Of a stretch of DNA of 64,000 bases, positions 1-64,000 are shown piece after piece. The translations under genes and the position numbers were made by a program. The notes beneath the pieces were generated by a model. The model saw only the letters and a list, made by a program, of their open reading frames with translations. It did no database searches and was not told the origin of the DNA. The stretch covers positions 13,138 through 77,137 of the IMG/VR virus record IMGVR_UViG_3300005095_000179; one strand, 5' to 3'. Positions within the stretch are counted from its first letter, which is position 1. Each line of letters opens with the position of its first letter. The DNA is from a virus.

Positions 1-823
1 AGGCACTATCGACGTGGTCTGAATGGAAATTATATTTGACTTCTGAAGTATTATCTCCAGGATAATACAAGGCACTTGTATCAGCAATAGAGTCGTCTAC
101 CCCGTTTCTATCATTTGCTTTAAATTGATGATGAATGAGAGTCTTTTCCCAATTCCCTACATCACCACCGCCTGAAGTTTCTCCATCTGAGTTATCTACT
201 AAAGTTATTACACCAGAGTCATTACTTGACTCCAATCTTCCGTGTTTAATATCCCAGTCATCTCCAATAAACTCTACGACAGTGACCCAAACCTTAGTTA
301 AAAGTTCATCACCCCCTCTTCTTATGTTCAAAGTAGAACTATCAGATAACCAAGCAATAGCAGTAGCAAGGTCAGCGTCGTCACCGCCAGAAGTGTTCAT
401 AATACCAGAGATGAATGGGATACATTTATCCTTATTAGTCACTCCTGAAATACTAACTGATGTAGAATTTATTCCATCTAAATCTACCTCATAGCTTCCT
501 ATAACTTTAAACTCTGTTCCTTCACCTTGAGCACCAGTGTATTCCCAAACTTCCCAGTGAAATCTTGTACTTCCAGTTGCTACAGTAGCATTAGAGTCTC
601 TATAGAATGTTAGTGTACTTTCATCAGTTAAAGTGATTCCACCAGAAATATCTCTAATTTCTAAGTCATCGCCTGAACCGTCTTGACCAGCACTTTGCCT
701 CCTGTTGTTTGTATTGACAACAAATGCGTTAGATAACGAAGAAACACTTTCATCTAAAGTTACCGTGGCTCCGTCTAAAGGAACATCAGTGAATCCTCGT
801 TGTACTTTAACAAAAAATCCCAT
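1..823 (-). CDS. virion structural / tail-fibre-associated protein (runs off window edge)
   Basis: Not in ORF track. ATG at 823 reads MGFFVKVQRGFTDVPLDGATVTLDESVSSLSNAFVVNTNNRRQSAG...; directly follows the 832..2046 gene. Confidence 0.7.
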   Translation of the reverse strand, partial: MGFFVKVQRGFTDVPLDGATVTLDESVSSLSNAFVVNTNNRRQSAGQDGSGDDLEIRDISGGITLTDESTLTFYRDSNATVATGSTRFHWEVWEYTGAQGEGTEFKVIGSYEVDLDGINSTSVSISGVTNKDKCIPFISGIMNTSGGDDADLATAIAWLSDSSTLNIRRGGDELLTKVWVTVVEFIGDDWDIKHGRLESSNDSGVITLVDNSDGETSGGGDVGNWEKTLIHHQFKANDRNGVDDSIADTSALYYPGDNTSEVKYNFHSDHVDSA

Positions 824-831
824 TTCAATTC

Positions 832-2046
832 CTAATCATTTTTATAATTTCTATCGTAGAACTGTTCTAGTTTAAATTCTTGGTCTTCTTCTATATTAAC
901 ATTCTTAAATTCAATGATTCTGTAATTTAAGCTAACCACTCTAATATCATAAGTGCCTGTTTTAACTGAAGTTTCCCAAGTATCTGAAGCATTCTCTACT
1001 CCAGCTACTTCTTCTGTAGTTCCAGCGTTGAATATTCTAATTTCAGTATTATCTTTTAGGTTAATGAACTTTACATTATGATAGTTGATAATTTCTACTT
1101 CTCCACCCCACGGTGCTCCTGAAATGGAAGCGTTAGAACCGTTAGTATTAGTCCAAGTTAATTTTCCTGGTCCAGACCATAATATATGTAAACTACACAA
1201 GTTATCGAAAACTATTCCATCAGCACTTAAATCCAAGTCGCTATCTGATACAATTTCAATACCACAAGGACAGTTTGGTATTTCTGTCCCAGCTAAATTA
1301 TCTAAATCTGATTGACTTGAAATAGTATATTCTGGGAGAACTCCTTTCTCAAAGAATTCTTTTCTGATAGTTTCTGTAGTGATAGAAGAAGCTGTATCTC
1401 CTTGCCACCATCCCCAATAATTCCAAGAACCTATTGGTGAAACGATATGAATACCAAGCCCACCAACTGAGTTATCTTTTCCTCCAATTGTCGCAGGTGC
1501 TTTTACATCAGGTCGTTGAGAACCATTTGGAATATTATCGTTAGACAACAATTGAGGAACTCCGTCTAACCAACCCTTAGTATAATTCCCATAATCATCA
1601 TTTTCGTGCTGGAGTGCGAAATGATATACTCTTCCTGGATATATGGGGGTATCACCAAAAATCTGGTTACAGAATTCTCTCCCGTCCCAACTAGAGTACA
1701 CTTCATAGATAACATTATTTCCGAATCCCATATGTATTGAAAGAGCATTTGCAGCGGCTCCGTCCCCTACAATATTGGTAATTGGTTGGTCCCATATTTC
1801 AGTTTTAAACCACCCAGCAACAAATACTTGGTCAACTGCTTGGATATAATCAGAACCGTCTAAATCTAGTGCTGCTCCGACTGATTCAACTGTCATTGAA
1901 TATGTGGCATCTTTTGTGATAGGAGGGTGGTCCCAGATTACATCTTCATCATCTGAACCTAGAGAATTTACTATATCAGTACCATCTCCGTCAAGGGGAA
2001 ATAAATGTTTTGGTTGTGTTGATAGTATATCATCTTTATAAGACAC
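832..2046 (-). CDS. LamG/concanavalin-A-like domain virion protein
   Basis: Motifs FPLDGDGTD, FVAGWFK and YHFALQH...GWLDG resemble the LamG fold; GGAGGG RBS; late promoter at 2095. Confidence 0.6.
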   Translation of the reverse strand: MSYKDDILSTQPKHLFPLDGDGTDIVNSLGSDDEDVIWDHPPITKDATYSMTVESVGAALDLDGSDYIQAVDQVFVAGWFKTEIWDQPITNIVGDGAAANALSIHMGFGNNVIYEVYSSWDGREFCNQIFGDTPIYPGRVYHFALQHENDDYGNYTKGWLDGVPQLLSNDNIPNGSQRPDVKAPATIGGKDNSVGGLGIHIVSPIGSWNYWGWWQGDTASSITTETIRKEFFEKGVLPEYTISSQSDLDNLAGTEIPNCPCGIEIVSDSDLDLSADGIVFDNLCSLHILWSGPGKLTWTNTNGSNASISGAPWGGEVEIINYHNVKFINLKDNTEIRIFNAGTTEEVAGVENASDTWETSVKTGTYDIRVVSLNYRIIEFKNVNIEEDQEFKLEQFYDRNYKND

Positions 2047-2094
2047 TTTCCCCTCCAGAATTTCAGTTATTTAGATTCGTTTTGAATTTTATAG

Positions 2095-2101
2095 TATTTA
2101 A
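2095..2101 (-). promoter_or_regulatory. late promoter TTAAATA
   Basis: Recurrent intergenic motif resembling the T4 late promoter TATAAATA. Confidence 0.6.
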
Positions 2102-2122
2102 TTTAAGGAGAGATTTAGAGGG

Positions 2123-2148
2123 TAAGAAACGTCAAAAGACGTTTCTTA
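2123..2148. terminator. perfect 11-bp hairpin (terminator or mRNA-stabilising stem)
   Basis: TAAGAAACGTC-AAAA-GACGTTTCTTA just after the stop of the 2152..3546 gene; no clear U-tract. Confidence 0.55.
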
Positions 2149-2151
2149 AGG

Positions 2152-3546
2152 TCAGTCGTTTCTAAAGTTTCTTTCTAGAGCAGAAACGAGTGAGATTGAG
2201 TTGCTGTTCGATCTAGTGATAGTTCCGTTTGCCTTAACATACTGAGCTTTATCAGTACCAATAGCAACAACTGAAACAGGAGCGTCAGTTCCTGGGGTTC
2301 TACCGCCTTGGTCGTTACCATCATAGTCGAATGTGAATTGAACTTGAGGCCCAGTTACCTCTCCTGCAATGTCAACACCGTTTTTATCCTGTACAATAAT
2401 CGCATCAGAGTCACCGAAGTTGTTCCCATTAGCGTCTGTAAAGAACATTCTGTAGATAGCAGGTCCACTGTCTTGTACGAGGTTGTCGTTGAAGTTCAGA
2501 CTTCCTGCCGCAACGAATGGAAATACTCTCTTAGCACCATTGATATCGAAGAATTCAATACGGTTGATATCGATTTCAGCGAAGTTGTCAATGAAAACTC
2601 CATCTGATGTTACCAATGTATCACCGACGAAACTTAGTAAGTCGTCTGCTGTCTTACCAATTACAGTACCAGAACCAGCATCGATGTCACTATCTTGTCT
2701 TAGTTGATATTGAACAAATTCGTAAATCTCTTCAACTGTTGGGAAATTCCCATCATCACTAACGTCAGCATCAATGATTATATCAAACTCATAATCGTCA
2801 GAACCAATAGTTCTAGTCTGAGGATCAGCGTAATAAGTGATTGACATATCAGTGTATGGAAGTTCATTAGCTACTGTTGTATCATCGTGAGTAATTTTAA
2901 GGTCATCGCTGTTAGCTAGTGGGAAACGATATGCTTGGTAGTTAAATGTCGTAACCCCGATGTCTGACATTTGAGACTGAGCATATTGCTTTTGGTACTC
3001 ACGAACGAATATCTTAAAGTAACTCTTATAATCTTCTGCACTTGAGTTATCAACACCATTACCACTACCGTCACCAAAAACTTTAATACACTGGTTTACT
3101 GGACCAGTTAATACGACGTCTGTTGGAGAACCGTCTACTTCTTGTTGGTAATAAACTTGGTCTGTATCGCCAAGAGTACCTAGAGTAATAACTCCTACAT
3201 ATTCTTCAGCTGACGAACCGTCTTCGTTTTTAATAGCGAAACCACCATCCCTGAATAAGTTTACAGTATCTACATTTTCAGGTTTCCAAGAGTCAATAAA
3301 TTCGAATTGCTCTGGTGTAATCGCTAGCATAGGGAAAGGATATTTGATTAGTTCATCATCATCTTTCCATTCTTCTTTTAAGTATGAATATAACGCTTGG
3401 ATAGTAACACCATCAGTCGTAAGGTCTCCGTAGATTCCAAGAGTGATAGTTTTAGTTCCAGCATCAATCCAAATGTTCCCGTCATTTCCAAGTTCGGCTT
3501 TAGCACTTGCGCGAACAAGTAAATCTGGGTCAGTGATCTTTGCCAT
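2152..3546 (-). CDS. virion structural protein (acidic, beta-rich)
   Basis: 464 aa; AGGAGG RBS; own late promoter (3614) and downstream hairpin, suggesting an abundant structural protein. Confidence 0.6.
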   Translation of the reverse strand: MAKITDPDLLVRASAKAELGNDGNIWIDAGTKTITLGIYGDLTTDGVTIQALYSYLKEEWKDDDELIKYPFPMLAITPEQFEFIDSWKPENVDTVNLFRDGGFAIKNEDGSSAEEYVGVITLGTLGDTDQVYYQQEVDGSPTDVVLTGPVNQCIKVFGDGSGNGVDNSSAEDYKSYFKIFVREYQKQYAQSQMSDIGVTTFNYQAYRFPLANSDDLKITHDDTTVANELPYTDMSITYYADPQTRTIGSDDYEFDIIIDADVSDDGNFPTVEEIYEFVQYQLRQDSDIDAGSGTVIGKTADDLLSFVGDTLVTSDGVFIDNFAEIDINRIEFFDINGAKRVFPFVAAGSLNFNDNLVQDSGPAIYRMFFTDANGNNFGDSDAIIVQDKNGVDIAGEVTGPQVQFTFDYDGNDQGGRTPGTDAPVSVVAIGTDKAQYVKANGTITRSNSNSISLVSALERNFRND

Positions 3547-3613
3547 ATGTTCCTCCTAATAGGTTACTATTTTCATTGAGGAATTTAAGTATCTTATGAT
3601 ACTTCATTTTATA

Positions 3614-3620
3614 TATTTAA
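3614..3620 (-). promoter_or_regulatory. late promoter TTAAATA
   Basis: Upstream of the 3546 start. Confidence 0.65.
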
Positions 3621-3660
3621 TAGTTTGTGATTTTTTATTGAAGAGTTTAAGATAGTTTTT

Positions 3661-3690
3661 ATAAAGATAGAGAGGAATTTCCTCTCTATC
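3661..3690 (-). terminator. intrinsic terminator
   Basis: GATAGAGAGGA-N3-TCCTCTCTATC stem followed by TTTAT on the minus strand, after the 3698..4444 gene. Confidence 0.65.
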
Positions 3691-3697
3691 ATGAAGA

Positions 3698-4444
3698 TTA
3701 AACGACTGTTCCTGTTGCATCGACCCAATCAGTACCATTATACCAAATTGGTTTGTTTAGGTCTGTATCAAAATAGTTCTGATATAGTACTGGACTTGCT
3801 GGTCTTGAAGCACTATCACCTCCAGCATTAATAGTCCCCTTTACTGAAGAATAGTCTGGGTCTATTACTGTTCCAGAATCATATCCTTGAACAGTAACTC
3901 CTATATCAGAATCAGTTAGTGCTTCATCTAAATAGATATCCTGAGTTACAGAAATATAACCTAGTTTAGTCTTCTCTGAGTCAGTTACATATCTTTTATC
4001 AGTTGTGTCTGAAATATCTGAAGTACTAAGGACAACTACACCAGTCTTTCCATTCACTGAAATAACGTCTGAACTTTCTTGAATATCAATCCAATTTGTT
4101 CCGTCATAAATATATGTTTGAGGAGTTCCGTCTCCTTTATCAGTTACCTTAACGACATCACCTTTCTGAACTGTTAAAGAATCTCTACTTGAGATATCAC
4201 TTACTACATAAACATCAGTTATAGCTAAAGACGGTAAGTGTGAAGTCGGGATAAGAGAGTTAGAGTCTAAAGGACAAACTCCATTAGCTACACCGATATC
4301 ACTAGGAGTAAGTGCTCCAGATAAAATATCAGAATATAAAACCTTTCTTACAGAATTCTCTCCCGTTACTTGTGCTATAAAAATATCTGTAGTTTGTAAT
4401 TCATTAGTTATTAAATCTAGGTCATTTGGTAAAAATCCAGCCAT
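3698..4444 (-). CDS. tail-fibre-associated protein
   Basis: NGVCPLDSNSLIP, VISVNGKTGVVVL and YFDTDLNKPIWYNGTDWVDATG are motifs typical of phage fibre proteins. Confidence 0.65.
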   Translation of the reverse strand: MAGFLPNDLDLITNELQTTDIFIAQVTGENSVRKVLYSDILSGALTPSDIGVANGVCPLDSNSLIPTSHLPSLAITDVYVVSDISSRDSLTVQKGDVVKVTDKGDGTPQTYIYDGTNWIDIQESSDVISVNGKTGVVVLSTSDISDTTDKRYVTDSEKTKLGYISVTQDIYLDEALTDSDIGVTVQGYDSGTVIDPDYSSVKGTINAGGDSASRPASPVLYQNYFDTDLNKPIWYNGTDWVDATGTVV

Positions 4445-4454
4445 GTGTTTCTCC

Positions 4455-5309
4455 TTAAGTTAAAAGCGTATCGCCATTTTCATTTATTAAAAGTTCTTTG
4501 TCGTCACCAACCATCAACGGTAAGTGAGGTATGAACTCGTCTTCGTGTGACCATCTTATATTATTCTCATCTAAGCAGTGATACGAAATGACTAAGTTAG
4601 TGAACTTATCTTCCAATTGAACTTCTTCACCGAAACTTAATCCGTACCAATAACTTCCGAATTTTATAGAGTGAGTGGTGTTTTTATTCTTATTACTAAA
4701 AGTTATAGTTCCATTATAACCTTTTCTTATATTCAAAGGTCTCTTTAAAGAAACCTCAACACCATTCTCATTATCGCATTCTATCGTGAAATTTCTTTCT
4801 CTTTCAAGGTCTAGTTCGATATCAGAAAACTCAAGAGTAACAACTTTAGAGTTAGATTCTTCTACACCATGAGTATATTCTACAGTAGAGATATTTTTTC
4901 CATCTGATACTTTAAGAAGCTCTCTTGTTTGTTCAGGAGTTCTAATTTGTCCGTCTTTATAGACTTCAAATGCATTTTTTCTTTCAGAGTCTGATATTCC
5001 AATACCAATCTCTTTAATTGTATCGTTACTTTCACCTTTATTGAACACACCACTAGCGTTAGAAGCAAAGTTTTTTGCAACTGTCCCGTAACCTTCAGCG
5101 TGAGAAGCTTCTCCAGTGGCTATACAGTATTCTCCCTCAGCGTGAGAAGCTTGTCCAATTGATCCAGTATTTATTCCTTCAGCGTGAGAAGAACGTCCTT
5201 GAGCTTGAGTTAGTTCTCCCTCTGAGTGAGAAAAATCACCCAAAGCAAGGGTGTCTTTACCTTCTCTATGGGAAGCCTTCCCTAATGCTCCTGGGATTAA
5301 ATCACTCAT
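4455..5309 (-). CDS. adhesin-like fibre protein with YadA-head-like 14-aa SHAEG repeats
   Basis: Repeated (A/S)SH(A/S)EG units; C-terminal domain resembles that of 10975..11979. Confidence 0.65.
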   Translation of the reverse strand: MSDLIPGALGKASHREGKDTLALGDFSHSEGELTQAQGRSSHAEGINTGSIGQASHAEGEYCIATGEASHAEGYGTVAKNFASNASGVFNKGESNDTIKEIGIGISDSERKNAFEVYKDGQIRTPEQTRELLKVSDGKNISTVEYTHGVEESNSKVVTLEFSDIELDLERERNFTIECDNENGVEVSLKRPLNIRKGYNGTITFSNKNKNTTHSIKFGSYWYGLSFGEEVQLEDKFTNLVISYHCLDENNIRWSHEDEFIPHLPLMVGDDKELLINENGDTLLT

Positions 5310-5319
5310 CTAAATCTCC

Positions 5320-5935
5320 TTAGTACCCAGATCCACTACCTGAACCAGACCCGCCACCTGAACCAGATCCACTACCTGAGTCGTCATATCCGTCATCAGT
5401 TCCTGAACCACTATCGTCAGTTCCTGAACCACTATCGTCAGTTCCTGAACCACTATCGTCAGTTCCTGAACCACTATCGTCAGTTCCTATCGTCAGTTCC
5501 TGAACCACTATCGTCATATCCGTCATCAGTTCCTGAACCACTATCGTCAGTTCCGCCTTCTGTTGTACCATCACTGTAAGATATAGGACTTTCCCAAACT
5601 AAATAATTCCCAGATGGTAAAGATACTCCGTTCTCATTAGAAGGATCGTACCCTTTGATTATTAGTTGAGCAACTATTGTTCCAGAAGTTTCGTTCTTAA
5701 AGTAAAGTTTATCTACAGAGTTTAGTAAAAGAGAATTACCATTCCAAAGGAATAATGAAGTTTGCACACCTTGTCCGATTGCTTCTGTGTAAAATTCAGA
5801 ATTTGGTTCAATGGTAATATCACTTGTGTATAAATAACTATAATTCTCATTCAGAGTGATAGTTGCTTGTTGGTTCTTACTTACTAATTTAATAGATGGA
5901 TATCCATCTAAATTTGTCGGTTTAGTTATAGCCAT
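5320..5935 (-). CDS. hypothetical virion protein with Ser/Gly/Asp-repeat tail, frameshifted near 5488
   Basis: ORFs 5480..5935 and 5320..5574 join into one 207-aa ORF if one repeat unit lacking 8 nt is restored. Confidence 0.6.
5335..5555. repeat. 21-bp tandem repeat encoding GTDDSGS
   Basis: Unit CGTCAGTTCCTGAACCACTAT repeated about 7 times, with variants. Confidence 0.95.
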
Positions 5936-5953
5936 AAAATCTCCTTATTTTAG

Positions 5954-5960
5954 TATTTAA
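5954..5960 (-). promoter_or_regulatory. late promoter TTAAATA
   Basis: About 19 nt upstream of the 5935 start. Confidence 0.65.
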
Positions 5961-5964
5961 TAAT

Positions 5965-6447
5965 TTATTCATCACAACAATCATCACAAGCATAATCCGT
6001 ATCAGCTCCACTAGGGATATTCAAGTAATTTAATGGACACTCAGGTAGTTTATGATTATGACAATCATACCAAGCCCAACCAAAGTCAGTCCCTGAACTA
6101 ACATCGAGCTGAGGGAATGAGGTTAATGATGAACAATTATACCAAGCATTACCAAAGTCATTCCCTGAACTAGCATCGAGCTGAGGGAATGAGGTTAATG
6201 ATGTACAATAACCCCAAGCCCAACTAAAGTCAGTCCCTGAACTAACATCAAGTTGAGGGAATGAAGTTAACGAGGAACAATATCCCCAAGCACTACTAAA
6301 GTTAGTTATCTTACTTTCATCTTCAGCACTCACAACAAATTCTGTCATATTTTTACATGAAGAAAACAAGTAATAATAACTCGTTCTATTCCCGTATCTT
6401 ATAATCTCACCTTTAGTAACTTTATCTCGATTACTTGTTGGATACAC
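5965..6447 (-). CDS. BspA/DUF285-like LRR module with Cys-rich cap (probably the C-terminal part of 6468..7190)
   Basis: Three 24-aa repeats CxSLTSFPQLDxSSGxDFxxAWxx; GTG start has no Shine-Dalgarno. Confidence 0.65.
   Translation of the reverse strand: MYPTSNRDKVTKGEIIRYGNRTSYYYLFSSCKNMTEFVVSAEDESKITNFSSAWGYCSSLTSFPQLDVSSGTDFSWAWGYCTSLTSFPQLDASSGNDFGNAWYNCSSLTSFPQLDVSSGTDFGWAWYDCHNHKLPECPLNYLNIPSGADTDYACDDCCDE
6061..6279. repeat. three 72-bp tandem repeats (LRR units)
   Basis: Near-identical TGAGGGAATGA(A/G)GTTAA...CCCTGAACTA units at 72-nt spacing. Confidence 0.9.
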
Positions 6448-6551
6448 GGTATCATTCGTAATAACGTCTATGTGTAACCGTTAGTTACTGGTCTAGTAAT
6501 ACCATCACTCCAACCAAGTTCTTCAGTTGTATAGTATCTTACGATTCCTTC
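6277..6551. repeat. ~275-bp direct repeat, copy 1
   Basis: Nearly identical to 7291..7570. Confidence 0.95.
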
Positions 6552-7190
6552 ACACTTAGATAACCTAAGTGTTCCGTTATCATTCCACAATGCGCCTTCG
6601 ACACAAGGAGGATAAGAAGGTAATTTCAATAAAACTCCACTTTCTAGATAACTTTGAGTCGCAACATCCTGGTCTTCCTGAGGAGTATAATCAACTTCAA
6701 ATTCCGTACTACCGTCAAGTTTAAAGTATTTATCAACTCCTGCTTCTTCTACACAGTCATCCAAATATTCTTTAGTAGCTACATCTAAATCATCCTGAGG
6801 ATAATACCCATCAACCATCGAGTACGAATATTTCCCAATATAAGGGAACTTATCACTTGAGTGGAAATTAGGTTCTAAATTATCTTCCAACCATTGTTCA
6901 TCAGAGACTCCCCACTTAATCTCTCTCCAAGAACCATTTTCTTTTTTGAATTCTCTTTCACCAAAAACAAAAACGTCTCCGTCAGTTCCTATGTCATCAG
7001 TGGGTTCATCATCTCCGAAATGTACATAGTTACTTACTCTCCAAGAATCCCACTCCTGCCAATGAATTTCCCCATTAACAAGAAATCCGATTTCTTTTGT
7101 ATCAGTAGCGAACACTAATTCATTTTCTTTCAGGACATTATAAGTGAAAGAAAGTTTTTCACCACTTCTAAGAATAATTCCAGTTTCCAT
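6468..7190 (-). CDS. tail-fibre protein with Mtd_N/hyaluronidase-like N-terminal anchor
   Basis: IILRSG...VLKENELVFATDTKEIGF matches the common anchor pattern; also D(D/Q)xDVATKxY motifs. Confidence 0.6.
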   Translation of the reverse strand: METGIILRSGEKLSFTYNVLKENELVFATDTKEIGFLVNGEIHWQEWDSWRVSNYVHFGDDEPTDDIGTDGDVFVFGEREFKKENGSWREIKWGVSDEQWLEDNLEPNFHSSDKFPYIGKYSYSMVDGYYPQDDLDVATKEYLDDCVEEAGVDKYFKLDGSTEFEVDYTPQEDQDVATQSYLESGVLLKLPSYPPCVEGALWNDNGTLRLSKCEGIVRYYTTEELGWSDGITRPVTNGYT

Positions 7191-7200
7191 CTAATTTCCT

Positions 7201-7461
7201 TTATTCATCACAACAATTATCACAAGCGTTACTTGTGTCAGCACCATCAGGAATATTCAAGTAATTCAATGGACACTCTGGGAGCTTATGACAATATCCC
7301 CAAGCACTACTAAAGTTAGTTATCTTACTTTCATCTTCAGCACTTACTACAAATTCTGTCATATTAGTACAATAATAGAACAAGTAATTATAACTTGTTC
7401 TATTCCCGTATCTTATAATCTCACCTTTAGTAACTTTATCTCGATTACTTGTTGGATACAC
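7201..7461 (-). CDS. second copy of the Cys-capped module, lacking LRR repeats (probably the C-terminal part of 7466..8173)
   Basis: Paralogous to 5965..6447; no Shine-Dalgarno before the GTG. Confidence 0.6.
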   Translation of the reverse strand: MYPTSNRDKVTKGEIIRYGNRTSYNYLFYYCTNMTEFVVSAEDESKITNFSSAWGYCHKLPECPLNYLNIPDGADTSNACDNCCDE

Positions 7462-7570
7462 GGTATCATTCGTAATAACGTCTATGTTCTATGTAACCGT
7501 TAGTTACTGGTCTAGTAATACCATCACTCCAACCAAGTTCTTCAGTTGTATAGTATCTTACGATTCCTTC
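7291..7570. repeat. ~280-bp direct repeat, copy 2
   Basis: Nearly identical to 6277..6551. Confidence 0.95.
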
Positions 7571-8173
7571 TTGTACTCCGTAATACACCAATGATCCTTC
7601 TGGAACTCCATAGTAAACTATTGATCCTTCTGGAACTCCATAGTAAACTATTGACCCTTCTGGAACACCGTAATACATAATAGAGTCTTCTGGAATTTCA
7701 TCTGTTGGTCTATCTTCACCAATTGGTCCAGTTATCAACGCTACATAAGTAGAAGTTGTGTATCCCTCACAATAAGAAAATTCACCAATAGCGTGTGAAT
7801 TAAACCCAACAGCGAAAGAATTATCCCCAGTCGCTCCTTGGTTAGTAAACCCACCATTCGTCATTGAGAAATCTACTGCTCTTTCACCTATATTCCCGTA
7901 ATAATTAGGATTTTGACCATAAATTCTCCATCCAGTCTTTCCGTTCTCTTCTATCCTTTCGAGTTCACTTTGTTTACCCAAGTAATCCCAGTGATCTTCC
8001 ATATCGAAGAATTGTTCAATAGTAGTAGAGCTTGTCACATAAGAATTTTTCAACTTAGTGACTATTTTAGTCTCACCGTCGAAATCAATAACTACTATCG
8101 CACCATGGATAGGAACTTCATCTACTTGTGTAGAGAACTTATCATTAAAAACAAATATTGGTGTAGATTTCAT
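7466..8173 (-). CDS. tail-fibre-associated protein
   Basis: Shares a GxxAVDFS/SFAVG segment with 8176..9777; TTAAATA at 8199..8205 upstream. Confidence 0.6.
   Translation of the reverse strand: MKSTPIFVFNDKFSTQVDEVPIHGAIVVIDFDGETKIVTKLKNSYVTSSTTIEQFFDMEDHWDYLGKQSELERIEENGKTGWRIYGQNPNYYGNIGERAVDFSMTNGGFTNQGATGDNSFAVGFNSHAIGEFSYCEGYTTSTYVALITGPIGEDRPTDEIPEDSIMYYGVPEGSIVYYGVPEGSIVYYGVPEGSLVYYGVQEGIVRYYTTEELGWSDGITRPVTNGYIEHRRYYE
7565..7695. repeat. 30-bp tandem repeat encoding PEGSIVYYGV (about 4 copies)
   Basis: CCTTCTGGAAC(T/A)CC units at 30-nt spacing. Confidence 0.9.
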
Positions 8174-8175
8174 TG

Positions 8176-9777
8176 CTATCCTCTTGTATAATATACTCTA
8201 TTTAATTGAAGGCTGATCCAATCACCCTCATTCAGAGTGATGTTGTCTAAGAACTTAATAGCTTTCTTATTAAGCGTAACTATTTCTTCGTACTTAGTTT
8301 TCCTTACTAGAATCCCGCCTATGTACACACCAGAAATATTTGCTCTGACATCATCCCAAGGAATGTCACTAATATAAATCCTAGTTGTGGGATTAACTAC
8401 ATCTAAGTCCAAGAACCAATTCTCTAAAGTTAGTCTATCCGTAACAAATTCAGAAGTTGCTAAAGAGTCCTTATTATCATATACTTCAGTGGTACTTAGT
8501 TCAGGTGCTCTAACGATTCCACTCAGGTCAACTTCCAATCCATTTCTTCTATTATAAGAATTATCTCCTATTCCGACCTCTAGTACAACGCCAGATTTAC
8601 CTATGTTGTATTGCCCTAAAGCGGTACTATTATCAGAAACAGAAAGAGTACCAAGACCAACAGCCATAGAGTTAGTACCACTAGCTATTGTTCCAGCACC
8701 TTGTGAATGAGAGTTATCTCCAGTGGCTTGAGTCCCGTATCCTTCTGCGTGAGAGGTTACGCCAGAGGCAACATTATCTTTACCTTCAGAGTGAGAATAT
8801 GAGCCACTAGACTCATTATTATATCCTTCAGCGTGAGAAGCTAATCCAGTCGCATGTGTTCCTATACCTGAAGCTTCAGAAGCTTCCCCACTTGAAACTG
8901 TATCCTTCCCTGATGCTGAACTTGATTCCCCGTTTGCTAAAGTTCTAAACCCGAATGAAGTGCTATAATTAGAAGTCGCTTTTGTATAGCTACCAAAAGC
9001 AGTACTCCCTTCTCCACTTGCTTCATTACTAATCCCTAGTGTGTTAGAGAAATCTCCGCTTGATAAGTTATAAAACCCAGTGCTAAAAGAATTAATGCCA
9101 CTTGACTCACTATGTGAACCGAATGAAACAGAAAAATCTCCGCTTGAGATACTACCTTCTCCAAATGCGAATGAGTTATCTCCACTTGCTACAGACCCCT
9201 TTCCTTCAGCGTGTGAATTTTTACCTACAGAAAGACCACCGCCTATTGCTAGTGAATTCTCTCCTTCTGAGATACTACCTTCTCCGAAAGAGAAAGAATT
9301 CTTCCCTGATGCTTTAGAACTTGTCCCGCCAGCAAAAGAAGCTTCACCAGAAGCAATAGAGCTATTACCAATTGCTTCTGAATATTCTCCTGAAGCTAAG
9401 GTCTTATACCCAAATGCTTGAGAATAGTTCCCCTCTGCTGAAGCCCAAAAACCACAAGATAAAGTATTGGAACCTTCTGAACTCGTGTCTAAACCAAATG
9501 AAACAGAATAATCACCAGAAGCTCCTCCACCGAACCTATTAAGTGAAGTACCGAAATCTAGTGAATTCTTACCGACTTTAGCTTTACCAAAGTTCTTATT
9601 GTAATCCCTAATTTCAATCCCTTCATCTTTCTCTAGGAACTGGGCCAAATACCTTAATTCATTATAATACAGTAAAGCGTGTTTTGCGTACTCTTCTACA
9701 GTAACTATTTCCCTTGTACTTGGTGGTAAATCGGTTAAGTTCTGAAGAGTGTCTCTTCTATAAATTTTTATTGCCAT
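8176..9777 (-). CDS. long YadA-head-like (14-aa repeat) adhesin/fibre protein
   Basis: About 20 repeats of type ASGxxSxAxGxxxx. Confidence 0.75.
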   Translation of the reverse strand: MAIKIYRRDTLQNLTDLPPSTREIVTVEEYAKHALLYYNELRYLAQFLEKDEGIEIRDYNKNFGKAKVGKNSLDFGTSLNRFGGGASGDYSVSFGLDTSSEGSNTLSCGFWASAEGNYSQAFGYKTLASGEYSEAIGNSSIASGEASFAGGTSSKASGKNSFSFGEGSISEGENSLAIGGGLSVGKNSHAEGKGSVASGDNSFAFGEGSISSGDFSVSFGSHSESSGINSFSTGFYNLSSGDFSNTLGISNEASGEGSTAFGSYTKATSNYSTSFGFRTLANGESSSASGKDTVSSGEASEASGIGTHATGLASHAEGYNNESSGSYSHSEGKDNVASGVTSHAEGYGTQATGDNSHSQGAGTIASGTNSMAVGLGTLSVSDNSTALGQYNIGKSGVVLEVGIGDNSYNRRNGLEVDLSGIVRAPELSTTEVYDNKDSLATSEFVTDRLTLENWFLDLDVVNPTTRIYISDIPWDDVRANISGVYIGGILVRKTKYEEIVTLNKKAIKFLDNITLNEGDWISLQLNRVYYTRG

Positions 9778-9807
9778 AAGCTCACCTTATCTAACTTTTT
9801 AACGAAA

Positions 9808-10965
9808 TCAACATTCTGGTTCAATGTTTCCGTCAGCTAACATCTCGTTACCGTTAATGTAATAGATATTCCCATCATATGCTTCCCAAGCAACACAAGT
9901 TCCTAATAGATAGATAGCATAAAGTTTATCTTCCATAGACATTTGTTGGTCATTTACTGCTGCGAAGTACGCTCTATAAGTTTCTTTTATATATCTCATT
10001 TCTTCAGTAGGGATAGATAATAACCTATTAATATCTAAGAAGTAATTGAAATTGTTCCCGTCCCAAATCAATGATTTTATATCAAAAGGGAATTGAATAT
10101 CAGTCCTTAGTGTTTTAGAGTTGTCATCTTCTTCAATCGTACTAAGTTCTAATATAGCTAAGAGTCTTTCAAATCTCATATACCACTGGTTGATTTCATC
10201 TTCATTATGTGCTGGTAAACCACCTTCTGGATTAAACATATCTAAATCCATAAGAGTTTGGACTCTTTTTCTATTTAAAATTAAAGTTCCAACCAAAGTG
10301 TCGTGGATGTACAAATCAGCATGTGTGTCGTGTGAAAAATATTGTAATTGATTATTGCCGCCTAAAGTACCAGCCATATGAGGATTGTTCTCATCCCAAC
10401 TTGGATTACCCTCTGCGTCTCTTACGAGTTGTTTCGTTCTATACTTGAAATCTACTCCAGGAAAGAATTGTGTATTAAACAAGAACTTAGAGTAATGAAC
10501 ACAATTCCCTTCTGAGTTCACCCAAATAGCGTACTTATATTCTTGATCTCTGATGACTTCTGTCATAATAGCACTCAACTTAAATGCTTCTCCAGAGTCA
10601 ATGTTCAACCAAGCATCGCCTATTTGCCATCCAACTAAATCTTCTTGTGTTGGATTTCTATGTCTGATTTTAGGTAGTCTTTGAATTTGGTCTATCTTAT
10701 TCCATACATTTGCCTCAGCATCATATCTATAAATAGAACCGTCTTTAGTATAAAGAGCAACCTCATCATCTTCTCCAACAGTATTATTCATTTCTGTTTC
10801 GGTGATGAAGTATCTATCAATCCTTAACCCGTAAAGGAAATCAATCGTACCAGAGAATTCTGCGTCAAGCGTTTTGAAGAATTCTATCAGTAAATCATAA
10901 CTTACATCAAAGTTGTCTTCCTTAGAAGGGAAGACCCACTTTCTAAATTTACTAGCAAAGCTCAT
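9808..10965 (-). CDS. tail-associated protein
   Basis: N-terminus WVFPSKEDNFD resembles YVFPLKDEDL of the neighbouring gene; GWQIGDAWLN fibre motif. Confidence 0.5.
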   Translation of the reverse strand: MSFASKFRKWVFPSKEDNFDVSYDLLIEFFKTLDAEFSGTIDFLYGLRIDRYFITETEMNNTVGEDDEVALYTKDGSIYRYDAEANVWNKIDQIQRLPKIRHRNPTQEDLVGWQIGDAWLNIDSGEAFKLSAIMTEVIRDQEYKYAIWVNSEGNCVHYSKFLFNTQFFPGVDFKYRTKQLVRDAEGNPSWDENNPHMAGTLGGNNQLQYFSHDTHADLYIHDTLVGTLILNRKRVQTLMDLDMFNPEGGLPAHNEDEINQWYMRFERLLAILELSTIEEDDNSKTLRTDIQFPFDIKSLIWDGNNFNYFLDINRLLSIPTEEMRYIKETYRAYFAAVNDQQMSMEDKLYAIYLLGTCVAWEAYDGNIYYINGNEMLADGNIEPEC

Positions 10966-10974
10966 CTCAATTCC

Positions 10975-11979
10975 TTACGCAAAGTCTAATTCAAATGTAC
11001 AAAGGATATCTGTTCCAAATACTACAAAATCAATTTTATCCACCGCATCTGCTGCCGTAGATAACGTCGGAGCTGTTCCACCAGGAAACTTAAACTCAGA
11101 GCCAAATGAAGCCACTCTACTTCCCGTAGAGTCCTGTTTAATAATCAAAGAACCCCTTAACCCATCTACAAGGTTAGAACCAGTAAAATTAGCGTCTGAA
11201 GTAAGAACCACATTAAAGACCTCTGATGTAGAAAGGTCTAAATTAATATCTGTCCCTGAAGTTAGAGCAGAATTAGAGTTGATACTAACTTTGTCAGTGA
11301 TACCGAACCCAGACAATGTTGTTGGAAGACTTGAGAAATTATCCCAATCTAAGTAATAAGCTCCGTCTTCTCCGTCTAATAAATCAGCGTCTAGTCCACT
11401 CCCACTCCCGTCTTCGTTCTTCACTTTATTCAAGACATCTTCATCTGTATAAGAAGAAAGTGGAACATAGTCACTCATATCTCCAGAAACAGCGTCAATT
11501 TCGTTCTTGATTTTAGTAGAAGACCAAATAATGTTTGTTCCTAACCCGTTGTCATCTCTTTCAGACCAATGGATGTAATCCCCTTCAGTGAAATCTGTTA
11601 AGTCAGATTTCGTTATATTAGCACCAGAAGTTACTCTCCCTTTAGAGTCAACGGTTACTTTAGTCCAAACCCCTGGATTAGACATCACTTCTGTCAATAA
11701 AAGTTTAGTCTTCTCATTAGGATCAGTATTAACGTCACCGTTAGAGTATGTACCATATATGTCTAAGTTATTATCGTACTCAGTAATAGCATCAGAAACC
11801 TTTTGGTCTACTTCATCAGAAGTGTAAACTTCTTCAGCGTTAGCCTTTTCTGTAAAAAGTTGATTGATGTCTCTGTCAATTGCTTCTGTGGTAATTCTCA
11901 AAAGATTATTCGAAGACTCAAGGTCTTCGTCTTTTAGAGGGAACACATAGTTCCTATATTGTGTGTTTATAGTTGACAT
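10975..11979 (-). CDS. tail-fibre protein
   Basis: KVTVDSKGRVTSG, WSSTKI and DGSGSGLDADLLDG are recurrent fibre motifs. Confidence 0.75.
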   Translation of the reverse strand: MSTINTQYRNYVFPLKDEDLESSNNLLRITTEAIDRDINQLFTEKANAEEVYTSDEVDQKVSDAITEYDNNLDIYGTYSNGDVNTDPNEKTKLLLTEVMSNPGVWTKVTVDSKGRVTSGANITKSDLTDFTEGDYIHWSERDDNGLGTNIIWSSTKIKNEIDAVSGDMSDYVPLSSYTDEDVLNKVKNEDGSGSGLDADLLDGEDGAYYLDWDNFSSLPTTLSGFGITDKVSINSNSALTSGTDINLDLSTSEVFNVVLTSDANFTGSNLVDGLRGSLIIKQDSTGSRVASFGSEFKFPGGTAPTLSTAADAVDKIDFVVFGTDILCTFELDFA

Positions 11980-11989
11980 TTATCCTCTC

Positions 11990-14900
11990 CTATATCTTTT
12001 GAGTATTTAGTCTCAAGTTAGAAACAACTGGTCTAACAGCATCATTCGGTGTAGACATAATCAACTTAACTCTAGCTAAATCTTGAGAAGCAGGAATTAC
12101 TGGAGTTCCTCCGCTTTGTAACTCAAATGTGTATCTAGTTTCTACCCAATCATTCCCTAACGGAGTTGATGTTGGGTCAATAGTCATATCTAACCAATCA
12201 TAGTCTCCAGTACTTTCATTCAGTACTTGAAGTTGAGCAGCAATAGAAGTACCGCTTGGTTTATAGTTATCAATGTAAAGTACTACTCTCTCATCATTTC
12301 TATCAATAGGGAATCCTAAAGTAGTGTAAGTTGATGTCCTATGAGAATACCCCAAAGACAACTGAATGTTAGGGTCAAGTACAGGAGTATAAAGTCCATT
12401 TGACTTAAACACTGCCGTTACTCTAACTCTTCCAGTGTACCCTTCATCAAGAGGGAACTGAGAATAAGAGTTTACTAAGAATACATTATCTAGAGAAGCA
12501 CTCTCTGGTCTGTCAAGTAGTTCAACTCTATACTGGATTGAAGTACCCTCGTACACCTTAGCATTTGCTAATACCATCATATCAGTAATACCATTAGGGT
12601 AATCACTTGAAGTAATGGCGAAGATGTCATAAGGGACTTCATATTCTCTTACGAAATCACACCCATGAATCCAGAACCTCATATCTTCTTTTTGAAGTGG
12701 AGTCCAAGCACTGTTGTTAGAACTGTTGTAAAGAGTACCAACAGAATACGCTTGTCCTGTCAACCAAATACTTGGTAAATCCCAAGTTTTTCCACCCAAT
12801 TCTGCGACTTGAACTCTACCAACAGCATCTTTACAGATGATAATAAATGCGTATTCCTTACCTTTAGTAAGAACAATCTTATTATCAAAGATAAATGGTT
12901 GGATACTTCCTCTTGGCTCTAATTCACTAGGTGAAAGAGTCTTACTGATAAGTGCTTTGTTTTTATCAGGGAAACCTGCTGATGTTTCACAAAGAACACA
13001 AGATACGTCTGTTGTTGGTAATGTATGGAACACGACTGAAATTCTATCAATGGCAATTGTCTCTTTAATTACAAAAGACTGAGCTACTGGGTCAGCTTCT
13101 CTCCATATGATTCCTTGTCTTCTTACTACCCATCTCCACCAGTTCGTTACAGTTGTCTGTACTGTTCTTGAAAGTGGTTCAGCTCTAAATAGAGTAGTAC
13201 CAGAAATTCCTGTCTGAGCACCGACTACTTTTACTTCTTTTGACCCACTTAATATCCCAGATGGAACAACAAATGTACTATTAAGAGTTCCTTTCTCGTC
13301 AACATTAACTGTTCTAGCTAGTTTATCATCAAAGTATATATTTACTGGCTCATTCCCATCAAACGCTTTATAATTCGATTTAATCTTAATAGTGATGCTA
13401 GGAATAATAGTTGGTTTCCTAGCGTGTTGGATACTTGATGATCTACTCACAGAAGTCCCGAGTAATTCTCTAGTAACACTCTTAGAAACAGTTTCTCTTT
13501 CTTGGACTGTATGCCACTTATGGGTTCCGAATACTTTATATCTTGTTGTCCAAGAGTTAATCCCTCTTGTAGCTACTTGTACTTGTTTAACAAAAGTCTT
13601 ATAAGATGTTTTACTCACCCATCTATAAACAGAAGGGTTAATGTAAATCTTTGCACCAGGAGGTGATTTGAACAAGTACTCGTTGATCAATCTTGTCTTT
13701 GTGACATGTGGTTGGCTTAGAATAGCTGTCGACCTTTTAACAGAAGGCATCTCAATGGTCATTTGCTCTTCTTTCATGTCAATGTCTGGGTCTAAGTTCA
13801 CATTTTCCCAGTCAATGTCCATAATCAAGTTCCCACCGATAGTCATGGCAGTATTGTCTAACCCAAGGTCTCTCATAGTATCATCTTCGAATGAGTCTAC
13901 AAACTGTCCTTGTAGCCTTGCTCCTGGTTGATTCTCAGCCAAGTTAGACTGAAGAGCGATTCTAGTTAAGTTATATTCATTTTGTTTAATACTATCTAGT
14001 AACAATTGGATGTCACTCATTTTAAACACTCTTTGTGAAGAAAGAGTAACTACTGGGTCAGCGTCTCCACTAAGAAGGATTTCAGCAATCTTTAGCGTCA
14101 AGTCTGGGTCAGTGTCAGGAACTCTTGGGTCATTTTCATCAGGCACACCTTTTACGAATCCAATCTTCCCAGTTGCGTCTATGAACATAGCGTCTATTCT
14201 CTGAAGGACAAAGTCATAATCATACTGAACATCAGTCCCATCAGCGAAACTAAACAAATACAATGACTTTAGGTCGTCAGAAATCTCACCCATAGTTTTC
14301 CCAGTTGCTGGGTCTACAGAGAAGTTTCCTTCTGTTTCAGTGTATTGATATTTGTAGTCTACATAATAGGTAGAAGAAGGAGATGGTTCATTTGCTCCGG
14401 CTACCCAAGTAACACTATCTCCAACAAGAACATAATCAGTACCTTGTATATAAACAGTACTTCCTTGGTAGATTTTATCTATACTTCTTACTGGCTGATA
14501 TTCATTCGGTAATTCATCTGAAGCACCAATGTAAGAACCGTGCTGTACTGGTTCACCCATTCTTTGTCTTTGACCAGAAACCCTAAACACCTTTCTTATT
14601 GGGAAGTGTCTTACAGGATAGAAATTATCACCAGAGTTGAATGAAATAGGTTCATCTTGTTTAAGCTCAAAGTCGATGAGTTGGTCTAAAACAATTTCTT
14701 GTGAAACGTCAATTTCAAAGTTATAGCCGTCCACGTTAGCACTACCGTCGGCAACAGAGAACTTAAATGGCCCAAGGTTAGAAGTATTTCCGTCTTCGTC
14801 TGGAACTCTCCCTATATATGCAGTTTCATACCCGTGTACAAGGTAGTTACCGTTAGCATTTCTATCGTATTTCGCAACAATGTTGATAACGTCTTGTCTG

Positions 14901-15526
14901 AATGTGTTGAAACCATCTGGGTCAGAACCTTCTTCTTTATGTCTGTTAAAGATTTCACCAGCAATGATATCATACTGAGGAAGGAAGGCATTATTACCAA
15001 GTTCGTTATACTCAGTAGAAATAATCATTCTACCAACCATCTTAAGCCTACCTGCTCCTGGTTGACCATAGTTCCTTGTCTCAACAGCAGGGTCAACTAA
15101 CGAGATATCTTCAGAGTTAGTGATTTCTTGCCAAGTGATTTCAGCACCGACGATGAAACTTGATTCAGGCACATACTGAGAAGGTTGAACGACAACACTT
15201 TCTTCTATTCTAACAAACTCTCCGTTAGCGAACATAATCGCTTCTTCGAATGTAGCAGTAATGTCATATAATTGTCTCCCTTCTGCGTCTGTTTCACCTT
15301 TATCTTCTAAAGTTACTTCAGACCTACCACCAGAAATAATTTCCCCATTTCTAAGAAATCTCCTAGCTAAAAAGTTCACGTCACGCTTGAATGTCTCTTG
15401 GATTTCGTTCATCTCAGCAGATTGGAGTGCGTCACCTGCTCTAAAAAGAAGTGATTTATAATCTTCAAATTGAGGATTATCATCATTGAAACGATTATAG
15501 TATCGTCCTAACTGTATATCTACCAT
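11990..15526 (-). CDS. DUF4815-like large baseplate/tail protein, paralog 1
   Basis: YYNRF..YKSLLFRAGDALQSAEMNEIQ N-terminus; DPVAQSF and SAWTPLQKEDMRF motifs. Confidence 0.8.
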   Translation of the reverse strand: MVDIQLGRYYNRFNDDNPQFEDYKSLLFRAGDALQSAEMNEIQETFKRDVNFLARRFLRNGEIISGGRSEVTLEDKGETDAEGRQLYDITATFEEAIMFANGEFVRIEESVVVQPSQYVPESSFIVGAEITWQEITNSEDISLVDPAVETRNYGQPGAGRLKMVGRMIISTEYNELGNNAFLPQYDIIAGEIFNRHKEEGSDPDGFNTFRQDVINIVAKYDRNANGNYLVHGYETAYIGRVPDEDGNTSNLGPFKFSVADGSANVDGYNFEIDVSQEIVLDQLIDFELKQDEPISFNSGDNFYPVRHFPIRKVFRVSGQRQRMGEPVQHGSYIGASDELPNEYQPVRSIDKIYQGSTVYIQGTDYVLVGDSVTWVAGANEPSPSSTYYVDYKYQYTETEGNFSVDPATGKTMGEISDDLKSLYLFSFADGTDVQYDYDFVLQRIDAMFIDATGKIGFVKGVPDENDPRVPDTDPDLTLKIAEILLSGDADPVVTLSSQRVFKMSDIQLLLDSIKQNEYNLTRIALQSNLAENQPGARLQGQFVDSFEDDTMRDLGLDNTAMTIGGNLIMDIDWENVNLDPDIDMKEEQMTIEMPSVKRSTAILSQPHVTKTRLINEYLFKSPPGAKIYINPSVYRWVSKTSYKTFVKQVQVATRGINSWTTRYKVFGTHKWHTVQERETVSKSVTRELLGTSVSRSSSIQHARKPTIIPSITIKIKSNYKAFDGNEPVNIYFDDKLARTVNVDEKGTLNSTFVVPSGILSGSKEVKVVGAQTGISGTTLFRAEPLSRTVQTTVTNWWRWVVRRQGIIWREADPVAQSFVIKETIAIDRISVVFHTLPTTDVSCVLCETSAGFPDKNKALISKTLSPSELEPRGSIQPFIFDNKIVLTKGKEYAFIIICKDAVGRVQVAELGGKTWDLPSIWLTGQAYSVGTLYNSSNNSAWTPLQKEDMRFWIHGCDFVREYEVPYDIFAITSSDYPNGITDMMVLANAKVYEGTSIQYRVELLDRPESASLDNVFLVNSYSQFPLDEGYTGRVRVTAVFKSNGLYTPVLDPNIQLSLGYSHRTSTYTTLGFPIDRNDERVVLYIDNYKPSGTSIAAQLQVLNESTGDYDWLDMTIDPTSTPLGNDWVETRYTFELQSGGTPVIPASQDLARVKLIMSTPNDAVRPVVSNLRLNTQKI

Positions 15527-15595
15527 TTTCTAATCCTTTATAGGGTGTTCCCTTTTCTTTTATTTACTTTTAAAATGATGTGTTTACGGGTAGGA

Positions 15596-18500
15596 TTAAA
15601 TCCTAACCGTGTTAAATCTTAAGTTTCCACATACTGGTCTATCAAAGTCATTAGTTGTTTCCATTACTATCATAACTCTGGTAAGTTTTTGATCTACATC
15701 AATAACTGGGTTCCCATTATCTTGTAGAGAATACTTGAACACTAACTCATCCCAACCATCTCCAAGTGGGGTAGTTTCATTGGTTCTAGGGATGTAATCC
15801 CAACTAACGACCTTTGTGGATGGGTCGACTACTTGAAGATAAGTTTTGATACTTGTCCCTGAAGGCTCATAAGCATCCAATCTAACCTCAACAGAAGCAT
15901 CATGGTAATCAATGTCAATTCCAACTGATGTGTATTTAGAAACTTTCTTAGAGGTACCAACAGCTAGTTGAGCATCAACGTCAAGTACAGGAGACTTTAA
16001 TCCATTTGATGTCACTGAAGCACTTACTCTAATCGCACCTGAATATGACTCTACTAAAGGAATTTGGTCGTATGGAGTTACTTTAAACTCTGAAGGAACA
16101 GTAGTAGTTCCAGTTCTATCCAATAGTTCTATTTTATACTCAATAGAAGTCCCCTCATACACCTTAGCATTCGTGTTAAGAATCAAATCGGTAGCGTCAT
16201 TCACTTGTACTGTCTTATATTCGAACACTTCTTGAGTATCGAATGAACAACTATACAACCAGAATCTCATATCTTCTTTTTGATGAGGTGTCCAAGCACT
16301 ATTGTTCGCACTTGAGAACAATACTCCAGTCTGATAAGCTGGGTCAGATAACCAAATATTAGGAGTGTCGATTGTCTTTTCACCTAATTCAGCTACTTGA
16401 AGTTCAGCAACTGGGTCTGAGTTTACGATTATGAATGCGTATTCTTTCATTCCTGTTAATAGAACTTTCTCATCAAATACGAACGCTTGTCTTTGTCCAG
16501 CTGGAACTAAGTCATTAACACTGATTTCTTTGGAAGCAAGTGTCTTAGTCTTATCAGGCATACCAGCAGTTGTTTCTGTTAAGATACAAGTAACGTCAGT
16601 CTCAGAAGCAACATCAAATACAACTTCTATCTTATCTAGTACAGTATCATTACCTAAAGAAAACGTCTGAGCAAGTGGATCTCTGTTAATCGGTCTTCTT
16701 GCACTCGTTTTTGTGATAGTCCAATTTCTTCTAGTGTGCCATCTCCACCATTTTGTGACAGTTGTGGTGATAATTCTACTAAGTGGTTCTGCTTGGAATA
16801 AAGTTTCGCCTTGTACATCAGAATCTCTCCCTACAACCTCAATAAGTTTAGAACCGCTCATCATATTATTAGGAACAGTTATTGTCCCACTAATTGTACC
16901 GACACTATTCGCTTGAAGAGAACCACAAGATACGCCATCCATAGTAATATCTACAGTTTCGTTAGAGTTAAATGCTCCGTCATTGGACTTAATCTTAATT
17001 GGTATATTAGGAATGATGGAAGGAGTCCTTTGAGAAACAATTTTCTTAGATGTACTTTTCGTACTTCCCATAGACTCTTTAGTCGTACTTGAACTAACGG
17101 AAACAGAAGTCCCGACTTTATTCAATTCCCACCAATTAACCCACTTAAAGACTTTTTTAGTTCTAGTAGAAACTCTTGAACTACCTTGAGCAGTCCTGAA
17201 ATAGTTTCTATATATAGTTTTATCTACCCATCTATACACAGAAGGAGAAATTCTAATCTTAGCCTTTGGTGCATGAGAGAACAAATAACTATTAACCTTT
17301 CTTGTCTTTGTATAATGTGGTTGAGACAAAATAGGAGTTCCATTAGGGATAGTTCCTAAGCTGAAAGTATATTGGTCATCTCTAACATCAACATTAGGCT
17401 CTAGATGAAGCGTAATCCAGTCAATGTCCATAACCAAGTTACCATCAATAGTAAGAGCAGTATTCTCATAACCAGAATCTCTATAATCATCATTGATGAA
17501 ATTATCAACAAACACCCCTCTAAAAGATGCTCCTGGTTGTTTTCTAATCATATCGATTTCTAACGCTAATCTTCCTACATTGTATTGGTTATCTTTAATA
17601 CCATCTAGAAGCAACTGAATGTCGCTCATTTTAAAGGTTCTGTTTGTGTCCATAGTTACCACTGGGTCAGAATCCGCACTCAGTAGAACCTCAGCTATCT
17701 TAAGAGTTTTGTCTTTATCATTATCAGGACAAGATGGTACGTCTTCAGAAGGAGTCCCCTTAACATAGTCAAGTTCCCCGTTAGAGTTAATGACAATAGC
17801 ATCTACTCTCTTCAGTACAAAGTCGTAGTCATACTGAACTAAATCTCCAGAATTAAACCCTTGAAGATAAATTTTAGACTTATCTTGTGAGATGTCACCG
17901 TTGGTAGCGTTTCCGTCTGATGTAAATCCACCTTCTGATTCAGTGTATTGATACTTGAAATCTACATAGTAAGTCGAGTTAGCAGCAGGCTCATTACCGC
18001 CAGTCAACCAATTCACACTATCATCAACTAAAGAGTAATCTACTCCTTGAATGAATGTGGTTCCACCTTGATATACCTTAGATATAGAAATTACTGGTTG
18101 ATATTGAGAAGGAAGTTCATCAGCTGCTCCACTATAAGAACCGTGTGTAACTGCAAGCCCTTCCATCACTTTTGGGCCAGTAACTCTAAATACCTTTCTG
18201 ATAGGAGAATGTCTAACGCTATACCATCCAGCACCATTAAAAGTAATAGGTTCGTTCTGTTTCAACTCAAAGTCTATTAATTCAGCTAGTTGCATATATC
18301 TTGAGTGGTCAACTTCATAATTGTACCCATCAACATTAGAAGAACCATTAGCTACAGAGAACCAAAATGGTCCAAGGTTAGTCCCAAGTGTTCCGTCATA
18401 AGGATTAGTTATCCCAATATAACTTACTTCGTGTCCAAACAGTAAGTAGTTACCATTTGAATTTCTGTCGTACTTAGCGACTATATCAGTTACTTCTTGT

Positions 18501-19105
18501 CTATATTGTTCAAAACCTTCGTCTTCGTGAACTTCAGGCGTAACTATTTCTCCATTTTCTACAGAGAATAAAGGGAAATACTCGGTGTCAGATGAATCTT
18601 CATAAGTACTTTCTTCTATAATAGTTCCAGTTATCTTTAATCTTCCAGCACCAGCTCTTCCGTAGTTTCTAGTTTCTAATGCTGGGTCTAATAAAGTACT
18701 ATCTTCTTCTTGAGTCACCTCTTGGTATTGAATCTTGGCACCAATCTTAAACTCTGATGCACCTGCGTCAATGTCTTGATTTAACACTTGAAATAAAGAA
18801 GCATCAATTCTGACAAATTCACCATTGATAAACATCACTCCTTCAGTAGAACTTACATCTACTGTGTAAAGACCAGAAGTTAAATCCTTAGTGATTTCAG
18901 TGTTAATTTCTACTCCAGTAACAATTCCACCGTTCGGAACAAACCTCTTAGTAAGGTCTCCGAAACTTCTCTTCAAGTGAGTCTGGAGTTCATTCACCTC
19001 AGCTGATTGAAGAGAATCTCCTGCTCTGAAAAGTACTTCTTTATAGTCTTTATGAGAAGGAAGTCCTGTTCTGTTGTAGTATCTATCTAGTGAGATATCG
19101 TACAT
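15596..19105 (-). CDS. DUF4815-like large baseplate/tail protein, paralog 2
   Basis: Colinear with 11990..15526 along its whole length. Confidence 0.8.
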   Translation of the reverse strand: MYDISLDRYYNRTGLPSHKDYKEVLFRAGDSLQSAEVNELQTHLKRSFGDLTKRFVPNGGIVTGVEINTEITKDLTSGLYTVDVSSTEGVMFINGEFVRIDASLFQVLNQDIDAGASEFKIGAKIQYQEVTQEEDSTLLDPALETRNYGRAGAGRLKITGTIIEESTYEDSSDTEYFPLFSVENGEIVTPEVHEDEGFEQYRQEVTDIVAKYDRNSNGNYLLFGHEVSYIGITNPYDGTLGTNLGPFWFSVANGSSNVDGYNYEVDHSRYMQLAELIDFELKQNEPITFNGAGWYSVRHSPIRKVFRVTGPKVMEGLAVTHGSYSGAADELPSQYQPVISISKVYQGGTTFIQGVDYSLVDDSVNWLTGGNEPAANSTYYVDFKYQYTESEGGFTSDGNATNGDISQDKSKIYLQGFNSGDLVQYDYDFVLKRVDAIVINSNGELDYVKGTPSEDVPSCPDNDKDKTLKIAEVLLSADSDPVVTMDTNRTFKMSDIQLLLDGIKDNQYNVGRLALEIDMIRKQPGASFRGVFVDNFINDDYRDSGYENTALTIDGNLVMDIDWITLHLEPNVDVRDDQYTFSLGTIPNGTPILSQPHYTKTRKVNSYLFSHAPKAKIRISPSVYRWVDKTIYRNYFRTAQGSSRVSTRTKKVFKWVNWWELNKVGTSVSVSSSTTKESMGSTKSTSKKIVSQRTPSIIPNIPIKIKSNDGAFNSNETVDITMDGVSCGSLQANSVGTISGTITVPNNMMSGSKLIEVVGRDSDVQGETLFQAEPLSRIITTTVTKWWRWHTRRNWTITKTSARRPINRDPLAQTFSLGNDTVLDKIEVVFDVASETDVTCILTETTAGMPDKTKTLASKEISVNDLVPAGQRQAFVFDEKVLLTGMKEYAFIIVNSDPVAELQVAELGEKTIDTPNIWLSDPAYQTGVLFSSANNSAWTPHQKEDMRFWLYSCSFDTQEVFEYKTVQVNDATDLILNTNAKVYEGTSIEYKIELLDRTGTTTVPSEFKVTPYDQIPLVESYSGAIRVSASVTSNGLKSPVLDVDAQLAVGTSKKVSKYTSVGIDIDYHDASVEVRLDAYEPSGTSIKTYLQVVDPSTKVVSWDYIPRTNETTPLGDGWDELVFKYSLQDNGNPVIDVDQKLTRVMIVMETTNDFDRPVCGNLRFNTVRI

Positions 19106-19116
19106 ACTTAGTCTCC

Positions 19117-19599
19117 TTAGAATGCAATTACATATTCAAAAATTTCTCTTGTAGCTGAGTTTCTGAATACTACTGGTTGGTTCTCCATAAGGATTAATTT
19201 CCCTATATCATCAATGTCAGACGGTTGTAAGTAATCTTCACTTTCAGAACCAGCAACAGGAACAGTATTAGTGAAAATTCCTAGTTGATAGATACTATCT
19301 GAAGAGTTGTGAGTCTGTTCAAATACGAACTTAAGGTAAATGAACTTTGTTTCTGAAGAAGAAATAGCCCACTTAACTCCGTCAATTTCTATAACTCCAC
19401 TATCGTCTGGTAAGACATATTCCTTCACTTGAGGTTTAATTCTCCCGACTTCAGCGATTAATTCTGTGGAATTCAAATCTTCTGGTGGAGGATTATCTGA
19501 CCACCCATCACCTGAAGGAAGTGTCCCCCAAGCTAATCTAAAATCTTCGTCGAACATTTCGACAGCAAGTTTTTTGTGACCGCTTTCAACTAATATCAT
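19117..19599 (-). CDS. baseplate/tail-collar-associated protein
   Basis: LAWG...ELIAEVGR...IYQLGIF pattern; lies between wedge and DUF4815-like genes. Confidence 0.6.
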   Translation of the reverse strand: MILVESGHKKLAVEMFDEDFRLAWGTLPSGDGWSDNPPPEDLNSTELIAEVGRIKPQVKEYVLPDDSGVIEIDGVKWAISSSETKFIYLKFVFEQTHNSSDSIYQLGIFTNTVPVAGSESEDYLQPSDIDDIGKLILMENQPVVFRNSATREIFEYVIAF

Positions 19600-19626
19600 A
19601 CTTTATCTCCTATTTTATATTGTAAT

Positions 19627-19633
19627 TATTTAA
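19627..19633 (-). promoter_or_regulatory. late promoter TTAAATA
   Basis: Upstream of the 19599 start. Confidence 0.65.
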
Positions 19634-19660
19634 CCTAACGAACAGTTATTGAACTGAAGA

Positions 19661-21292
19661 CTAACTCTCTTCAGAAGTTTTCTTTTCATATACAGTCTTA
19701 TACACTTCTTCGTCTAGTTCTAGAGTACCAGATGATGTGTATTCGTCCCAAGCCACTGCTTCAGAACTTGTGATGTGTTCAAACACTTTATTGTCTAATG
19801 TTGTCAATTTATAAATATCAACTCCTTCACTCCAATCTAAGTCACCCCAGATATTTACATTACTTTCATAATGATTAGAAGTATCTTCTCTTGTGTATTT
19901 AGATTGCACTACTTTATACACGTCATTATCAAATTCTAATGTCTTAGATAAGATGAATGGATCTCCCCACATATTGATAACTTTCTTGTTATTTGTGAAC
20001 ACGAATGCGGTTTCATCATAATCTCTGGTTATCTTACTTTTTACTAAAGGCTTATAGAAAGAACGCAAAGTCAAAGGCTCAAAGCCAGTGATGAAATTAC
20101 TGTCAGTGTAGTACTGAGTTCTATCACATCCTGGTTTCATGTAAGTCCAATCTTCTGGATCACCTTCCCAACCAATCCATCTATCCCAAGTATCACCACT
20201 GTCCCAATAAAGTGGTTCTCTTTCTTTATCTAAATGGACTCTAACTAAGTTAGTGATATTAATATCACCCCACTCAAAATGGTCTTCCCAAGTCATTCCT
20301 GAGTCCCACTTTCCAGTACCAAACATAGTAGAAGGTAATAATTGGACAAACTTCCCTTTATGGACTGAGTACTTAGTGTTGAATATCTTATTCTCTCTCA
20401 GGTCATCAAGAATCAAATCTGAAGAAAGTTTCTTAATAACGAAATACTCAACCATTTGTTTGTGAATTCTAGTATATAGTCTCCAGATATCCTTCAATGG
20501 TTCGAAACCGTCCTTTATCAGCGTACTATTATATCTCTGGAAACAAATATGGACTCCCTCGAACTTTAGAGCAGTAATATCTGAAAGGTAGTCTGTATCT
20601 AAATAACTATGTGAAAGTATAAATCTATTAGGACAATTTGAGTCCTTGATACTGATAAGAATTGACTCAGCGTTTTTTAGCAACTTCGAACCAATGATTA
20701 GGAGTTTTGCTTTCTCCCACCCAGGAAATTCATCATATAAAAATTCATACGCATTAACAATATTATCGTTATGATACCAATCGATTATTTCAGCTTCACT
20801 TTCTAACTTCTCTAGAAGCTTTCTTTGGATTAGGTTAGTCCCAACATAAGGTTCTAAAGTCCACTGCCAATAATCAAACCCGTCTTCATTGAAGTCTTGT
20901 TTGTTCGCAGCACTCATCGATAACCAAATTTCTTTAGTGCTCAAAGGGTATTTTTGATAGAAATCATCACTATCGAACCCTGCCCCAGTAGTTTGTGTGT
21001 ACCAGTCGTACGGTGCTGCTTGAACCCAGTTAATTAATGAATACCAATTAAGAAGGGCTAATCCACCATCACCAGTCCTGAAGAACTCACTCGCTTCGTG
21101 GAGATACATCCTAATTTCAGCATCAGTCCACTTCGTTTCGTAGTGGCACATAAGTTCAGAAACCTTCTTATATAGAGGATTCTCTCTTAAGTGATTAGGG
21201 ATGTATCTACTGACACAGTTAAATTCCCTTGTATCTATAACTGTGTCATTCCCGTCATAAGGAGGATGGGGATTATTTGGTGTAAAGTTCAT
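19661..21292 (-). CDS. putative baseplate wedge protein (gp7/gpI-like position)
   Basis: Follows the gp6-like gene; contains Trp-Asp-rich repeats. Confidence 0.45.
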   Translation of the reverse strand: MNFTPNNPHPPYDGNDTVIDTREFNCVSRYIPNHLRENPLYKKVSELMCHYETKWTDAEIRMYLHEASEFFRTGDGGLALLNWYSLINWVQAAPYDWYTQTTGAGFDSDDFYQKYPLSTKEIWLSMSAANKQDFNEDGFDYWQWTLEPYVGTNLIQRKLLEKLESEAEIIDWYHNDNIVNAYEFLYDEFPGWEKAKLLIIGSKLLKNAESILISIKDSNCPNRFILSHSYLDTDYLSDITALKFEGVHICFQRYNSTLIKDGFEPLKDIWRLYTRIHKQMVEYFVIKKLSSDLILDDLRENKIFNTKYSVHKGKFVQLLPSTMFGTGKWDSGMTWEDHFEWGDINITNLVRVHLDKEREPLYWDSGDTWDRWIGWEGDPEDWTYMKPGCDRTQYYTDSNFITGFEPLTLRSFYKPLVKSKITRDYDETAFVFTNNKKVINMWGDPFILSKTLEFDNDVYKVVQSKYTREDTSNHYESNVNIWGDLDWSEGVDIYKLTTLDNKVFEHITSSEAVAWDEYTSSGTLELDEEVYKTVYEKKTSEES

Positions 21293-21302
21293 TCTTCCAT
21301 CC

Positions 21303-22655
21303 TTAGTTTGTTATAGCATAAGTTATACTCAATCTCTCAATACTTTGTAGAGGTTCTATATAAACTTTTTCATCAAGAGTTGGGTAGAATTTTCCTCCTG
21401 GTGCAAGGTTAGTCAATTCTACTGCTAGGTCAGCACAAGTCAACCAATACCCACTATATCTAATTCTATTAATCTTAGTCTTAGTGTATTCATCGATAAT
21501 AGCGTTTAATTCTTCAGGGGCATCAGTACCAATGTACTGCATACTAAACACAAGTCTAAGTCTATCATCGTGGAATGGGTCAAGATAGTCGATATTGATC
21601 AAAGTTGCATTTCCCCTCTTATTATCAACAAGTTCTCTGATTTGAGCTTTGACTGTATCAGTGATATAGTCTTCTTTAGGTAGTATAGTGATGTTCTCAG
21701 CAGGATACTCATCTTTCACAATGATATCCGCAATGTACTCACCAAACTCCCTCAGAATCCCGTTCTCGTAATCTTGAACTTGTACCCATCTTCCGTCTAC
21801 GGAATTTCTAATAGCTATTTTTCTGAGTATCTCTTTATCTAAATATTTCGTTGGTTTTCTTAGTATTCTTACATCAAGTACTTCAGCTGTAGAAGCAAAG
21901 TTACCTAATCTAAATCTTTCAATATAAAAGTTATCAAGCAAATCTGCTCCGAAAGAGATATATCTAAATTTTAGTTCATCATTACTGAATACTCTTTTAC
22001 CGATTATCCCATCTCCAAATATCAACCTAGAGAAATAATCATAAGTCAATCTAAGACAAGAGTTAGGAAGTTTATCATCATAAAGGTTAAGTTCTTCATC
22101 AATCAAAAGTATTTCGTCTCCATTAATGACAAGTTGTTGAAACTCTTCACTGAGATATTGGTGTGCTGCTTTAATATCTCTTTCTAAAAATTCTTCACCA
22201 CTTAAGATAGTTTCGTTGTACTCTTCCATCTTACCTATGGTACACTTAACCGTGTTAGTGTGACCAAATAGATACTCAGTTCTCTCTAATACGATAACAT
22301 CATAGTTTTTATAAGTTCCGATTATATCACCACGCTCATACCAACCACTATCAACGCTTTTAAAATCTACTTCTAAGATATAAGACTTTGCTGGTGGCCT
22401 ATACACACCTTTATTAATAGCTAATTCAGTCACTGAAGAATCTAATTTAGCATATTGTAAAGTAGACTCTCTTACTCTCATTAGATTATAGTGGTTTTTG
22501 ATAGCTTGAGAACCTGCTATTAACTCAATGATAGTTCTACCAGTTCCTCCCTCAAAGTAATCTTCCCAAGACTCTCCTTCAGGTAAAGACGAAACAGCTT
22601 CCTGTAACTCTTTAGCAATGGCAGATGGTGATAAAGCTCTTTTATCGAATTTCAT
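21303..22655 (-). CDS. gp6: baseplate wedge subunit (T4 gp6-like)
   Basis: WEDYFEGGTGRTIIELIA, ESTLQYAKLDSSV, LIFGDGIIGK and RWVQVQDYE motifs. Confidence 0.8.
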   Translation of the reverse strand: MKFDKRALSPSAIAKELQEAVSSLPEGESWEDYFEGGTGRTIIELIAGSQAIKNHYNLMRVRESTLQYAKLDSSVTELAINKGVYRPPAKSYILEVDFKSVDSGWYERGDIIGTYKNYDVIVLERTEYLFGHTNTVKCTIGKMEEYNETILSGEEFLERDIKAAHQYLSEEFQQLVINGDEILLIDEELNLYDDKLPNSCLRLTYDYFSRLIFGDGIIGKRVFSNDELKFRYISFGADLLDNFYIERFRLGNFASTAEVLDVRILRKPTKYLDKEILRKIAIRNSVDGRWVQVQDYENGILREFGEYIADIIVKDEYPAENITILPKEDYITDTVKAQIRELVDNKRGNATLINIDYLDPFHDDRLRLVFSMQYIGTDAPEELNAIIDEYTKTKINRIRYSGYWLTCADLAVELTNLAPGGKFYPTLDEKVYIEPLQSIERLSITYAITN

Positions 22656-23037
22656 AGAACATACCCTTTTGTTTTCTTCCTATTCTTGACTGATAAAGAT
22701 ATTTATCAGACACTTTTCCTTTTACTGAGAATGCTATTTCAGCTTCTATTTCGTGTGGAGATAACGACCTCACGAACGAGTGTAGGTCATCTATTTCTAT
22801 TCTTGGTTCGAATGTCTCTAAAGCTTCTCTTATTTCATCATATATAGCGAACTCAGTGACATCAGTCAACGGCTCAAATAGATATTGCTCTAAATTCACT
22901 CCGAATTCAGGTAAAAATATCCTTTCTCCCTTTTCTGTATTTAATATATTATGGATTGACTGATAAATGTCTTCTAAGTCATAAATCTTATCTTGCACCA
23001 ATGGGTCTTGGTGATTAACGTCGCTATAAAAGTTCAT
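22642..23037 (-). CDS. gp25: baseplate wedge / sheath initiator gp25-like
   Basis: SIHNILNTEKGERIFLPEFG...FEPRI. Confidence 0.92.
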   Translation of the reverse strand: MNFYSDVNHQDPLVQDKIYDLEDIYQSIHNILNTEKGERIFLPEFGVNLEQYLFEPLTDVTEFAIYDEIREALETFEPRIEIDDLHSFVRSLSPHEIEAEIAFSVKGKVSDKYLYQSRIGRKQKGMFYEIR

Positions 23038-23046
23038 CTGTTCTCC

Positions 23047-23349
23047 TTAATGTTTTCTGGAACAAGCTGTTGTTGCCCCACAAGAAAGTTTATTCCCTGC
23101 TCTTGCAACTCTTATCCCGTTAATATAACAATTAGTATTAGCACATCCTTGAACAAGAGATGGTGTGTCATCGCAATCACTAGGAGTGTGAGGGTGAGTC
23201 GTCCAAGGAGAACCTTTCTCAATTAATTTTATCCCATTCCACTTCACTAAGTCTTGTTTACCAAGAGCAACGCTCGGTGTACAGTGAATCCCAGAAGCAA
23301 CACTGACTGACCCTTGTAGCAAAATATTAATTCCGTTATGATAAACCAT
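23047..23349 (-). CDS. PAAR-like spike tip (gp5.4-like)
   Basis: H/C metal ligands, INGIRVARAGNKLSCG; follows the spike gene. Confidence 0.85.
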   Translation of the reverse strand: MVYHNGINILLQGSVSVASGIHCTPSVALGKQDLVKWNGIKLIEKGSPWTTHPHTPSDCDDTPSLVQGCANTNCYINGIRVARAGNKLSCGATTACSRKH

Positions 23350-23358
23350 AAGATCCCC

Positions 23359-24264
23359 TTATCCTAACATATCAATAGTAGGTGCTGACATCTGAATAGC
23401 CTTTGATGCGTGACAGAATACACATCCACCAGGAGCCATAATAGCAACACCTTTCTGACCAGTGATACTAACCTTTCCACTTGCACTGATATTAATATCT
23501 TGGGAAGAATTCATATTAATACTATTATTAGCAAATATGTTTATCTGACCTCCAGTTGAGGTGATACTAATCTCCCCATTAACAACCAAAGTATCTCTAT
23601 CACTAATTTCAACGGCTCTGTATGATTTTATTGATGTTGTATCAAAAGAATCTATTGTAGTAGTTCTATGTTGTTTATAATCATAATTAGCGTATTCATT
23701 GACAGTCTTTTTATAGTACCCGTCATATTGCCATTTTGCGTAACTATAAACGTGGGTGTCTAACCAATCCTTCACTTGAATAGTCGTGCTACCAGAAGCT
23801 TCTATTTTCATCTGAGTCTTACTCGTGTGCTTGAAGATAGCTTCTTTAATCTCCATATTAAGTCTATACCCAGAGCCAGTTCTATCTTCCATCCCCCAAG
23901 TATTAGGATAGTTCTCTCTTAACCAATCAAGTTTCTCGTGCTTAGTGGTCATCAAGTGATTAGTTACTTGCCATTGATATGGGTCATTGTCAATCATCTT
24001 CACTGACACTTTAGTACCGACCTCTGGGATAACCATATGAGAAGCTTCACCTCCAGTATTTCTTGGGGCGATAGGATACACCAATGGTAGTAAATCATCA
24101 GGGATATTTTCCTCATCGTCAGTGAAGTGAGGTATTCTTACCCTAATTCTCCCAAGTTGGTCTGGGTCACATTTCTTATCGTTTTGCACGACAGTAGCGG
24201 TGACTTCTTGGGACATATCTTGTAAAGTGTCATCAAATTCTCTTAAACCAAATCCACTAGCCAT
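23359..24264 (-). CDS. gp5: baseplate central spike (gp5/gpV-like, no lysozyme domain)
   Basis: DPDQLGRIRVRIP...IPEVGTKV OB-fold followed by beta-helix repeats. Confidence 0.85.
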   Translation of the reverse strand: MASGFGLREFDDTLQDMSQEVTATVVQNDKKCDPDQLGRIRVRIPHFTDDEENIPDDLLPLVYPIAPRNTGGEASHMVIPEVGTKVSVKMIDNDPYQWQVTNHLMTTKHEKLDWLRENYPNTWGMEDRTGSGYRLNMEIKEAIFKHTSKTQMKIEASGSTTIQVKDWLDTHVYSYAKWQYDGYYKKTVNEYANYDYKQHRTTTIDSFDTTSIKSYRAVEISDRDTLVVNGEISITSTGGQINIFANNSINMNSSQDINISASGKVSITGQKGVAIMAPGGCVFCHASKAIQMSAPTIDMLG

Positions 24265-24276
24265 TATAACCTCCGA

Positions 24277-25587
24277 TTATCCTAAAACATTACTAACAAC
24301 ATTACTTACTATACCACCGACTGCTTCACTGATTACTCCAGTCCAAAGGTTTCCTTGCATGTTATTCATTCCATCTCTGGAAATCACTATTTTAATTCCG
24401 GCTCTGTTCCCACCATAGAACCTAGAGATTTTAGTGATACAATATATCCCACTAATCTCTTCCATCTTTTTCTTCCCTAGCCTAAATGGTTGAAAATGTA
24501 TTAAGTCAAATAACCTATAATCTTGCCATTGATTCTCGATATAAATCTCTATCTCCAGAGAATTCATCATAGTTGCTCTTGGGACAGAAATCAACCTCGC
24601 CTTAGAATAATTATCATGGAAATTATCAGTGTCTATCAATTTCTGATACTCGTGTTTCACTGGTTGGTCTGTCATCATATTCAATGGACCACCGACTATC
24701 ATAGGAGTTAAAGGAGGAGTTTCAACCTTTTTAGCAGCACCGTCTTTCATACTATGGAGAGGGGTGACTTTCTTATGGGTAACCATGTTATTTATCAACC
24801 CAAAATCACTTAAGATTTTGATGTTGGGGTTGTAGTCAACAGTATTAAGACTTTTCTCTTCTACTCCCTTTTCTCTTATGAACCACTTTGGCATCCCACC
24901 GTCTTGGTCCATAATCATCTGAATATCAGTGATAGTGAACACTCCGTTCATTTCTATACCGTAAACAAGAGCATTATTGTCTGACATATAACTTCTCTTC
25001 CAAGTATCAAATATAAACTTAGAAGGAGAAGTATTAGGTCTTAACCAATTCATCTCATCTTGAGGTTCGGCACTTGTCCAGACGTCTACCTTGAAATACT
25101 TCTCAGCTACTTCTTTTATAACTGAGACAGAGTTCTTTTTCTTCCAAGCCTTTTGTTCATTATCCCTTAGGAACTCTGGACCATTCTTAATAAGTCCCAG
25201 AACTTCTACGACCATAAACTCTGAGTCAGTTATCCTATGAGTGAATTTCTGAACAACCATATCAGCAGATTTATAATCATTTCCCCTCACTGTGCCAGCA
25301 ACAAAGTTAGAGACATAAGACCTCCAAGACTTCCCAAACACAACTGAAACATCAGCTCCTTCGTTTATCCTGTTGATAACCGAGAAATCAGTAGTTTTAA
25401 ATGTCAGTGTGAATGCTGGGAGGTCTCCGCCTATTTTCTCTTCCATAACAAAGTTAGTAATCGCTCCAGCTTCCCCTAAGAAGTCACCTACACCTTCAAT
25501 TTGGAATGCGAAGAAAAACTGACCATCTACCCCAGCAATAGCAGCATTACCCATAAATGCATTGACTGTCAAACCTAATAAAGACAT
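24277..25587 (-). CDS. baseplate hub protein (gp27/gpD-like)
   Basis: Size, position directly upstream of the spike, ISGIYCITKI motif. Confidence 0.65.
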   Translation of the reverse strand: MSLLGLTVNAFMGNAAIAGVDGQFFFAFQIEGVGDFLGEAGAITNFVMEEKIGGDLPAFTLTFKTTDFSVINRINEGADVSVVFGKSWRSYVSNFVAGTVRGNDYKSADMVVQKFTHRITDSEFMVVEVLGLIKNGPEFLRDNEQKAWKKKNSVSVIKEVAEKYFKVDVWTSAEPQDEMNWLRPNTSPSKFIFDTWKRSYMSDNNALVYGIEMNGVFTITDIQMIMDQDGGMPKWFIREKGVEEKSLNTVDYNPNIKILSDFGLINNMVTHKKVTPLHSMKDGAAKKVETPPLTPMIVGGPLNMMTDQPVKHEYQKLIDTDNFHDNYSKARLISVPRATMMNSLEIEIYIENQWQDYRLFDLIHFQPFRLGKKKMEEISGIYCITKISRFYGGNRAGIKIVISRDGMNNMQGNLWTGVISEAVGGIVSNVVSNVLG

Positions 25588-25589
25588 TC

Positions 25590-25985
25590 TTAACTCCCAT
25601 TAAGAGAATTCAGGACTCTAATCTTTTCAATGTCTGCTTTATTCTGTCTCATCCTCATAGAATCTCTGAGAACTAAAATATCATCGATATTAGGGATTTT
25701 CAATACCTCATCACTATAAACATTCCAATCTATCTTTTCATTGTATTCCATCACTAACCACCAAAAATCAGTGTCCTTTAACATCTTATAAGCTATGTTG
25801 TCGAACCTATATTCGTGTTCGTGGACTTTCATTTCTCCTGCTTGCCCAACCTCATCATTAAGTTCTCTAAGAAAAACTGAACCGAGTACATCATAAGTAT
25901 CTTCATTCCACTCCATAAAATTCTGTTCTGGGAATGAATCAGTATTAGGACGAACACTTGCGTAATTATCTATAAAGAAATCCAT
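25590..25985 (-). CDS. baseplate wedge gp53-like (LysM-related)
   Basis: YRFDNIAYKMLKDTDFWWLVMEYN...LKIP. Confidence 0.8.
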   Translation of the reverse strand: MDFFIDNYASVRPNTDSFPEQNFMEWNEDTYDVLGSVFLRELNDEVGQAGEMKVHEHEYRFDNIAYKMLKDTDFWWLVMEYNEKIDWNVYSDEVLKIPNIDDILVLRDSMRMRQNKADIEKIRVLNSLNGS

Positions 25986-25994
25986 ACTATCCTC

Positions 25995-26654
25995 CTACAC
26001 CGCTTGGTCTTTAAACCAGCTCATCACTTTTTCAGCATCAAACTCTCTGTTAGGAGATAGTGTTATGCTAATCTTACACCATAGTGGTTGGTTAGTTCCT
26101 CTAACTCTAGTTTTAGAGTACTCTACAGAAGCAGTTGTCACAACAAACGCATTATATGCTTCGAACCAAGAACCTATTTTAAGAGATACACCATTCTTCT
26201 GAATACCCATGATATCAGTAGAGTATTCTCCTGGCGTAACCATTAGTGAACCACTTGGACCCCATTTTCCTGGTAAGACATAGTTCCAAATCTTCTTACC
26301 TTCTTTCATTACATTATCGCCTTCTTTATTCGCCATAATGATAACTTCAATCCCGACAGCTGCCAATGATGATGAAGCCCAAGTGACAACAGTATCTCTA
26401 AATGTCTTAAGAGTTTTTGCGCTTCCTATTGAAGACATCATAGGTTTCCCCATACTTGCGATAGAACCTCCTGTATCGCTCCCTAATAAACCAGGATCGT
26501 ATTGAGAAGAAGCTTGGAATGTGTGAGATGAGTCTATGAACCCAGATATAGGCTCAGTTATTGAAGCACGGCTATTGATGATAATTTTATTTTCAGGATT
26601 CTTAGTGAGTTCATTGTAGTAGAAATCTTCACTATCCTTGTATTCGTATGCCAC
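25995..26654 (-). CDS. putative baseplate tube-cap/initiator (gp48/gp54-like)
   Basis: Position after the tape measure; PLWCKISITL motif. Confidence 0.5.
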   Translation of the reverse strand: MAYEYKDSEDFYYNELTKNPENKIIINSRASITEPISGFIDSSHTFQASSQYDPGLLGSDTGGSIASMGKPMMSSIGSAKTLKTFRDTVVTWASSSLAAVGIEVIIMANKEGDNVMKEGKKIWNYVLPGKWGPSGSLMVTPGEYSTDIMGIQKNGVSLKIGSWFEAYNAFVVTTASVEYSKTRVRGTNQPLWCKISITLSPNREFDAEKVMSWFKDQAV

Positions 26655-26700
26655 AAACCTCTCCTTTTAATCTTTAAATTTTTAGAATTTGACTTTCTTA

Positions 26701-26707
26701 TATTTAA
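26701..26707 (-). promoter_or_regulatory. late promoter TTAAATA
   Basis: Upstream of the baseplate operon. Confidence 0.65.
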
Positions 26708-26736
26708 CTTTAGAGGTTTACTTAGAAGAAGCTTGG

Positions 26737-29700
26737 TTACTTAGAACCAAGCAGTCCTCTAAGGATATCAAGCGATGAGTCATCTACATCACTGATATAA
26801 GGAGTAACAGCAGGAGAATTATTACTAGACTCGAACGTCTGAGCTAATTGACCAAGTCCTTGACCAATCATACTAGGTGTGTTCATCATAGTTCTATTCA
26901 TCATTCCTTGTGCTCCACTCATCTGAGACATAATATTATTAAATGGAAGAGTTTCACCTAAAGCCCCTAAGCCTTGTTGAATACTAGAGTTCAATGCACC
27001 CACACCAGTATTTTTAATTATATCAGAACCAATTCCCATAGAACTAGCTCCTTTCCCAAAGATTCCCCTAGAGACGGAGCTAAGAACGCTTCCGATAGCT
27101 CCACCAACTCCAGTTGTCCCAAATACAGAATTCACTAAAGATGAAATTGGATTATTTCTCATAGAGACATTCCCTATCATACCAGAACCTTTCAGACCAG
27201 CTGGACTTCCAATCACAGGAGAACCATTAGGAGTAGTAGCATTTCCAGCTGTACTAAGGCTATTTTGCCCTGAACTAAATGAGTTCCCGTAAGAAGGACT
27301 TGGTGCGCTTGAACTTGCGTACTGAGAAGCAGGAGCTGACATCTGCTGAGCAATCTGAGACATAGCAGCATTCTGGTTGAGTGGTTGAGCTTGGTGTCCT
27401 TGAGCTAAAATCCTAAACATATAATTAGGTCTTCTTCTAGCGAAATAGTCTTGGGCATTAACCTCAACGACACCTTTACATCCTGGTTCATTTCCTGTCT
27501 TACACTTTGATCCACCGCTAGAGTGAATCATAGTAGTCGGGCTACTCATAATAGCAATATGCCCAACTCTTCTTCCGCTACTATGGCTTGCGAAGAAAAT
27601 GATATCTCCACCTTGTAGTTGATCAGTACTTGGTATTGGTTGAACAGTTCCTTGCTGAACACCATTCAATAACCAATCAAGTTGAGTTTCTGTACTACCA
27701 GGAAAGTCAGGAGCAATTCCAGTAGACCTAATAACCTTTTGTACAAACCCACTACAATCTAGGAACATGTCATTGTTCTTTCCACCCCATCTATAACCAA
27801 CTCTCCCCACCATAGCCCTAGCAGCATCAACTGCGTTATTTCCACTTGGTGCTGGTTGACCATAACCATTGGCACCACCGCCAGCCATAGCCGTAGGAGT
27901 TTTCATAGGAGTAGAAGCCGTTGAACTTGCCGTAGCAGCCAAAGAATAAGGATTTCCAGAACTTGCGGAAGTGTTTGTCACTCCTACTGGTCCAGTTGAG
28001 CTTACTGAACCTACTGAGCCAGTTGATCCCACTGATCCTACTGATGCACCATTCTTCTTTATAGACTGAGCTATTTTTGCTTCATTAATCTGTTGACTTG
28101 GAGAAACTTGTGTTCCGTCAGCTTTAATGAGTTGACCGACTTTAGCTCCCTCGTGATTCGCCATTGCTTTAACTACTGCCATCGCTTGTGCTTCAGACAT
28201 CTGTCCCATAATAGTACCAGCAGGAACACCAGAAGTCTTTACCACTTGAGCTATATACGCAGAAGTATTATTTTCACTAGGTGGAGCATACCTTTGAATT
28301 GCTTGAGCTAGTGTCAGGTTTTTATAATTCTTACCCTTTGTAAGCATGTGCATTTGAGCTTTGAACCCAGCTTCCATAGAAGGGAATATAGCAAATCTTC
28401 CGTCAGTACCTATCGCCCCAAGACCTTTAGTATAGTTATTATACTCTAGATTTCCTGGGTTATTATTTCTCCAGTTTCTTGTCCCACCAGTCTTCACGTC
28501 ACCATTAGGGTAATGAATTTCTCTTCCTAATTTACCCATTGTCATAGTAGCAACACCCTTTCCACCATTATGTGGAGGGAATGCTTTTACACTAACTCCC
28601 TTCGGACTACCGCCAGTATTCCCACCAGTCAATCCATTCCAAGCATTCTTAATGCTACCGATAGGATCTTTGAAGAAATTACCAACTGATGTTGCTGCTG
28701 AACTCAACATTCCACCAGCTTTCTCTTTTAGTTTTTCGAATAAAGATTTCTTCTCAGCTTCTTTCGCTTTCTCTTTTTGTTTCAGGTTAGCGATCTTATT
28801 TGCCTGAGTTTGTTTCTTAGCTCTCTCTAGACCCCTTTCAGCTTTCTCTTCAGCTTTCTCTACTCCTAAAGCTGAAGCAATCTGAGCTAATACTGAAAGT
28901 ACCTTTAATTGAGTTCTTTCCCTTGCAAGTGTATTAAAGTCTGTTGCCTTTACTTCATCACTCCCCTCTATGTGTAAGTAGTTCCCTTTCTCTAACGCAC
29001 CAGAGTTCTTAATAGGAAGTTTATCCAACCTTGCTTTAAATTGAGCTACTGTCTCAGACTTCTTAAACTTATAAGCACCTTGGTCATGAGAAGAAGTATC
29101 TCTCATCCAAGAAGGAATATTAGAAGCTCTTTCAGACCTCAGCACTTCTGGCTTAAGTTCTTTCACTTTCTCGTTTTTACCGTCAGAGAACCAATCAGTA
29201 ACATAAGAAAGCCCAGCGATTATTGGGAGTGCTTTACTTATTTTAGAGAGCACTGAACCAACTCCAGAAGTGGGTATCTTAGACACATCAGATTTCATTA
29301 CTGGTGCTCTTGAAGACATCTTTTGGTCTCTATTCATTAACCAACCATCTACTCCTAATGAAGCAACAGTTCCTAATCCAGGAATTGTAGAGAGTGCACC
29401 ACTAGCAAATTCACCGAGTGCACCACCAAAGTCTCCCTTGAATAACCTTGATGCTCCAGAAGCGATTCCAGTAACTAATCCTAATCCAGGAATTTTCTTC
29501 AAAGCACCTTTAGCGAACTTCCCAAGTCCACCAAAGAAACCTTTCCCCTTTCCTAGTATCTTACTGAAGAAACCTTTCTTAGAAGGTTTAGAAGTAGGAG
29601 CTTGTTTCGGACCAGACTTATCTATCATGTCTCCCATTAACACATCAGTGATATCTCCGCCAAACAAACCTCCAAGCATCGCACCAGAAGTTAATTTCCC

Positions 29701-31311
29701 AAGACCACCACTAAGTTTCGGGAATTTTTTAGAGAACCACTTACCAAGCCTAGAACCCTTTAATTTATTCAATCCATACTTTGCACCAAAGAGACCTACT
29801 AAAGTGCTTAGAATCCCTCCCTCTGACTCTCCTTTGGGTGATTTAATACTCCCGTTAGCGTTAGTTTTAATTCCATCCTTAAGAAGTTTTAATATCTCAG
29901 CGGTGTTCTTAGCAGTTTCTTCAGAAGCTTGAGTTCCTCTTTCTTGGATAGCCTTAGCCTGTTCTCTATCAATGAAGTTATCTCTGTATTCATCTTTGGC
30001 ATCTTTGGCTTGTTTTTCAGCGAACTTATTTGAGTCTTCAGTAGCTTCCTTTATATCCTTCAACGCTTCATTTGTTTCTTCTGAAGTTTCTTCTAGTTTC
30101 TTGATAGCCTTAACAGTTTCTTTAGACTGTTCTTTAGCTACCTTCTCAAAAGAAATCCCCAAACCATCTATCAACTTAGAGAATCTCTCTTTCGTCTCAT
30201 CGAATTTATCTTTGGAGTTAGTATAAGTTTTAACTATATCTTCTAAGTCCTTTAAGTTATCTTGTGACAACTTCCCAGTCTCGACTAATTCTTTAAATCT
30301 TTCTTCTACATCAATGAACGCTTCTGAAACTTCCTTGATGTAGTCTTGTGCCGCTAAGTTAGACTCTCCAAGTTCTGCGATAAGTTTCTTATACCCTTCA
30401 ACATCTCCTGGTTTGATCTTCTTTAGGTGTTTAATGTACTCCTTCACCATTTGTTCTGGCATCTTACCGAACTTTTCGAAGTACACATTTCTTCTAGCGT
30501 TAATCTTCTCATCGACCATCATTGCTGCGTCGATAGCTTCTTTAGTGATCTTCTCAGGATTAAAATCAGAGTCTTTGAACAACTTCATTAATAGTCTTTC
30601 ACTAGGAGTAAGATTTTTATGGTTTTTCTTAGTAAGGTCCGCCATAAGATTCTCTACTCTATCCAAGTGTTCATTCATCTCTTCTTCTTTCTTCTCGAAA
30701 GTTTTGAAGTTAGTGTAAGCTAACTCATTCACAGCAGTGATAGTATTATCTATTTTCTTAGTGATACCTTCTACAAGAACATCCTCAAATACTCTCTTAG
30801 TCCAAGACCTATTCTTCCTTCTTTCTTCTTCTAATCTTTTCTTTTCGGCTCTTTCTCTTCTTCTATTTTCAGCCAGTGCCTTGTTTCTGAGTCTTTCTTC
30901 CTTTTGTTCTTTAGTTTCGTTTTTAGCTAATCCTGCTTCAGTTGCTTCTAATAGTCTTTCTTGAGCATCTAAGATGGCTTGGTGTCTTTCATTCTCTATC
31001 TTTTCTCTCTTAGCCTTCTCTTTCTTATCAATTCCAACTTGCTTCTTAGCTTTTATCTTGGAAGACTTTAGTTCAGATAAATACGCTTTAGTGTATTTCT
31101 CAGTAGCAAGAGCACCCCTAGCAGCGATAAAGTTTTCTTGTGAAGCTCTCTTTCCAGTTAAGAATAGGTTAGGTTTCACTGAACGAATAGGTTTCGTACT
31201 GTCGTCCTTCATCTGCTTCTTTCTAAGATTAGTAAGTTCAGATAATGATTGGTCTGTTTGTTTTTGGTATTTCTCTAATTGCTTCACTATTTTATCGTAT
31301 TCACTAGACAT
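26737..31311 (-). CDS. tape measure protein with lysozyme-like and NlpC/P60 domains
   Basis: Coiled-coil N-half; RNNNPGNL...FAIFPS...YAPPSENNT domain; YRWGG...DCSGF...GDIIFF...HIAI...IHSS domain. Confidence 0.85.
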   Translation of the reverse strand: MSSEYDKIVKQLEKYQKQTDQSLSELTNLRKKQMKDDSTKPIRSVKPNLFLTGKRASQENFIAARGALATEKYTKAYLSELKSSKIKAKKQVGIDKKEKAKREKIENERHQAILDAQERLLEATEAGLAKNETKEQKEERLRNKALAENRRRERAEKKRLEEERRKNRSWTKRVFEDVLVEGITKKIDNTITAVNELAYTNFKTFEKKEEEMNEHLDRVENLMADLTKKNHKNLTPSERLLMKLFKDSDFNPEKITKEAIDAAMMVDEKINARRNVYFEKFGKMPEQMVKEYIKHLKKIKPGDVEGYKKLIAELGESNLAAQDYIKEVSEAFIDVEERFKELVETGKLSQDNLKDLEDIVKTYTNSKDKFDETKERFSKLIDGLGISFEKVAKEQSKETVKAIKKLEETSEETNEALKDIKEATEDSNKFAEKQAKDAKDEYRDNFIDREQAKAIQERGTQASEETAKNTAEILKLLKDGIKTNANGSIKSPKGESEGGILSTLVGLFGAKYGLNKLKGSRLGKWFSKKFPKLSGGLGKLTSGAMLGGLFGGDITDVLMGDMIDKSGPKQAPTSKPSKKGFFSKILGKGKGFFGGLGKFAKGALKKIPGLGLVTGIASGASRLFKGDFGGALGEFASGALSTIPGLGTVASLGVDGWLMNRDQKMSSRAPVMKSDVSKIPTSGVGSVLSKISKALPIIAGLSYVTDWFSDGKNEKVKELKPEVLRSERASNIPSWMRDTSSHDQGAYKFKKSETVAQFKARLDKLPIKNSGALEKGNYLHIEGSDEVKATDFNTLARERTQLKVLSVLAQIASALGVEKAEEKAERGLERAKKQTQANKIANLKQKEKAKEAEKKSLFEKLKEKAGGMLSSAATSVGNFFKDPIGSIKNAWNGLTGGNTGGSPKGVSVKAFPPHNGGKGVATMTMGKLGREIHYPNGDVKTGGTRNWRNNNPGNLEYNNYTKGLGAIGTDGRFAIFPSMEAGFKAQMHMLTKGKNYKNLTLAQAIQRYAPPSENNTSAYIAQVVKTSGVPAGTIMGQMSEAQAMAVVKAMANHEGAKVGQLIKADGTQVSPSQQINEAKIAQSIKKNGASVGSVGSTGSVGSVSSTGPVGVTNTSASSGNPYSLAATASSTASTPMKTPTAMAGGGANGYGQPAPSGNNAVDAARAMVGRVGYRWGGKNNDMFLDCSGFVQKVIRSTGIAPDFPGSTETQLDWLLNGVQQGTVQPIPSTDQLQGGDIIFFASHSSGRRVGHIAIMSSPTTMIHSSGGSKCKTGNEPGCKGVVEVNAQDYFARRRPNYMFRILAQGHQAQPLNQNAAMSQIAQQMSAPASQYASSSAPSPSYGNSFSSGQNSLSTAGNATTPNGSPVIGSPAGLKGSGMIGNVSMRNNPISSLVNSVFGTTGVGGAIGSVLSSVSRGIFGKGASSMGIGSDIIKNTGVGALNSSIQQGLGALGETLPFNNIMSQMSGAQGMMNRTMMNTPSMIGQGLGQLAQTFESSNNSPAVTPYISDVDDSSLDILRGLLGSK

Positions 31312-31546
31312 TATATGCCTCCATCTCTTGCTCTAAAAATTTATACAGTGATTTCTCTATTGAAATCACATCAAGGAATTCCATATCTCTAAGACTACTC
31401 GGGTTAATCCCCATCTTGTATGCCAAAATGGATTCTTTCTCCGAGAGTATCTTTGGTTCTATCAGAGGTGGTAATGTACTCAATGATGTCTGGAAACGGA
31501 ATGTGGTGTTCAAAACCACAAACCTCCCCGACGATAATTTGCCCAT
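31304..31546 (-). CDS. gp51-like / GT-type chaperone extension overlapping the gp26-like gene
   Basis: LAYKMGINPSSLRDMEFLD resembles tail chaperone extensions; lies in the +1 frame of the upstream gene. Confidence 0.6.
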   Translation of the reverse strand: MGKLSSGRFVVLNTTFRFQTSLSTLPPLIEPKILSEKESILAYKMGINPSSLRDMEFLDVISIEKSLYKFLEQEMEAYNV

Positions 31547-32345
31547 CGTCTGTCTCTTTTTTTGGTGCGTACTTACATTTAAACTTTAAATCTTGTACGC
31601 CATGGAATAATGATACATCAATAGTATCTAATAAGTTTACATCAACTCCAACTAAAGCTTCCTTAATGATTCCTAGTCTTTCTTTCTCAGTTCCATCCAC
31701 AATACAATTCGCCATGAACAAATCTAAATCATCCCTCTTCCCTCTTCTGACCATTTCTTTAAATCTACCAATGGTAATGGGTTCGAACTCTACTTTCGTT
31801 ATTTCTCGGCCATCCTCGGGACTTTTATATGGTACTCTAAGGTCAACCACAATAGGAAGGGGTACTCTAATCTCTTCGAACACAATATCTTCTAAAGTGA
31901 AAAGTGTCTGGTTTGGGTGTCCACACTTTAAACAAGTATAGTTCATAGTAAACTCTAACTCTCCAAAAGTGGCTAACTTTATCAATGTAGAGATATAATA
32001 GAAGTCGAAGTAAGTCAATTTCTCTTTAGGGAATGATGTGTGTATCTTACTTAAGAAGAAATTAATCGTCTCTGCATCACTTAATGTACTAACACTAATG
32101 AACTTCATTTCTCCAAATGTAAACGGTGAGAAATAAATCGTACTCTCTAAAGGATATGTCTTTCCACCAGAAGGTAACATCTCAGGATCAATTGAGTTAG
32201 CTGAAGGAGGTAATTCTCTATTATCTGTTGGAAGAGGGTCTCTCTTTAATTCTGGTTCAGGTATCATCGGTTGGTCGAGTTTTTCTGCATATCTCTTAGC
32301 TTCTAAACTCTCAGCATATGTCACTGGTCGCATTCTTTGTTGCAT
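31404..32345 (-). CDS. baseplate hub assembly chaperone (T4 gp26-like)
   Basis: LPSGGKTY, CLKCGHPN and CKY...CG zinc motifs; upstream of the tape measure. Confidence 0.75.
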   Translation of the reverse strand: MQQRMRPVTYAESLEAKRYAEKLDQPMIPEPELKRDPLPTDNRELPPSANSIDPEMLPSGGKTYPLESTIYFSPFTFGEMKFISVSTLSDAETINFFLSKIHTSFPKEKLTYFDFYYISTLIKLATFGELEFTMNYTCLKCGHPNQTLFTLEDIVFEEIRVPLPIVVDLRVPYKSPEDGREITKVEFEPITIGRFKEMVRRGKRDDLDLFMANCIVDGTEKERLGIIKEALVGVDVNLLDTIDVSLFHGVQDLKFKCKYAPKKETDDGQIIVGEVCGFEHHIPFPDIIEYITTSDRTKDTLGERIHFGIQDGD

Positions 32346-32492
32346 AAGTTTTCCTTATAACCTTTTATTACTTTTTGTTTTGTTTACTTATTATAAAATA
32401 TAATCTACTAAGATTACGATTTATAATTTTTAACCTGCGAAATCGGAGGTATTTTTATTTCATCTCTTTTGGCGATTTCAATGGATATGAAC

Positions 32493-32499
32493 TATTTAA
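32493..32499 (-). promoter_or_regulatory. late promoter TTAAATA (leftward)
   Basis: In the non-coding element, upstream of the gp26-like gene. Confidence 0.55.
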
Positions 32500-32642
32500 T
32501 TGATGGTGGAGAGCAAGCTTGGCTGGGGAAGAAATAGTAGAGTGAGGAAATGAGGATTTTATTTTTACTTCTTTTATAGATCAGATTTTTTTAAAAAAGC
32601 TGTTTATTCTAATATATCTTTATTATTTATAACTTCATCATG

Positions 32643-32649
32643 TTAAATA
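32643..32649 (+). promoter_or_regulatory. late-promoter motif TTAAATA (rightward, no ORF downstream)
   Basis: Mirror image of 32493; both read TTAAATAG. Confidence 0.45.
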
Positions 32650-32936
32650 GCATCCGTGACCCTCCTCCAGACTTTCTTCCTTTCACCTTGATGAATAATT
32701 CCACTGAGCCACTCATTTAATGCTTTATAAGAAGTATCTCTCTACAAAAGATAAAATACCTCTGATTTCGCAGGTATAATTTAATTATGGTAAATGATTA
32801 GTTTTTGTTTATTTTAGATATAAGTAGAACTTATAAAAAGTCATCTTAGAATTAAGACTCTTATAAAGGAGTTTTTAATAGTTATAAGTAATGATTATAA
32901 AAGTGATAGATATAACTTAAAGTTATAATTCATAGG

Positions 32937-33437
32937 TCACTGACCTCTCCATTTAAGAGAACCAGCGACTACTATGAAGTTTACTTGATACTGAGGAATA
33001 GACCCGTCTGAGTCTCCAGTATAAGTGATATTTCCAGTAGGGATAACTTTCCCTTCCCAAACAAATTGAGTTTTGTTTCTGGAGTTAAGTTTGTGAATCG
33101 TGAAGTGTCTTGCTGCTTGTGAAATCATTAATACCTCATACCCATCAGGGGATACGCACTCTTTCATCCAATCAGTGAAAAATTTTGTAACCTTTAAGTC
33201 TTCGGAGTCAATATAGGAGATAGTAAAAGTAGGGTATGTTCTTCCAGATATATATTCCACTCCTGAAGAACCCAACGATTCAGTCGTGACTCCAAAGAAA
33301 CCTAACTCCATAGAGGTAGCAGGAACCCACCCTTTGAACTTCTCATTAAGTCCGTCCAGACTGAATTCCCACTTATTACTTTTGTCCCATTGAATTCTTC
33401 TGAGACTCTCTACGGTTGCTTTCTTTAGAGTTGCCAC
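32937..33437 (-). CDS. tail tube paralog (gp19/gp54-like)
   Basis: Tube-like pattern (NKWEF, FTISYIDSED, FFTDW); adjacent to the tube gene. Confidence 0.65.
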   Translation of the reverse strand: MATLKKATVESLRRIQWDKSNKWEFSLDGLNEKFKGWVPATSMELGFFGVTTESLGSSGVEYISGRTYPTFTISYIDSEDLKVTKFFTDWMKECVSPDGYEVLMISQAARHFTIHKLNSRNKTQFVWEGKVIPTGNITYTGDSDGSIPQYQVNFIVVAGSLKWRGQ

Positions 33438-33448
33438 GATTAGCTTCC

Positions 33449-34033
33449 TTAACTTCCTAAGAATCCAGTCTCAGAGTCAAGTTGGAATGGTACGTCTTCT
33501 TCCCAGAAGAAGTCATAAGATAAAGTAATACTTGGTTGGATGATATCACCAGTCTCAGTCATTTCACCAAGCTCATAGTCTTCTAGGAAAACTCCCTTAA
33601 GAACCCAAGTTGTCCCTTTAGACTCTGACATACTGTTTTGTCTGTTAAGTCTTACTAATCTGATTTCAGCTTCGATTTCAGATTTAGGGTATTGATAACC
33701 AGTGTTTGTACCGATGATATATTCTCTCCAAGACCTAATGAAGTCATGCACTGGAGACTGATGATCTGACTCAACAAGAGTAAGGGTAATTTGACCGCTG
33801 TAGTCATAATCTCCTGGTTGTTTAACCTTGTGTCCACGGATAGTAATCTCAAGAGAAGTACCAGTTCTTTTAGGTACTTCCGCAGAGATAGCTCTTAGGT
33901 TTAGTTCTTGGAAGAATGTTGAATACGCTCCCATAACTTCTGGGATTTTAACGAACTCAACAGCCCATAGGTTGGAGACCATTCCATCTCCAATGTTACT
34001 TCTAATTTGTTCTAAAGTTGGTCTTTTTGCCAT
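33449..34033 (-). CDS. gp19: tail tube protein
   Basis: SAEVP...RGHKVKQPG...ITLTLVE...ITLSYDFF; follows the sheath gene. Confidence 0.85.
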   Translation of the reverse strand: MAKRPTLEQIRSNIGDGMVSNLWAVEFVKIPEVMGAYSTFFQELNLRAISAEVPKRTGTSLEITIRGHKVKQPGDYDYSGQITLTLVESDHQSPVHDFIRSWREYIIGTNTGYQYPKSEIEAEIRLVRLNRQNSMSESKGTTWVLKGVFLEDYELGEMTETGDIIQPSITLSYDFFWEEDVPFQLDSETGFLGS

Positions 34034-34044
34034 CTCTGATCTCC

Positions 34045-36423
34045 TTAAACGCTAAAACTTACTGTGTTGTTTTTGATCACAGTAGTAAAGTTGATATACT
34101 CGATAGAGTAAATTGGTTGAATATAAACATCTACATTCAGTGTGTTATTGATTTCATCCTGAGCAGTGTTGTTTGATCTGTCACAAACTACCTTAAAGTC
34201 TGAAATACCGTTTCTTGAGTGAATACCTACTAAGTAAGAAGTGATTGTTGCGATGATACTCGCTCTAACACTCTCAGTATTCAATTCGAATAGGAATTGC
34301 TCAAGGTACTTAGTAATTGCTGGCTTAAGTTCATTCAATAGAAGTCTAATATTAATTCTATCAAACGCTGAAGGTACTAGAGCAAGAGTTCTTTGACCCC
34401 AGATAGCAATACCTTTTCCTGGTGCAAATCTAATTTGGTTAATTCCATTATCAGCTAGGTAATCCAAGTCAGAGTCAGTGAATTTAATATGTACGTCATT
34501 AACGAATAGTCTTCCTCTCTTGAACCCTGCTGGTGGATACCAAATCTCAAAGTTAGAAGCTGAAAGGTTAATCGCTGCGGCTGCAAATCCGTCTGGTGAA
34601 ACGAAGATTTCTCTATCGTTATACTTATCAGTGATCTTAACATGTGAAGTATAGATACCTGCATAAGAAGAATTAACATTCAAGCTGTAGTTTCTATATT
34701 CAACAATGTCAGTTGCATAAGTGACTGGATTACTTTCAATTTCATAAGGAATAGAAAGTACTGCGAATGAGTCATCTCTAAGTTCACAAATTTCAGCTAG
34801 TTTTCTTTGATAGTTAGGTGAACTCCAACCACCGTCCATGAATACTGTTAGTGGATAGTTGTTTTTGTTATTCATCTTTTCTGCAGCGAAAATCATGTTA
34901 GAGTCAGTTACTGCATCACCGTCATCACCACCAACGAATTTAATGAATGTCTTAGAAACAATATTACCTAAAGAGTCTCTTTCAACAGTTTCTCTTGGTA
35001 GTACATCTTTATCGATGATAGGGTTACTAATCGCATTGATATACTTACTAGCTTGAAGAACTGTTTCAACAAAAGTATTTCTTCCGTATCCGTCTTTAGC
35101 TTCTGGGTCTCTTGAACAAACAAAAGTTTCTACTGGTCTAACTACATCGTTCTTAGTATAAACATTAATAGTAAATGTTCCTGGTGTCTTTTGGTTCTTA
35201 GTTAGAATTTCTACTCTAACATCTTTAGACCAATCCCCTTCATTCACTGAGAATAGACTCATTACTGAATAGAACTCATCTGGGTTGAAGTTTACTAAGT
35301 CACCAACTGGTTGAGGAATAGCACCTGCGTCTTCAAATCCTTGAGCTTGAGCTTCTGTATAAGGAGCTTCACCAGTACTTGTATCAACTAGGCTTGGGTT
35401 GTTAATTCCATCATCGAAAGTTACAGTTGCTCCGTTAGGATTAGAAACTGTAGAACTGATAGCCAAAGTTGTCCCGTCACTCATGTCTGCTAGTACTTCA
35501 AGAACTTTACCATCAAAGTCATTGATAGTAATGTAAGTAGGAGTGATGTTAGAAATAGTAAGTTCTGTCCCACCATCTACGATATCATTTACTGTACAAT
35601 TAACTTCAGGGAAACCTCTATAACCAGTTCCTACTTGGTCTGTCACTGATGGAGTATTAGTATCAACAGTGATTGTAGAACCATTAACAGCAGTTACTGT
35701 TCTTGTGAACTTTTGTCCGTCCGCAACGAATGAGATAACTCTATTCAATAGGTCTGCTGAACTTCCGCTTGAGAAGTTAGAAACTTCAATTGTATCACTA
35801 TCTCCGCCTGAACCGTAATCGGCATCGAAACTAATGAAATCGTCACTCTGAGCAATTTTACCAGTACCAGTTCCAAGGAAGTGTACAGAAGATGAGATTG
35901 GCTGGTCTAGAGTGATTTCAGCACCGTTCACATCAGTAACTGTGAACATTACTTGACCTACACCAAAGATATTAATCTTTCTTCCTAGTAGCTCATCTGG
36001 TGTCCCACCTTGAATGTTAGAGATAGTAACTTTATCACTTGCATCTACGATATTACTAACATCAAATCTAATCTCTTTAAGCTCAGGTGATGTTTCGTTA
36101 ATATTGATATAAGTCTTTCCAGTAGTACCTTCTTGGTTTACGAATGCTCCACCGTTAAGTGCTCCGTTTGCCGCTCTGATTACCCACAAATTAGTTGTTT
36201 GTTGAAGTGCTGCTAGTGCACTATAATAACCAATATTGTAACCTACTTTAATCGTACCGTCTGGTGTGAATTTGTTTAGAAGGTCATTTTCATCTCCAAC
36301 TAAAACAGGCTTGTTGATTGGACCTTTCTTAGCAGGAATAACGATAGCATTATAAACTGATCCTCTTCCTTCTACTCTTGGAACCATTGATCTTTCAAAG
36401 GTTCTTACATTTGCTGCTGGCAT
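34045..36423 (-). CDS. gp18: tail sheath protein with large internal insertion
   Basis: KGPINKPVLV, WYPPAGFKRG, IWGQRTL, RINIRLL, FKVVCDRSNN and PIYSIEYI motifs. Confidence 0.95.
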   Translation of the reverse strand: MPAANVRTFERSMVPRVEGRGSVYNAIVIPAKKGPINKPVLVGDENDLLNKFTPDGTIKVGYNIGYYSALAALQQTTNLWVIRAANGALNGGAFVNQEGTTGKTYININETSPELKEIRFDVSNIVDASDKVTISNIQGGTPDELLGRKINIFGVGQVMFTVTDVNGAEITLDQPISSSVHFLGTGTGKIAQSDDFISFDADYGSGGDSDTIEVSNFSSGSSADLLNRVISFVADGQKFTRTVTAVNGSTITVDTNTPSVTDQVGTGYRGFPEVNCTVNDIVDGGTELTISNITPTYITINDFDGKVLEVLADMSDGTTLAISSTVSNPNGATVTFDDGINNPSLVDTSTGEAPYTEAQAQGFEDAGAIPQPVGDLVNFNPDEFYSVMSLFSVNEGDWSKDVRVEILTKNQKTPGTFTINVYTKNDVVRPVETFVCSRDPEAKDGYGRNTFVETVLQASKYINAISNPIIDKDVLPRETVERDSLGNIVSKTFIKFVGGDDGDAVTDSNMIFAAEKMNNKNNYPLTVFMDGGWSSPNYQRKLAEICELRDDSFAVLSIPYEIESNPVTYATDIVEYRNYSLNVNSSYAGIYTSHVKITDKYNDREIFVSPDGFAAAAINLSASNFEIWYPPAGFKRGRLFVNDVHIKFTDSDLDYLADNGINQIRFAPGKGIAIWGQRTLALVPSAFDRINIRLLLNELKPAITKYLEQFLFELNTESVRASIIATITSYLVGIHSRNGISDFKVVCDRSNNTAQDEINNTLNVDVYIQPIYSIEYINFTTVIKNNTVSFSV

Positions 36424-36435
36424 GTTAAGCCCTCC

Positions 36436-36588
36436 TTATCTTTTAATAAGAACCACACCAGCTGGAAGACTAGCTGGAAGAAGTTCTGGGTTTTTTATAT
36501 TGATGGTTTCGTTTGGGGAAACCACGATAGTCTGACCATCGTATTTTACGGTAACTGGATAGTTCACCGTAGAAACTAATTTTGTCAT
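36436..36588 (-). CDS. small 50-aa protein (not in ORF track)
   Basis: MTKLVSTVNYPVTVKYDGQTIVVSPNETINIKNPELLPASLPAGVVLIKR; AAGGAG RBS; first gene after the late promoter at 36614. Confidence 0.8.
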   Translation of the reverse strand: MTKLVSTVNYPVTVKYDGQTIVVSPNETINIKNPELLPASLPAGVVLIKR

Positions 36589-36613
36589 AAAAATCTCCTT
36601 AATTGATTTTAAT

Positions 36614-36620
36614 TATTTAA
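36614..36620 (-). promoter_or_regulatory. late promoter TTAAATA
   Basis: Upstream of the sheath/tube operon. Confidence 0.7.
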
Positions 36621-36662
36621 TACCACTGTTACTCTCGTAGAGTTATTAACCTTAAAGATAAC

Positions 36663-37349
36663 TTATTCAGTTTCTTCTGAGATGATCTCTTCTATGGAAT
36701 TCTCTTCTATGAGAACTGGATTTTCTAAACTAACCCAAAGTCTTTCATTTATATTTTCTATAACAGGAGCTAATTCAAAGTCTAGTACTACTGGGAAGTT
36801 CAGGTTCACGGTTAATCCAACAGCGATAACTGGGCCAAGTTCATTCATATCTTCCTTTTCGAAAGTCGTAGTCCTTGAAGGTTGAGCTGAACATCTTACT
36901 AAACCTATATCTCCATAGTCTGCTTCAAAGTCAATCATTTCTCCAGACTTAACATAGAAGTATTCTTCTAGTCTTTCAGCTATATTGATATTATTTGTTG
37001 TCATTTTTATTTCGACGTCTATAGAAGCTAATCTTGTCAGTGCAGTTGAGTTTGGGTAATCTTCTTCATCTAAAGAAGTTAAGTTATCAAATCTAGCCGT
37101 AACAGCATATGGTCTATTATTGTAATTACTATCATTGATAGAACTTCTATTCCAAATGAGTAAAATCCAGTCTTTAGGAGTTTCACCTTCAGCACGTTGG
37201 AATATTCCAGTTCTACTTATATATTGAGATGCTCTTCCTCTGAAGTCAAGGTTTTCATCATAGATAAAAGTGTCTACTACTTCAAATTTCTGTAATAGGT
37301 CATCTTTAATGAAGTCTAATAAACCTAATATAGCAGATGATACATTCAT
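36663..37349 (-). CDS. putative tail terminator/completion protein (gp15-like position)
   Basis: Position between neck and sheath genes; size. Confidence 0.5.
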   Translation of the reverse strand: MNVSSAILGLLDFIKDDLLQKFEVVDTFIYDENLDFRGRASQYISRTGIFQRAEGETPKDWILLIWNRSSINDSNYNNRPYAVTARFDNLTSLDEEDYPNSTALTRLASIDVEIKMTTNNINIAERLEEYFYVKSGEMIDFEADYGDIGLVRCSAQPSRTTTFEKEDMNELGPVIAVGLTVNLNFPVVLDFELAPVIENINERLWVSLENPVLIEENSIEEIISEETE

Positions 37350-37359
37350 TCATTTCTCC

Positions 37360-37785
37360 TTATGCAACAGGAACCATTGAGTGGATACCATAAAGTGGGT
37401 CTCCATCAACGCCATTAACAATCATAGTATCTTGTGTTCTGAATACTTTCATACTTCCCCTAAAGAAAACTTCCACTTTAGAGTTCCTAGGGATTTCTAA
37501 TTGTTCTCCGATAGTATATATTTTTGCCTCGTCATCGTTGAATGTAGCGTATCCCTCAAGTTCTAATCCCGTAAGTTCCTGTAGACCAAATATACCAGTT
37601 ACTAAGTATCTACCGTCCTCGTCAGGTACTTCATTATATTTATATAGTTGAGAACTATCATTATACAGAGCAGGGGTTTCTATTGGGTAGTATATATTAC
37701 AAGGAAGTCCTTGTAAATAAAGCATGTGTTTAATAGCTTTGTAGTTTAGTTTCGTTTGTAGTTCAAAAGAGATTTCTGTTATCAT
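37360..37785 (-). CDS. putative neck / head-closure protein (gp14-like)
   Basis: GLPCNIYYP...LYND pattern; position. Confidence 0.5.
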   Translation of the reverse strand: MITEISFELQTKLNYKAIKHMLYLQGLPCNIYYPIETPALYNDSSQLYKYNEVPDEDGRYLVTGIFGLQELTGLELEGYATFNDDEAKIYTIGEQLEIPRNSKVEVFFRGSMKVFRTQDTMIVNGVDGDPLYGIHSMVPVA

Positions 37786-37791
37786 GGTAAC

Positions 37792-38175
37792 CTACTTTGA
37801 AGAATCATTCACAAAATTTTGTATATCTTTTATCCAAGAGATAAATGAGTCTAGTGTAGTCTTTTTTACTCTTAGAGTCAAGAAAGTTTTATTGGCTAAC
37901 CATTCCCATCTAAAATAGACTAAATTCCCACTAACAGAAACTTTCATGTTAGTTTTGAAGGTCTTAAAGATTACATCAATAAGTCCCTCATTCACTTCAG
38001 ACCCATTAGATTCTTCAGAAAAACTTTTACCTGCGAAATCGGAGGTATCACTATTCGACGAAGCTTGGTCTTCTTTGATTTTTATACCTGCGAAATCGGA
38101 GGTATTACTGCCTTTTTGTTCAAAATGTTCTTCTTCGCCAGTAGTATAGTATTCGAAAAAATCTAATGGTTTCAT
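37792..38175 (-). CDS. hypothetical protein containing two copies of the palindromic DNA motif
   Basis: GGGGA RBS; TSDFAG occurs twice. Confidence 0.65.
   Translation of the reverse strand: MKPLDFFEYYTTGEEEHFEQKGSNTSDFAGIKIKEDQASSNSDTSDFAGKSFSEESNGSEVNEGLIDVIFKTFKTNMKVSVSGNLVYFRWEWLANKTFLTLRVKKTTLDSFISWIKDIQNFVNDSSK
38028..38105. repeat. two direct copies of TACCTGCGAAATCGGAGGTAT, 57 nt apart
   Basis: At 38028..38048 and 38085..38105. Confidence 0.95.
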
Positions 38176-38184
38176 TATTTCCCC

Positions 38185-38766
38185 TTATAATATAGAAAGA
38201 TACCAATTATCTTGTTCTGTTTTCAATTGCTCTAGAGTATTTTCCCACAACTCTTTCCCGTCTGAGTAAATCTCCTGTCCGTCATTTTCAAATGGTTGGT
38301 CTCCAAAATTAAAAGACTTCCTACTTGAACCTATATACATCATATATAAAGCCAATACCATTTCTAAAAACTCTGGATGAGAATTATCTATATCTTCTAA
38401 AGACATTTGAACTAATGTCTCAGCAATATAAGTTCCGGTTATCTCTATCCTTAATTGCCCATTATCTTTATTATAGTCCCAGTCCCAATCAATCTTACCA
38501 TCTTGTCCAGCTAAAATTGGTTCGAAGAAATATAAATCTACTATATTTAAAATCCTTCTTCCTTCGGAATCAGTTTTAACATAAGTAACATAGTCAGTTA
38601 TTTCTAATTGAGTTTGAGAATGAAGCGGACGCCAATTCGAGTAGACAACTAAGGCTCGTTCGACGAGACCTTTTAATACTTCATCGGTGACTTCTATATC
38701 GTCCGCTCCGATGAAGTATTGAAGAGAGTTGATTAGGAGGTAGTCTTTTATTCCATCTAATGTCAT
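38185..38766 (-). CDS. putative neck / head-tail adaptor (gp13-like)
   Basis: C-terminal DGQEIYSDGKELW resembles the gp13 NGxxIYxEA motif. Confidence 0.65.
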   Translation of the reverse strand: MTLDGIKDYLLINSLQYFIGADDIEVTDEVLKGLVERALVVYSNWRPLHSQTQLEITDYVTYVKTDSEGRRILNIVDLYFFEPILAGQDGKIDWDWDYNKDNGQLRIEITGTYIAETLVQMSLEDIDNSHPEFLEMVLALYMMYIGSSRKSFNFGDQPFENDGQEIYSDGKELWENTLEQLKTEQDNWYLSIL

Positions 38767-38787
38767 GTCTGACCTCCTATATCATTA

Positions 38788-39333
38788 TTAATTTGCTAGA
38801 GACTCCAAGAATGATTTCTTCTCAGCTTTTTCTGCTTTTTCAGGTGCTGGGCCGTCAATTAGGCTTTCTAGGAAAGATTCTTTAGTTTCTTTTTTGACAA
38901 CTACTTCACCATCTTTCTCACCATCTTTCTCACCATCTTCACCATCTTTCTCACCATCTTCACCATCTTTCTCACCATCTTCACCGTCTTCGCCTTCAGA
39001 CTTTTTCTTACAAGCTTCTTCTACTTTTTCAGCGACAATTGCTTCTAGTTCTTCGTCGATAGCATCTAGCATTTCTTCGTCAAGAATTTGGAAACCTTCT
39101 TCTTTTAGAGACTCGATAACTTTTTCTTTCATAGCTTCTTCAACAGCTTCAACTTGGTCAGCTTCGATTACAAGTGCTCCACTTTCAGTAAGTTGTTTAA
39201 CTACTTGAGACTCATCGATTTCAATTTCACCGCCTTCTTCTACGACGATAAATCCTTTACTTTCAAGAAGTTCTTTAGCTTCTTCCACTTTTAATAGTTC
39301 TTCGTTTTGTTTTCTTAGGTCTTTAATTGCCAT
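38788..39333 (-). CDS. acidic prohead core / scaffold-like protein
   Basis: Very Glu-rich; many [ILV]xE sites; GEDGEKD repeats. Confidence 0.55.
   Translation of the reverse strand: MAIKDLRKQNEELLKVEEAKELLESKGFIVVEEGGEIEIDESQVVKQLTESGALVIEADQVEAVEEAMKEKVIESLKEEGFQILDEEMLDAIDEELEAIVAEKVEEACKKKSEGEDGEDGEKDGEDGEKDGEDGEKDGEKDGEVVVKKETKESFLESLIDGPAPEKAEKAEKKSFLESLAN
38908..38998. repeat. short tandem repeats encoding GEDGEKD
   Basis: CACCATCTT(T)C(T) units. Confidence 0.9.
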
Positions 39334-39334
39334 A

Positions 39335-40066
39335 TTATTCTCCTACAGTGACAAGAATGTCATTATTTGTGATTTCGATATCTAAGTTTTCGTACATAGA
39401 ATCTATTTTTTCAGCGATTTCTGTTTTGTTGTCGCACTCAATTCTTAATCCGTCTTCGTGGATTTCGATTTCGATTCCATCTTCATCAATAGCTTGTGCT
39501 ATTTTTAGAAAATCTACTTCTTCTACTTCTTTATTCTCTTTAAGAGACTCATCTTTAACAGAATTGAAAATTTCTTCCCAATCTACTTTTTTGAAGTTAA
39601 TTTTATCTTCATCTACAAAAGAGTCTTTAACATCTAACATGATTTTTTCTAAATCTTTAGCACTCTTAGCTTCTAGTGCTAAATTGTAAAGAAATTCATC
39701 ATGATTGATGTTTAGTTCAGCTAAATCAGTATCATCACTTGACTCTCTAACTCCTTCTTTTGCTTTAGGAGAAGCAGTAACTTGGTAATCTCCTGTCACT
39801 TTAAAGTCGTATTCAGCACCAAAAACACTCATCAAAAGCATCATGAATGATTGCCCACTAAACTCAGTAGTGTCAATTACATATCCGTTCCCTTTTGGAG
39901 TAATATTTGGTTCTTTTTCGTACACTTTCACGAAATTCACTAAGTCAGCTGGAATAACTTTTCCTTCATCTACCTTTTCTTTGATAAGTAACCCCTCATC
40001 AGTAGAGATAATCTCTAGGTGATTATTTGACTTAAGGATTTCAGCCAGTTCGTTTAATCTAATCAT
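39335..40066 (-). CDS. putative prohead core / internal protein
   Basis: Acidic; multiple [ILV]xE protease-type sites; lies in the head region. Confidence 0.45.
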   Translation of the reverse strand: MIRLNELAEILKSNNHLEIISTDEGLLIKEKVDEGKVIPADLVNFVKVYEKEPNITPKGNGYVIDTTEFSGQSFMMLLMSVFGAEYDFKVTGDYQVTASPKAKEGVRESSDDTDLAELNINHDEFLYNLALEAKSAKDLEKIMLDVKDSFVDEDKINFKKVDWEEIFNSVKDESLKENKEVEEVDFLKIAQAIDEDGIEIEIHEDGLRIECDNKTEIAEKIDSMYENLDIEITNNDILVTVGE

Positions 40067-40078
40067 AAATGACTCTCC

Positions 40079-40540
40079 TTATTTTTCTTCAGTTTCGATC
40101 TTAACTGATGGTTTTCTCCCACCTCTTCTGGTTGGAGTTTTCTTTTCAGTTGAGTCTTTTCCCTTAGTCTCTTTCTTTACCACTTCTTTTGGTGTAGATT
40201 CAGACTTTGGTTCAGTTTTCTTAGTTTCAGTTTTTTTCACTTCAGGTTTTTTAGTCTCAGTTTTAGCTTCGGTCTTCTTTGCTTCAACCTTTTTTGTATC
40301 AACCTTCTTTGCTTCAACCTTCGGTGTTTCCTTGACTTCTTTCTTAGAAGATTTAGTTAAGTCTCCATCCCCTTTAAAAGTAAGTGTCATGAAAGATTTA
40401 GGGTAAACTACCTTTGTTCTTTCACTTTTGATGAAAACATCTAGATCGCTTCCCTTCCTGATAGTGAACGGTTGCCCATCAACTCTGAACATAACTGTCC
40501 CTTCATTGATTACACTAGCGGTATAAGTACCTTTTTTCAT
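40079..40540 (-). CDS. Lys/Glu/Thr-rich protein with low-complexity tail
   Basis: KK(V/T)E(A/T/P) pentapeptide repeats; own late promoter at 40574. Confidence 0.6.
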   Translation of the reverse strand: MKKGTYTASVINEGTVMFRVDGQPFTIRKGSDLDVFIKSERTKVVYPKSFMTLTFKGDGDLTKSSKKEVKETPKVEAKKVDTKKVEAKKTEAKTETKKPEVKKTETKKTEPKSESTPKEVVKKETKGKDSTEKKTPTRRGGRKPSVKIETEEK

Positions 40541-40573
40541 ATAAGTCTCCTTTAATTTTGTTGAGCTTACGAA

Positions 40574-40580
40574 TATTTAA
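40574..40580 (-). promoter_or_regulatory. late promoter TTAAATA
   Basis: Just after the capsid terminator. Confidence 0.7.
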
Positions 40581-40619
40581 TTTATGTAAAATCAACAAAA
40601 ATAAAATTCCATTTAAATG

Positions 40620-40654
40620 AAAAATCCCCCGACTAATATTTAGCCAGAGGATTT
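40620..40654 (-). terminator. intrinsic terminator after the capsid gene
   Basis: Minus-strand RNA AAAUCCUCUGGCUAA-AUA-UUAGUCGGGGGAUUUUU; the G-U pairs work only on the minus strand. Confidence 0.85.
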
Positions 40655-40670
40655 AATGAAACACCCGTAG

Positions 40671-42071
40671 TTACGGGTTGTTTACGATAGTGATCTTAGT
40701 GATCAGTGTTGGTACTGGAGCTGCCATACCTGCTTGTAGAGCCACACCTTTTTGTGACTTAAGTGGGTTATGGTCAATACCATCTGTCATACTTGTCACG
40801 AACAGAGGTAGATACGGAGCATATACAACTGAAGTGTCAAACATAGAAGTTCCTTTAGAAACCATTAGGATTTCGTTAGCTGGAACTACACTTGATCTTA
40901 GAACTGGTTTACCATCTAGTGTACCGAAGAAGTGAGTACCAAGTACTGCATTCAAGTCACCAGCTGGTTTAAATCCTGGAAGAGTTCTGATTAGAGCAGA
41001 TGCTTCGTGACCAGCGATAAGCGCAGAAGCACCACCAGATCTACCAGCATTTGTTAGAATCATAGACTCTGCGTAGCTCAATGCGTCGAAGAATGTCAGT
41101 TTGTGTTCTGTGAAAGAGATTCCATCTGGAGTCGCTTTATTCCACTCTGTATTTCCTGTCGCGTTTACATACGCTTCCATAACGACGTTAGAAGCAACTT
41201 CAGTAGTAAGTTCTTGAGTCAAGTCCTTAGCCATAGTTTCTTCAACATTGATACCAAATCTTTTACCCAAAGAGTAAGATTTGAATAGACCAACATCACT
41301 TCTAAGTGCATAAGTTTTAGCTCTAACTGGCATACTATCGAATTCACTTCTGATAGTAGGAATCTCTGTTAGTGATTCGAAGTTAGTAGCATAGTTCATA
41401 GTGATTTTAGTAGTATCGTCTGGAGCAGTCAAGAATGTAACAGATACATCACCTGTTTCATAATCTACTGTACCATAACCACCAACACCGATGATATTAC
41501 CTTGGCCATCGTCGATTAGTTTGCTCGGAACTCCGCTTACTACAAAGTGAACTTCGAATTCTCTTTTTCTTACAGGAGCGTATTGTACTGTGCCAGCGAA
41601 TGGTCCTGTGTTACTTCCGTCACCGATAGCTAGTTCTTCACCTTTAATTTCTTCACCAGCGAACTGAGAAGGTCTATTAACTCTTCCATGAATTGGGTCA
41701 ATAAGTTTTGTGTCTTCAGATACTCCACCTCTTGAAGTTACTGCTACGACATTCTTAAAGTAAATTGTCCCTTGTTGTTCTTGAAGCGGCTGGATGCTCG
41801 CGAACAATGGAATAGGTGATTGTGCAGAAGAAGCCGTAATAACGTCTAGTGCGATATTAGGAAGTACACCAAGGTCTCCGTACCCACCATTTGACTCAGA
41901 AAATTCTTGGAATGCATCATATTGTTCCAATTGAGTACCAAGTGCGTAAAGGTCTTCGTTAGTCACTCCTCTTGTCTTAGCAACTGTTGATTTACTTTCG
42001 TAAAACTCCATATAATCTTTGTACTTATCAAAGTACTGTTCAACTTTTTCGTGTAGTTTTAAGTTTTCCAC
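40671..42071 (-). CDS. gp23: major capsid protein (T4 gp23 family)
   Basis: IQPL..QQGTIYF, VRAKTYALRS, GTLDG and VYAPYLPL motifs. Confidence 0.95.
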   Translation of the reverse strand: MENLKLHEKVEQYFDKYKDYMEFYESKSTVAKTRGVTNEDLYALGTQLEQYDAFQEFSESNGGYGDLGVLPNIALDVITASSAQSPIPLFASIQPLQEQQGTIYFKNVVAVTSRGGVSEDTKLIDPIHGRVNRPSQFAGEEIKGEELAIGDGSNTGPFAGTVQYAPVRKREFEVHFVVSGVPSKLIDDGQGNIIGVGGYGTVDYETGDVSVTFLTAPDDTTKITMNYATNFESLTEIPTIRSEFDSMPVRAKTYALRSDVGLFKSYSLGKRFGINVEETMAKDLTQELTTEVASNVVMEAYVNATGNTEWNKATPDGISFTEHKLTFFDALSYAESMILTNAGRSGGASALIAGHEASALIRTLPGFKPAGDLNAVLGTHFFGTLDGKPVLRSSVVPANEILMVSKGTSMFDTSVVYAPYLPLFVTSMTDGIDHNPLKSQKGVALQAGMAAPVPTLITKITIVNNP

Positions 42072-42155
42072 GATTTCCTCCTGGGATATTTTATTAGATT
42101 TAAAATTTCTCAGGCATTCTTTGCTACCTAAAGTATCTTAATCTAAACTTATAGT

Positions 42156-42162
42156 TATTTAA
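42156..42162 (-). promoter_or_regulatory. late promoter TTAAATA
   Basis: Upstream of the major capsid gene. Confidence 0.7.
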
Positions 42163-42192
42163 TATCTAATTATGTAAGAATATATCCTTAGA

Positions 42193-44133
42193 TTATCTTA
42201 CTAGATTCTCTAAGAATTTTGTTTTCTTCTCTGAGTCACTTGACCTTCTAGGGTTGTACTCAGGTATCTCTATGTGTTCTTTCATAGGAGCACTTCTTTT
42301 TACTCTTTTTTCTTCAGTCTTTAGTGCTTCTTGTAGCTCTTCTTCTTTATCATATAGTTCCATCATCTTTTCAACTATTGGGAGTTCCACTTTATAGAAC
42401 ATAGAATAATACTTAGCTTTAGTCTCATGTAATTCTTCACTGATATGAGTTCTTTCTTCTTTTAAATTCTCTAGTGTCTCTTTGATTTTTTCTTTTTGAC
42501 TTTGTACTTCTTCTAAGTTTTCTTCTAATTGACTGATTTCAGAATCTTTATCCTCTAGAATTTCTTTAAAGATAGCTTTATCACTTTCTTCTTTTTCTTT
42601 AAATTCTTTCTCAATTATTTCTAATCTTTCTTGAAGTTCATCTTTCATTTTAAGAGTCTCAGATAGTGTTTCGATAGTTTCAGCTAAGATAGTTTCCTTT
42701 TCAGAAAGTTCTTCTTTTAACTCATCTTTCTCTTGCTTTTCTCTTGAAATAGTTTCATGGATATCTTCTGGTACTTTATATTCTATCTTAGTTTCAGTAA
42801 CAACTTCTGGTTCTTTGTTCAGAGCTTCTTCTAGTTGTTTTGTAAGGTTTTTTGTTGCTTCTTTTAATACAGAAACTTGTCCCATTAACTCCTCTATTTT
42901 AGAGGTATCTTCCTTTTCTACAACCTTTTCTACCACAACTTCTTTAGTTTTTAGTTCTAAGATGAAATCGATAAATGACTCTTCTGCTTTTATTTCATGT
43001 GAATTATCTTCTTCAGAAGGTTCTTCTTTATTTTCTTCTCCGGAAATTTCTTCACCGTTATAATTAATTTTCTTCTCTAGTTCCTTTATCTTCTCGCAAG
43101 TTTTTTCGATTGACTCATCTATATCTTTTTCTTTTAGAATTTCGTCGCAAATTTGAGATAAAGATTCCATATCTTTAGTAGTAAGTTTAGAGTCTTTATC
43201 TAGGAATTCTATGAGGGTGTCATAGTATTTTTCATATTCGACATTATATCTCACTAACTTTGTTAAAAGTTCAACATATGCTATATAGTTAGACATTAAT
43301 TTAGCAGATACTCTAATATCCCCATCTTCCTCTTCTATTTTATTTGTTTTCTCATTTGAAGATTCAGATAGAATTTTGTTTTCCTTTACCACATTCTCTA
43401 ACATTGAAATAATTTCTTCTTTAGATAGTGACTCTAATAGTTCCTTATCGATACTTTCTTCCTTTTTATTTTCATTGATTGCCTCTCCTAACTCTAACCC
43501 ACATAAACCGTCTTCACAAATAATGTTGTGTTTATCTTCCTTAAGTGCTTCTATGTCTTCCTTAATGGACTCAACTAATTGCGGGTCTGTCTCTAAAAAT
43601 CCAGGTTGTATAACGAAATCTATACTTTCAATGACAAAGTTCTTATCATCCAATACCTTATATTTTCTTCCATCTTTCGTTTTTGTTTCATTCGTGAAAC
43701 CGCCAAATGCTCTTGTGCTGACATACATCTTAGAGCCAGACTTAAGGACTGTATTTAGAATTCTCCCACTTGGTGTGTCTAAGATTTCATATTCTGCAAT
43801 CCCTTGTCCAGTCTTTTTATCAATATAAATGTCTGTTACTTTATGACTGACTTTCCCAGACTCTAATAGTTCGTCTAAAGTATAATCCTTTGGGTGACCT
43901 ATACACCCAAACATTAAACCACGTTCCAGAGTTTGTTTTGTTTCTGGGTTTTTTAATGCATTTTCCCAAAGAGTTTTTGGATAGAATCTACCATTTCTAG
44001 AATATCCATCTAGGAAGAACGATGGTCCTTTTACCTTAGACAATACTCCTTCTTGAAGACTTTCTTTAGAAGCTTCTGTTATTTCTAATCCATTGACTTC
44101 AAAATTTTCGTAAATATATTGACTCATAATCAC
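42193..44133 (-). CDS. prohead protease (gp21-like) fused to a coiled-coil scaffold
   Basis: SRNGRFYP, GCIGHP, ILDTPSGRIL, VSTRAFG and DFVIQPGF, followed by about 430 aa of acidic coiled coil. Confidence 0.9.
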   Translation of the reverse strand: MIMSQYIYENFEVNGLEITEASKESLQEGVLSKVKGPSFFLDGYSRNGRFYPKTLWENALKNPETKQTLERGLMFGCIGHPKDYTLDELLESGKVSHKVTDIYIDKKTGQGIAEYEILDTPSGRILNTVLKSGSKMYVSTRAFGGFTNETKTKDGRKYKVLDDKNFVIESIDFVIQPGFLETDPQLVESIKEDIEALKEDKHNIICEDGLCGLELGEAINENKKEESIDKELLESLSKEEIISMLENVVKENKILSESSNEKTNKIEEEDGDIRVSAKLMSNYIAYVELLTKLVRYNVEYEKYYDTLIEFLDKDSKLTTKDMESLSQICDEILKEKDIDESIEKTCEKIKELEKKINYNGEEISGEENKEEPSEEDNSHEIKAEESFIDFILELKTKEVVVEKVVEKEDTSKIEELMGQVSVLKEATKNLTKQLEEALNKEPEVVTETKIEYKVPEDIHETISREKQEKDELKEELSEKETILAETIETLSETLKMKDELQERLEIIEKEFKEKEESDKAIFKEILEDKDSEISQLEENLEEVQSQKEKIKETLENLKEERTHISEELHETKAKYYSMFYKVELPIVEKMMELYDKEEELQEALKTEEKRVKRSAPMKEHIEIPEYNPRRSSDSEKKTKFLENLVR

Positions 44134-44151
44134 TTCCTGTATAACTTTAGA

Positions 44152-44859
44152 TTATTTAATAAAGAGTCTATCTAGCTCTTCGTATGTTTCATTGCTTGCT
44201 TTTAGTATGTCTATATTAGATGCCGCTTGTAATAACGCTCTGAATGTTTCATCATCTTGAGCATCATTACTTTCTCCTGCTAAGTCTCTTTTAGCATAAA
44301 TGTACATTTTAGGGTCTTGGAAGAATTGGACGATATCTGTAAGTAGTTGATATGAGTTTTCTTCTAATCTACCGTAAACATATGCTTCAAGTAGTTCTGT
44401 TTTTAACACACTTGAATCTTCCACAAATGCGTAAAGTAGCTCTAAGAACTGAGCCATTGCTTCTGGGTCTGCTTCATAATACTGAAGTTCAAGATATAGA
44501 TGAGTTTCTATACTACTAAGACCGAGTAAAGCATCATTCACTTGTTCCATAGATAACTCTACATAATTTAGACCAGGAGTGAGTTCTTGGTTATAATAAG
44601 AAACGGTTTCTCTCAAAGCATTGAATCTTCCTAGTGCTCTATGGAATCTTTTCCCAGCAGTACTTTTATGCCATTTCTTAATTCCTTTTTGGATATGATG
44701 TTTGTTTCTTCTCCAACTATTTTTCATACTTCTTTGTTTAGAACGGTCTTTAGCTCTGATGTCGCTCTTCTTCACTATTTGGAGTCTTTTTCTCACTTCA
44801 GCTTCATTTAACCCAAGGAGGTCGTATTGTACTTCATCTATCTTTGATTTAAACTTCAT
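44152..44859 (-). CDS. prohead core protein (gp68-like position)
   Basis: LNE site followed by a highly basic segment; between portal and protease. Confidence 0.5.
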   Translation of the reverse strand: MKFKSKIDEVQYDLLGLNEAEVRKRLQIVKKSDIRAKDRSKQRSMKNSWRRNKHHIQKGIKKWHKSTAGKRFHRALGRFNALRETVSYYNQELTPGLNYVELSMEQVNDALLGLSSIETHLYLELQYYEADPEAMAQFLELLYAFVEDSSVLKTELLEAYVYGRLEENSYQLLTDIVQFFQDPKMYIYAKRDLAGESNDAQDDETFRALLQAASNIDILKASNETYEELDRLFIK

Positions 44860-44861
44860 CT

Positions 44862-46337
44862 CTATTCCTCTTCTTCATCTACATTTTCTTTATAATACAG
44901 GATATCAAATCCAGACATCGTACTAAATTGTTTGTTTAGGAATTTAACATATTCTTCCATGTTAATGCCTATTTCGTCGTGATCTTCAAAATCACTTACG
45001 AATGATTTAAAATTGTCTACCATAGAAACCGTTAAATCTAAAAATTCAAGTTTTTCTAAGTCATCTGTATTTAAAATATTCAGAAATACGATATCAATAC
45101 TTTCTTTTAGGAAGTTATTGAACCCTAAGTTAGTTAAGTGAACTATTAGTAATCGTTGAAGACCTTCTTTCAAAGCAAATTGAATAGATTTCAGTTTCTT
45201 AGTGTATCTGATATGGTCTTTTATCACATCAGCTTTTATTCCCTCTTCATCTATGATAGAAGCAGGTATCCCTATGGTACTTAGAGCCATTTTCCTGATA
45301 TCAGTGATTTTGTCGTGCATTTCATCGTAGTTGTTCTCACTATTGAAATCTTCTGCTTGTAGTTCACCCTTATCACCGAAATTTGGGATTACCTTTACTT
45401 CACCGACTCTTGCGCCAATAGTCGATAAAATTTCTTCATCTGTTTTATTAGCAGTCCCGACTCTTAGAGTCTTATTTATCATTTTTTCAAAAGTTTGAGC
45501 TATTTTCTGAGCTTCTGCAGGTTTCGTGCTGGAAGGCACTGATACTGAAACGAGTTTGGTTGCTAAAGCATCATTAATGAATCCAAGTGGGACTAAGTGT
45601 TCTAGGAACTTTAACTCCTTCAGAAGCCCGTATATTGGGTACAATACAGATTTCCCCATTCTTAGATATAGCACTTTATCATTTAATCCATCAACCTTTA
45701 CCCTAATCCTAGAAGATGGAAGAGAAAAATAGATTACTTCTGTTGGTTGAACAGTCTCTATTTTCTTTTCTCCAAGTTTAAGGATATAACTAACATCTGA
45801 ATCTCTAAATACTGGAAGAGTAGTCGTCATGTCAACATCATCGTGAATAGCTACTATTCCTTTTTTAGAGAAGTTTTCATCTCCAAATCCATTGACATCT
45901 AGTCTTAGGAAATACTCCCCATAGAATAATAGGTCTGAAGCGATATCTACTATCATTTTTTGGATATTGAATTCTTCTATAAATTCATTAGCTATTTTAG
46001 ATGCTGCTTCGTCGACTTCACCAATAGAGTTTTTCACCCTAACATCAAATAATTTATGTTCATTCCCAGTCGGGTTCAAGGCATCATCCAATATCCTGTC
46101 AACTATCATCTGACTGAAATAGAAATCTTTGATAGTGTCTATGTCATCTATAATCCCTCTTTTAGTGTCACTGATTTCTAGGAACTTTGTTAGTAGAACA
46201 TTATTTACTGAAGGCTCTACTGAACCTTGAGCAAATGCTTGTTGGGCAGCAATAGCAGGGTCAAGTGCCATCTGCCATCCAAATAATTTATTGGTTAATG
46301 AGCTAAAATTATCTGATAAATTTTTAAAAATTGCCAT
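44862..46337 (-). CDS. gp20: portal protein
   Basis: LLFYGEYFL, GKSVLYP and ALSTIGIPASII motifs; directly after the terminase. Confidence 0.85.
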   Translation of the reverse strand: MAIFKNLSDNFSSLTNKLFGWQMALDPAIAAQQAFAQGSVEPSVNNVLLTKFLEISDTKRGIIDDIDTIKDFYFSQMIVDRILDDALNPTGNEHKLFDVRVKNSIGEVDEAASKIANEFIEEFNIQKMIVDIASDLLFYGEYFLRLDVNGFGDENFSKKGIVAIHDDVDMTTTLPVFRDSDVSYILKLGEKKIETVQPTEVIYFSLPSSRIRVKVDGLNDKVLYLRMGKSVLYPIYGLLKELKFLEHLVPLGFINDALATKLVSVSVPSSTKPAEAQKIAQTFEKMINKTLRVGTANKTDEEILSTIGARVGEVKVIPNFGDKGELQAEDFNSENNYDEMHDKITDIRKMALSTIGIPASIIDEEGIKADVIKDHIRYTKKLKSIQFALKEGLQRLLIVHLTNLGFNNFLKESIDIVFLNILNTDDLEKLEFLDLTVSMVDNFKSFVSDFEDHDEIGINMEEYVKFLNKQFSTMSGFDILYYKENVDEEEE

Positions 46338-46359
46338 TAATAAATCTCCTTTATAATCC

Positions 46360-46366
46360 TATTTAA
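46360..46366 (-). promoter_or_regulatory. late promoter TTAAATA
   Basis: Upstream of the portal gene. Confidence 0.7.
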
Positions 46367-46367
46367 C

Positions 46368-48341
46368 TTAGTTCACGAACTGCCCAGTTACTCCCTCTCC
46401 AAAAATGTCGGAGAATGGTTCAGCTTCATCATACCAGTCATTACCAACTACTTCATCTAATTCTTCGATAAAATCTTTATCTAAGTATGGTTTGTAATCA
46501 ACCTTAGTTCCTAGTATCCATATAGAGTTCGTTACTGCGTCAGCTATATCTTTACTCCCTGGAGTTCCGTCTTGGTTATGTTCTGGGTGATCTACCTTTT
46601 TATCGTCTTCTTTTAAGAAAACAAGTTCTCTATAAAGAATTTGATTATTCGGACCCTTTATTCTTTCGTCTATAATGGCATTTCTTAAACCAACATATGG
46701 GTCTTTCTTCCTATCTACAGAATTCATGATAGTTTTTATCCCGCCCTTCTCAAGAAGTTGTAGAGTATCAGTACTTTGGTAAGAATCCGAAACGACGTAT
46801 TCTATGTTTATCCCTAATCTCTGAAGTTCGAATATGAATTCCCTTATCTTATAAAGTTTTAGCTGTTCTCCTTTCGGTGGTCTAATACCAACAGCAAAGT
46901 CAACCCAATAAGAGAACTCTTTTAGTTCTCCTTCTCCAACAGTATCGTGAATATGAGACATACATAATCCATACCTATCCCCACTTACTGCTATGTCCAG
47001 ACCGATTACTTTTTGACTTCCTGGTTTAAACATATCTATTTTATCTACATCGAAGAAATCTATTAGGTTATCATTCTCGCCTAATATAATCTCATCCAGC
47101 TCACAAGCACCGTGTAATACTAAAGCGTTTTTTATCTTCTCTTTGAAAGGAATAAAAGTCCTTACATCAGAAACAGCCATACCGAGTACGTCTCTGATAC
47201 CAGCATAAATATCATCAAATTCGCCTCTGTATTCTATCGGTACATCAAATATCTTTGTTGGGTCAAATCGTTTTGCTCTTTCTAAGTCTTTATCATTTTC
47301 GATGAAGAATGGATCTGACTGATAGTCACCGATGAATACCTTGAAAGTTTCTCCTGAGTATTTTATCTTATGCTTAAGAACCTCAAATCTAGGAGCTGAG
47401 ATAACTAAGATATCTGATTGAGAGAATTCAGAGTCTTTCTTCCCTTCAGCTTCTGATTTTTCTTTAGCATTATCTATCATTGTCTGTATAAGAGACCCTT
47501 CAGTTGTCGCAGAAGATATCATAGTATAGTGTCCAGCCCATTTGTTTCCTTTTAGTAGGAAACGGGAGTTGATCCTATTATACATTTCTGTGATAATATT
47601 CTTAGAACCACCCTTTTGGATTTCTTGGTTTACCTCATCAGAAGAAGCCGCATACACGTTTTTACCAACAAGTGAGTGCTTTCTAGACACCATATTAATA
47701 TCAATGTTATTGATAAATAGAGATGACCTAGATTTTGTGTTGTCGAATTTAGACCTAAAAAACGGGCTTTCTCTAACTAGAGACATTATTGGGTCATAGT
47801 TCACCTGCTCAATATTTTCCATAGTTGAGTTTGTTAGGGTGAAATATATCTTTGCTGATTTAGGAAGTTTGAATCTCAACTGAGGTTCATCCATACAAAG
47901 GAGTCTTGCTAAGTCGTAAAGGAAAATAATTGAAGCCACTGTTGTGTTGTGGTGAATGGAACCATCTGGCGTAGTATAAAGGTGTGGAGCATCTATCCCA
48001 AAATCATAGACTACTTCGTCTTCTTTTTCTTTATAACTTTTTATTATCTTATAAGATTTTCCATCTTTATTATCTATAGATTTTGCTTCTGAAATTAAAG
48101 TTTCTTCTCCGCCAGAAATAACTTTGTGTTTATCTGAAGTTTCTAACCTTTCTCCATTTTCAAGTTCATAAGTATAAATATCAGATTTTTTCGTAACAAA
48201 GAAATTTATCTTAGATAAAGTTTCTTCAGGAGTTTTCACATAAACATCACAAGGAGTTGAGTGCGTTTCTTCTCTTTCCCCATTGTGTTTGATACCAAGT
48301 CGTTTATATAGTTCTCCTATTGGAATTCTTATTTTCTTCAT
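46368..48341 (-). CDS. terL: terminase large subunit C-terminal part, with N-terminal split-intein IntC (aa 1-132)
   Basis: Block B ETSDKHKV, block F VYDFGI and block G IHHN|T; then Walker B ASSDE and nuclease motifs GLDIAVSGD and KVDHP...SKDIADA. Confidence 0.93.
   Translation of the reverse strand: MKKIRIPIGELYKRLGIKHNGEREETHSTPCDVYVKTPEETLSKINFFVTKKSDIYTYELENGERLETSDKHKVISGGEETLISEAKSIDNKDGKSYKIIKSYKEKEDEVVYDFGIDAPHLYTTPDGSIHHNTTVASIIFLYDLARLLCMDEPQLRFKLPKSAKIYFTLTNSTMENIEQVNYDPIMSLVRESPFFRSKFDNTKSRSSLFINNIDINMVSRKHSLVGKNVYAASSDEVNQEIQKGGSKNIITEMYNRINSRFLLKGNKWAGHYTMISSATTEGSLIQTMIDNAKEKSEAEGKKDSEFSQSDILVISAPRFEVLKHKIKYSGETFKVFIGDYQSDPFFIENDKDLERAKRFDPTKIFDVPIEYRGEFDDIYAGIRDVLGMAVSDVRTFIPFKEKIKNALVLHGACELDEIILGENDNLIDFFDVDKIDMFKPGSQKVIGLDIAVSGDRYGLCMSHIHDTVGEGELKEFSYWVDFAVGIRPPKGEQLKLYKIREFIFELQRLGINIEYVVSDSYQSTDTLQLLEKGGIKTIMNSVDRKKDPYVGLRNAIIDERIKGPNNQILYRELVFLKEDDKKVDHPEHNQDGTPGSKDIADAVTNSIWILGTKVDYKPYLDKDFIEELDEVVGNDWYDEAEPFSDIFGEGVTGQFVN
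47946..48341 (-). mobile_element. split intein C-fragment (132 aa, no endonuclease domain)
   Basis: Ends His-Asn followed by Thr+1; lacks an N-terminal Cys1. Confidence 0.9.
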
Positions 48342-48368
48342 TTATCACCATTCACATTTGTTTTAAAC

Positions 48369-48375
48369 TATTTAA
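48369..48375 (-). promoter_or_regulatory. late promoter TTAAATA
   Basis: Upstream of the IntC-TerL gene. Confidence 0.7.
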
Positions 48376-48417
48376 GTTGATGGTTTAAATGTTTAAGGGG
48401 AGTTTCAAGAGTCGTGA

Positions 48418-48696
48418 CTAAGAGTATTTCTCTAGGTGAAGTTCAGTGGCTCTAAGTAGTTTTGCGTTTCCTCTTCCTAGAACACTTGGGTTTGTTAGCA
48501 CTTCTTTCTTTTTAAATCTTTCTTTTTGAGAATTATCAAACATTATTTTATCGAAAAAATGAGAAAGTATTTGTTCTGTATCTGTTGATTTTTTATTACT
48601 AAACGAGTCATAGACATTAGGAGAAAAGAACTCTGAACTAGAGGTTTTTCTTGCTAATTTAGAGAGGTTGCTTTTTAGACTATTTGATATCGTCAT
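48418..48696 (-). CDS. hypothetical protein
   Basis: 92-aa ORF; weak RBS. Confidence 0.35.
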   Translation of the reverse strand: MTISNSLKSNLSKLARKTSSSEFFSPNVYDSFSNKKSTDTEQILSHFFDKIMFDNSQKERFKKKEVLTNPSVLGRGNAKLLRATELHLEKYS

Positions 48697-48761
48697 TTTA
48701 AATCTTTTGGTTTTTAAATACTTAAGTGATACTCTCTAAATATAAAGTAATTTTATCTTTA

Positions 48762-48791
48762 TCTTGGCTTGAACAAGTGTTCAAGCCAAGA
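48762..48791. repeat. 14-bp perfect inverted repeat
   Basis: TCTTGGCTTGAACA-AG-TGTTCAAGCCAAGA. Confidence 0.85.
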
Positions 48792-48830
48792 GTTCCTAAT
48801 TCATCGACCTTTGTTATAAAGAAGTCAACT

Positions 48831-49637
48831 TCAACAGTCAAATTTACCTGAAACACATCCTTCGATGTACCACTCTGGTTCGTTTCCTTCTAATGGAGAA
48901 TTCTTAAACATGTCTTTAATATAGTTTAAGTTTTTAGGTTCCCACTTAGAGATATCTCCGTTGAATTCTGATTCTTCAAACATACAACACGTACTGGTAA
49001 CATTCCCGACATTCCACTTAGAGATATCTCCGTTGAAAGAAGATTGTCTGAACATGGTACCCATATCATTTACATTACTTACATCCCATTTAGAGATATC
49101 TCCGTTAAAAGAAGACCCATCAAACATCCCATACATACTCCTAACATTCCCAACATTCCAATTAGAAATGTCTCCATTAAATTTAGAATCATAAAACAAA
49201 TCTTCCATATCAGTGATTCTAGATACGTCTATGTCATTTAGGTCAGCGTCATCACCTCTTTTTTCTATTAATTCATTTATTAAAGATTCCAATTCTTCTT
49301 CATTTTTAGGAAAGAACTGATAAACTTTTCCACTAGGTTTTCTCGGTGGATTAGAACCTAAACTTCTTCCTAAGAACTTTTTCATGTCTCGTACTTTAGA
49401 AAGGTCTTTAATTGACTTTAGTTTTCTTGAAACTGAGAAATACTCATCACCTTCTTTGAATCCAACCAAGTACCCTTCAGTGTTGAAGACTAAAGTCATA
49501 TTGTCGTATTCTACTTCTAACCTATCCGGATATGTTTCGATGTTGATGGTTTTTGAACCTATGTAGTCCTTAATTAAAAACAAATACTTATCTGATTGGG
49601 ATCCGATTTTTAATTCTTGGATAATTTCTCTTATCAT
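48831..49637 (-). CDS. BspA/DUF285-family repeat protein
   Basis: DLNDIDVSRITDM and repeated FNGDISxWxVxNVxxM units; AAGGAG RBS; late promoter at 49665. Confidence 0.85.
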   Translation of the reverse strand: MIREIIQELKIGSQSDKYLFLIKDYIGSKTINIETYPDRLEVEYDNMTLVFNTEGYLVGFKEGDEYFSVSRKLKSIKDLSKVRDMKKFLGRSLGSNPPRKPSGKVYQFFPKNEEELESLINELIEKRGDDADLNDIDVSRITDMEDLFYDSKFNGDISNWNVGNVRSMYGMFDGSSFNGDISKWDVSNVNDMGTMFRQSSFNGDISKWNVGNVTSTCCMFEESEFNGDISKWEPKNLNYIKDMFKNSPLEGNEPEWYIEGCVSGKFDC

Positions 49638-49664
49638 TTTTGCTCCTTATGAAAATTCTAAAGT

Positions 49665-49671
49665 TATTTAA
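49665..49671 (-). promoter_or_regulatory. late promoter TTAAATA
   Basis: Upstream of the DUF285 gene; overlaps the stop of the 53-aa ORF. Confidence 0.65.
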
Positions 49672-49829
49672 TCTTCCATGTATTCACTTAATTCATATTT
49701 TTCGATATCTTCGTCACTCATACTGTAAACTATCTTTAGAATCCCATTCACTGATTTTGATATAGGTTGTTGAAGTTTATCTATCACTTCTTTCTCGAAA
49801 TTTATTCTTACTTGTATGAATTTTCCCAT
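49668..49829 (-). CDS. 53-aa protein with RHH-like N-terminus and IntN-like acidic tail (not in ORF track)
   Basis: MGKFIQVRINFEKEVIDKLQQPISKSVNGILKIVYSMSDEDIEKYELSEYMED; AAGGA RBS; overlaps the end of the endonuclease gene. Confidence 0.7.
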   Translation of the reverse strand: MGKFIQVRINFEKEVIDKLQQPISKSVNGILKIVYSMSDEDIEKYELSEYMED

Positions 49830-51663
49830 AATTTTTCCTTATTCTATATTTATAGTTTCCGCAATCATGAAATATCCTATATCCATTTATCATTAAATTT
49901 TCATTCGCTGTGAGGTGTTCGTTGAAATTTTCTAGTAAGTTCTTTAGTTTATGTTTTTGATACTTCATCCTATTCTCTAATTTAAATGTTTTAGGATTCA
50001 AAACGAACATGTTTGGCTTTGTGATTGATAACATTTTAGAAAACTTGGAATACACATTTTCCTTAAATGTCCACCTTCTATTCCCATATGAAATGATTTC
50101 TTCTACATTATTGTATTTGAAATATTCATTCAACAACTTAGAGTATCCTCCAATGACAATGGTGTTTCTCAGTGAAGCAAATCTATGAAGTTCGTATTCG
50201 TCCTTAAATCTAGACTTTCCGAATGTCATAACTGAAACTAATTCTCCATCTATCTCTAAACCAAAGTTTTCCTTCGCAGCAGTACTTCCTTGGAGATGAT
50301 TTAAATCTAAAAATTTAGAAGCTTCTTTATGAGAAATTCTTCTTACTTTAGTTTTTCTAGCTGGTATTTTATCAGCTTTCCCAAGTTTTAGGAGAATTTT
50401 ACTTTTCCAAATTTCTTTTTTAATTGGGTCTAACCACTCATCTTCGTTTATATGAAATAAGTGAATATCTCTTTCTTCACACAATTCAGTTTTATTCAGG
50501 TGATAGTTCTTGTCCATAATCTTATTGAACTTTTCGTATTTAGAAATTCCAGAGGTGTGATACATTAATCCGTTGAATTCTATCGCAAAGTTCAGTTCTG
50601 GGATAAAAATGTCTAATTCAAGAGGAGTAATGGTTCTCCTGTCATTCTTTCTTACTTCACCATTATAGTTTTCTTTTATGAAGTCATATATCTCAAATTC
50701 TAAACTTTCTCTTCTGAAGAATTTGTCATCAAATCCCATATCTCCCAATATTGGAATTAAGTATGCTCTAGAAACATTATAGTACTCTTCCATTTCTTTT
50801 AAGGAAACCTTATCTCCTTTAAGAAATTTATCTTCCACCACTTTCTTAGAAAGTTCTAAATCTGAATTAAAATCTTTGAAGTAGTAATGTCTAACTCCAT
50901 ATTTCTCAATGAAAGTAGCTTCCAATGAATTATACCATTTTCTATTTCTTTCTTCAAAAATCTTTAAGCCAAGTTCTTCTCCGTACTTTTCTATACATAT
51001 TTCTTTACTGAACCGTTTTTGAATTTCACTGATTTTCTTTCTAGCTTCTTCCTCACTAAGTCCTCTTTTGGTCCAATACAGTACTTGTGTATAAGTGACC
51101 CTTTTACTTGAATTATCTGAATCCCAGAATGTTTTAGCTAAATCACTTTGGTACTTTGACACCAATTCTTTCGCTTCTTTTTGTGAGAATCCTTGAGATA
51201 TATGCCTTTCTTCTCTATTTGGAAGATTTCTAGTTCTTTTCTTTATAAGTTCTTTTCGTTTTTGTTCATAATCATCTTTATATTTCTTTTTCATGAATGT
51301 CTCAGAACAAGAATCGAAAATCTTTCTTTCTTCTTTTGACATTTTTTGTATAGTAGAAGTTCCCTTCTTAGAATTGGTATCTGCTAAAGATTTTGACATT
51401 TCCTCAGCTTCTGTTTCGGAATATCCCCTGATAGTCCAAAATTCCTTTCTGAAGAAACTTTTTTGTGATCTACCGTATATTTCATTGTAGAATTTTGCGT
51501 GGAAGTACGAGTCATTGAAAGTCTCATCTAAGTTTTCTTCAAACCACTGCTTTATTTCTTTAGTATGATGTTTGTAATTATGGTCTTTTGATTTTAAGTA
51601 AGTGTCGAATTCTTCTAAAGTTTTTATTTCTTTGAAGAATTTTCTGTTTTTGTTAAGTTTCAT
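49777..51663 (-). CDS. free-standing Hef/Vsr-like homing endonuclease
   Basis: ELDIFIPELNFAIEFNGLMYH...HINEDEW nuclease core; ARKTKVR...FLDLNHLQG domain; WTxRGxSExEA repeats. Confidence 0.85.
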   Translation of the reverse strand: MKLNKNRKFFKEIKTLEEFDTYLKSKDHNYKHHTKEIKQWFEENLDETFNDSYFHAKFYNEIYGRSQKSFFRKEFWTIRGYSETEAEEMSKSLADTNSKKGTSTIQKMSKEERKIFDSCSETFMKKKYKDDYEQKRKELIKKRTRNLPNREERHISQGFSQKEAKELVSKYQSDLAKTFWDSDNSSKRVTYTQVLYWTKRGLSEEEARKKISEIQKRFSKEICIEKYGEELGLKIFEERNRKWYNSLEATFIEKYGVRHYYFKDFNSDLELSKKVVEDKFLKGDKVSLKEMEEYYNVSRAYLIPILGDMGFDDKFFRRESLEFEIYDFIKENYNGEVRKNDRRTITPLELDIFIPELNFAIEFNGLMYHTSGISKYEKFNKIMDKNYHLNKTELCEERDIHLFHINEDEWLDPIKKEIWKSKILLKLGKADKIPARKTKVRRISHKEASKFLDLNHLQGSTAAKENFGLEIDGELVSVMTFGKSRFKDEYELHRFASLRNTIVIGGYSKLLNEYFKYNNVEEIISYGNRRWTFKENVYSKFSKMLSITKPNMFVLNPKTFKLENRMKYQKHKLKNLLENFNEHLTANENLMINGYRIFHDCGNYKYRIRKNYGKIHTSKNKFRERSDR

Positions 51664-51726
51664 TCATACTCCCTGACTTGATACAGTCTTTTAAGCTTAA
51701 ATATGAAATAATCGTTGGTTAAAGAT

Positions 51727-52089
51727 TTAATCGACGAATTCTTCTAAGTTATATTTTTCTATATCTTCTTCTGAAAGATAGAATTCCATTTCCTGTTTTT
51801 CACTCAGACATTTCCCTATCCCCGTTGCCCCACTCAATAAAACAACCTTATACTTATTAGTTTCATAAAAAGGTGTTGGGAATATATCCACAAGCCTTTC
51901 TTTCCAGAATGGGAAAACAGCTTTTCCACCATCCAAAGAACCACCTAAATAATAATCATTAGAAATAAACTCAGAAATTGTTGGAGGAGTTTCTATGTAA
52001 GAATTATTCTTAGCATAAAGGTCGAAGAGATAGTTCATATCTCTTCCATCTAAAGATTCTATTCTATCTTTATCTAATTTCAGGCTCAT
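51727..52089 (-). CDS. terL: terminase large subunit N-terminal part with C-terminal split-intein IntN (aa 94-120)
   Basis: PPTISEFISNDYYLG, then Walker A LSGATGIGK followed by CLSEKQ... instead of T. Confidence 0.92.
   Translation of the reverse strand: MSLKLDKDRIESLDGRDMNYLFDLYAKNNSYIETPPTISEFISNDYYLGGSLDGGKAVFPFWKERLVDIFPTPFYETNKYKVVLLSGATGIGKCLSEKQEMEFYLSEEDIEKYNLEEFVD
51730..51810 (-). mobile_element. split intein N-fragment (27 aa)
   Basis: CLSEKQEMEFYLSEEDIEKYNLEEFVD; Cys1 directly after the Walker A Lys. Confidence 0.88.
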
Positions 52090-52243
52090 CTTCTTCTCTT
52101 TTCTTTTTAGGATTTGGAGCAGTAGGAATTACTCCTAAATCACCATATCCTCCATCAGCACCACCATTACCGACACTTACAGTTGCTCCTGAAGAAGCTG
52201 CCTCTCCTTCTTCTTTAATCTTTTTGATAGTTTCTCTAATCAT
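52070..52243 (-). CDS. 57-aa protein (not in ORF track)
   Basis: MIRETIKKIKEEGEAASSGATVSVGNGGADGGYGDLGVIPTAPNPKKKREEDEPEIR; GAGGA RBS; fills the gap between flanking genes. Confidence 0.8.
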   Translation of the reverse strand: MIRETIKKIKEEGEAASSGATVSVGNGGADGGYGDLGVIPTAPNPKKKREEDEPEIR

Positions 52244-52244
52244 T

Positions 52245-52841
52245 TTATTCCTCTTTATCTTCTAATGCTTTTCTTTGCTCTTCTTCTACATTACTAAGGA
52301 AATTATCATCGTGTAGTAATGAACTAAGAATACTCTGTAGTTTATCATCGTCATCGTCATCATCACTTTTCAGAGACTCTTTAGCGTGTAAAGATAGTAA
52401 GTTTGCCTCTAGTGTACTGAAGTCTACTTCTTTTCTGATTTCTCTTATCATCTTGAACGCATCTGAACGCATCATTCTGGTATTTGTGTAAAGAAGTAGT
52501 AAATCACCTTTATTCATGTCATCTAAGATATCATCGTTGAATAATTTATCTTCGATTTTTCCTAGGAAACCTTCTAGTTTTTGAAGTTTTACCGCAGTTA
52601 CTTTAGCTAAGTTCGCCATAGCTAGGTCTATTGCTAGTTCTGCTGTACTGACTTCATGGATGATATTTCTTTCTGGGATTTTTCTATCTTTTACAAGACT
52701 TTCTGTTTCTTGTTTAATTCTGTCTGTCATGTCTGAGACTTCAGAATATTCTCCGTTCCCAGAAGATTCAGTTTCGAATTCTAGAAGCTCCTTTTCTGCT
52801 TCTAGTAATTCAGCTGCGACAACGCTACTTTCATCTTTCAT
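52245..52841 (-). CDS. putative terminase small subunit
   Basis: Helical acidic protein; first gene after the late promoter at 52866, upstream of terL. Positional inference only. Confidence 0.4.
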   Translation of the reverse strand: MKDESSVVAAELLEAEKELLEFETESSGNGEYSEVSDMTDRIKQETESLVKDRKIPERNIIHEVSTAELAIDLAMANLAKVTAVKLQKLEGFLGKIEDKLFNDDILDDMNKGDLLLLYTNTRMMRSDAFKMIREIRKEVDFSTLEANLLSLHAKESLKSDDDDDDDKLQSILSSLLHDDNFLSNVEEEQRKALEDKEE

Positions 52842-52865
52842 TCAATTCTCCTTGTGACATAACAA

Positions 52866-52872
52866 TATTTAA
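52866..52872 (-). promoter_or_regulatory. late promoter TTAAATA
   Basis: At the boundary between replication and packaging modules. Confidence 0.7.
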
Positions 52873-52877
52873 GTTTA

Positions 52878-54242
52878 TCAGTTCAATGCTTTATTGGCAT
52901 TGAGAGATTTCTTAAGTTTTTCGATGTCATCTTTCCAAAATTGTTCTGGTGATGTATTTGTGTATTTATCTAATAGACTTCTGGTTTCAGTAATTTCTTC
53001 TTTAAGCTCACTGAGTTTTTCGTGTGTTAGGTTATATAGTGCTTGTCTTAGAAGGTAATCATAGCCGCCATCAATCTTTTTAATTTTTTGATTCTTTTCT
53101 ATTTGATTGATGATTTGTTCTCTTTTCTTGTTGTTTATGACAATTGAACCATCAATGACAGACTTAACAAATACATATCTAGATAGTAATTTTTCTAATT
53201 CTTCTTTTGTTACTTGTATAAGATTTTCTTTTCTTTTAATATAAAGGTCTTTTCTAAGTTTCACATACCTTTCAAATATTTCTTCAGGAGTGTCGAAAAT
53301 AAGAATTCTGTTATTTTCTCCCATTACAACATACTTTTCTCCGAATTTCTTAGCATCAGTTACTTTGAGTTTAAGTGCTTTGAAAATTTCTTCGTCTTCC
53401 ATAGAAGAGAATTTCCTAGTTACCCTTACTCTAAAAAGGAATTTACCATCATCAGAAAGGTCTTTATATGAAGTGATGATTTTATCTTCTTTTAATTGTT
53501 CAAGAATGTCTACATAACATTTGAGTTGATACCCTACTGGGATTTCTGTTATTTCTATTGTAGTGGAGTTTATCCTTTCAAATTTACCGTACACAACCCA
53601 ATTCTTTTTATTATTTCCTTGTTCTACCTTACCAGTGAACCCATTCCATCCTGGTTTTGGAACTTTGACATTTTTTCCTTCAATATAATCCTCGACCATT
53701 TTTATGATTTTAGAGACTGGTCTAGGTAGTATATTTTGCATAAATCCAACACCAATAGCATTAACAGAACCGTTCACAAGCAACATAGGAATTACTGGAA
53801 CATAGTATCTTGGTTCTATTTTAGAACCCTCAAAGTACTGTTCTACCAATACTGGGTTATCTTCTTTTGGGAAAATATCTTCTAAATATGGTTTAGCTCC
53901 TGTAAAGATATATCTATCAGCAGAAGCTTCATTGATAATTCTTTTTCCAAAGTTCCCTTCTTCTCTTAGAAGAGGAAGGTTATTACTTCCAGCGAAGCTT
54001 CTAGCCATATTAACAATTACATCTGAAAGATTATCTTCCCCGTGCAAGTATTCGGTGTGTTCAGAAACTGTACTTTTTAGTCTAGACACCTTTACTTCTG
54101 ATTTTATATTTTTGTCAAGTACGGTGTAAAGTACCTTTCTCCCTGAGTTTTTAAGACCGTCTGCTAATGATGCAATTGACCTTAAATTATCATAGGAACT
54201 AGCATCTACATACATAGACCTATAAAAATCACTTATATTCAT
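52878..54242 (-). CDS. gp52: DNA topoisomerase II, GyrA/ParC-like subunit
   Basis: DGLKNSGRKVLY, YLHGE, GNFG and ASADRY (catalytic Tyr). Confidence 0.95.
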   Translation of the reverse strand: MNISDFYRSMYVDASSYDNLRSIASLADGLKNSGRKVLYTVLDKNIKSEVKVSRLKSTVSEHTEYLHGEDNLSDVIVNMARSFAGSNNLPLLREEGNFGKRIINEASADRYIFTGAKPYLEDIFPKEDNPVLVEQYFEGSKIEPRYYVPVIPMLLVNGSVNAIGVGFMQNILPRPVSKIIKMVEDYIEGKNVKVPKPGWNGFTGKVEQGNNKKNWVVYGKFERINSTTIEITEIPVGYQLKCYVDILEQLKEDKIITSYKDLSDDGKFLFRVRVTRKFSSMEDEEIFKALKLKVTDAKKFGEKYVVMGENNRILIFDTPEEIFERYVKLRKDLYIKRKENLIQVTKEELEKLLSRYVFVKSVIDGSIVINNKKREQIINQIEKNQKIKKIDGGYDYLLRQALYNLTHEKLSELKEEITETRSLLDKYTNTSPEQFWKDDIEKLKKSLNANKALN

Positions 54243-54252
54243 TTGTCTTTCC

Positions 54253-56067
54253 TTAAAGTTTAATTAAATCGAATTCGTTTTCTAGGATGTATTTCTTTCT
54301 GTCGTCGGCTCTTTTACTATTTAGCCATCCATCGATTAGCTCGTCACTTTCTTCGTCTTGTTTCAGAATCTCTACCATTCTTTCTAATCCGTCTTTTTTG
54401 ACTACATGTTTAAGACCCTTTTCTGTATGAGAACCAAGACCTTTGAAATATTTTACATTTCCGTTAAGAGAATGGGAGTCTTCTATATTATATACCCATT
54501 TATGAGGAATTCCATTTTTCATTTCAGCCATGATTGGAGTCTGTAACATTCCAACTCTTTCTTCATTAAGGAAATTTACTAAGTACCTTTTGAAGAACCC
54601 AAGTAATAACCCCCTGATTAAAAATCCATCCAAGTCTTGATCAGTTGCCATAATAGCAAATTCATAACCTTGAGTCATTAGGATTTGATACAATTCACTT
54701 AATTCACTATTGGAACGGAACGCTGCTTGAGATTTATCATATGCGTTAAGAGGTTTCCCTTTAAGTTCATAATAACCAATCTCTTTTCTACCAAGAGCTG
54801 GCATAAGACCACTTGAAGCTGACCTTCCCTCACAAATTAGAAGATATTTCTTTTTCTCAGTCGGAGGGTAATATTTTTCAGAGAATCTAGTGATTTTCTT
54901 TTCTGTCAAGCTTTCAAGTGCTTTCTTTTCTTTCAAGGCTTCTTTCATCTCATATATTTCAATGACTGACTTTATGATAGCCTTGTTTTTATAAAGATGT
55001 TCGCCCCATTTTTCAAAATCTACTTTCCCTATGTGTTCAGTAATTTTACTTGCCGGAGAAGTAAACATTTCTTTAGACTGAGAATCGTATTTGGGTTGCT
55101 TAAAGTTCTTAAAAATGACTATCATGGTCAATTTGTTCTTAATATCACCATTTTTGATATTCTTGTATTTCTTAGCGATCTTTCCTCTGATTACTGGTAG
55201 TACTTTATCTAAGAAGTAGTCTATTTGCGTACCGCCTTTAGAAGCATATAATCCATTTATATAACTAAAATATCTAAAATCATCAGCGTCATTTGGTAGG
55301 AATGCTACTGAATAGTTCTTTCCTTGGAATAAAGTGACATTATCTCCGAATTTGGAGAAATAACTCTTAGCGTCTGCTTTGATGATTTCTCCATTGAACT
55401 TGAACTGAATTCCTTCGTAACTATATGCAATATGGAATAGTCTTTGTTTTATTGCGTTTTTATAAGTTTCAGTTATCTTACTAATCCCAAATCTTTCTAG
55501 GTCTGGTTTAAAAACAACTTCTGTCCCTCTTTTAGTACATTTCACTGGACCAACGACTTCTTCTTTATCAATGTTATCTTTGAACTTAACAATTAGTTTA
55601 TTTTTACCATCGCAAGTCGTACCAGTGAATTCTTTAGAGAATACAGCAGTTGCGTAACTACCAATACCGTTCATTCCCAACGAACCAACATTTTTTTCAT
55701 CATCGAAGTTTGTTCCTGCTCTTGGTCTACCCCAAGCTAAGTAAGGGATGTATTTGTCTCCACGTTTTTCTACTGGGATACCTGAACCGTTGTCTTTCAC
55801 TTTTACTGTTGTGTCTGTAATCGTGACTTCTATCTTAGTTGAGAATTTTCCTTCAGTTTTAATATATTCATCTACTGAATTATCAATAATTTCATTGATG
55901 ATTTTTAAAAGTCCAGGAATTATGTAGTAATCCTCATACACAAACTTCCCGTCTTTTAAGTTAAAACCGCTTTGTTTTATTTCTTGGACAGCACCAATGA
56001 TGTTTTGTGGTCTATGAAGTAACCACTCTTTATCAGTTAGTTCTTTAAATTCATAATTATCAGCCAA
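54253..56067 (-). CDS. gp39: DNA topoisomerase II, ATPase + TOPRIM subunit (gp39+60 in one ORF)
   Basis: EIIDNSVDE, DNGSGIP, GMNGIG, CEGRSA, TDQDLDG and YFKGLGS. Confidence 0.95.
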   Translation of the reverse strand: MADNYEFKELTDKEWLLHRPQNIIGAVQEIKQSGFNLKDGKFVYEDYYIIPGLLKIINEIIDNSVDEYIKTEGKFSTKIEVTITDTTVKVKDNGSGIPVEKRGDKYIPYLAWGRPRAGTNFDDEKNVGSLGMNGIGSYATAVFSKEFTGTTCDGKNKLIVKFKDNIDKEEVVGPVKCTKRGTEVVFKPDLERFGISKITETYKNAIKQRLFHIAYSYEGIQFKFNGEIIKADAKSYFSKFGDNVTLFQGKNYSVAFLPNDADDFRYFSYINGLYASKGGTQIDYFLDKVLPVIRGKIAKKYKNIKNGDIKNKLTMIVIFKNFKQPKYDSQSKEMFTSPASKITEHIGKVDFEKWGEHLYKNKAIIKSVIEIYEMKEALKEKKALESLTEKKITRFSEKYYPPTEKKKYLLICEGRSASSGLMPALGRKEIGYYELKGKPLNAYDKSQAAFRSNSELSELYQILMTQGYEFAIMATDQDLDGFLIRGLLLGFFKRYLVNFLNEERVGMLQTPIMAEMKNGIPHKWVYNIEDSHSLNGNVKYFKGLGSHTEKGLKHVVKKDGLERMVEILKQDEESDELIDGWLNSKRADDRKKYILENEFDLIKL

Positions 56068-56076
56068 AGAATCCTC

Positions 56077-56316
56077 CTAAAGTTTATATCTCGCCATAGA
56101 AAAAACTATTGGTCTTTCCCCATTAGCATTATCTAAAATATCAATTCCTGTTGGCTCATCAAATACACCTGCTACTAAGTACCAACCATCCAGTAGAGAA
56201 TTCGAACCTGATGTTAAAAAAGAATTGAATTTCTTCCCTATAATTTGATCTTTAAATTGATAAAGTCCATCTCCTGGATGAATTTCTGTGATATATAACT
56301 CTAATGTTTTTTCCAT
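56077..56316 (-). CDS. hypothetical protein
   Basis: 79 aa; AGGA RBS. Confidence 0.6.
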   Translation of the reverse strand: MEKTLELYITEIHPGDGLYQFKDQIIGKKFNSFLTSGSNSLLDGWYLVAGVFDEPTGIDILDNANGERPIVFSMARYKL

Positions 56317-56363
56317 TTTCTTTCCTATATTTCTTTACTAATGATACTATTTTAATCTTAAGA

Positions 56364-59015
56364 CTAACTTATCAACTTTGAATGTACTAATGTCTTCTTA
56401 CTTAAGTAATGAGCACCACCACGCTTTTTATACCCAATTTTCCTCAAGAAAGAACTGAAGTCACCCCACCCTATTTTAGAATCAACTTCCTTAGACTCAA
56501 GTGTAGTAATTTTGTCTTTTAACCTTATCTTGTTTTTCTTCAACTTTAGTAAGTATCTAAAATACTGGATTTGAGAATTTTCTGTTGGGTTCTCTGATAT
56601 CAAAAAGCTGATAAGATTTTCTATCTTATTTACATCACTTGTAAGGAAGAATTTTAATTTCTTAAGTTTTTGGATGTACTTAAACCCACTTGTGATTTCT
56701 AATTCAGTCAATTCTTTTAGAGTATCTTTATTAACTTTAGGTTTTAAAGTGGATTTAATTTCAGACATTAATTTTTGAACCGTTTCTTTCCTACTAGAAA
56801 TGTAATTCCTATTGGAAAAATCTTCTAGGACTGATTCTGAATATTCTATTTCTTTAAGACCATTCAGTACAGAAACCAATTCTTGTTCTTCTTTAATTTT
56901 ATTTTCTTTCTTTATAGAAGAAATGTCTATTATTTTACACTTTACTAACTTTTTCTCATTTTTGAATTGGTGTTTTAGTAATAGTTCAAAACTATGTTTA
57001 TGATCATTTTCTAATTTATTGTGAATTATCTCTACCTCATTCACAAATTCTCCTAATTTCGATAGTTTAAAATCCCCATAATCGTCTATATCTATGAGAA
57101 GAGAAGAGTTACTTTTCTTATAGAACTTTTCAATATTGGAATTTACCTCATCATTTAGATTTTCTATTGAAGTTTCTAAATGTTTCTTCCTTTCTTTGAT
57201 GAAATAGTGGATATTACTAGCCTTTCTATTTCTTCTTATCATTTGGATAGAACTAACTACATCAACACTTGTACTTTCGTCTATATGAAAATGGTGATTA
57301 GACTTATTAAGAATACTAACTCCAACTGTTAGGGTTGGAGTGAATATCAGTGTGTCCCACCTATCATGTGTTTCAGATTCAAATATCTTATAAATGTCTT
57401 CCTTTTCTTCTTCAGTTGTTTCTGCCGTAAGGATGATAGTCTTCAGTCCATTTTCTTCACATAAACTTTTAATCGCTTGAGCTACATTTTTTGCGGCACA
57501 ACTTACAGTCACTTTATTTCCAGTCTTTCTTTCTTCTAGTGAAGTATGAAGAATGGAATAAGCTATTTCTTCAGTTGACCTATATTCATAGATAGAAGCT
57601 TCTTCTCTATAATCATTTATAATAGCGTATTTTGGTTTTGTTGGTATTAGTCTATCTTCTATACCAAATAGAAATGCGTCAGCAATCATGGTTCTTTTTG
57701 TTCTCATTGCATACATCAACTTCACTTTATTCAAGTTCCCGTAATCGCTTTTAGAACTTCTAGAATGGAGCATAATTGAAACGAATTCATCTAAGACAAC
57801 TACATCAAAGTGTTTTAGGCTATATCTCCACAGTGAATCATATTGGACTATAAGGTCATCACCAATTTCATAATTACCATCTGAATACATTTTGATGTCG
57901 TATTTAGATTTAAAATCTTTAGCGACTGATATCCTATTTGTTATAAGGATAACTTTCAATTCTTTTTCTCTACTAATCTGAATAACTTTATCTATAATAT
58001 TGGATTTCCCAGTACCCATCGCTGATTTCAGTTTAAATAATCCATCATTTTCTAACCATTCTTGTATTAAAGTTTCTTCTCTATCCCCGACTTCTATGTA
58101 TTTTTTATTCATTGAAATGCATTTATCGTAATACCCAGTACCTGAGAATTCTGTTTCTCTTTCTTTCTTAGTTCTTTCTTCTAAATATTTTTGGACAGGA
58201 GTTTTATCCTTGATGGAATTTAGGATATTGAATGACTTTTCTTTATTAAAGTGATGAAGTATAAACGGATAATTCAAGAACATGAAATACCCGTTGTTTG
58301 TCTTTTCATTCGGGTGAGAAAATGAAATTAGCCCTCTTTCTTCTACAAAATTCACAGGAGTGAATCCTCTTTTAGAGTATTCTTCTACACATATTTTTAC
58401 AATATCATCATCTACATCTATTTCTACCCCAAATGCTTCATATGGTTTCTCTTCTTCTATAACCTCTGCTTTTGGTATGTACTTCCCTTTCTGTAGTAAT
58501 AAGACTCCTTCAGAGAAAGAAGGGGCTTGATAAGCTGCTTCATTAATACTTGTAAAATCTATTTTACAATATTCATATAAGTGTTTATTAATTTCCTTTA
58601 AAATATAAGACACACTCGCTTTGTTATTGAAACCACTAGCTTTTATAATACCTTTCATATTGAATGTATCAACACCATTCCAACTTCTAGAAGGGATTAT
58701 TCCTACATAAAAATCATTTTCTTTAAAGAAATCTAAAATTTTATTTTGGGAGTATCTCGAGTTTACTCTATCAAAATCTATAATAATGAACTCTAAGGTT
58801 TTTGACAAATATTCTTCTAAATCTTTCTTAGTTCTCCTTAGTCTTTTCACTCCATCGAAAGAATAATTTCTGTTCAATACAAAATCATTTCTTAAATATT
58901 CCAATGATTCTTCAATTGAAACTTCGATATTTCTGAACTCGAATGTCTTATCGCCAAACGGTGATTTAGCGAATTTGGAAGATGTGAATTCAGTATCGAA
59001 TACGGTGATTTTCAT
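56364..59015 (-). CDS. SF2 helicase, replication-origin-binding (UL9-like) type, with possible primase-like N-terminal domain
   Basis: SAMGTGKS, ITNRIS, QYDSL, LDEF, TPTLTVGVS and QMIRRNR; N-terminal IIDFD. Confidence 0.75.
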   Translation of the reverse strand: MKITVFDTEFTSSKFAKSPFGDKTFEFRNIEVSIEESLEYLRNDFVLNRNYSFDGVKRLRRTKKDLEEYLSKTLEFIIIDFDRVNSRYSQNKILDFFKENDFYVGIIPSRSWNGVDTFNMKGIIKASGFNNKASVSYILKEINKHLYEYCKIDFTSINEAAYQAPSFSEGVLLLQKGKYIPKAEVIEEEKPYEAFGVEIDVDDDIVKICVEEYSKRGFTPVNFVEERGLISFSHPNEKTNNGYFMFLNYPFILHHFNKEKSFNILNSIKDKTPVQKYLEERTKKERETEFSGTGYYDKCISMNKKYIEVGDREETLIQEWLENDGLFKLKSAMGTGKSNIIDKVIQISREKELKVILITNRISVAKDFKSKYDIKMYSDGNYEIGDDLIVQYDSLWRYSLKHFDVVVLDEFVSIMLHSRSSKSDYGNLNKVKLMYAMRTKRTMIADAFLFGIEDRLIPTKPKYAIINDYREEASIYEYRSTEEIAYSILHTSLEERKTGNKVTVSCAAKNVAQAIKSLCEENGLKTIILTAETTEEEKEDIYKIFESETHDRWDTLIFTPTLTVGVSILNKSNHHFHIDESTSVDVVSSIQMIRRNRKASNIHYFIKERKKHLETSIENLNDEVNSNIEKFYKKSNSSLLIDIDDYGDFKLSKLGEFVNEVEIIHNKLENDHKHSFELLLKHQFKNEKKLVKCKIIDISSIKKENKIKEEQELVSVLNGLKEIEYSESVLEDFSNRNYISSRKETVQKLMSEIKSTLKPKVNKDTLKELTELEITSGFKYIQKLKKLKFFLTSDVNKIENLISFLISENPTENSQIQYFRYLLKLKKNKIRLKDKITTLESKEVDSKIGWGDFSSFLRKIGYKKRGGAHYLSKKTLVHSKLIS

Positions 59016-59076
59016 TCTTACTCCTTGTAAAATTAAGTATAGTCGTATATTTTTAAAAAAGACTTAAGGAATTAAT

Positions 59077-60153
59077 GTGAAGCACATTTTATTAATTTTA
59101 ACTACTATTTTTATCATTGGTTGTGGTAATAGTGATACTGAAAATAAAGACACACCCACCACTAGATGTCCATCAGCTCAAAATATCATCTTAGATAATG
59201 ATAACTTTGACCCAGACTGGTTGGTTACTTTAATTACTGCAATTGGACTAGACCAAAACTGTGAAATAAACCTTCTTGGGGTGATGGTCAATGGTACTGA
59301 TACTCACGGAAGGTCTGGTCTAATGTATCAATCAGTTCTTACATATTATGGGATACAAGATAGGGTTCCAGTTGGTATTAACCATACTTTGCCAATGAGA
59401 ACGACTCCAACAGACGCAACAGCACCATATCCTAAATTAGACCCAGAGTATAAAGGACAAGAAAGAGATATATCTGAATTTGAGAATGATGGGCTGTACG
59501 ATTATCAAAGACCAGATGTAACCGACTTGTTGTGTGAAATTTTACAAAATAACGAACATATTATATATGTCACTGGCGGCCATCTTCAGAATATCCATTC
59601 TTTATTACTCACTGATAAATGTGATGGTAATGAACTTATTAGAACTAAAATAGATAAATTCATCTTTGGTACTGGATACCACAAACGAACAGAAGGAAAA
59701 CCAGAAATGAACTTTTCTCAAGGAGAGTATAGAACTACTCCAGCTTCTGTTTCTGCTAATTTTGTCTTCGACTCTGGTATCTCTACAAATACACCATTTA
59801 GGTTTCCGACTGATGGTTATTCTTGGCATAAGTCACTAAGAATAGGTGACCAATATAAAGAAAATACCCATACAGAAAGCCCAATGGCTTTCATTTACGC
59901 TGTTCCAAGGTACGGAGTTTGGGGAGACCACGGAGCAGGTGATTCAGCAGCTGTATTTGCTTCTATTGGCTATTTTAGTGATTATATGACTCCAGAAAAT
60001 CAAGTGTGTATCAATCTAAATAAAACAAACGCTATTATTAAAATAGAAAATGGTTCTTGTAATCATTACATCACTAATATCACTAATGGTAATTTTACAT
60101 CAGCGATGGCGAATAAAATCAATCAATTAATGAATCAACCTTCACTGAAATAG
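59077..60153 (+). CDS. lipoprotein with nucleoside-hydrolase-like fold
   Basis: Signal peptide with IIG|C lipobox; IILDND..DPD, LLGV, VPVG, TGGHLQNI and EMNF motifs; AAGGA RBS. Confidence 0.65.
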   Translation: MKHILLILTTIFIIGCGNSDTENKDTPTTRCPSAQNIILDNDNFDPDWLVTLITAIGLDQNCEINLLGVMVNGTDTHGRSGLMYQSVLTYYGIQDRVPVGINHTLPMRTTPTDATAPYPKLDPEYKGQERDISEFENDGLYDYQRPDVTDLLCEILQNNEHIIYVTGGHLQNIHSLLLTDKCDGNELIRTKIDKFIFGTGYHKRTEGKPEMNFSQGEYRTTPASVSANFVFDSGISTNTPFRFPTDGYSWHKSLRIGDQYKENTHTESPMAFIYAVPRYGVWGDHGAGDSAAVFASIGYFSDYMTPENQVCINLNKTNAIIKIENGSCNHYITNITNGNFTSAMANKINQLMNQPSLK

Positions 60154-60684
60154 CGACTTAATTGTGCTGTAGACTTTCTTTAATTCTTTAGAAGAATTTT
60201 CTTTCTTGAGAATTCTTCTTAATTTTCTTTTCAGAATTTTATAGTTTACGGTTGTTCTTCTGTATGGGTATGTGTTTTTTACCCAACTAATGAATTCCAT
60301 TAGTAGTTCGTAAAGAGTTTTAAACCAATCTATGGTAAGTAATTTATCCTTAGAAAATGAAAATACCCAAAATGTTAATCCAGCAACTGGGATTTTCATA
60401 GCGTAAATGATTGCTCCCATAACAAGATGTCCAGAAATTACTAAAGCACCAGACCTAATTCCCATTAATTCAGCAATTATAAGAGGGATGATAAATACGA
60501 CCAATGTAGGGTATGGGTCAAGTTCAGTAATTGTCTTTTTGACACCTTCTAATGCCTTCAGGCTCCTCAACCAATTCTTAAACGGTAGTGCTAGTTTCTT
60601 CCAAATCAATTCTTCGAAAAATATGAATCCTATGACAAGGATTACTTCTGTAGAGACTTTTATCAATTTCCAAATTTTATTCAT
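60142..60684 (-). CDS. membrane protein
   Basis: Three hydrophobic segments; FEELIW motif. Confidence 0.7.
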   Translation of the reverse strand: MNKIWKLIKVSTEVILVIGFIFFEELIWKKLALPFKNWLRSLKALEGVKKTITELDPYPTLVVFIIPLIIAELMGIRSGALVISGHLVMGAIIYAMKIPVAGLTFWVFSFSKDKLLTIDWFKTLYELLMEFISWVKNTYPYRRTTVNYKILKRKLRRILKKENSSKELKKVYSTIKSLFQ

Positions 60685-61667
60685 TTAAAGCTTTCCTTCC
60701 TTTCTTTTCGCTTTTCTCGCCAATTCTTTTCTTTCAATACCTTTTCTCTGAAAATCTGTTTTACCTTTTTCTTAAATGGTATATCTTTCTTTCTTCTGTT
60801 TTCTTTGTATTCATTTCTTCTTATGAGAATTTCTTCTCTTGAATTGATATGGATTTCTCTATGTTTAAGTATTCTTTCTCTCTTATTGAGATGTTTATAG
60901 AGTTTATTTTCTAACCAAAGATTGAATTTTATAGATTTTACTATCATGAAATGCTTTGGGTTGAACCCAGTTTTTGATATCAATAAATTCAAAAAATCTA
61001 ATAGATTTCCAAGAGATTTAATCACTTTCGTAACACCGTCTATGAACATCTCTCCATATTTGTATTTAGAAATCCAATCAATGAAGTAATTCAACATAGT
61101 GACTTGGAATAAGAAAGTTACTAATGATACTCCTATATTATACCCAATGGAAATAAAATCAAATAGCGTAGAGAAAAACGGGATGACAGCAGCATAAAGT
61201 AGTTTTTGGAAAGCAGTACTCACTACTTTTGTCCAAAACACATACACGATTGGGATTGACATCAATGAAGTCCCTATCACCTTTATCTTCTTAGCTGGTG
61301 GACTATCCTTCAATTCCTTCATCTTCATTTTAGAATAATAAAGGGTATTGTTTTTGTATCTAGAAAATGAATGTTCGGTGAAATACTTGGTGAATGAGTC
61401 TATTGCGTGTCTTTTCAATAACACCATAATTGTGGTGGAAATAATAACTTTTTTACCACCAGCATTTATAATAGCCTTTCCTAAAGTTTTTGCACCGTGC
61501 GTCTTTATTCCAAGACCAGTCTTTAGGATGAATAACCCAATGATTTCCCACCATTCTAGGTAATAAATCACACAAATAAGAAGAATAACTAGGAATAAAG
61601 TCAAGAAAAGTACCTTATTTTCATTCACGAAAGAAAGGAAGGTCTTTTCTTCCTTTCTAAAAGGCAT
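60681..61667 (-). CDS. membrane protein with basic C-terminus
   Basis: Several transmembrane-like segments; overlapping start/stop with neighbours. Confidence 0.7.
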   Translation of the reverse strand: MPFRKEEKTFLSFVNENKVLFLTLFLVILLICVIYYLEWWEIIGLFILKTGLGIKTHGAKTLGKAIINAGGKKVIISTTIMVLLKRHAIDSFTKYFTEHSFSRYKNNTLYYSKMKMKELKDSPPAKKIKVIGTSLMSIPIVYVFWTKVVSTAFQKLLYAAVIPFFSTLFDFISIGYNIGVSLVTFLFQVTMLNYFIDWISKYKYGEMFIDGVTKVIKSLGNLLDFLNLLISKTGFNPKHFMIVKSIKFNLWLENKLYKHLNKRERILKHREIHINSREEILIRRNEYKENRRKKDIPFKKKVKQIFREKVLKEKNWREKRKERKESFK

Positions 61668-62299
61668 TATTCTTCCTCCGTTTCACCATCATCTTCGTTA
61701 TCTTCATGAGAATTTTCACCAAATCCACCACCGTCTTTATTCACTCCAGTGACTCCGTGGAAGAATTTTCTGAAATGTGGCCAAACTCCGCCTATGAATA
61801 GAATGATGAACACGCTCCATTTAGAAAGTACTCCAACCGTTGCCCAATCAATCTTATCAAACATTTTCAGATATGCTATGATACCTCCTGAGACCATAGA
61901 AATACCGACGATTCCAATTAAATTTAGTGTAGAAGCTGAAAGAGATAGCATATAAAACGCTACTAAAACAAGTGAAAGACCACTTAGTGGGTAAACAATA
62001 TCATTCGGAGAATTCACTGAAAACAAAGCAAGAGCCACAGTTGAAATTGCTAGAAAGAAAGTGATTAGAATCTTCTTGATGTTATTCATAGTACCTTTCC
62101 CGTAGTAAGTCTTTCCCACGTAAAGAGTTACAATTGTTCCTAAGACAACTCCGAAGTTCATCAATCGTTGGTTCATTTCTAGATTTGAAACTACATTAAA
62201 CCAATATTCAAACAGGAAAACTGAAATTCCTGCCAGTGCGAGGTTAATCATTCCGATCAAAAGTTCCCTTTTATGGGAAGTTTGGTGTGTTGTGTTCAT
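61667..62299 (-). CDS. multi-pass membrane protein
   Basis: About six hydrophobic segments and an acidic tail. Confidence 0.7.
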   Translation of the reverse strand: MNTTHQTSHKRELLIGMINLALAGISVFLFEYWFNVVSNLEMNQRLMNFGVVLGTIVTLYVGKTYYGKGTMNNIKKILITFFLAISTVALALFSVNSPNDIVYPLSGLSLVLVAFYMLSLSASTLNLIGIVGISMVSGGIIAYLKMFDKIDWATVGVLSKWSVFIILFIGGVWPHFRKFFHGVTGVNKDGGGFGENSHEDNEDDGETEEE

Positions 62300-62350
62300 T
62301 TTTATCCTTTGAATTTTTTATAAATGATACTATGTTAGATTAAAGATATC

Positions 62351-62785
62351 TTATTTGTGATTATTGAGTTTCTTTAGAGTTTCCATACTATAAACCATAG
62401 CATCAGTCTCCTCTACTTCCTTTGGGATTTTAATTTTCCTAGAAAGTTCCATTTTAGGTTTCTGATTCCTTTCAAACCTCATAATTTTTTGATAAATAAG
62501 TTTTCCATCCATTGTTGCGATACTCAATATCTCGTCTAAGTCCACTAATCTTTCATATTCATTTTCTCCAAAAGCGACAGTAATGAATAGTCCGTCATCA
62601 ACCAAATAACTATTTTCTAGAGACCAACCTACTATGTCCAATACAATAGTTGGTTGAGATTTGAGATTTTCTGGTAATTCGTAATTCCAATTATCATTAT
62701 TCTCTAAAAGCAACTTGTATCCGCTTTGAGATTCAGCTTCTATAACTGACTTTATAAGACTCTTTTGGATATTTGTGTGTTTCAT
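62351..62785 (-). CDS. SspB-like (ClpXP adaptor fold) protein
   Basis: LPENL..PTIVLDI...DDGLFITVAFG...VDLDEILSI resembles SspB. Confidence 0.5.
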   Translation of the reverse strand: MKHTNIQKSLIKSVIEAESQSGYKLLLENNDNWNYELPENLKSQPTIVLDIVGWSLENSYLVDDGLFITVAFGENEYERLVDLDEILSIATMDGKLIYQKIMRFERNQKPKMELSRKIKIPKEVEETDAMVYSMETLKKLNNHK

Positions 62786-63582
62786 TTCATTTCCTGAGTT
62801 TCTTTGGATTTAGGTTTATAAGAACCAAATTTCATCATCTCACCTGAAAATTCTTGCCCTGAGGTTTCTTCACAGATACCCTTCTTTCTATATTCACAAT
62901 AATCACAAAGTTTACTTTCTTTCTTAGGAAAACTTTTACTTGTTTCCACATCGATTATCTTTTCTAGAACCTTTTTAGTGAGTTTCGGTAGAAATTCTCT
63001 TTTGAATTTATAACTTTTTACACACTTTTCGTCGTTTGGGTGTTCTACATAAACAAATGCAGTATCTACCACATCTACATCTTGGTACTTGTTAAAAGCC
63101 CACACAGCATACATAATTAGTTGAAGTGGTGCTGGGAATGAGCTAATTTTCCCAGTCTTCCAATCAGCGACATAGATAGTGTTCCCATCTTTTATGAAGT
63201 GGTCTATTTTTCCTCTGAATAGTGCTTCTTTGTCATGATAGTAACAAGGCACTAATTCACCGCCACTCTTTTTCATCCCAAATTCAACTTCAGCTTTAGT
63301 TTGAAAATTAGGGTCAAAATAAAACTTTCCCCACTTAGAGTTTTTGAAGTTTTCGTATATTGAAATACATTCTTGTTTAATTTTTTCGTCTATTAATTCA
63401 AACTTAAATTCTGTCGGTTTAGATTTTGTGTCATTCTCGAGAAGGAGATGAATGAAACTCCCCCTCTCAGTTGCGAGATTAGGAACCCATACTCTCAGTT
63501 TTTGAATGTAGTTGAATTCAAATTTCTTAGGACACATTTCAAAAGAATTTATCTTTGAAAAACTGTATGGGGCGAACTTCAT
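62782..63582 (-). CDS. Cas4-like / RecB-family PD-(D/E)XK nuclease
   Basis: SFSKI..FEMCP, GSFIH, GKID...DWKTG, QLIMY, and CDYC...C (Fe-S ligand pattern). Confidence 0.88.
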   Translation of the reverse strand: MKFAPYSFSKINSFEMCPKKFEFNYIQKLRVWVPNLATERGSFIHLLLENDTKSKPTEFKFELIDEKIKQECISIYENFKNSKWGKFYFDPNFQTKAEVEFGMKKSGGELVPCYYHDKEALFRGKIDHFIKDGNTIYVADWKTGKISSFPAPLQLIMYAVWAFNKYQDVDVVDTAFVYVEHPNDEKCVKSYKFKREFLPKLTKKVLEKIIDVETSKSFPKKESKLCDYCEYRKKGICEETSGQEFSGEMMKFGSYKPKSKETQEMK

Positions 63583-63590
63583 GTCTTTCC

Positions 63591-63980
63591 TTAATCGTTA
63601 ATCGATTGACTTTCTGTTTGTTTGATTAGAGCAAGTACATCATCAAAACCAGTACTTTCAATAGCGATGGTGTAAAGTCTATTAACGATGTAACCTCTAA
63701 CATTTTCTAGAGCTTTGTGGTCATAGAATTGTTTTAGGATCACAAGTGCGCCAAGGACAGCTACGAGTTCAGTTACTTCGTTTTTATATTTCATTTTCTT
63801 AGAAACCTTAGCGATAGTTCTGTCCAGGAAAGAGATATTTACGATTGTTCTTCCAACTGTCGCCTTAATGTTGTTATAGAGCATTCTACCAAGAGCAATA
63901 TCTGCTGCTCCACTTTGGTTCATTAGTTCTTTAATTTCTCTCACGATTACGTCCTTTGTGTTAGTTAGTGTTGTTTTCAT
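63591..63980 (-). CDS. hypothetical protein
   Basis: 129-aa ORF, co-oriented with neighbours. Confidence 0.6.
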   Translation of the reverse strand: MKTTLTNTKDVIVREIKELMNQSGAADIALGRMLYNNIKATVGRTIVNISFLDRTIAKVSKKMKYKNEVTELVAVLGALVILKQFYDHKALENVRGYIVNRLYTIAIESTGFDDVLALIKQTESQSIND

Positions 63981-64000
63981 AGTTTTTCTTTTTTTTTTTT

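Follow-up and report, generated by a model that had tools for sequence, protein, structure and literature searches.

Copied palindromes in an enlarged late-promoter spacer: a candidate reading of the largest gene-free gap in a distant T4-like phage

Bacterial REP and BIME/REPIN sequences are imperfect palindromes of 20-30 nt, nearly identical to one another and present either solo or as inverted doublets; their effects on RNA include hairpin formation in mRNA and RNase or terminator-like action. The palindromic elements of Rickettsia are longer (100-150 nt), very numerous, and lie in frame in tolerant parts of proteins. Long-range stems processed by RNase III are found in rRNA operons and at the intercistronic sites of T7. 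The late promoters of T4 (TATAAATA) are gp55-dependent. To our knowledge, few accounts exist of short hairpin repeats that multiply in a lytic phage and persist in frame inside a gene. T4-like genomes contain PeSL/PmSL cassettes, which are short, conserved, dispersed stem-loop repeats (Arbiol et al. 2010, PMC2839356; Comeau et al. 2014, PMC4122927). The PeSL cassettes are located at indel differences between relatives and have been proposed to provide homology for recombination (PMC2839356, PMC4122927).

The locus described here lies in a window of 64,000 nt (positions 13,138 to 77,137 of IMG/VR record IMGVR_UViG_3300005095_000179); the record of 77,137 bp covers about half of the genome. The phage is a distant T4-like myovirus, almost wholly unidirectional, with a sheath protein ~43% identical to those of T4-like phages. 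In its genome a spacer separates the tail-tube genes from the baseplate-hub/tape-measure operon. The reading that we prefer, at about even confidence, is that this spacer is a lineage-specific expansion of a short promoter spacer (59-127 nt) with copied palindromes that act on RNA, and not a designed symmetric element.

Layout of the gap

The 591 nt at 32346-32936 were the longest ORF-free stretch in the whole record, as had been predicted for the gap; the runner-up internal gap measured 239 nt and contained a 51-aa ORF. Credible ORFs were absent from both strands (the longest of 42, 29, 26 and 22 aa had no ribosome-binding sites), in agreement with the claim that a rightward transcript is without an ORF. 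The features of the gap and its neighbours are as follows, in coordinates of the window.

31404..32345, minus strand: gene for a baseplate-hub-like protein of 313 aa, downstream of the gap (Pfam T4_baseplate, 4.6e-11; PHROG baseplate hub)
32433..32455, minus strand: left palindrome copy, read on the coding strand as TACCTCCGATTTCGCAGGT
32492..32499, minus strand: leftward TTAAATAG, the conserved, predicted late-type promoter of the baseplate-hub/tape-measure operon
32500..32556, minus strand: C-rich, G-poor tract (42% C and 5% G on the coding strand), directly upstream of the promoter
32557..32642, no strand: AT-rich centre that contains a weak A/T palindrome, CAGATTTTTTTAAAAAAGCTG, visible in the sequence itself, for which tests revealed no function
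32643..32650, plus strand: rightward TTAAATAG, promoter-like but on the non-coding strand, and at chance level
32651..32700, no strand: block that is pyrimidine-rich on the plus strand and purine-rich on the coding strand, with homology found nowhere
32746..32776, plus strand, antisense to the genes: right palindrome copy, read on the plus strand as TACCTCTGATTTCGCAGGT
32807..32934, no strand: AT-rich filler with a diverged ~64-nt tandem duplication, without counterpart in relatives
32937..33437, minus strand: gene for a second tail-tube-like protein of 166 aa, upstream of the gap (PHROG tail tube phrog_45 / phrog_1842)
38029..38047, minus strand: fourth palindrome copy, in frame (DTSDFAG) in the linker of a 127-aa gene (37792-38175)
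38086..38104, minus strand: fifth palindrome copy, in frame (NTSDFAG) in the linker of the same 127-aa gene, 57 nt upstream of the fourth

The 166-aa tube gene closes a sheath-tube-tube2 block whose synteny was kept in eight related loci. The 313-aa hub gene is followed by an overlapping 80-aa ORF and then by a 1524-aa NlpC/P60 tape-measure-like gene. The relatives were taken from IMG/VR (eight related loci) and were 42-62% identical in protein, so that exact break points could not be drawn. In six of them the equivalent spacer measured 59, 74, 76, 102, 107 and 127 nt, versus 591 nt here. The other two spacers were longer: that of locus L009 consisted of 351 nt of AT-rich repeats unrelated to this gap, and that of locus L006 of 416 nt with a reverse 96-aa ORF.

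Three layers were shown within the gap. The first is the C-rich, G-poor ancestral tract followed by TTAAATA on the coding strand, directed leftwards toward the hub operon. The second comprises two opposed copies of an imperfect palindrome of 19-31 nt. The third is AT-rich filler, rich in TTATAA and built in part by tandem duplication. The AT content of the gap was 73%, and TTATAA hexamers numbered 10 against 1.4 expected (at least 10 in 0 of 2000 shuffles); the whole record has 14 intergenic TTATAA, and 10 of them are those of the gap, a point missed in the original prediction. The tandem duplication at 32807-32934 supplied part of this excess (5 of the 10 hexamers); it includes three 22-nt units with mini-palindromes of the TATAAG..CTTATA type, and its duplicate units were 75-82% identical. 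Duplication is a partial explanation of the tenfold excess, and a DNA-binding cluster could be an alternative one.

Comparison of the gap with the remaining record and with the records of five relatives (blastn, tblastx) returned the palindrome as the sole match, and blastn of the region against GenBank phages returned none. A single-protein locus search in IMG/VR found nothing, no tRNA or tmRNA was detected, and Rfam at gathering and permissive thresholds gave nothing relevant (one spurious mir-181 match). A decayed gene was rejected as the source of the gap, as homology was nil and no ORF with a ribosome-binding site was longer than 8 codons.

The original prediction had described the gap as one symmetric unit. 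Its features are real, yet they did not form a single symmetric functional element. The purine/pyrimidine mirror did not stand out: the inner arms aligned at a score of 20 versus 17.6 +/- 2.5 for shuffles, and 51 of 300 shuffles were as good or better. This mirror is most likely coincidental. The purine/pyrimidine block at 32651-32700 pairs with the left block no better than shuffles do; it terminates in GGAGGAGGG-N6-ATG, and the resulting ORF has 8 codons only.

TTAAATA as a late-type promoter word

Both copies of TTAAATAG were found where they had been reported (32492-32499 on the minus strand and 32643-32650 on the plus strand). As divergent late promoters they fared differently: the leftward copy was supported by strand and position biases and by its presence in 8 of 8 related loci, and the rightward one was at chance level. 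The word TTAAATA occurred 26 times on the coding strand of the record, with 15 of these sites in the intergenic DNA that makes up 4.9% of the record; on the other strand the numbers were 6 and 3. The intergenic sites lie close to the start codons that follow them, in many cases with a ribosome-binding site of the AAGGAG type, and precede structural and packaging genes only. A matching coding-strand and intergenic bias was seen in five relatives. Upstream of the hub gene, the word was located 11-49 nt away in the related loci (147 nt from the ATG here), and a G-poor tract (0-9% G, 15-41% C) preceded it in all eight. Judged from these loci, the C-rich, G-poor tract at 32500-32556 is the ancestral portion of the spacer. 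The comparison also showed TTAAATA to be a clade-wide word of late-promoter type, with the leftward copy as the predicted promoter of the hub/tape-measure operon.

The 8-mer TTAAATAG was not enriched (6 seen versus 7.2 expected). A given strand of the gap carried at least one TTAAATA in 38% of dinucleotide shuffles (P = 0.38), and the three intergenic occurrences on the plus strand approximate a composition-only estimate obtained by hand arithmetic. The rightward TTAAATAG is most likely coincidental.

A search for T4 gp55 with a single sequence, which may miss a short divergent protein, found none in this record, which is half a genome, nor in the relative G004, which is complete. In scans of 60 kb, sigma-70 promoters were as many as in shuffles or fewer, and terminators slightly more numerous, though the listed sites had no strand-specific support. 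These results gave no support to a promoter role of the palindrome, or to its being the standard terminator of the phage. The early-type motif of this record (TAGTATCAT) appears to differ from the G004-type word.

The palindromic repeat and its predicted effects on RNA

The inverted pair of motifs is genuine. Its arms (32433-32455 and 32753-32775, 23 nt) were complementary at 22 of 23 positions (96%) with 297 nt between them, and both outward strands do read CAAAAGA...ATAAAA(A)TACCTC(C/T)GATTTCGCAGGT, as originally noted. A 19-nt core of the palindrome occurred in five copies in the 77-kb record, three identical and two with one shared change, which is far beyond chance. Two copies are in the gap, two in frame in the 127-aa gene, and one upstream of the endonuclease VII gene. 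They split into two sub-families, one of which shares a 31-nt identical block; over this block the right copy was 100% identical to another of the five, at 3469-3499 of the record. Four copies had one orientation relative to transcription and one the other, a ratio based on too few copies for significance. The palindrome is real, and is constrained or copied at the nucleotide level.

A covariance model of the hairpin recovered the five copies only, with no degenerate members; the next match scored 14 bits (E = 0.8). The palindrome was absent from the whole records of the relatives, its exact form was not found in IMG/VR, and the exact 20-mer did not occur in 185,579 prokaryote genomes, so that it matches no REP or CRISPR repeat of the hosts represented in that set. 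A degenerate pattern gave at least 120 matches in metagenome contigs, but this pattern was too loose, and those listed were all single chance matches in unrelated contexts. Two other identities were rejected: a CRISPR-like mini-array in the 127-aa gene (21-nt repeat, 36-nt spacer), because the stretch lies in frame between conserved protein ends and the repeat is in no host genome, and the upstream portion of a GGTATAAT promoter like those of G004, because that word was present at one copy only.

All five copies sit in DNA that is absent from relatives. The linker of the 127-aa gene has 44 aa here versus 11-21 aa in the homologues of L006 and L010, with conserved N- and C-termini that stay in frame; among homologues the linker is hypervariable (11-70 aa) and unrelated. 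The spacer before the endonuclease VII gene has 79 nt here versus 40 nt in G004, where a TTAAATA promoter is present instead. Copy-and-paste within this phage has thus carried the palindrome to five sites or more. Outside the gap it reached the endonuclease VII spacer and, twice and in frame, a permissive linker of a protein. Since the conserved promoter lies within the repeat-bounded segment, the two arms in the gap are separate insertions and not one transposon.

Once inserted, the palindrome would act at the RNA level. Its stem consists of 4-5 outer pairs (ACCU/AGGU) and, past a mismatch, 2 inner ones that close a 4-nt loop, and the local hairpin was weak (-4 to -9 kcal/mol, z-scores -0.6 to -2.3). 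In favour of RNA pairing, the single variable base leaves its pair intact (C-G to U-G) on the TACCTC strand. The left copy is situated ~35 nt into the inferred 5' UTR of the hub operon, so that hub mRNA initiated at the promoter would carry a small hairpin ~35 nt from its 5' end. The right copy, on the coding strand, forms a hairpin (-4.1 kcal/mol) followed by a U-rich tail; an intrinsic-terminator scan of 32200-33100 gave no terminator-like site, and the right copy failed despite this tail. No consensus terminator was found between the tube-2 stop codon and the promoter, and read-through is therefore plausible. Late read-through RNA from the tube genes would bear both copies and could form a near-perfect duplex of ~23-29 bp around 297 nt.

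In folding of a 361-nt transcript of either strand, the two copies closed the structure as a stem; the energies were -94.8 and -87.3 kcal/mol, at z-scores of -5.5 and -4.5. The inner 269 nt folded like shuffles (z = 0.07 and -1.1), and the strong fold is due to the terminal repeat alone. The predicted duplex would be the dominant structure of the RNA, and its length suits an RNase III substrate. Cleavage there would uncouple the abundant sheath and tube messages from the low-copy hub and tape-measure messages. By these models, effects of the palindromes on RNA, through small hairpins and a read-through duplex, are likely. At the DNA level, identical copies may also provide homology for insertion, deletion or inversion at a hotspot.

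Other functions and comparison with known systems

A bolder version of copying, which we regard as possible but doubtful, makes the 21-nt palindrome a REP/REPIN-like miniature mobile element of a lytic T4-like phage, moved by an enzyme encoded in the other half of the genome. Such an element could insert into promoter spacers and, in frame, into protein linkers, and the inverted pair in the gap would be its doublet form. If this were true, it would represent a new class of selfish DNA that shapes phage intergenic regions and protein linkers. No Y1_Tnp (PF01797), ParB_N, Resolvase or Phage_integrase domain was found within the 77-kb record (about half of the genome). The whole repeat-bounded segment was rejected as a MITE: 23-bp terminal inverted repeats are present, and ATAATTT occurs on both outer flanks (the left one offset by 3 nt), but only the 19-31-nt ends recur, and the segment encloses both the conserved promoter and the C-rich tract.

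The perfect conservation of the copies could alternatively be caused by a strict protein-binding site. An operator-type DNA site is an unlikely explanation in our judgement; it would consist of an 18-bp dyad (ACCTnCGA-AA-TCGnAGGT) bound by a dimeric phage or host protein, perhaps with looping, and would regulate late transcription, replication or packaging. The sole variable base is at a non-symmetric position of this dyad, all five copies are near-perfect with no degenerate members, and conservation is at the nucleotide level even within a coding region. The sites are also paired (inverted and 324 bp apart in the gap, direct and 57 bp apart in the 127-aa gene), and the gap has its TTATAA cluster. 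A related perfect dyad, ACTTGCGAATTCGCAGGT, was present at position 6767 of the record, but such a match has a chance expectation of ~0.2 (hand arithmetic). Twenty-one identical bases in unrelated contexts are, however, beyond convergence, which means that copying is required in any case. Moreover, the 31-nt identical block runs asymmetrically past the dyad, the sites are missing from relatives with the same genes, and no candidate binding protein was found, ParB being absent from the 77-kb record.

A bidirectional replication origin, proposed in the original prediction, appeared quite improbable. It would combine the AT-rich centre for unwinding, the TTATAA and 22-nt repeats as iteron-like sites, the flanking palindromes, a promoter for priming or activation, and the Rep-like helicase encoded at 56364-59015. 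The gap is indeed the largest non-coding region, with its high AT content and its excess of TTATAA in addition to the three 22-nt units, and the 883-aa helicase resembles the CyRepA1 family of plasmid replication proteins (E = 4e-29; 102 bits, below the 200-bit cut-off). Relative G002 has a far more iteron-like non-coding region elsewhere, among structural genes, which might be taken in favour of an origin in such a setting. Neither a conserved position nor an adjacent initiator was found: the spacer has only 59-127 nt in six relatives, the two longer spacers share no sequence with the gap, and the site lies within a late tail operon 24 kb from the helicase gene. The supposed iterons are diverged duplicates, and the palindrome also occurs at places that cannot all be origins. 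Cumulative GC skew fell monotonically across the window with no inflection, although skew is weak evidence here as the genome is unidirectional.

The proposal of paired non-coding RNAs fared no better. As a divergent transcription unit, both TTAAATAG would fire and each outward RNA would carry the same protein-recognition hairpin. Such a signal might serve antitermination (nut/boxB-like) or RNA stability, or might form the core of two small RNAs. The rightward transcript would be C/U-rich with CCUCC motifs and antisense to the 3' region of the tube gene. T4-type late promoters need little beyond a short -10 word, so sequence is a poor guide to excluding the rightward copy. If that promoter were real, all five palindrome copies would be transcribed in the same sense (TACCTC strand), and it is on the TACCTC strand only that the variable base keeps its pairing (C-G to U-G wobble). 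On the other side, the rightward TTAAATA was at chance level with no terminator downstream, there was no Rfam family match, and the inner region folded as shuffles do. Two copies lie within an ORF that is translated, and passing ribosomes would unfold any hairpin signal there; the arrangement is unconserved in relatives. We assign this unit a very low probability.

An invertible promoter segment was considered highly improbable. The geometry is typical, with 23-bp inverted repeats around a 297-bp promoter-bearing segment; recombination at the repeats would flip 32456-32752 and swap the promoter and leader that face the hub operon. A TTAAATA word faces the operon in either orientation, so there would be no on/off logic; no serine or tyrosine recombinase was found in the 77-kb record (half of the genome), and the repeat also occurs solo and direct elsewhere and is absent from relatives. 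A packaging site was given a very low probability. On this view the small terminase would bind the palindrome, a model suggested by the 24-bp sequences that recur in genes 16 and 19 of T4. The copies do flank the sheath-tube block (38029/38086 upstream, 32433/32757 downstream), but in G004, a complete relative, the terminal repeats are direct, fixed and distant from the tail module, and no such motif is present.

If the preferred reading of an expanded promoter spacer is right, a symmetric origin-like element becomes an ordinary late promoter with a small copied palindrome, and a false candidate origin is removed. TTAAATA would then be a usable late-promoter word for this unidirectional T4-like clade, which has been little studied. 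The palindrome raises questions about REP-like mobile mini-elements in phages and about the punctuation of polycistronic late RNAs.

In comparison with T4 late promoters, the word shares a short, A/T-rich -10-type form, the lack of a -35, a place on the coding strand and a position just upstream of structural genes; it differs in being TTAAATA, and the genome of this clade is unidirectional whereas that of T4 is not. The predicted duplex is like the RNase III stems in that complementary segments flank an RNA stretch and form at least 22 bp in polycistronic transcripts. Like the Rickettsia elements, the repeat survives as a palindromic in-frame insertion in a tolerant protein region, but with a unit of 21 nt and two coding copies.

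With REP/REPIN sequences the repeat has in common that it is a multi-copy imperfect palindrome of 20-40 nt, both solo and in an inverted doublet. It differs in its host DNA (a lytic-type phage and not a bacterial chromosome), in a doublet spacer of 297 nt versus tens of nt, in not being strictly extragenic (2 of 5 copies in frame in ORF 37792-38175), and in that no RAYT-type Y1 transposase accompanies it in the 77-kb record. The likeness to PeSL cassettes is that of a dispersed stem-loop repeat at sites where relatives differ by insertions or deletions; G004 itself has a true PeSL-like family, in which a 40-nt promoter cassette with SD/ATG is present ~16 times, in some cases after a hairpin. 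Here, however, no sigma-70-type -35/-10 adjoins any copy (TATAAT follows 1 of 5 copies, and a -35 none). The copies are not joined to an SD and start codon: starts are 58 and 87 nt away, two copies are within an ORF and one is antisense. There are five copies only, one inverted and two in frame inside a gene, and they lie in the late structural region, unlike PeSL in early hyperplastic regions. By analogy, the palindrome resembles a REP-type mini-repeat in its form and the stem-loop part of the PeSL cassettes in its setting.

Tail operon and the promoter word TTAAATA

The record of 77,137 bp (G000) that supplies the window as its bases 13138-77137 was estimated by CheckV to be ~50% complete. 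All but one of the ~76 ORFs in the window lay on the minus strand. The sheath shares ~43% identity with its counterparts in T4-like phages of Pseudomonas and Rhizobium, which places the phage, as judged by sequence, among distant T4-like myoviruses. The IMG/VR relative G004 was complete (154,998 bp, with direct terminal repeats) and almost wholly unidirectional. Repeated k-mers of G000 were dominated by fibre-like genes with tandem and dispersed repeats of 72-nt and 21-nt period (G000:1-2300 and about 18500-20700, the latter being about 5400-7600 of the window). The genes around the gap, in coding order, were:

34045-36423 (-), tail sheath (Pfam Phage_sheath)
33449-34033 (-), first tail-tube-like protein (PHROG)
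32937-33437 (-), second tail-tube-like protein, tube-2 (PHROG)
32346-32936, gap of 591 nt between tube-2 and the baseplate-hub-like gene
31404-32345 (-), baseplate-hub-like protein (Pfam T4_baseplate)
next on the coding strand, an overlapping 80-aa ORF
after this ORF, NlpC/P60 tape-measure-like protein, 1524 aa

The original prediction placed divergent late promoters in the gap. Both copies of TTAAATAG were found where it had located them, at 32492-32499 (-) and 32643-32650 (+), and the 8-mer itself was not enriched (6 found, 7.2 expected). The shorter word TTAAATA occurred 26 times on the coding strand, with 15 copies in intergenic DNA, which makes up 4.9% of the record, and six times on the other strand (three intergenic). 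The same strand and intergenic bias was present in all five relatives' records (G001-G005). The 15 intergenic coding-strand copies were confined to the upstream side of structural and packaging genes, a short distance before start codons and in many cases with an AAGGAG-type ribosome-binding site. TTAAATA thus appears to be a clade-wide promoter-like word, and may serve as a consensus for late promoters in this T4-like clade of unidirectional genomes. It was named 'late-type' by analogy with TATAAATA, the late promoter word of T4; a single-sequence search of G000 and G004 with T4 gp55, a protein short and divergent enough to escape such a search, gave no match.

In all eight related loci the hub gene was preceded by TTAAATA at 11-49 nt, with a G-poor, usually C-rich tract upstream of it. 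Because the leftward copy in the window matches these loci in both word and tract (42% C, 5% G), it is identified by comparison as the putative ancestral promoter of the hub operon, standing 147 nt from the hub ATG. The leftward promoter was therefore upheld, and the rightward one was indistinguishable from chance: TTAAATA appeared on the given strand of the gap in 38% of dinucleotide shuffles.

A further repeated word, (A)TAGTATCAT(TAG), was located upstream of replication-module genes (56317-56363, 62300-62350 and about 61120-61150 (-)) and probably represents an early or middle promoter class. One of its sites also has GGTATAATATAG, the -10 region of a promoter cassette of G004.

The gap as an insertion hotspot

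As predicted, the gap was the longest ORF-free stretch of the record; its ORFs were all <=42 aa and none had a ribosome-binding site. The only other long internal 'gap', of 239 nt upstream of the sheath (36424-36662 (-)), encodes an unlisted 51-aa ORF (MTKLVSTVNYPV...) with its own TTAAATA and AAGGAG ribosome-binding site. The two inverted copies of the motif were likewise recovered, at 32433-32455 and 32753-32775 (23 nt, one mismatch, 297 nt between). The symmetry did not extend beyond this repeat. Alignment of the inner arms was no better than in shuffles, and the inner 269 nt folded as shuffles did (z = 0.07 and -1.1); the whole 361 nt folded well (z = -5.5 and -4.5) by virtue of the terminal repeat. 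With the rightward TTAAATA at chance, the proposed symmetric ncRNA unit is not supported.

In six relatives the spacer at the matching position had a length of 59, 74, 76, 102, 107 or 127 nt. A seventh locus (L009) had 351 nt of AT-rich repeats unrelated in sequence, and the closest IMG/VR relative (L006) had a 416-nt spacer with a reverse-strand 96-aa ORF (L006:5585-5875), with a hydrophobic N-terminal segment, a moron-like gene inserted at this hotspot. Immediately beyond the tube-2 stop codon, G-poor microsatellite-like runs were seen in L013 (5865-5940, a CACAATT-type unit ~7 times) and L009 (5650-5690, CTTAACTCCCG 3 times). Apart from the palindrome, the gap matched nothing in the rest of the record or the relatives by blastn and tblastx. 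Relative to the short spacers, its extra DNA formed two blocks, each carrying one palindrome copy: ~380 nt from the tube-2 stop codon to the C-rich tract, and ~100 nt separating the promoter from the ribosome-binding site. On this comparative evidence the gap is best described as a hotspot and not a conserved element.

TTATAA was present 10 times in the gap; shuffles gave an expectation of 1.4, and none of 2000 reached 10. These are 10 of the 14 intergenic copies of the record, and some derive from a tandem duplication of ~64 nt (32807-32934), now diverged, which contains three 22-nt units. An 883-aa helicase (56364-59015 (-)) resembled CyRepA1, a family of plasmid replication proteins (E = 4e-29; 102 bits, below the 200-bit cut-off), and sequence search found it no relative with a solved structure. 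This excess and this helicase keep alive two readings of the gap, a DNA-binding region and the replication origin of the original prediction. The origin is nevertheless not supported: relatives have nothing equivalent to the gap, cumulative GC skew declines monotonically across the window, and the site lies mid late tail operon. An AT-rich non-coding region among structural genes of G002, the record of L008 (23.2-24.0 kb; L146:3250-3970), was far more iteron-like, with perfect tandem repeats (18 nt x6, 35 nt x3, 177-186-nt units) and an ATCATT microsatellite; it has no counterpart in G000. A single inserted MITE of 343 bp, bounded by the repeat, was ruled out because the conserved promoter lies inside the segment.

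Palindrome copies and a possible role in RNA

The 19-nt core of the palindrome, TACCTCYGATTTCGCAGGT on the coding-type strand, occurred five times in the record:

copies 1 and 2, in the gap
copy 3, in the 79-nt spacer from a 208-aa gene to the endonuclease VII gene (Pfam, 6.9e-14)
copies 4 and 5, in ORF127 (37792-38175), direct, 57 nt apart, in frame as (N/D)TSDFAG

Three copies were identical; the other two share one C-to-T change and a 31-nt block, 100% identical, that extends asymmetrically on one side. A covariance model recovered these five only (next match 14 bits, E = 0.8), and the palindrome was absent from the relatives' full records (up to 3 mismatches allowed), from IMG/VR and from 185,579 prokaryote genomes. 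All copies lay in DNA absent from relatives. ORF127 homologues retained the LDF.EYF..GEE motif at the N-terminus and the NEGL.DV.FK domain at the C-terminus, joined by linkers of 11-70 aa unrelated in sequence. The endonuclease VII (gp49-like) spacer (G000:3412-3490) also held a degenerate second hairpin; its 40-nt equivalent in G004 (40834-40873) had a TTAAATA promoter at the place of the palindrome. Identical 21-31-mers of two sub-families in unrelated contexts show, at the level of sequence, that the palindrome was copied and pasted within the phage. No Y1 transposase, resolvase, integrase or ParB was encoded in the 77-kb record (~50% of the genome). A perfect 18-bp dyad of the half-site, ACTTGCGAATTCGCAGGT, inside a 99-aa gene (G000:6767-6784) could be of chance origin (about 0.2 expected by arithmetic).

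The local hairpin was weak (-4 to -9 kcal/mol, z-scores -0.6 to -2.3). On the ACCTGCG... strand each of the three intergenic copies was followed by a U-rich tail, which makes the right gap copy similar to a weak terminator of the tube operon. It did not pass the consensus scan, and the remaining copies would be turned towards antisense transcription. Four of the five copies read in the mRNA sense (TACCTC strand), on which the single variable base remains paired (C-G to U-G). The strongest predicted structure was long-range, any transcript across the gap being closed by its paired palindrome copies; on the coding strand the duplex would comprise 12 + 17 pairs, interrupted by one mismatch and an internal loop of 6 nt, and would enclose ~300 nt. 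Since scanning from the tube-2 stop codon to the promoter found no consensus terminator, read-through late RNA should, on this model, form the duplex. RNase III acts on duplexes of 22 bp or more, and might cleave here, although we consider this step doubtful. Such RNA punctuation, the mechanism favoured here, would separate abundant sheath and tube messages from low-copy hub and tape-measure messages, and the repeat may also be a substrate for recombination. The reading as a whole, punctuation and recombination included, is held with evenly divided confidence.

Comparison with known repeat systems

Among described systems, the palindrome comes nearest to the PeSL/PmSL family of T4-type phages, in which stem-loop and promoter cassettes at insertion/deletion sites mediate shuffling (PMC4122927). 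The palindrome resembles PeSL in its stem-loop and its association with a hotspot, but was rejected as a member because it lacks a sigma-70-type promoter and SD/ATG and has two intragenic copies. A true PeSL-like cassette was found in G004 (the record of L012) in ~16 copies, all in gene orientation (e.g. 50216, 70679, 73301, 78277, 87999, 109947); it spans ~40 nt, TTAAGC..CTAAGC..GGTATAATATAG, followed by SD and ATG, and some copies have hairpins upstream, among them one with a UUCG loop at about 133620. In form the palindrome is nearest to the REP elements of bacteria and the inverted doublets that these form, although it is not strictly extragenic as REP elements are, and its in-frame copies recall the Rickettsia palindromic elements. 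It is filed with the dispersed hairpin repeats, as a new variant.

Follow-up and report, generated by a model that had tools for sequence, protein, structure and literature searches.

A small open reading frame that ends in a second, Cys-less copy of the tail of a split-intein half raises the question of whether this copy acts as a protein on the intein or is a trace of how the locus was assembled. The ORF lies in a window of 64,000 nucleotides (the whole stretch of DNA analysed here), which is part of a 77,137-bp IMG/VR viral contig, and all genes around it are encoded on the minus strand. A first-pass annotation of the same sequence had proposed, on the one hand, that the encoded peptide could bind the C-terminal intein half of the terminase TerL as a decoy, timer or DNA tether and, on the other hand, that it is a relic of a duplication made when an endonuclease cassette inserted. 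The genes are transcribed in the order terL-N, homing endonuclease gene (HEG), ORF53, DUF285-repeat gene, ORF92, terL-C and portal gene. The features needed for the argument are the following:

51727..52089, minus strand: terL-N, 120 aa, composed of a 93-aa N-extein that ends in SGATGIGK (Walker A) and the 27-aa IntN CLSEKQEMEFYLSEEDIEKYNLEEFVD, followed by the stop codon.
49777..51663, minus strand: free-standing HEG, 628 aa, matching phrog_3339 'homing endonuclease' with E=1e-93.
49668..49829, minus strand: ORF53, 53 aa, a chimeric orphan ORF with an ATG start; residues 1-33 are without detectable origin and residues ~34-53 are a copy of IntN residues ~9-27.
48831..49637, minus strand: DUF285-repeat gene, 268 aa, matching PF03382 with E=2.9e-45.
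48418..48696, minus strand: ORF92, a small gene directly upstream of terL-C, conserved in HEG-less relatives.
46368..48341, minus strand: terL-C, IntC fused to the TerL C-extein, of which the first residues are TTVAS.
47946-48341, minus strand: IntC, the first 132 aa of TerL-C, of which the last residues are HHN.

IntC residues 4-93 align with positions 8-90 of the Pfam Intein_splicing profile, and the best PDB matches of IntC are DnaE inteins (E~0.02). In intein-less relatives (P0025 and L005-L010), SGATG(I/T)GK is joined directly to TT(V/A)S, and the proteins of these relatives align to TerL-C from residue 133. Therefore, the intein is made up of the C-terminal 27 residues of TerL-N and the first 132 residues of TerL-C and lies inside Walker A. 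To this intein, IntN contributes only the first strand and a 17-residue acidic tail. The TerL-N homologues (n=25) are each about 120 aa long, and their tails share the consensus C-x-G-x-N-Q-E-[LM]-E-F-x-[LM]-S-[ED]-E-D-I-[EK]-K-Y-[GN]-L-E-E-Y-[VI]. The E. coli phages IME392 and EP_H11 were considered as carriers of an intein at this site and rejected because their TerL is intein-less.

Several observations concern the neighbourhood rather than ORF53. Walker A together with IntN (51754-51834, minus strand; TerL-N residues 86-112) gave a weak recurrent match to the P-loop of shikimate kinase AroK (NCBIfam E=0.005, far below the cut-off; PDB 1kag, E=1.2), which is probably a chance resemblance. 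In one related locus (L042:2884-3188), matches to terL-N occur in two frames that meet near 3094, just before the P-loop; this could reflect a frameshift or a sequencing error. Upstream of terL-N, a 57-aa ORF (52070-52243, minus strand) encodes the peptide GGYGDLGV(I/V), which is common to the ORFs at the same position in relatives (L003:9870-9923 and L004:9852-9941). The DUF285-repeat gene occurs in the intein gap at this locus only and at none of the related loci; it has its own promoter-like motif as well as a terminator-like hairpin near 48765-48792, and it looks like a moron-type insertion. ORF92 has tblastn matches of ~29% identity at the same position in L004 (10351-10626)/L037 and in L036 (543-788) and may be part of the split-intein locus. 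GC and GC3 content marked neither the tail labelled A nor the HEG as clearly foreign.

The tail of ORF53 reads VYSMSDEDIEKYELSEYMED and that of TerL-N EFYLSEEDIEKYNLEEFVD, each ending at the stop codon, and, as the first-pass annotation had stated, EDIEKY is identical in the two. An HMM built from 24 TerL-N homologues, with the window's own sequence left out, matched ORF53 residues 34-55 (stop-to-stop numbering) with E=3.8e-4 among the 1538 ORFs of the window, and the second-best ORF scored E=1. The match extends to the C-terminus in both ORF53 and TerL-N, and a shuffle of column scores over ORF53 residues 34-52 gave z=5.8. Specifically, ORF53 ends in [LM]-S-[ED]-E-D-I-[EK]-K-Y-x-L-x-E-Y-[VI] and thereby retains 11-12 of the 12 positions that are strongly conserved, as well as the alternation of hydrophobic residues; the net charge of this tail (-7) is close to that of the complete IntN (-8). 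At the DNA level, the two tails differ at 20 of 54 nt, the synonymous codon differences described earlier are real (Ser TCA/AGT and Ile ATA/ATC), and the similarity passes the stop codon to reach about 10-30 nt into the leader. A match as short and Glu/Asp-rich as this one might be expected if two unrelated acidic helical C-termini resembled each other by chance. However, the gap between the profile score of ORF53 and that of the next ORF, the C-terminal position of both copies, the DNA similarity beyond the stop codon and the presence of the same architecture in L003 make such a coincidence hardly credible. We conclude from these profile and alignment results that the last ~20 residues of ORF53 are homologous to the conserved IntN tail that ends TerL-N.

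The homology is confined to this tail. Upstream of residue ~33 there is no significant similarity between ORF53 and TerL-N (protein p=0.055; DNA 35/99 identities, P=0.08), and ORF53 therefore lacks Cys1 and block A, in agreement with the original description. Moreover, ORF53 does not have the start of an IntN, i.e. a Cys or Ser1 that follows an N-extein and begins C-x-G-x-N-Q-E-[LM], and the nearly invariant IntN residues Gln6 and Glu7 are Leu and Lys in ORF53. Because BLAST and the ungapped alignment set PISK/S on GIGK/C, with Ser26 and Lys25 on Cys1 and Lys-1, we considered that ORF53 could be an alternative IntN in which Ser26 would serve as intein residue 1 after Lys25 and the 25-residue N-part would be trans-spliced onto TerL-C, giving a TerL isoform without Walker A. 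According to PMC11766414, Ser1 is natural in the GOS-TerL intein, but it inactivates the close homologue AceL-TerL; together with the replacement of Gln6 and Glu7 and the non-significant similarity before residue 33, this makes an alternative IntN very improbable, and the upstream homology itself (P-loop Lys and Cys1 on Lys25 and Ser26) was rejected as no better than chance.

The 33 N-terminal codons of ORF53 have no protein or DNA match. One apparent match of the N-part, in L025, falls within a 355-aa primase-like protein and was discarded as chance, while an internal ORF53 repeat (residues 5-25 versus 31-51) and an older second relic in the C-terminal extension of the HEG were both rejected as non-significant, at p~0.05 after scanning many offsets. 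ORF53 as a whole has no family match in Pfam, NCBIfam, PHROG or PADLOC. The N-half had been likened to a ribbon-helix-helix (RHH) DNA-binding domain, a resemblance that we did not recover: neither Pfam nor NCBIfam gave a match (E<0.1), and the single-sequence AlphaFold model of ORF53 has a long helix (3-36), a short helix (39-44) and no strand (pLDDT 72). Because no alignment exists for ORF53, this all-helical model is weak evidence on the RHH question. The AlphaFold model of TerL-N, which was made with an alignment, has a pLDDT of 55.6 and shows the tail as a short helix (107-112) only, which is silent on docking; the confidence of this model is low. The two models agree only on the short helix formed by (D/E)EDIEK (ORF53 39-44 and TerL-N 107-112).

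ORF53 has several features of a gene. The 53-aa ORF and RBS reported in the first-pass annotation are present, with AAGGA six nt upstream of the ATG, and the frame is open over 56 codons in AT-rich DNA. The codon-usage LLR of ORF53 is 22.9, compared with 23.1+-8.8 for real 53-codon windows; most of this score is contributed by the inherited tail and the region of overlap with the HEG, and the non-overlapping N-part has a weak coding signal (LLR 1.8 over 15 codons). The overlap arises as the HEG carries an 18-codon C-terminal extension (49777-49829, minus strand) relative to its three orthologues, which stop after GN(Y/I)KY in the 3'-end alignment; the extension covers the first 18 codons of ORF53 in a different frame, and ORF53 starts exactly where the orthologous HEGs end. 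There is no promoter motif in front of ORF53. Searches for homologues returned only ORF53 itself among 5.8 billion clusters (near and longer length classes) and, in a search that used no word filter, among 1.84 billion representative proteins, none in IMG/VR or in GenBank phages, and no usable match in the ESM Atlas. Similarly, about 10 related split-terL loci contain no ORF53-like protein.

These data bear on the idea that ORF53 is an expressed small protein unrelated to the intein, such as a DNA-binding or regulatory accessory of the HEG cassette, in which the tail would be a passenger. In line with this idea, ORF53 has its RBS and start codon precisely where the HEG usually ends, and Dassa et al. 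(PMC2677866) noted that start sites of the downstream gene are provided by HEG 3' ends; in addition, the N-part is basic (+3) and predicted to be helical. Nevertheless, we consider such a function improbable, given that ORF53 has no family match in the four libraries and no homologue anywhere, that the orthologous HEG cassettes of L003, L012 and L050 contain no such ORF, and that the coding signal in the non-overlapping N-part is weak.

The DNA on the two sides of the HEG was compared. Orthologous HEGs occupy the same position, directly after terL-N, in three other loci (L003, L012 and L050), giving four loci with the window. In the window, the HEG is bracketed by two copies of the same stretch (repeat family D1):

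51664..51789, minus strand: left copy X, running from the final ~20 codons of IntN through the stop codon and leader to the ATG of the HEG.
49638..49730, minus strand: right copy X', in which IntN-tail codons and their stop codon are followed by a ~30 nt leader up to the start codon of the DUF285-repeat gene.

A local DNA alignment of X and X' gave z=5.2 against shuffles. In L003, the bracket is 66 nt long and comprises the last 16 terL-N codons, the stop codon and the leader to the ATG of the HEG (z=12.7); its right copy (12219-12285, on a contig shared with L049) extends from the HEG stop to the ATG of the next gene and reads TAA-EDDIIKYGLS-TAA. Because it has stop codons on both sides, this second tail lies outside any protein and is dead. 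In L012, the bracket measures about 95 nt and consists mostly of intergenic leader (z=25.5). Here, the right copy (12000-12095) again ends at the ATG of the next gene, and the 60-nt leader copies at 10321-10380 and 12016-12075 are 92% identical. L011, the HEG-less sister of L012, has this stretch only once (9970-10047), and the two loci form a clean before/after pair for HEG insertion. By contrast, the HEG of L050 has no flank duplication, and the terL-N stop codon overlaps the HEG start (TAATG, 2241-2246); the bracket is, therefore, not obligatory.

Thus, a bracket is present in two of the three other HEG-carrying terL loci and in no HEG-less locus, and none was found around 16 HEG homologues in other genomic contexts (z<2). 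In a six-frame scan, a second copy of the tail was detected only in the window and in L003, both of which carry the HEG, and not in the HEG-less split loci L004, L011, L036, L039 and L042. In the window, L003 and L012, two copies of the gene end flank the endonuclease, the one upstream in frame with the host gene and the one downstream displaced, as in the mORFs of fungal mitochondria discussed below. The proposal that ORF53 contains a relic of a duplication made at insertion of the endonuclease cassette is supported by these findings, both by the tail copies and downstream DNA that bracket the HEG here and in L003, and by L012, where the duplicated stretch is the intergenic leader. We consider it very probable that the duplication of the tail is linked to the HEG.

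The divergence between the two tails also bears on their origin. The ORF53 tail is identical at 12/20 positions to tails of other phages (P0003 and P0020) and at 9/20 positions to the resident tail. When neutral decay was simulated from any sampled tail, it essentially never gave the observed profile score (P<5e-5), and we therefore take the divergence of the ORF53 tail to have arisen under constraint. Taken alone, this result could indicate selection on ORF53. When the dead copy in L003 is compared with the resident tail, none of the first four differences changes the encoded amino acid; this argues that the dead copy, too, came from another functional allele. Together, the 12/20 versus 9/20 identities, the synonymous differences in L003 and the matching signature of the mitochondrial mORFs argue for inheritance rather than for selection on ORF53. 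The two copies thus behave as alleles that diverged under protein constraint and not as a fresh tandem duplication, and the simplest reading of the sequences is that the two tails are alleles of two phage lineages that were joined by endonuclease-driven recombination. The protein-level conservation pointed out in the first-pass annotation holds for the tail, the divergence of which was constrained, but can be explained by descent from a functional terL-N allele without selection on ORF53.

The right copy also contains elements that may act at the level of DNA. At its end lies a further feature:

49665..49671, minus strand: TTAAATA, a late-promoter-like motif that overlaps the stop codon of ORF53.

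This motif is situated 27 nt upstream of the ATG of the DUF285-repeat gene, with AAGGAG in between, and this geometry recurs ahead of terL-C and the portal gene and also of about nine further genes. TTAAATA occurs 24 times in the window, which is fewer than expected by chance, and 19 of the 24 copies are on the minus (coding) strand; about 11 copies precede, by 18-33 nt, a start codon that has an AAGGAG-type RBS (minus-strand examples: 52866-52872, 48369-48375, 46360-46366 and 44153-44159). Based on this distribution, TTAAATA is probably the late promoter of this phage. The left copy X, upstream of the HEG, has the degenerate motif TTAAATC, and in L003 the leader in the right copy contains TTAAATA about 20 nt before the ATG of the next gene. 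Because of the geometry of TTAAATA and RBS, a role of the right copy as promoter and leader of the downstream gene is plausible. Hairpins spanning the stop codon of terL-N or located in the right copy folded no better than shuffled sequences (z about 0), and Rfam gave no matches.

Our working hypothesis is that entry of the HEG, or its later move between diverged phages, placed a working IntN end with its stop codon and leader upstream of the HEG and left a second, allelic copy of the same stretch downstream. The downstream copy would derive from a terL-N allele shaped by protein constraint, which would explain how it can have conserved residues and synonymous differences without selection on ORF53. 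By chance, the displaced tail would have come to lie in frame with 33 upstream codons, begun by an RBS and ATG at the usual HEG end, and the two parts together would make up the orphan 53-codon ORF. The copy would most likely have been kept for a DNA-level role, in that it provides TTAAATA and the AAGGAG RBS for the next gene. We infer this order of events and a peptide without function; either of the two copies may be the native one. Overall, we favor the view that ORF53 is a by-product of HEG invasion, including that it has no evolved protein function, and we hold this with less assurance than the link between the tail duplication and the HEG. Several observations count against it. An open frame of 56 codons with an ATG, a well-spaced AAGGA and typical codon usage is more than a bare scar needs; the strongly conserved positions of the ORF53 tail are intact while the L003 copy decayed; the 33 N-terminal codons have no match that would account for their origin; and the HEG of L050 lacks the duplication in a set of only four HEG-carrying loci.

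Some of the same observations would be expected if ORF53 had been exapted as a decoy or timer. In that case, ORF53, born from the scar and translated late, downstream of the HEG, would dock its acidic tail on IntC-TerL-C and slow terminase maturation; lacking Cys1 and the first strand, it would block or delay productive assembly with TerL-N-IntN. The open frame, the RBS, the gene-like codon usage, and the retained conserved residues and alternating hydrophobic pattern of the tail are compatible with such a role, and the acidic IntN (-8) faces a basic partner in the first 30 residues of IntC (+3). Furthermore, IntC contains all HINT motifs except N1, as in the fractured terminase of Dassa et al. 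2009 (PMC2677866), and the short IntN must, therefore, supply the contacts for binding. Association of the fragments of engineered 'caged' split inteins is strongly inhibited by a truncated segment of the partner (PMC12321220). The decoy idea is chemically reasonable. Comparative data give it no support, however. ORF53 is a singleton among the 1.84 billion representatives and 5.8 billion clusters and, contrary to what co-occurrence with split TerL would predict, has no homologue in any other split-terL locus, where the only other second copy is dead and closed by stop codons; there is no promoter motif ahead of ORF53, and the HEG that precedes it has the degenerate upstream motif; and conservation of the tail is accounted for by inheritance from a functional allele. 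The DNA tether likewise has no comparative support, and the RHH resemblance was not recovered. A literature search yielded no example of a natural trans-acting split-intein decoy. On this evidence, we regard an exapted decoy or timer as unlikely. If ORF53 nevertheless inhibits splicing, it would provide the first natural case of an intein antagonist that acts in trans, as well as a new gene from the scar of a selfish element.

Reading the Cys-less IntN copy as a scar of the endonuclease, we suggest that it is a footprint of the spread of a free-standing HEG, which would bring a spare gene end and leave the old one behind. The footprint would mark roughly where the HEG acts, within the last 4-20 codons of terL-N, and would identify these terL loci as mosaics of different phage alleles. 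In intein engineering, the ORF53 tail represents a natural truncated IntN, minus its first eight residues, belonging to an atypically split intein of 27 and 132 residues. We found no description of a gene-end footprint of an HEG in phage fractured-intein loci; such footprints are documented in fungal mitochondria.

Among known systems, the split intein described here resembles GOS-TerL, AceL-TerL and Cat-TerL in its very short IntN (27 aa versus 25-37 aa; PMC11766414) and in a long IntC with every motif but N1. Fractured terminases likewise have an endonuclease gene between the halves and also occur as HEG-less alleles (PMC2677866 and PMC11766414), and Dassa et al. (PMC2677866) proposed that control regions for the fractured gene arrive with the invading endonuclease. 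The available portions of PMC2677866 and PMC11766414 contain no mention of a second partial IntN copy. In contrast to the characterised TerL inteins, the intein in the window has Cys1/Thr+1 and separates the Lys of Walker A from the Thr; no relationship to these inteins could be demonstrated from its sequence, the best PDB matches being the DnaE inteins. This locus also differs from the fractured terminases in having the DUF285-repeat gene and ORF92 as extra genes in the gap. If the decoy idea were true, ORF53 would be a recently arisen, natural equivalent of the engineered 'caged' split inteins (Gramespacher/Muir; PMC12321220), in which a truncated piece of a fragment occupies the partner and prevents association. 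Occupancy of the partner is how a decoy would act here; in contrast, the caged inteins are designed constructs, usually fused in cis.

The closest likeness to the preferred explanation, a scar of HEG invasion, is found in the mORFs of fungal mitochondria, which consist of a foreign gene end, an endonuclease ORF and a displaced native end (Beaudet et al. 2013, PMC3630166). They are exemplified by atp6 of Allomyces macrogynus and by atp6, atp9, cox2 and nad3 of Glomus, and the two atp6 ends have 63.5% nucleotide and 91% amino-acid identity (PMC3630166). As at the terL locus, the order is working end, endonuclease ORF and displaced copy; the copies are low in nucleotide identity with conserved residues, and the displaced copy is decayed to a variable extent. 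The terL locus differs in that it belongs to a phage, that the gene end encodes the last two-thirds of an IntN of 27 residues rather than part of a respiratory protein, and that the endonuclease is of the phrog_3339 family rather than LAGLIDADG or GIY-YIG. Finally, the phage duplication extends over the stop codon and the next gene's leader, and its displaced copy has become part of a new open frame.

Follow-up and report, generated by a model that had tools for sequence, protein, structure and literature searches.

Why should a short protein encoded beside the terminase genes of a phage carry a near-copy of a capsid peptide? The question arises from the window analyzed here, a 64-kb stretch of a 77-kb IMG/VR viral contig with a G+C content of 35.6% and almost all genes on the minus strand. 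Within it, a 57-aa mini-protein contains the peptide GGYGDLGVIP, which is identical at nine of ten positions to GGYGDLGVLP, residues 62-71 of the major capsid protein. The preliminary description of this locus reported the likeness and proposed a capsid-arm mimic that might fill empty sites at the portal vertex or modulate assembly or DNA packaging. Coordinates of the features are collected in Table 1.

The mini-protein gene begins with an ATG one base past the stop of the upstream 198-aa ORF, preceded by AAGAGGAA, a good ribosome-binding site (SD), and its final 20 nt overlap the start of the TerL N-terminal fragment. The late-promoter word TTAAATAG is neither enriched nor near the gene. The encoded protein lacks a basic domain and carries a net charge of about -2. 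It opens with a leader (MIRETIKKIKE) whose I-K-E occupies residues 9-11; a linker of Gly, Ala and Ser connects this to the junction module, which is followed by a short charged tail. It has no Pfam or PHROG match, and tblastn against GenBank phages gave no match for it, for its long-form relative P0007 or for a 117-aa relative in L022. The gene lies between a putative terS and the TerL N-terminal fragment as originally described, with "terS" assigned by synteny only, as the 198-aa product has no family match.

Relatives obtained via the capsid protein and TerL share a gene order that runs from topoisomerase subunits through the 198-aa terS-like gene, a variable "slot" gene and TerL to a 491-aa portal-like, a 235-aa and a 646-aa protease-like protein, followed by the capsid protein. 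The complete genome of one of them, G002, spans 155 kb and has terminal repeats. In Rhizobium phage RHph_TM30 (Kleczkowskaviridae), this order is retained between the terS-like and capsid genes, but there is no slot gene; the run there carries annotated portal and "head maturation protease" genes. TerL itself is broken in the window after the Walker A motif G-A-T-G-I-G-K by a short Cys-starting tail, and a separate C-part picks up at residue 133 of a 657-aa ORF. Between the two parts lie a 628-aa homing endonuclease (PHROG, 1e-93), a DUF285 protein and a 92-aa ORF. The split recurs in L003, L025, L026 and L059, with TerL uninterrupted in L007, L008, L009, L011 and L022. ORFs resembling the C-half of the endonuclease are positioned just downstream of the capsid gene in L006 and L024, indicating that this endonuclease family occupies several sites in the clade.

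Table 1. Locations of the features discussed (window positions unless another record is named)
Feature	Location	Strand	Basis
Mini-protein gene, 57 aa	52070..52243	-	ORF, SD, coupled start
Junction module in mini-protein, residues A29-P45, ADGGYGDLGVIPTAPNP	52109..52159	-	Short-form alignment
198-aa acidic terS-like protein, directly upstream of mini-protein gene	52245..52841	-	Position only
TerL N-terminal fragment, directly downstream of mini-protein gene; Walker A, then short intein-N-like tail	51727..52089	-	
TerL, both parts	46368-52089		
Major capsid protein, 466 aa, Pfam Gp23 family	40671..42071	-	Pfam E 5.7e-18
Capsid maturation junction E59|S60-P71 (E-S-N-G-G-Y-G-D-L-G-V-L-P)	41859..41897	-	Predicted cut F-S-E|S
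Prohead protease, 646 aa, with C-terminal extension of ~400 aa	42193..44133	-	PHROG, fold, invariant residues
C-terminal extension of protease	42193-43383	-	
Head/neck ORF, 127 aa	37792-38175	-	
Unrelated ORFs with slot-type leader	48831-49637; L009 from 1036; L026 from 12287	- (window)	
ORFs resembling C-half of 628-aa homing endonuclease	L006 11485-12363; L024 14817-16001		
Interrupted capsid gene	L059 11886-14106		
Basic-domain protein P0036, 92 aa	L059 4397-4675		
Start of annotated short gp21 form of T4	L060 11515-11560		

The likeness between the two peptides is more than chance. In a six-frame scan of the window, G-Y-G-D occurs only twice, at mini-protein residues 32-35 and capsid residues 63-66. 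An ungapped BLOSUM62 comparison of a capsid 14-mer with the open frames of the 77-kb contig gives a score of 54 for the mini-protein and 28 for the next match. A profile HMM of seven mini-protein relatives, with the window copy left out, was run on the 245 window ORFs and recovers the mini-protein (1.5e-18), the only other match being the capsid protein (E 1.8e-5). Applied to six frames of five related viral records, the slot-family profile has the capsid gene as its sole non-self match in three. The DNA of the two ten-residue stretches differs at 9 of 30 positions, almost all synonymous, and the likeness is thus kept at the protein level, with no recent duplication. Similarity stops at the Pro, after which the capsid protein continues N-I-A-L-D-V-I and the mini-protein T-A-P-N-P. 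Only ~13 residues are common to both, with no HK97/Gp23 fold over most of the mini-protein, which separates it from gp24-like vertex paralogs; a capsid query of the contig finds one locus and no second capsid-like one.

The capsid protein, 37% identical to annotated Rhizobium phage capsid proteins, carries the peptide at a predicted maturation junction. Across 12 capsid homologs (48-85% identity), E59, N61, G62, D66, L67, G68 and P71 are invariant, and the module is preceded in relatives by F-S-E, F-T-E, V-N-E, F-K-E or F-A-E, a hydrophobic-x-Glu pattern that matches the T4 gp21 rule L/I-x-E quoted in PMC9026906. An AF2 model from 12 sequences, poor overall (pLDDT 47) and used only for the helical N-domain and the low-confidence arm, places helices over residues 2-55 and then a low-confidence stretch from 53 to 119, fitting a removable N-domain plus an arm. 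The original proposal that the shared peptide directly follows a plausible gp21-type site (F-S-E|S) agrees well with this predicted helical 55-residue N-domain and with the gp21-fold protease of the same phage. PDB sequence searches returned one weak capsid match (9ukm) and none for the protease profile. RHph_TM30 conserves the capsid module, and a second copy of the junction was not found there, so the primary role of the module may be structural, in the mature arm.

Two further observations concern capsid-like junctions and capsid genes. The 127-aa head/neck ORF contains S-F-S-E-E-S-N-G-S at residues 53-61, resembling the start of the capsid junction (F-S-E-S-N-G-G); D-L-G-x-x-P is absent, the junction profiles give no score, and the segment may be another protease site. 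In L059, the capsid gene is divided into a 268-aa N-part, a 157-aa ORF and a C-part in another frame, an arrangement that suggests an intron or other insertion.

The mini-protein belongs to a highly variable family encoded between the terS-like gene and TerL. Its homologs comprise five further short and about 20 long proteins, and the long-form profile matches 39 cluster representatives among 1.84 billion. Short forms measure 53-66 aa (window, L007, L026, P0003-P0006), one form 118 aa (L003) and long forms 130-290 aa (L008, L009, L013, L017, P0007-P0017, P0025); forms of 90-117 aa (L011, L022, P0018 and others) consist of leader and basic domain only. Three elements recur: an N-terminal leader, e.g., M-[IL]-[KR]-E-I-[IL]-E or M-K-F-K-L-x-E; the module [A/T/S]-D-G-[G/S]-[Y/M]-G-D-L-G-x-x-P-[S/T]-[A/D]-x-N-P; and a C-terminal domain of ~85 aa, very basic and bearing two conserved Cys. 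Searches for the basic domain in the 77-kb contig and at the loci of the remaining mini forms found none.

Conservation within this family is concentrated in the module. Alignment of eight short forms shows D30, G31, Y33-V38 and T41-P43 invariant, with all else varying, and in the four copies with DNA the module codons vary freely at synonymous sites while the peptide is unchanged, which marks the gene as real and the module as its selected core. The residue two positions ahead of D-G is Glu in 22 of 24 module-bearing slot members. The P1' residue is Ala in 20, Thr in three and Ser in one, and P3 is Leu or Ile in 11; with Glu at P1, this again follows the L/I-x-E rule of T4 gp21 (PMC9026906). 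The window mini-protein is one of the two exceptions, with Gly28 at the Glu position (G-A-D-G).

Searches for family assignments and further members of the slot family added little. PHROG and Pfam scans gave nothing consistent, and no terS or packaging-accessory homology was detected for the mini-protein or the long forms, apart from an isolated match of the L022 117-aa protein to phrog_3503 "head scaffolding protein" (E 4e-5) that was not seen in ten other members; in the window's own contig, phrog_3503 has no match. A metagenome scan with the TerL profile yielded three loci, two of them redundant. A genome contig scan for further loci found none, the family profile re-run over viral contigs gave nothing new, and for P0008 the Atlas gave sub-threshold matches only.

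The leader and the basic domain also occur apart from the module. In L059, a basic-domain protein (P0036) is encoded upstream of the terS-like gene instead of between it and TerL; its leader ends M-I-A-E|A, and the junction module is absent. The leader M-I-R-E-I-I/M-L-R-E-I-L is also present on unrelated ORFs, namely a 268-aa DUF285 protein and 241-aa and 83-aa ORFs, and may represent either a common head-targeting signal that ends I-x-E or simply a preferred A-rich start. The idea that "MIREII" opens many genes in general finds no support in the complete genome G002, which has two loose matches only.

The 646-aa protein encoded next to the capsid gene is a gp21-type protease by several lines of evidence. 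It matches PHROG "head maturation protease" (7.7e-20) and reaches 21.8 bits, below the cutoff, with Pfam Peptidase_S77; PF03420 is on record for many of its 71 homologs. An AF2 model of residues 1-250 from 58 sequences (pLDDT 81) has as its sole significant PDB matches in Foldseek three chains of T4 gp21 5JBL (E 8e-10, probability 1.00), with a TM of 0.80-0.83 by target, and in this model the N-terminal 250 aa adopt the T4 gp21 fold. His80 and Ser139 are invariant among 58 homologs and adjoin the positions of the T4 catalytic residues H85 and S140 (PMC12991175). The C-terminal extension varies in length (618-700 aa proteins in relatives) and may be a scaffold, comparable to the protease-scaffold fusions encoded by other viruses; a stand-alone gp22-like gene was not found.

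The protease is a third class of protein to bear the module, at its N-terminus in some lineages. At least 90% of 58 homologs keep E20 of the I-T-E|A site close to the N-terminus, and the junction that follows it in the window protease is a short form without the Gly-rich loop. Six homologs (P0046 of L022, P0047-P0050 and P0069 of L059) instead carry an N-terminal [ILV]-x-E followed by [A/S/E]-[D/N]-G-S-x-x-D-L-G-x-x-P-x-N-V-L-[A/S]-V-V, which resembles the capsid junction beyond the Pro as well (capsid P-N-I-A-L-D-V-I). In the 154-kb genome G003, the best non-self match of the capsid 15-mer is the protease N-terminus, with a score of 48 against 32 for the next; 100 shuffled capsid queries gave a mean of 29 and a maximum of 45.

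Profiles built from one class of junction recover the others. Built only from the six protease junctions, the protease-junction profile was run on six-frame ORF sets. In G000, it places the capsid protein first (5e-4), the mini-protein second (0.011) and the protease third (0.29); in G002, first place again goes to the capsid protein (3.3e-6), followed by the protease (0.0046) and then the slot protein (0.57). In G003, the capsid protein is second (8.7e-5), behind the protease itself, and in L059 it scores 1.8e-6. The slot-junction profile in turn matches proteases P0048 (1.1e-8), P0049 (3.6e-6) and P0047 (2.8e-4). These reciprocal matches establish the module as common to three head-assembly protein classes, namely capsid, protease and slot proteins.

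Comparison of the copies within each genome suggests co-variation, which the preliminary description had named as a check on its proposal. The window has G-G-Y-G-D-L-G in both capsid and slot proteins, and L007 has G-S-Y in both; L003 pairs capsid G-G-Y with slot G-S-Y, so Tyr is present in both copies across one clade (window, L007 and L003). Capsid G-S-M accompanies slot G-S-V in L009, and capsid G-S-K accompanies a degenerate slot G-S-T-N-D-A-P in L008. With the second copy on the protease, L022 pairs capsid G-S-I-A-D-L-G with G-S-T-D-D-I-G, and L059 pairs E-E-N-G-S-R-S-D-L-G with E-E-D-G-S-R-G-D-L-G. The full L059 junctions are F-A-E-E-N-G-S-R (capsid) and F-L-E-E-D-G-S-R (protease), and Arg at the variable position and Glu at P1' each occur in L059 only, in both of its proteins. 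Rare variants thus appear to co-vary within genomes through about two events in independent lineages, a suggestive positive outcome. Recent DNA duplication or gene conversion is ruled out as the source of the likeness, given the base differences in the window pair and nucleotide identities of 36/60 and 33/60 in the L059 and L022 copy pairs.

The bearer of the second copy differs between genomes, and the copy can be missing. Of eight genomes with all three genes readable, four carry the module on the slot protein, two carry it on the protease and none has it on both; in the remaining two, the second copy is degenerate (G002) or absent (L011). The function served by a second copy is therefore dispensable.

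The module looks like a shared head-maturation signal rather than a portal-vertex filler, judging from its occurrence on the protease of related phages. The Glu-Ala that precedes it in most slot proteins, together with its position after the I/L-x-E site of the protease in other lineages, ties it to maturation cleavage or to docking inside the prohead. The explanation that we tentatively favour, quite possible though short of probable, is that the window protein is directed to the prohead and, carrying no cargo, acts there as a substrate or pseudo-substrate in imitation of the capsid maturation junction. It would be the minimal member of a small head-assembly family encoded beside the terminase genes, whose functional core is the copied junction, E|[A/S]-[D/N]-G-[G/S]-x-G-D-L-G-x-x-P. 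The module would serve the gp21-type maturation system as a prime-side element for recognition or docking, taking its bearer to the site in the prohead interior at which the capsid junction is engaged; this site is most likely the protease. Cleavage of most slot members would occur after the Glu, and from the long forms it would free, inside the head, a very basic domain that probably binds DNA, in the manner of T4 internal proteins. Having the module, Gly in place of Glu and no cargo, the window copy would compete as a substrate or pseudo-substrate, or be trimmed at I-K-E to an internal peptide.

Several points weigh against this explanation. Known gp21-type proteases show almost no prime-side specificity, recognizing P4-P1 plus a P1' preference (PMC10052503, PMC9026906), and a 12-residue prime-side element would therefore be unusual. 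The window copy, moreover, lacks the P1 Glu at its junction and departs from the E-[A/S/T]-D-G pattern of a protease substrate; at that site it would be, if anything, a pseudo-substrate. The dispensable second copy, the capsid module kept in RHph_TM30 and the small number of independent co-variation events count against the explanation as well.

The main rival retains the structural part of the original proposal, and we consider it unlikely, though a serious alternative. After maturation, the tip of the capsid N-arm would dock on an adjacent subunit or capsomer, and module-bearing proteins would occupy that docking site, so that the mini-protein, the long basic forms and the protease-scaffold would tether the core to the shell or fill portal or vertex sites. 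The module does coincide with the invariant tip of the capsid arm and is kept even without a second copy, implying a structural role of its own, and the within-genome match of rare variants would suit copies fitting one shared pocket. In T4, the corresponding N-terminal part of cleaved gp23 is found within the head before expansion, probably against the scaffold; it makes inter-capsomer contacts after expansion and is disordered in the five subunits facing the portal (PMC9546572, PMC7136217). A pure docking mimic, however, needs neither the near-universal Glu-Ala before the module nor its placement right after the I/L-x-E site of the protease, capsid and mini-protein similarity ends at the Pro, and nothing links the mini-protein to the portal. 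What holds of the capsid-arm mimic is a conserved, selected copy of the post-cut capsid segment; the filling of empty arm sites on the mature shell is not supported.

A further reading, which we regard as improbable, treats the module as a pseudo-substrate latch that restrains the gp21-type protease until the shell is built. The latch would act in cis at the protease N-terminus in some lineages and in trans through the terminase-linked slot protein in others, with the Glu-less mini-protein of the window as a non-cleavable version. Such a latch could also limit stray proteolysis sensed by host defences; a CBASS enzyme serves as a tripwire for T4 gp21 (bioRxiv 10.64898/2026.03.04.709575; PMC12991175).

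A packaging accessory is quite improbable: the slot protein would work with terS and TerL, its module docking the terminase on the prohead, like lambda gpFI, and its basic domain binding DNA. Most relatives do keep the slot gene between the terS-like gene and TerL, and the long-form C-terminal domain is very basic with two conserved Cys. This support is positional, however, and several arrangements run counter to it, including mini forms without the basic domain, the L059 basic protein upstream of the terS-like gene with the module on the protease instead, and Kleczkowskaviridae with the same gene order and no such gene. Apart from gene position, nothing points to the portal-vertex filling or DNA-packaging role first suggested.

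Finally, a decaying remnant, with the mini-gene left over from a long form after basic-domain loss and the motif similarity functionless, is very unlikely given the selection on the module: the window copy does lack the basic domain, P1 Glu and C-terminal I-V-D-G-E element of its closest relatives, and its end overlaps the TerL start, but the ORF is intact with a strong SD, and in at least nine independent short forms D-G-x-Y-G-D-L-G-V-x-x-T-A-P is invariant amid freely varying flanks and synonymous sites.

Under the favoured explanation of a prohead-directed substrate, one of the closest known systems is the set of T4 internal proteins IPI, IPII and IPIII, which are small, mostly basic and highly variable, with diverse genes in which the signal alone is conserved (PMC3012670, PMC9026906). 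Their entry into the prohead core is directed by a short leader at the N-terminus, which ends L/I-x-E and is removed by gp21 (PMC3012670, PMC9026906). By analogy, the slot family, with its leader, Glu site and basic cargo, looks like a set of internal or core-type proteins: many members start with comparable leaders, and the long forms are very basic. The window copy shares the leader, with its I-K-E as a sequence pattern, and the same phage encodes a gp21-fold protease, but the basic mature protein is found only in its long relatives. The slot proteins further differ from T4 internal proteins in having no sequence homology to them (no PHROG or Pfam match), and in the placement of the signal: in T4 it precedes the cut and is removed, whereas here the module follows the putative cut and copies the capsid junction.

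The protease likewise combines shared and distinct features with T4 gp21 (Peptidase S77). The fold (5JBL) and the conserved His and Ser are the same, and the N-terminal [ILF]-x-E site (E20) corresponds to L-I-E near the T4 gp21 N-terminus; T4 gp21 cuts after L/I-x-E with few other determinants (PMC9026906). Unlike T4 gp21, the protease here is fused to its ~400-aa C-terminal extension and in some lineages bears a capsid-like module at its N-terminal junction. Residues 23-37 of T4 gp21 (E-S-H-D-G-K-D-L-G-L-K-P) resemble the module by eye only. The stretch opens the annotated short gp21 form (M-L-E-S-H-D-G-K-D-L-G-L-K-P), immediately ahead of the first core strand, which by eye is also where the module would stand; the junction profiles give no score to T4 gp21 or gp23. 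For a gp21 modulator that acts in trans, T4 Inh offers the nearest precedent, annotated in NC_000866 as "minor head protein inhibitor of protease". Compared by annotation, it is much larger than the mini-protein and encoded elsewhere, and its mechanism is not known to involve capsid-junction mimicry.

How gp21-type proteases stay silent until assembly ends and how core proteins find their place in the prohead are open even for T4, and reviews name gp21 autocleavage as a major gap. A portable post-cut module whose variants match within genomes offers a peptide-level handle on recognition, docking and maturation timing. If it proves to be a targeting or latch peptide, it would represent a second type of capsid-targeting signal, distinct from the removed T4 leader, and could serve cargo loading into heads. 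The clade that carries it is uncultured, with genomes of ~155 kb that also have fractured, intein-bearing terminase genes.

A short cleavage motif common to the capsid protein and another head-assembly protein has a precedent in Staphylococcus phage 80alpha. There, the capsid and scaffold proteins share the N-terminal cleavage motif of ribosomal protein L27, and one protease, a host enzyme of a different family, processes both; the 80alpha motif precedes the cut and is removed, and the module described here follows it.
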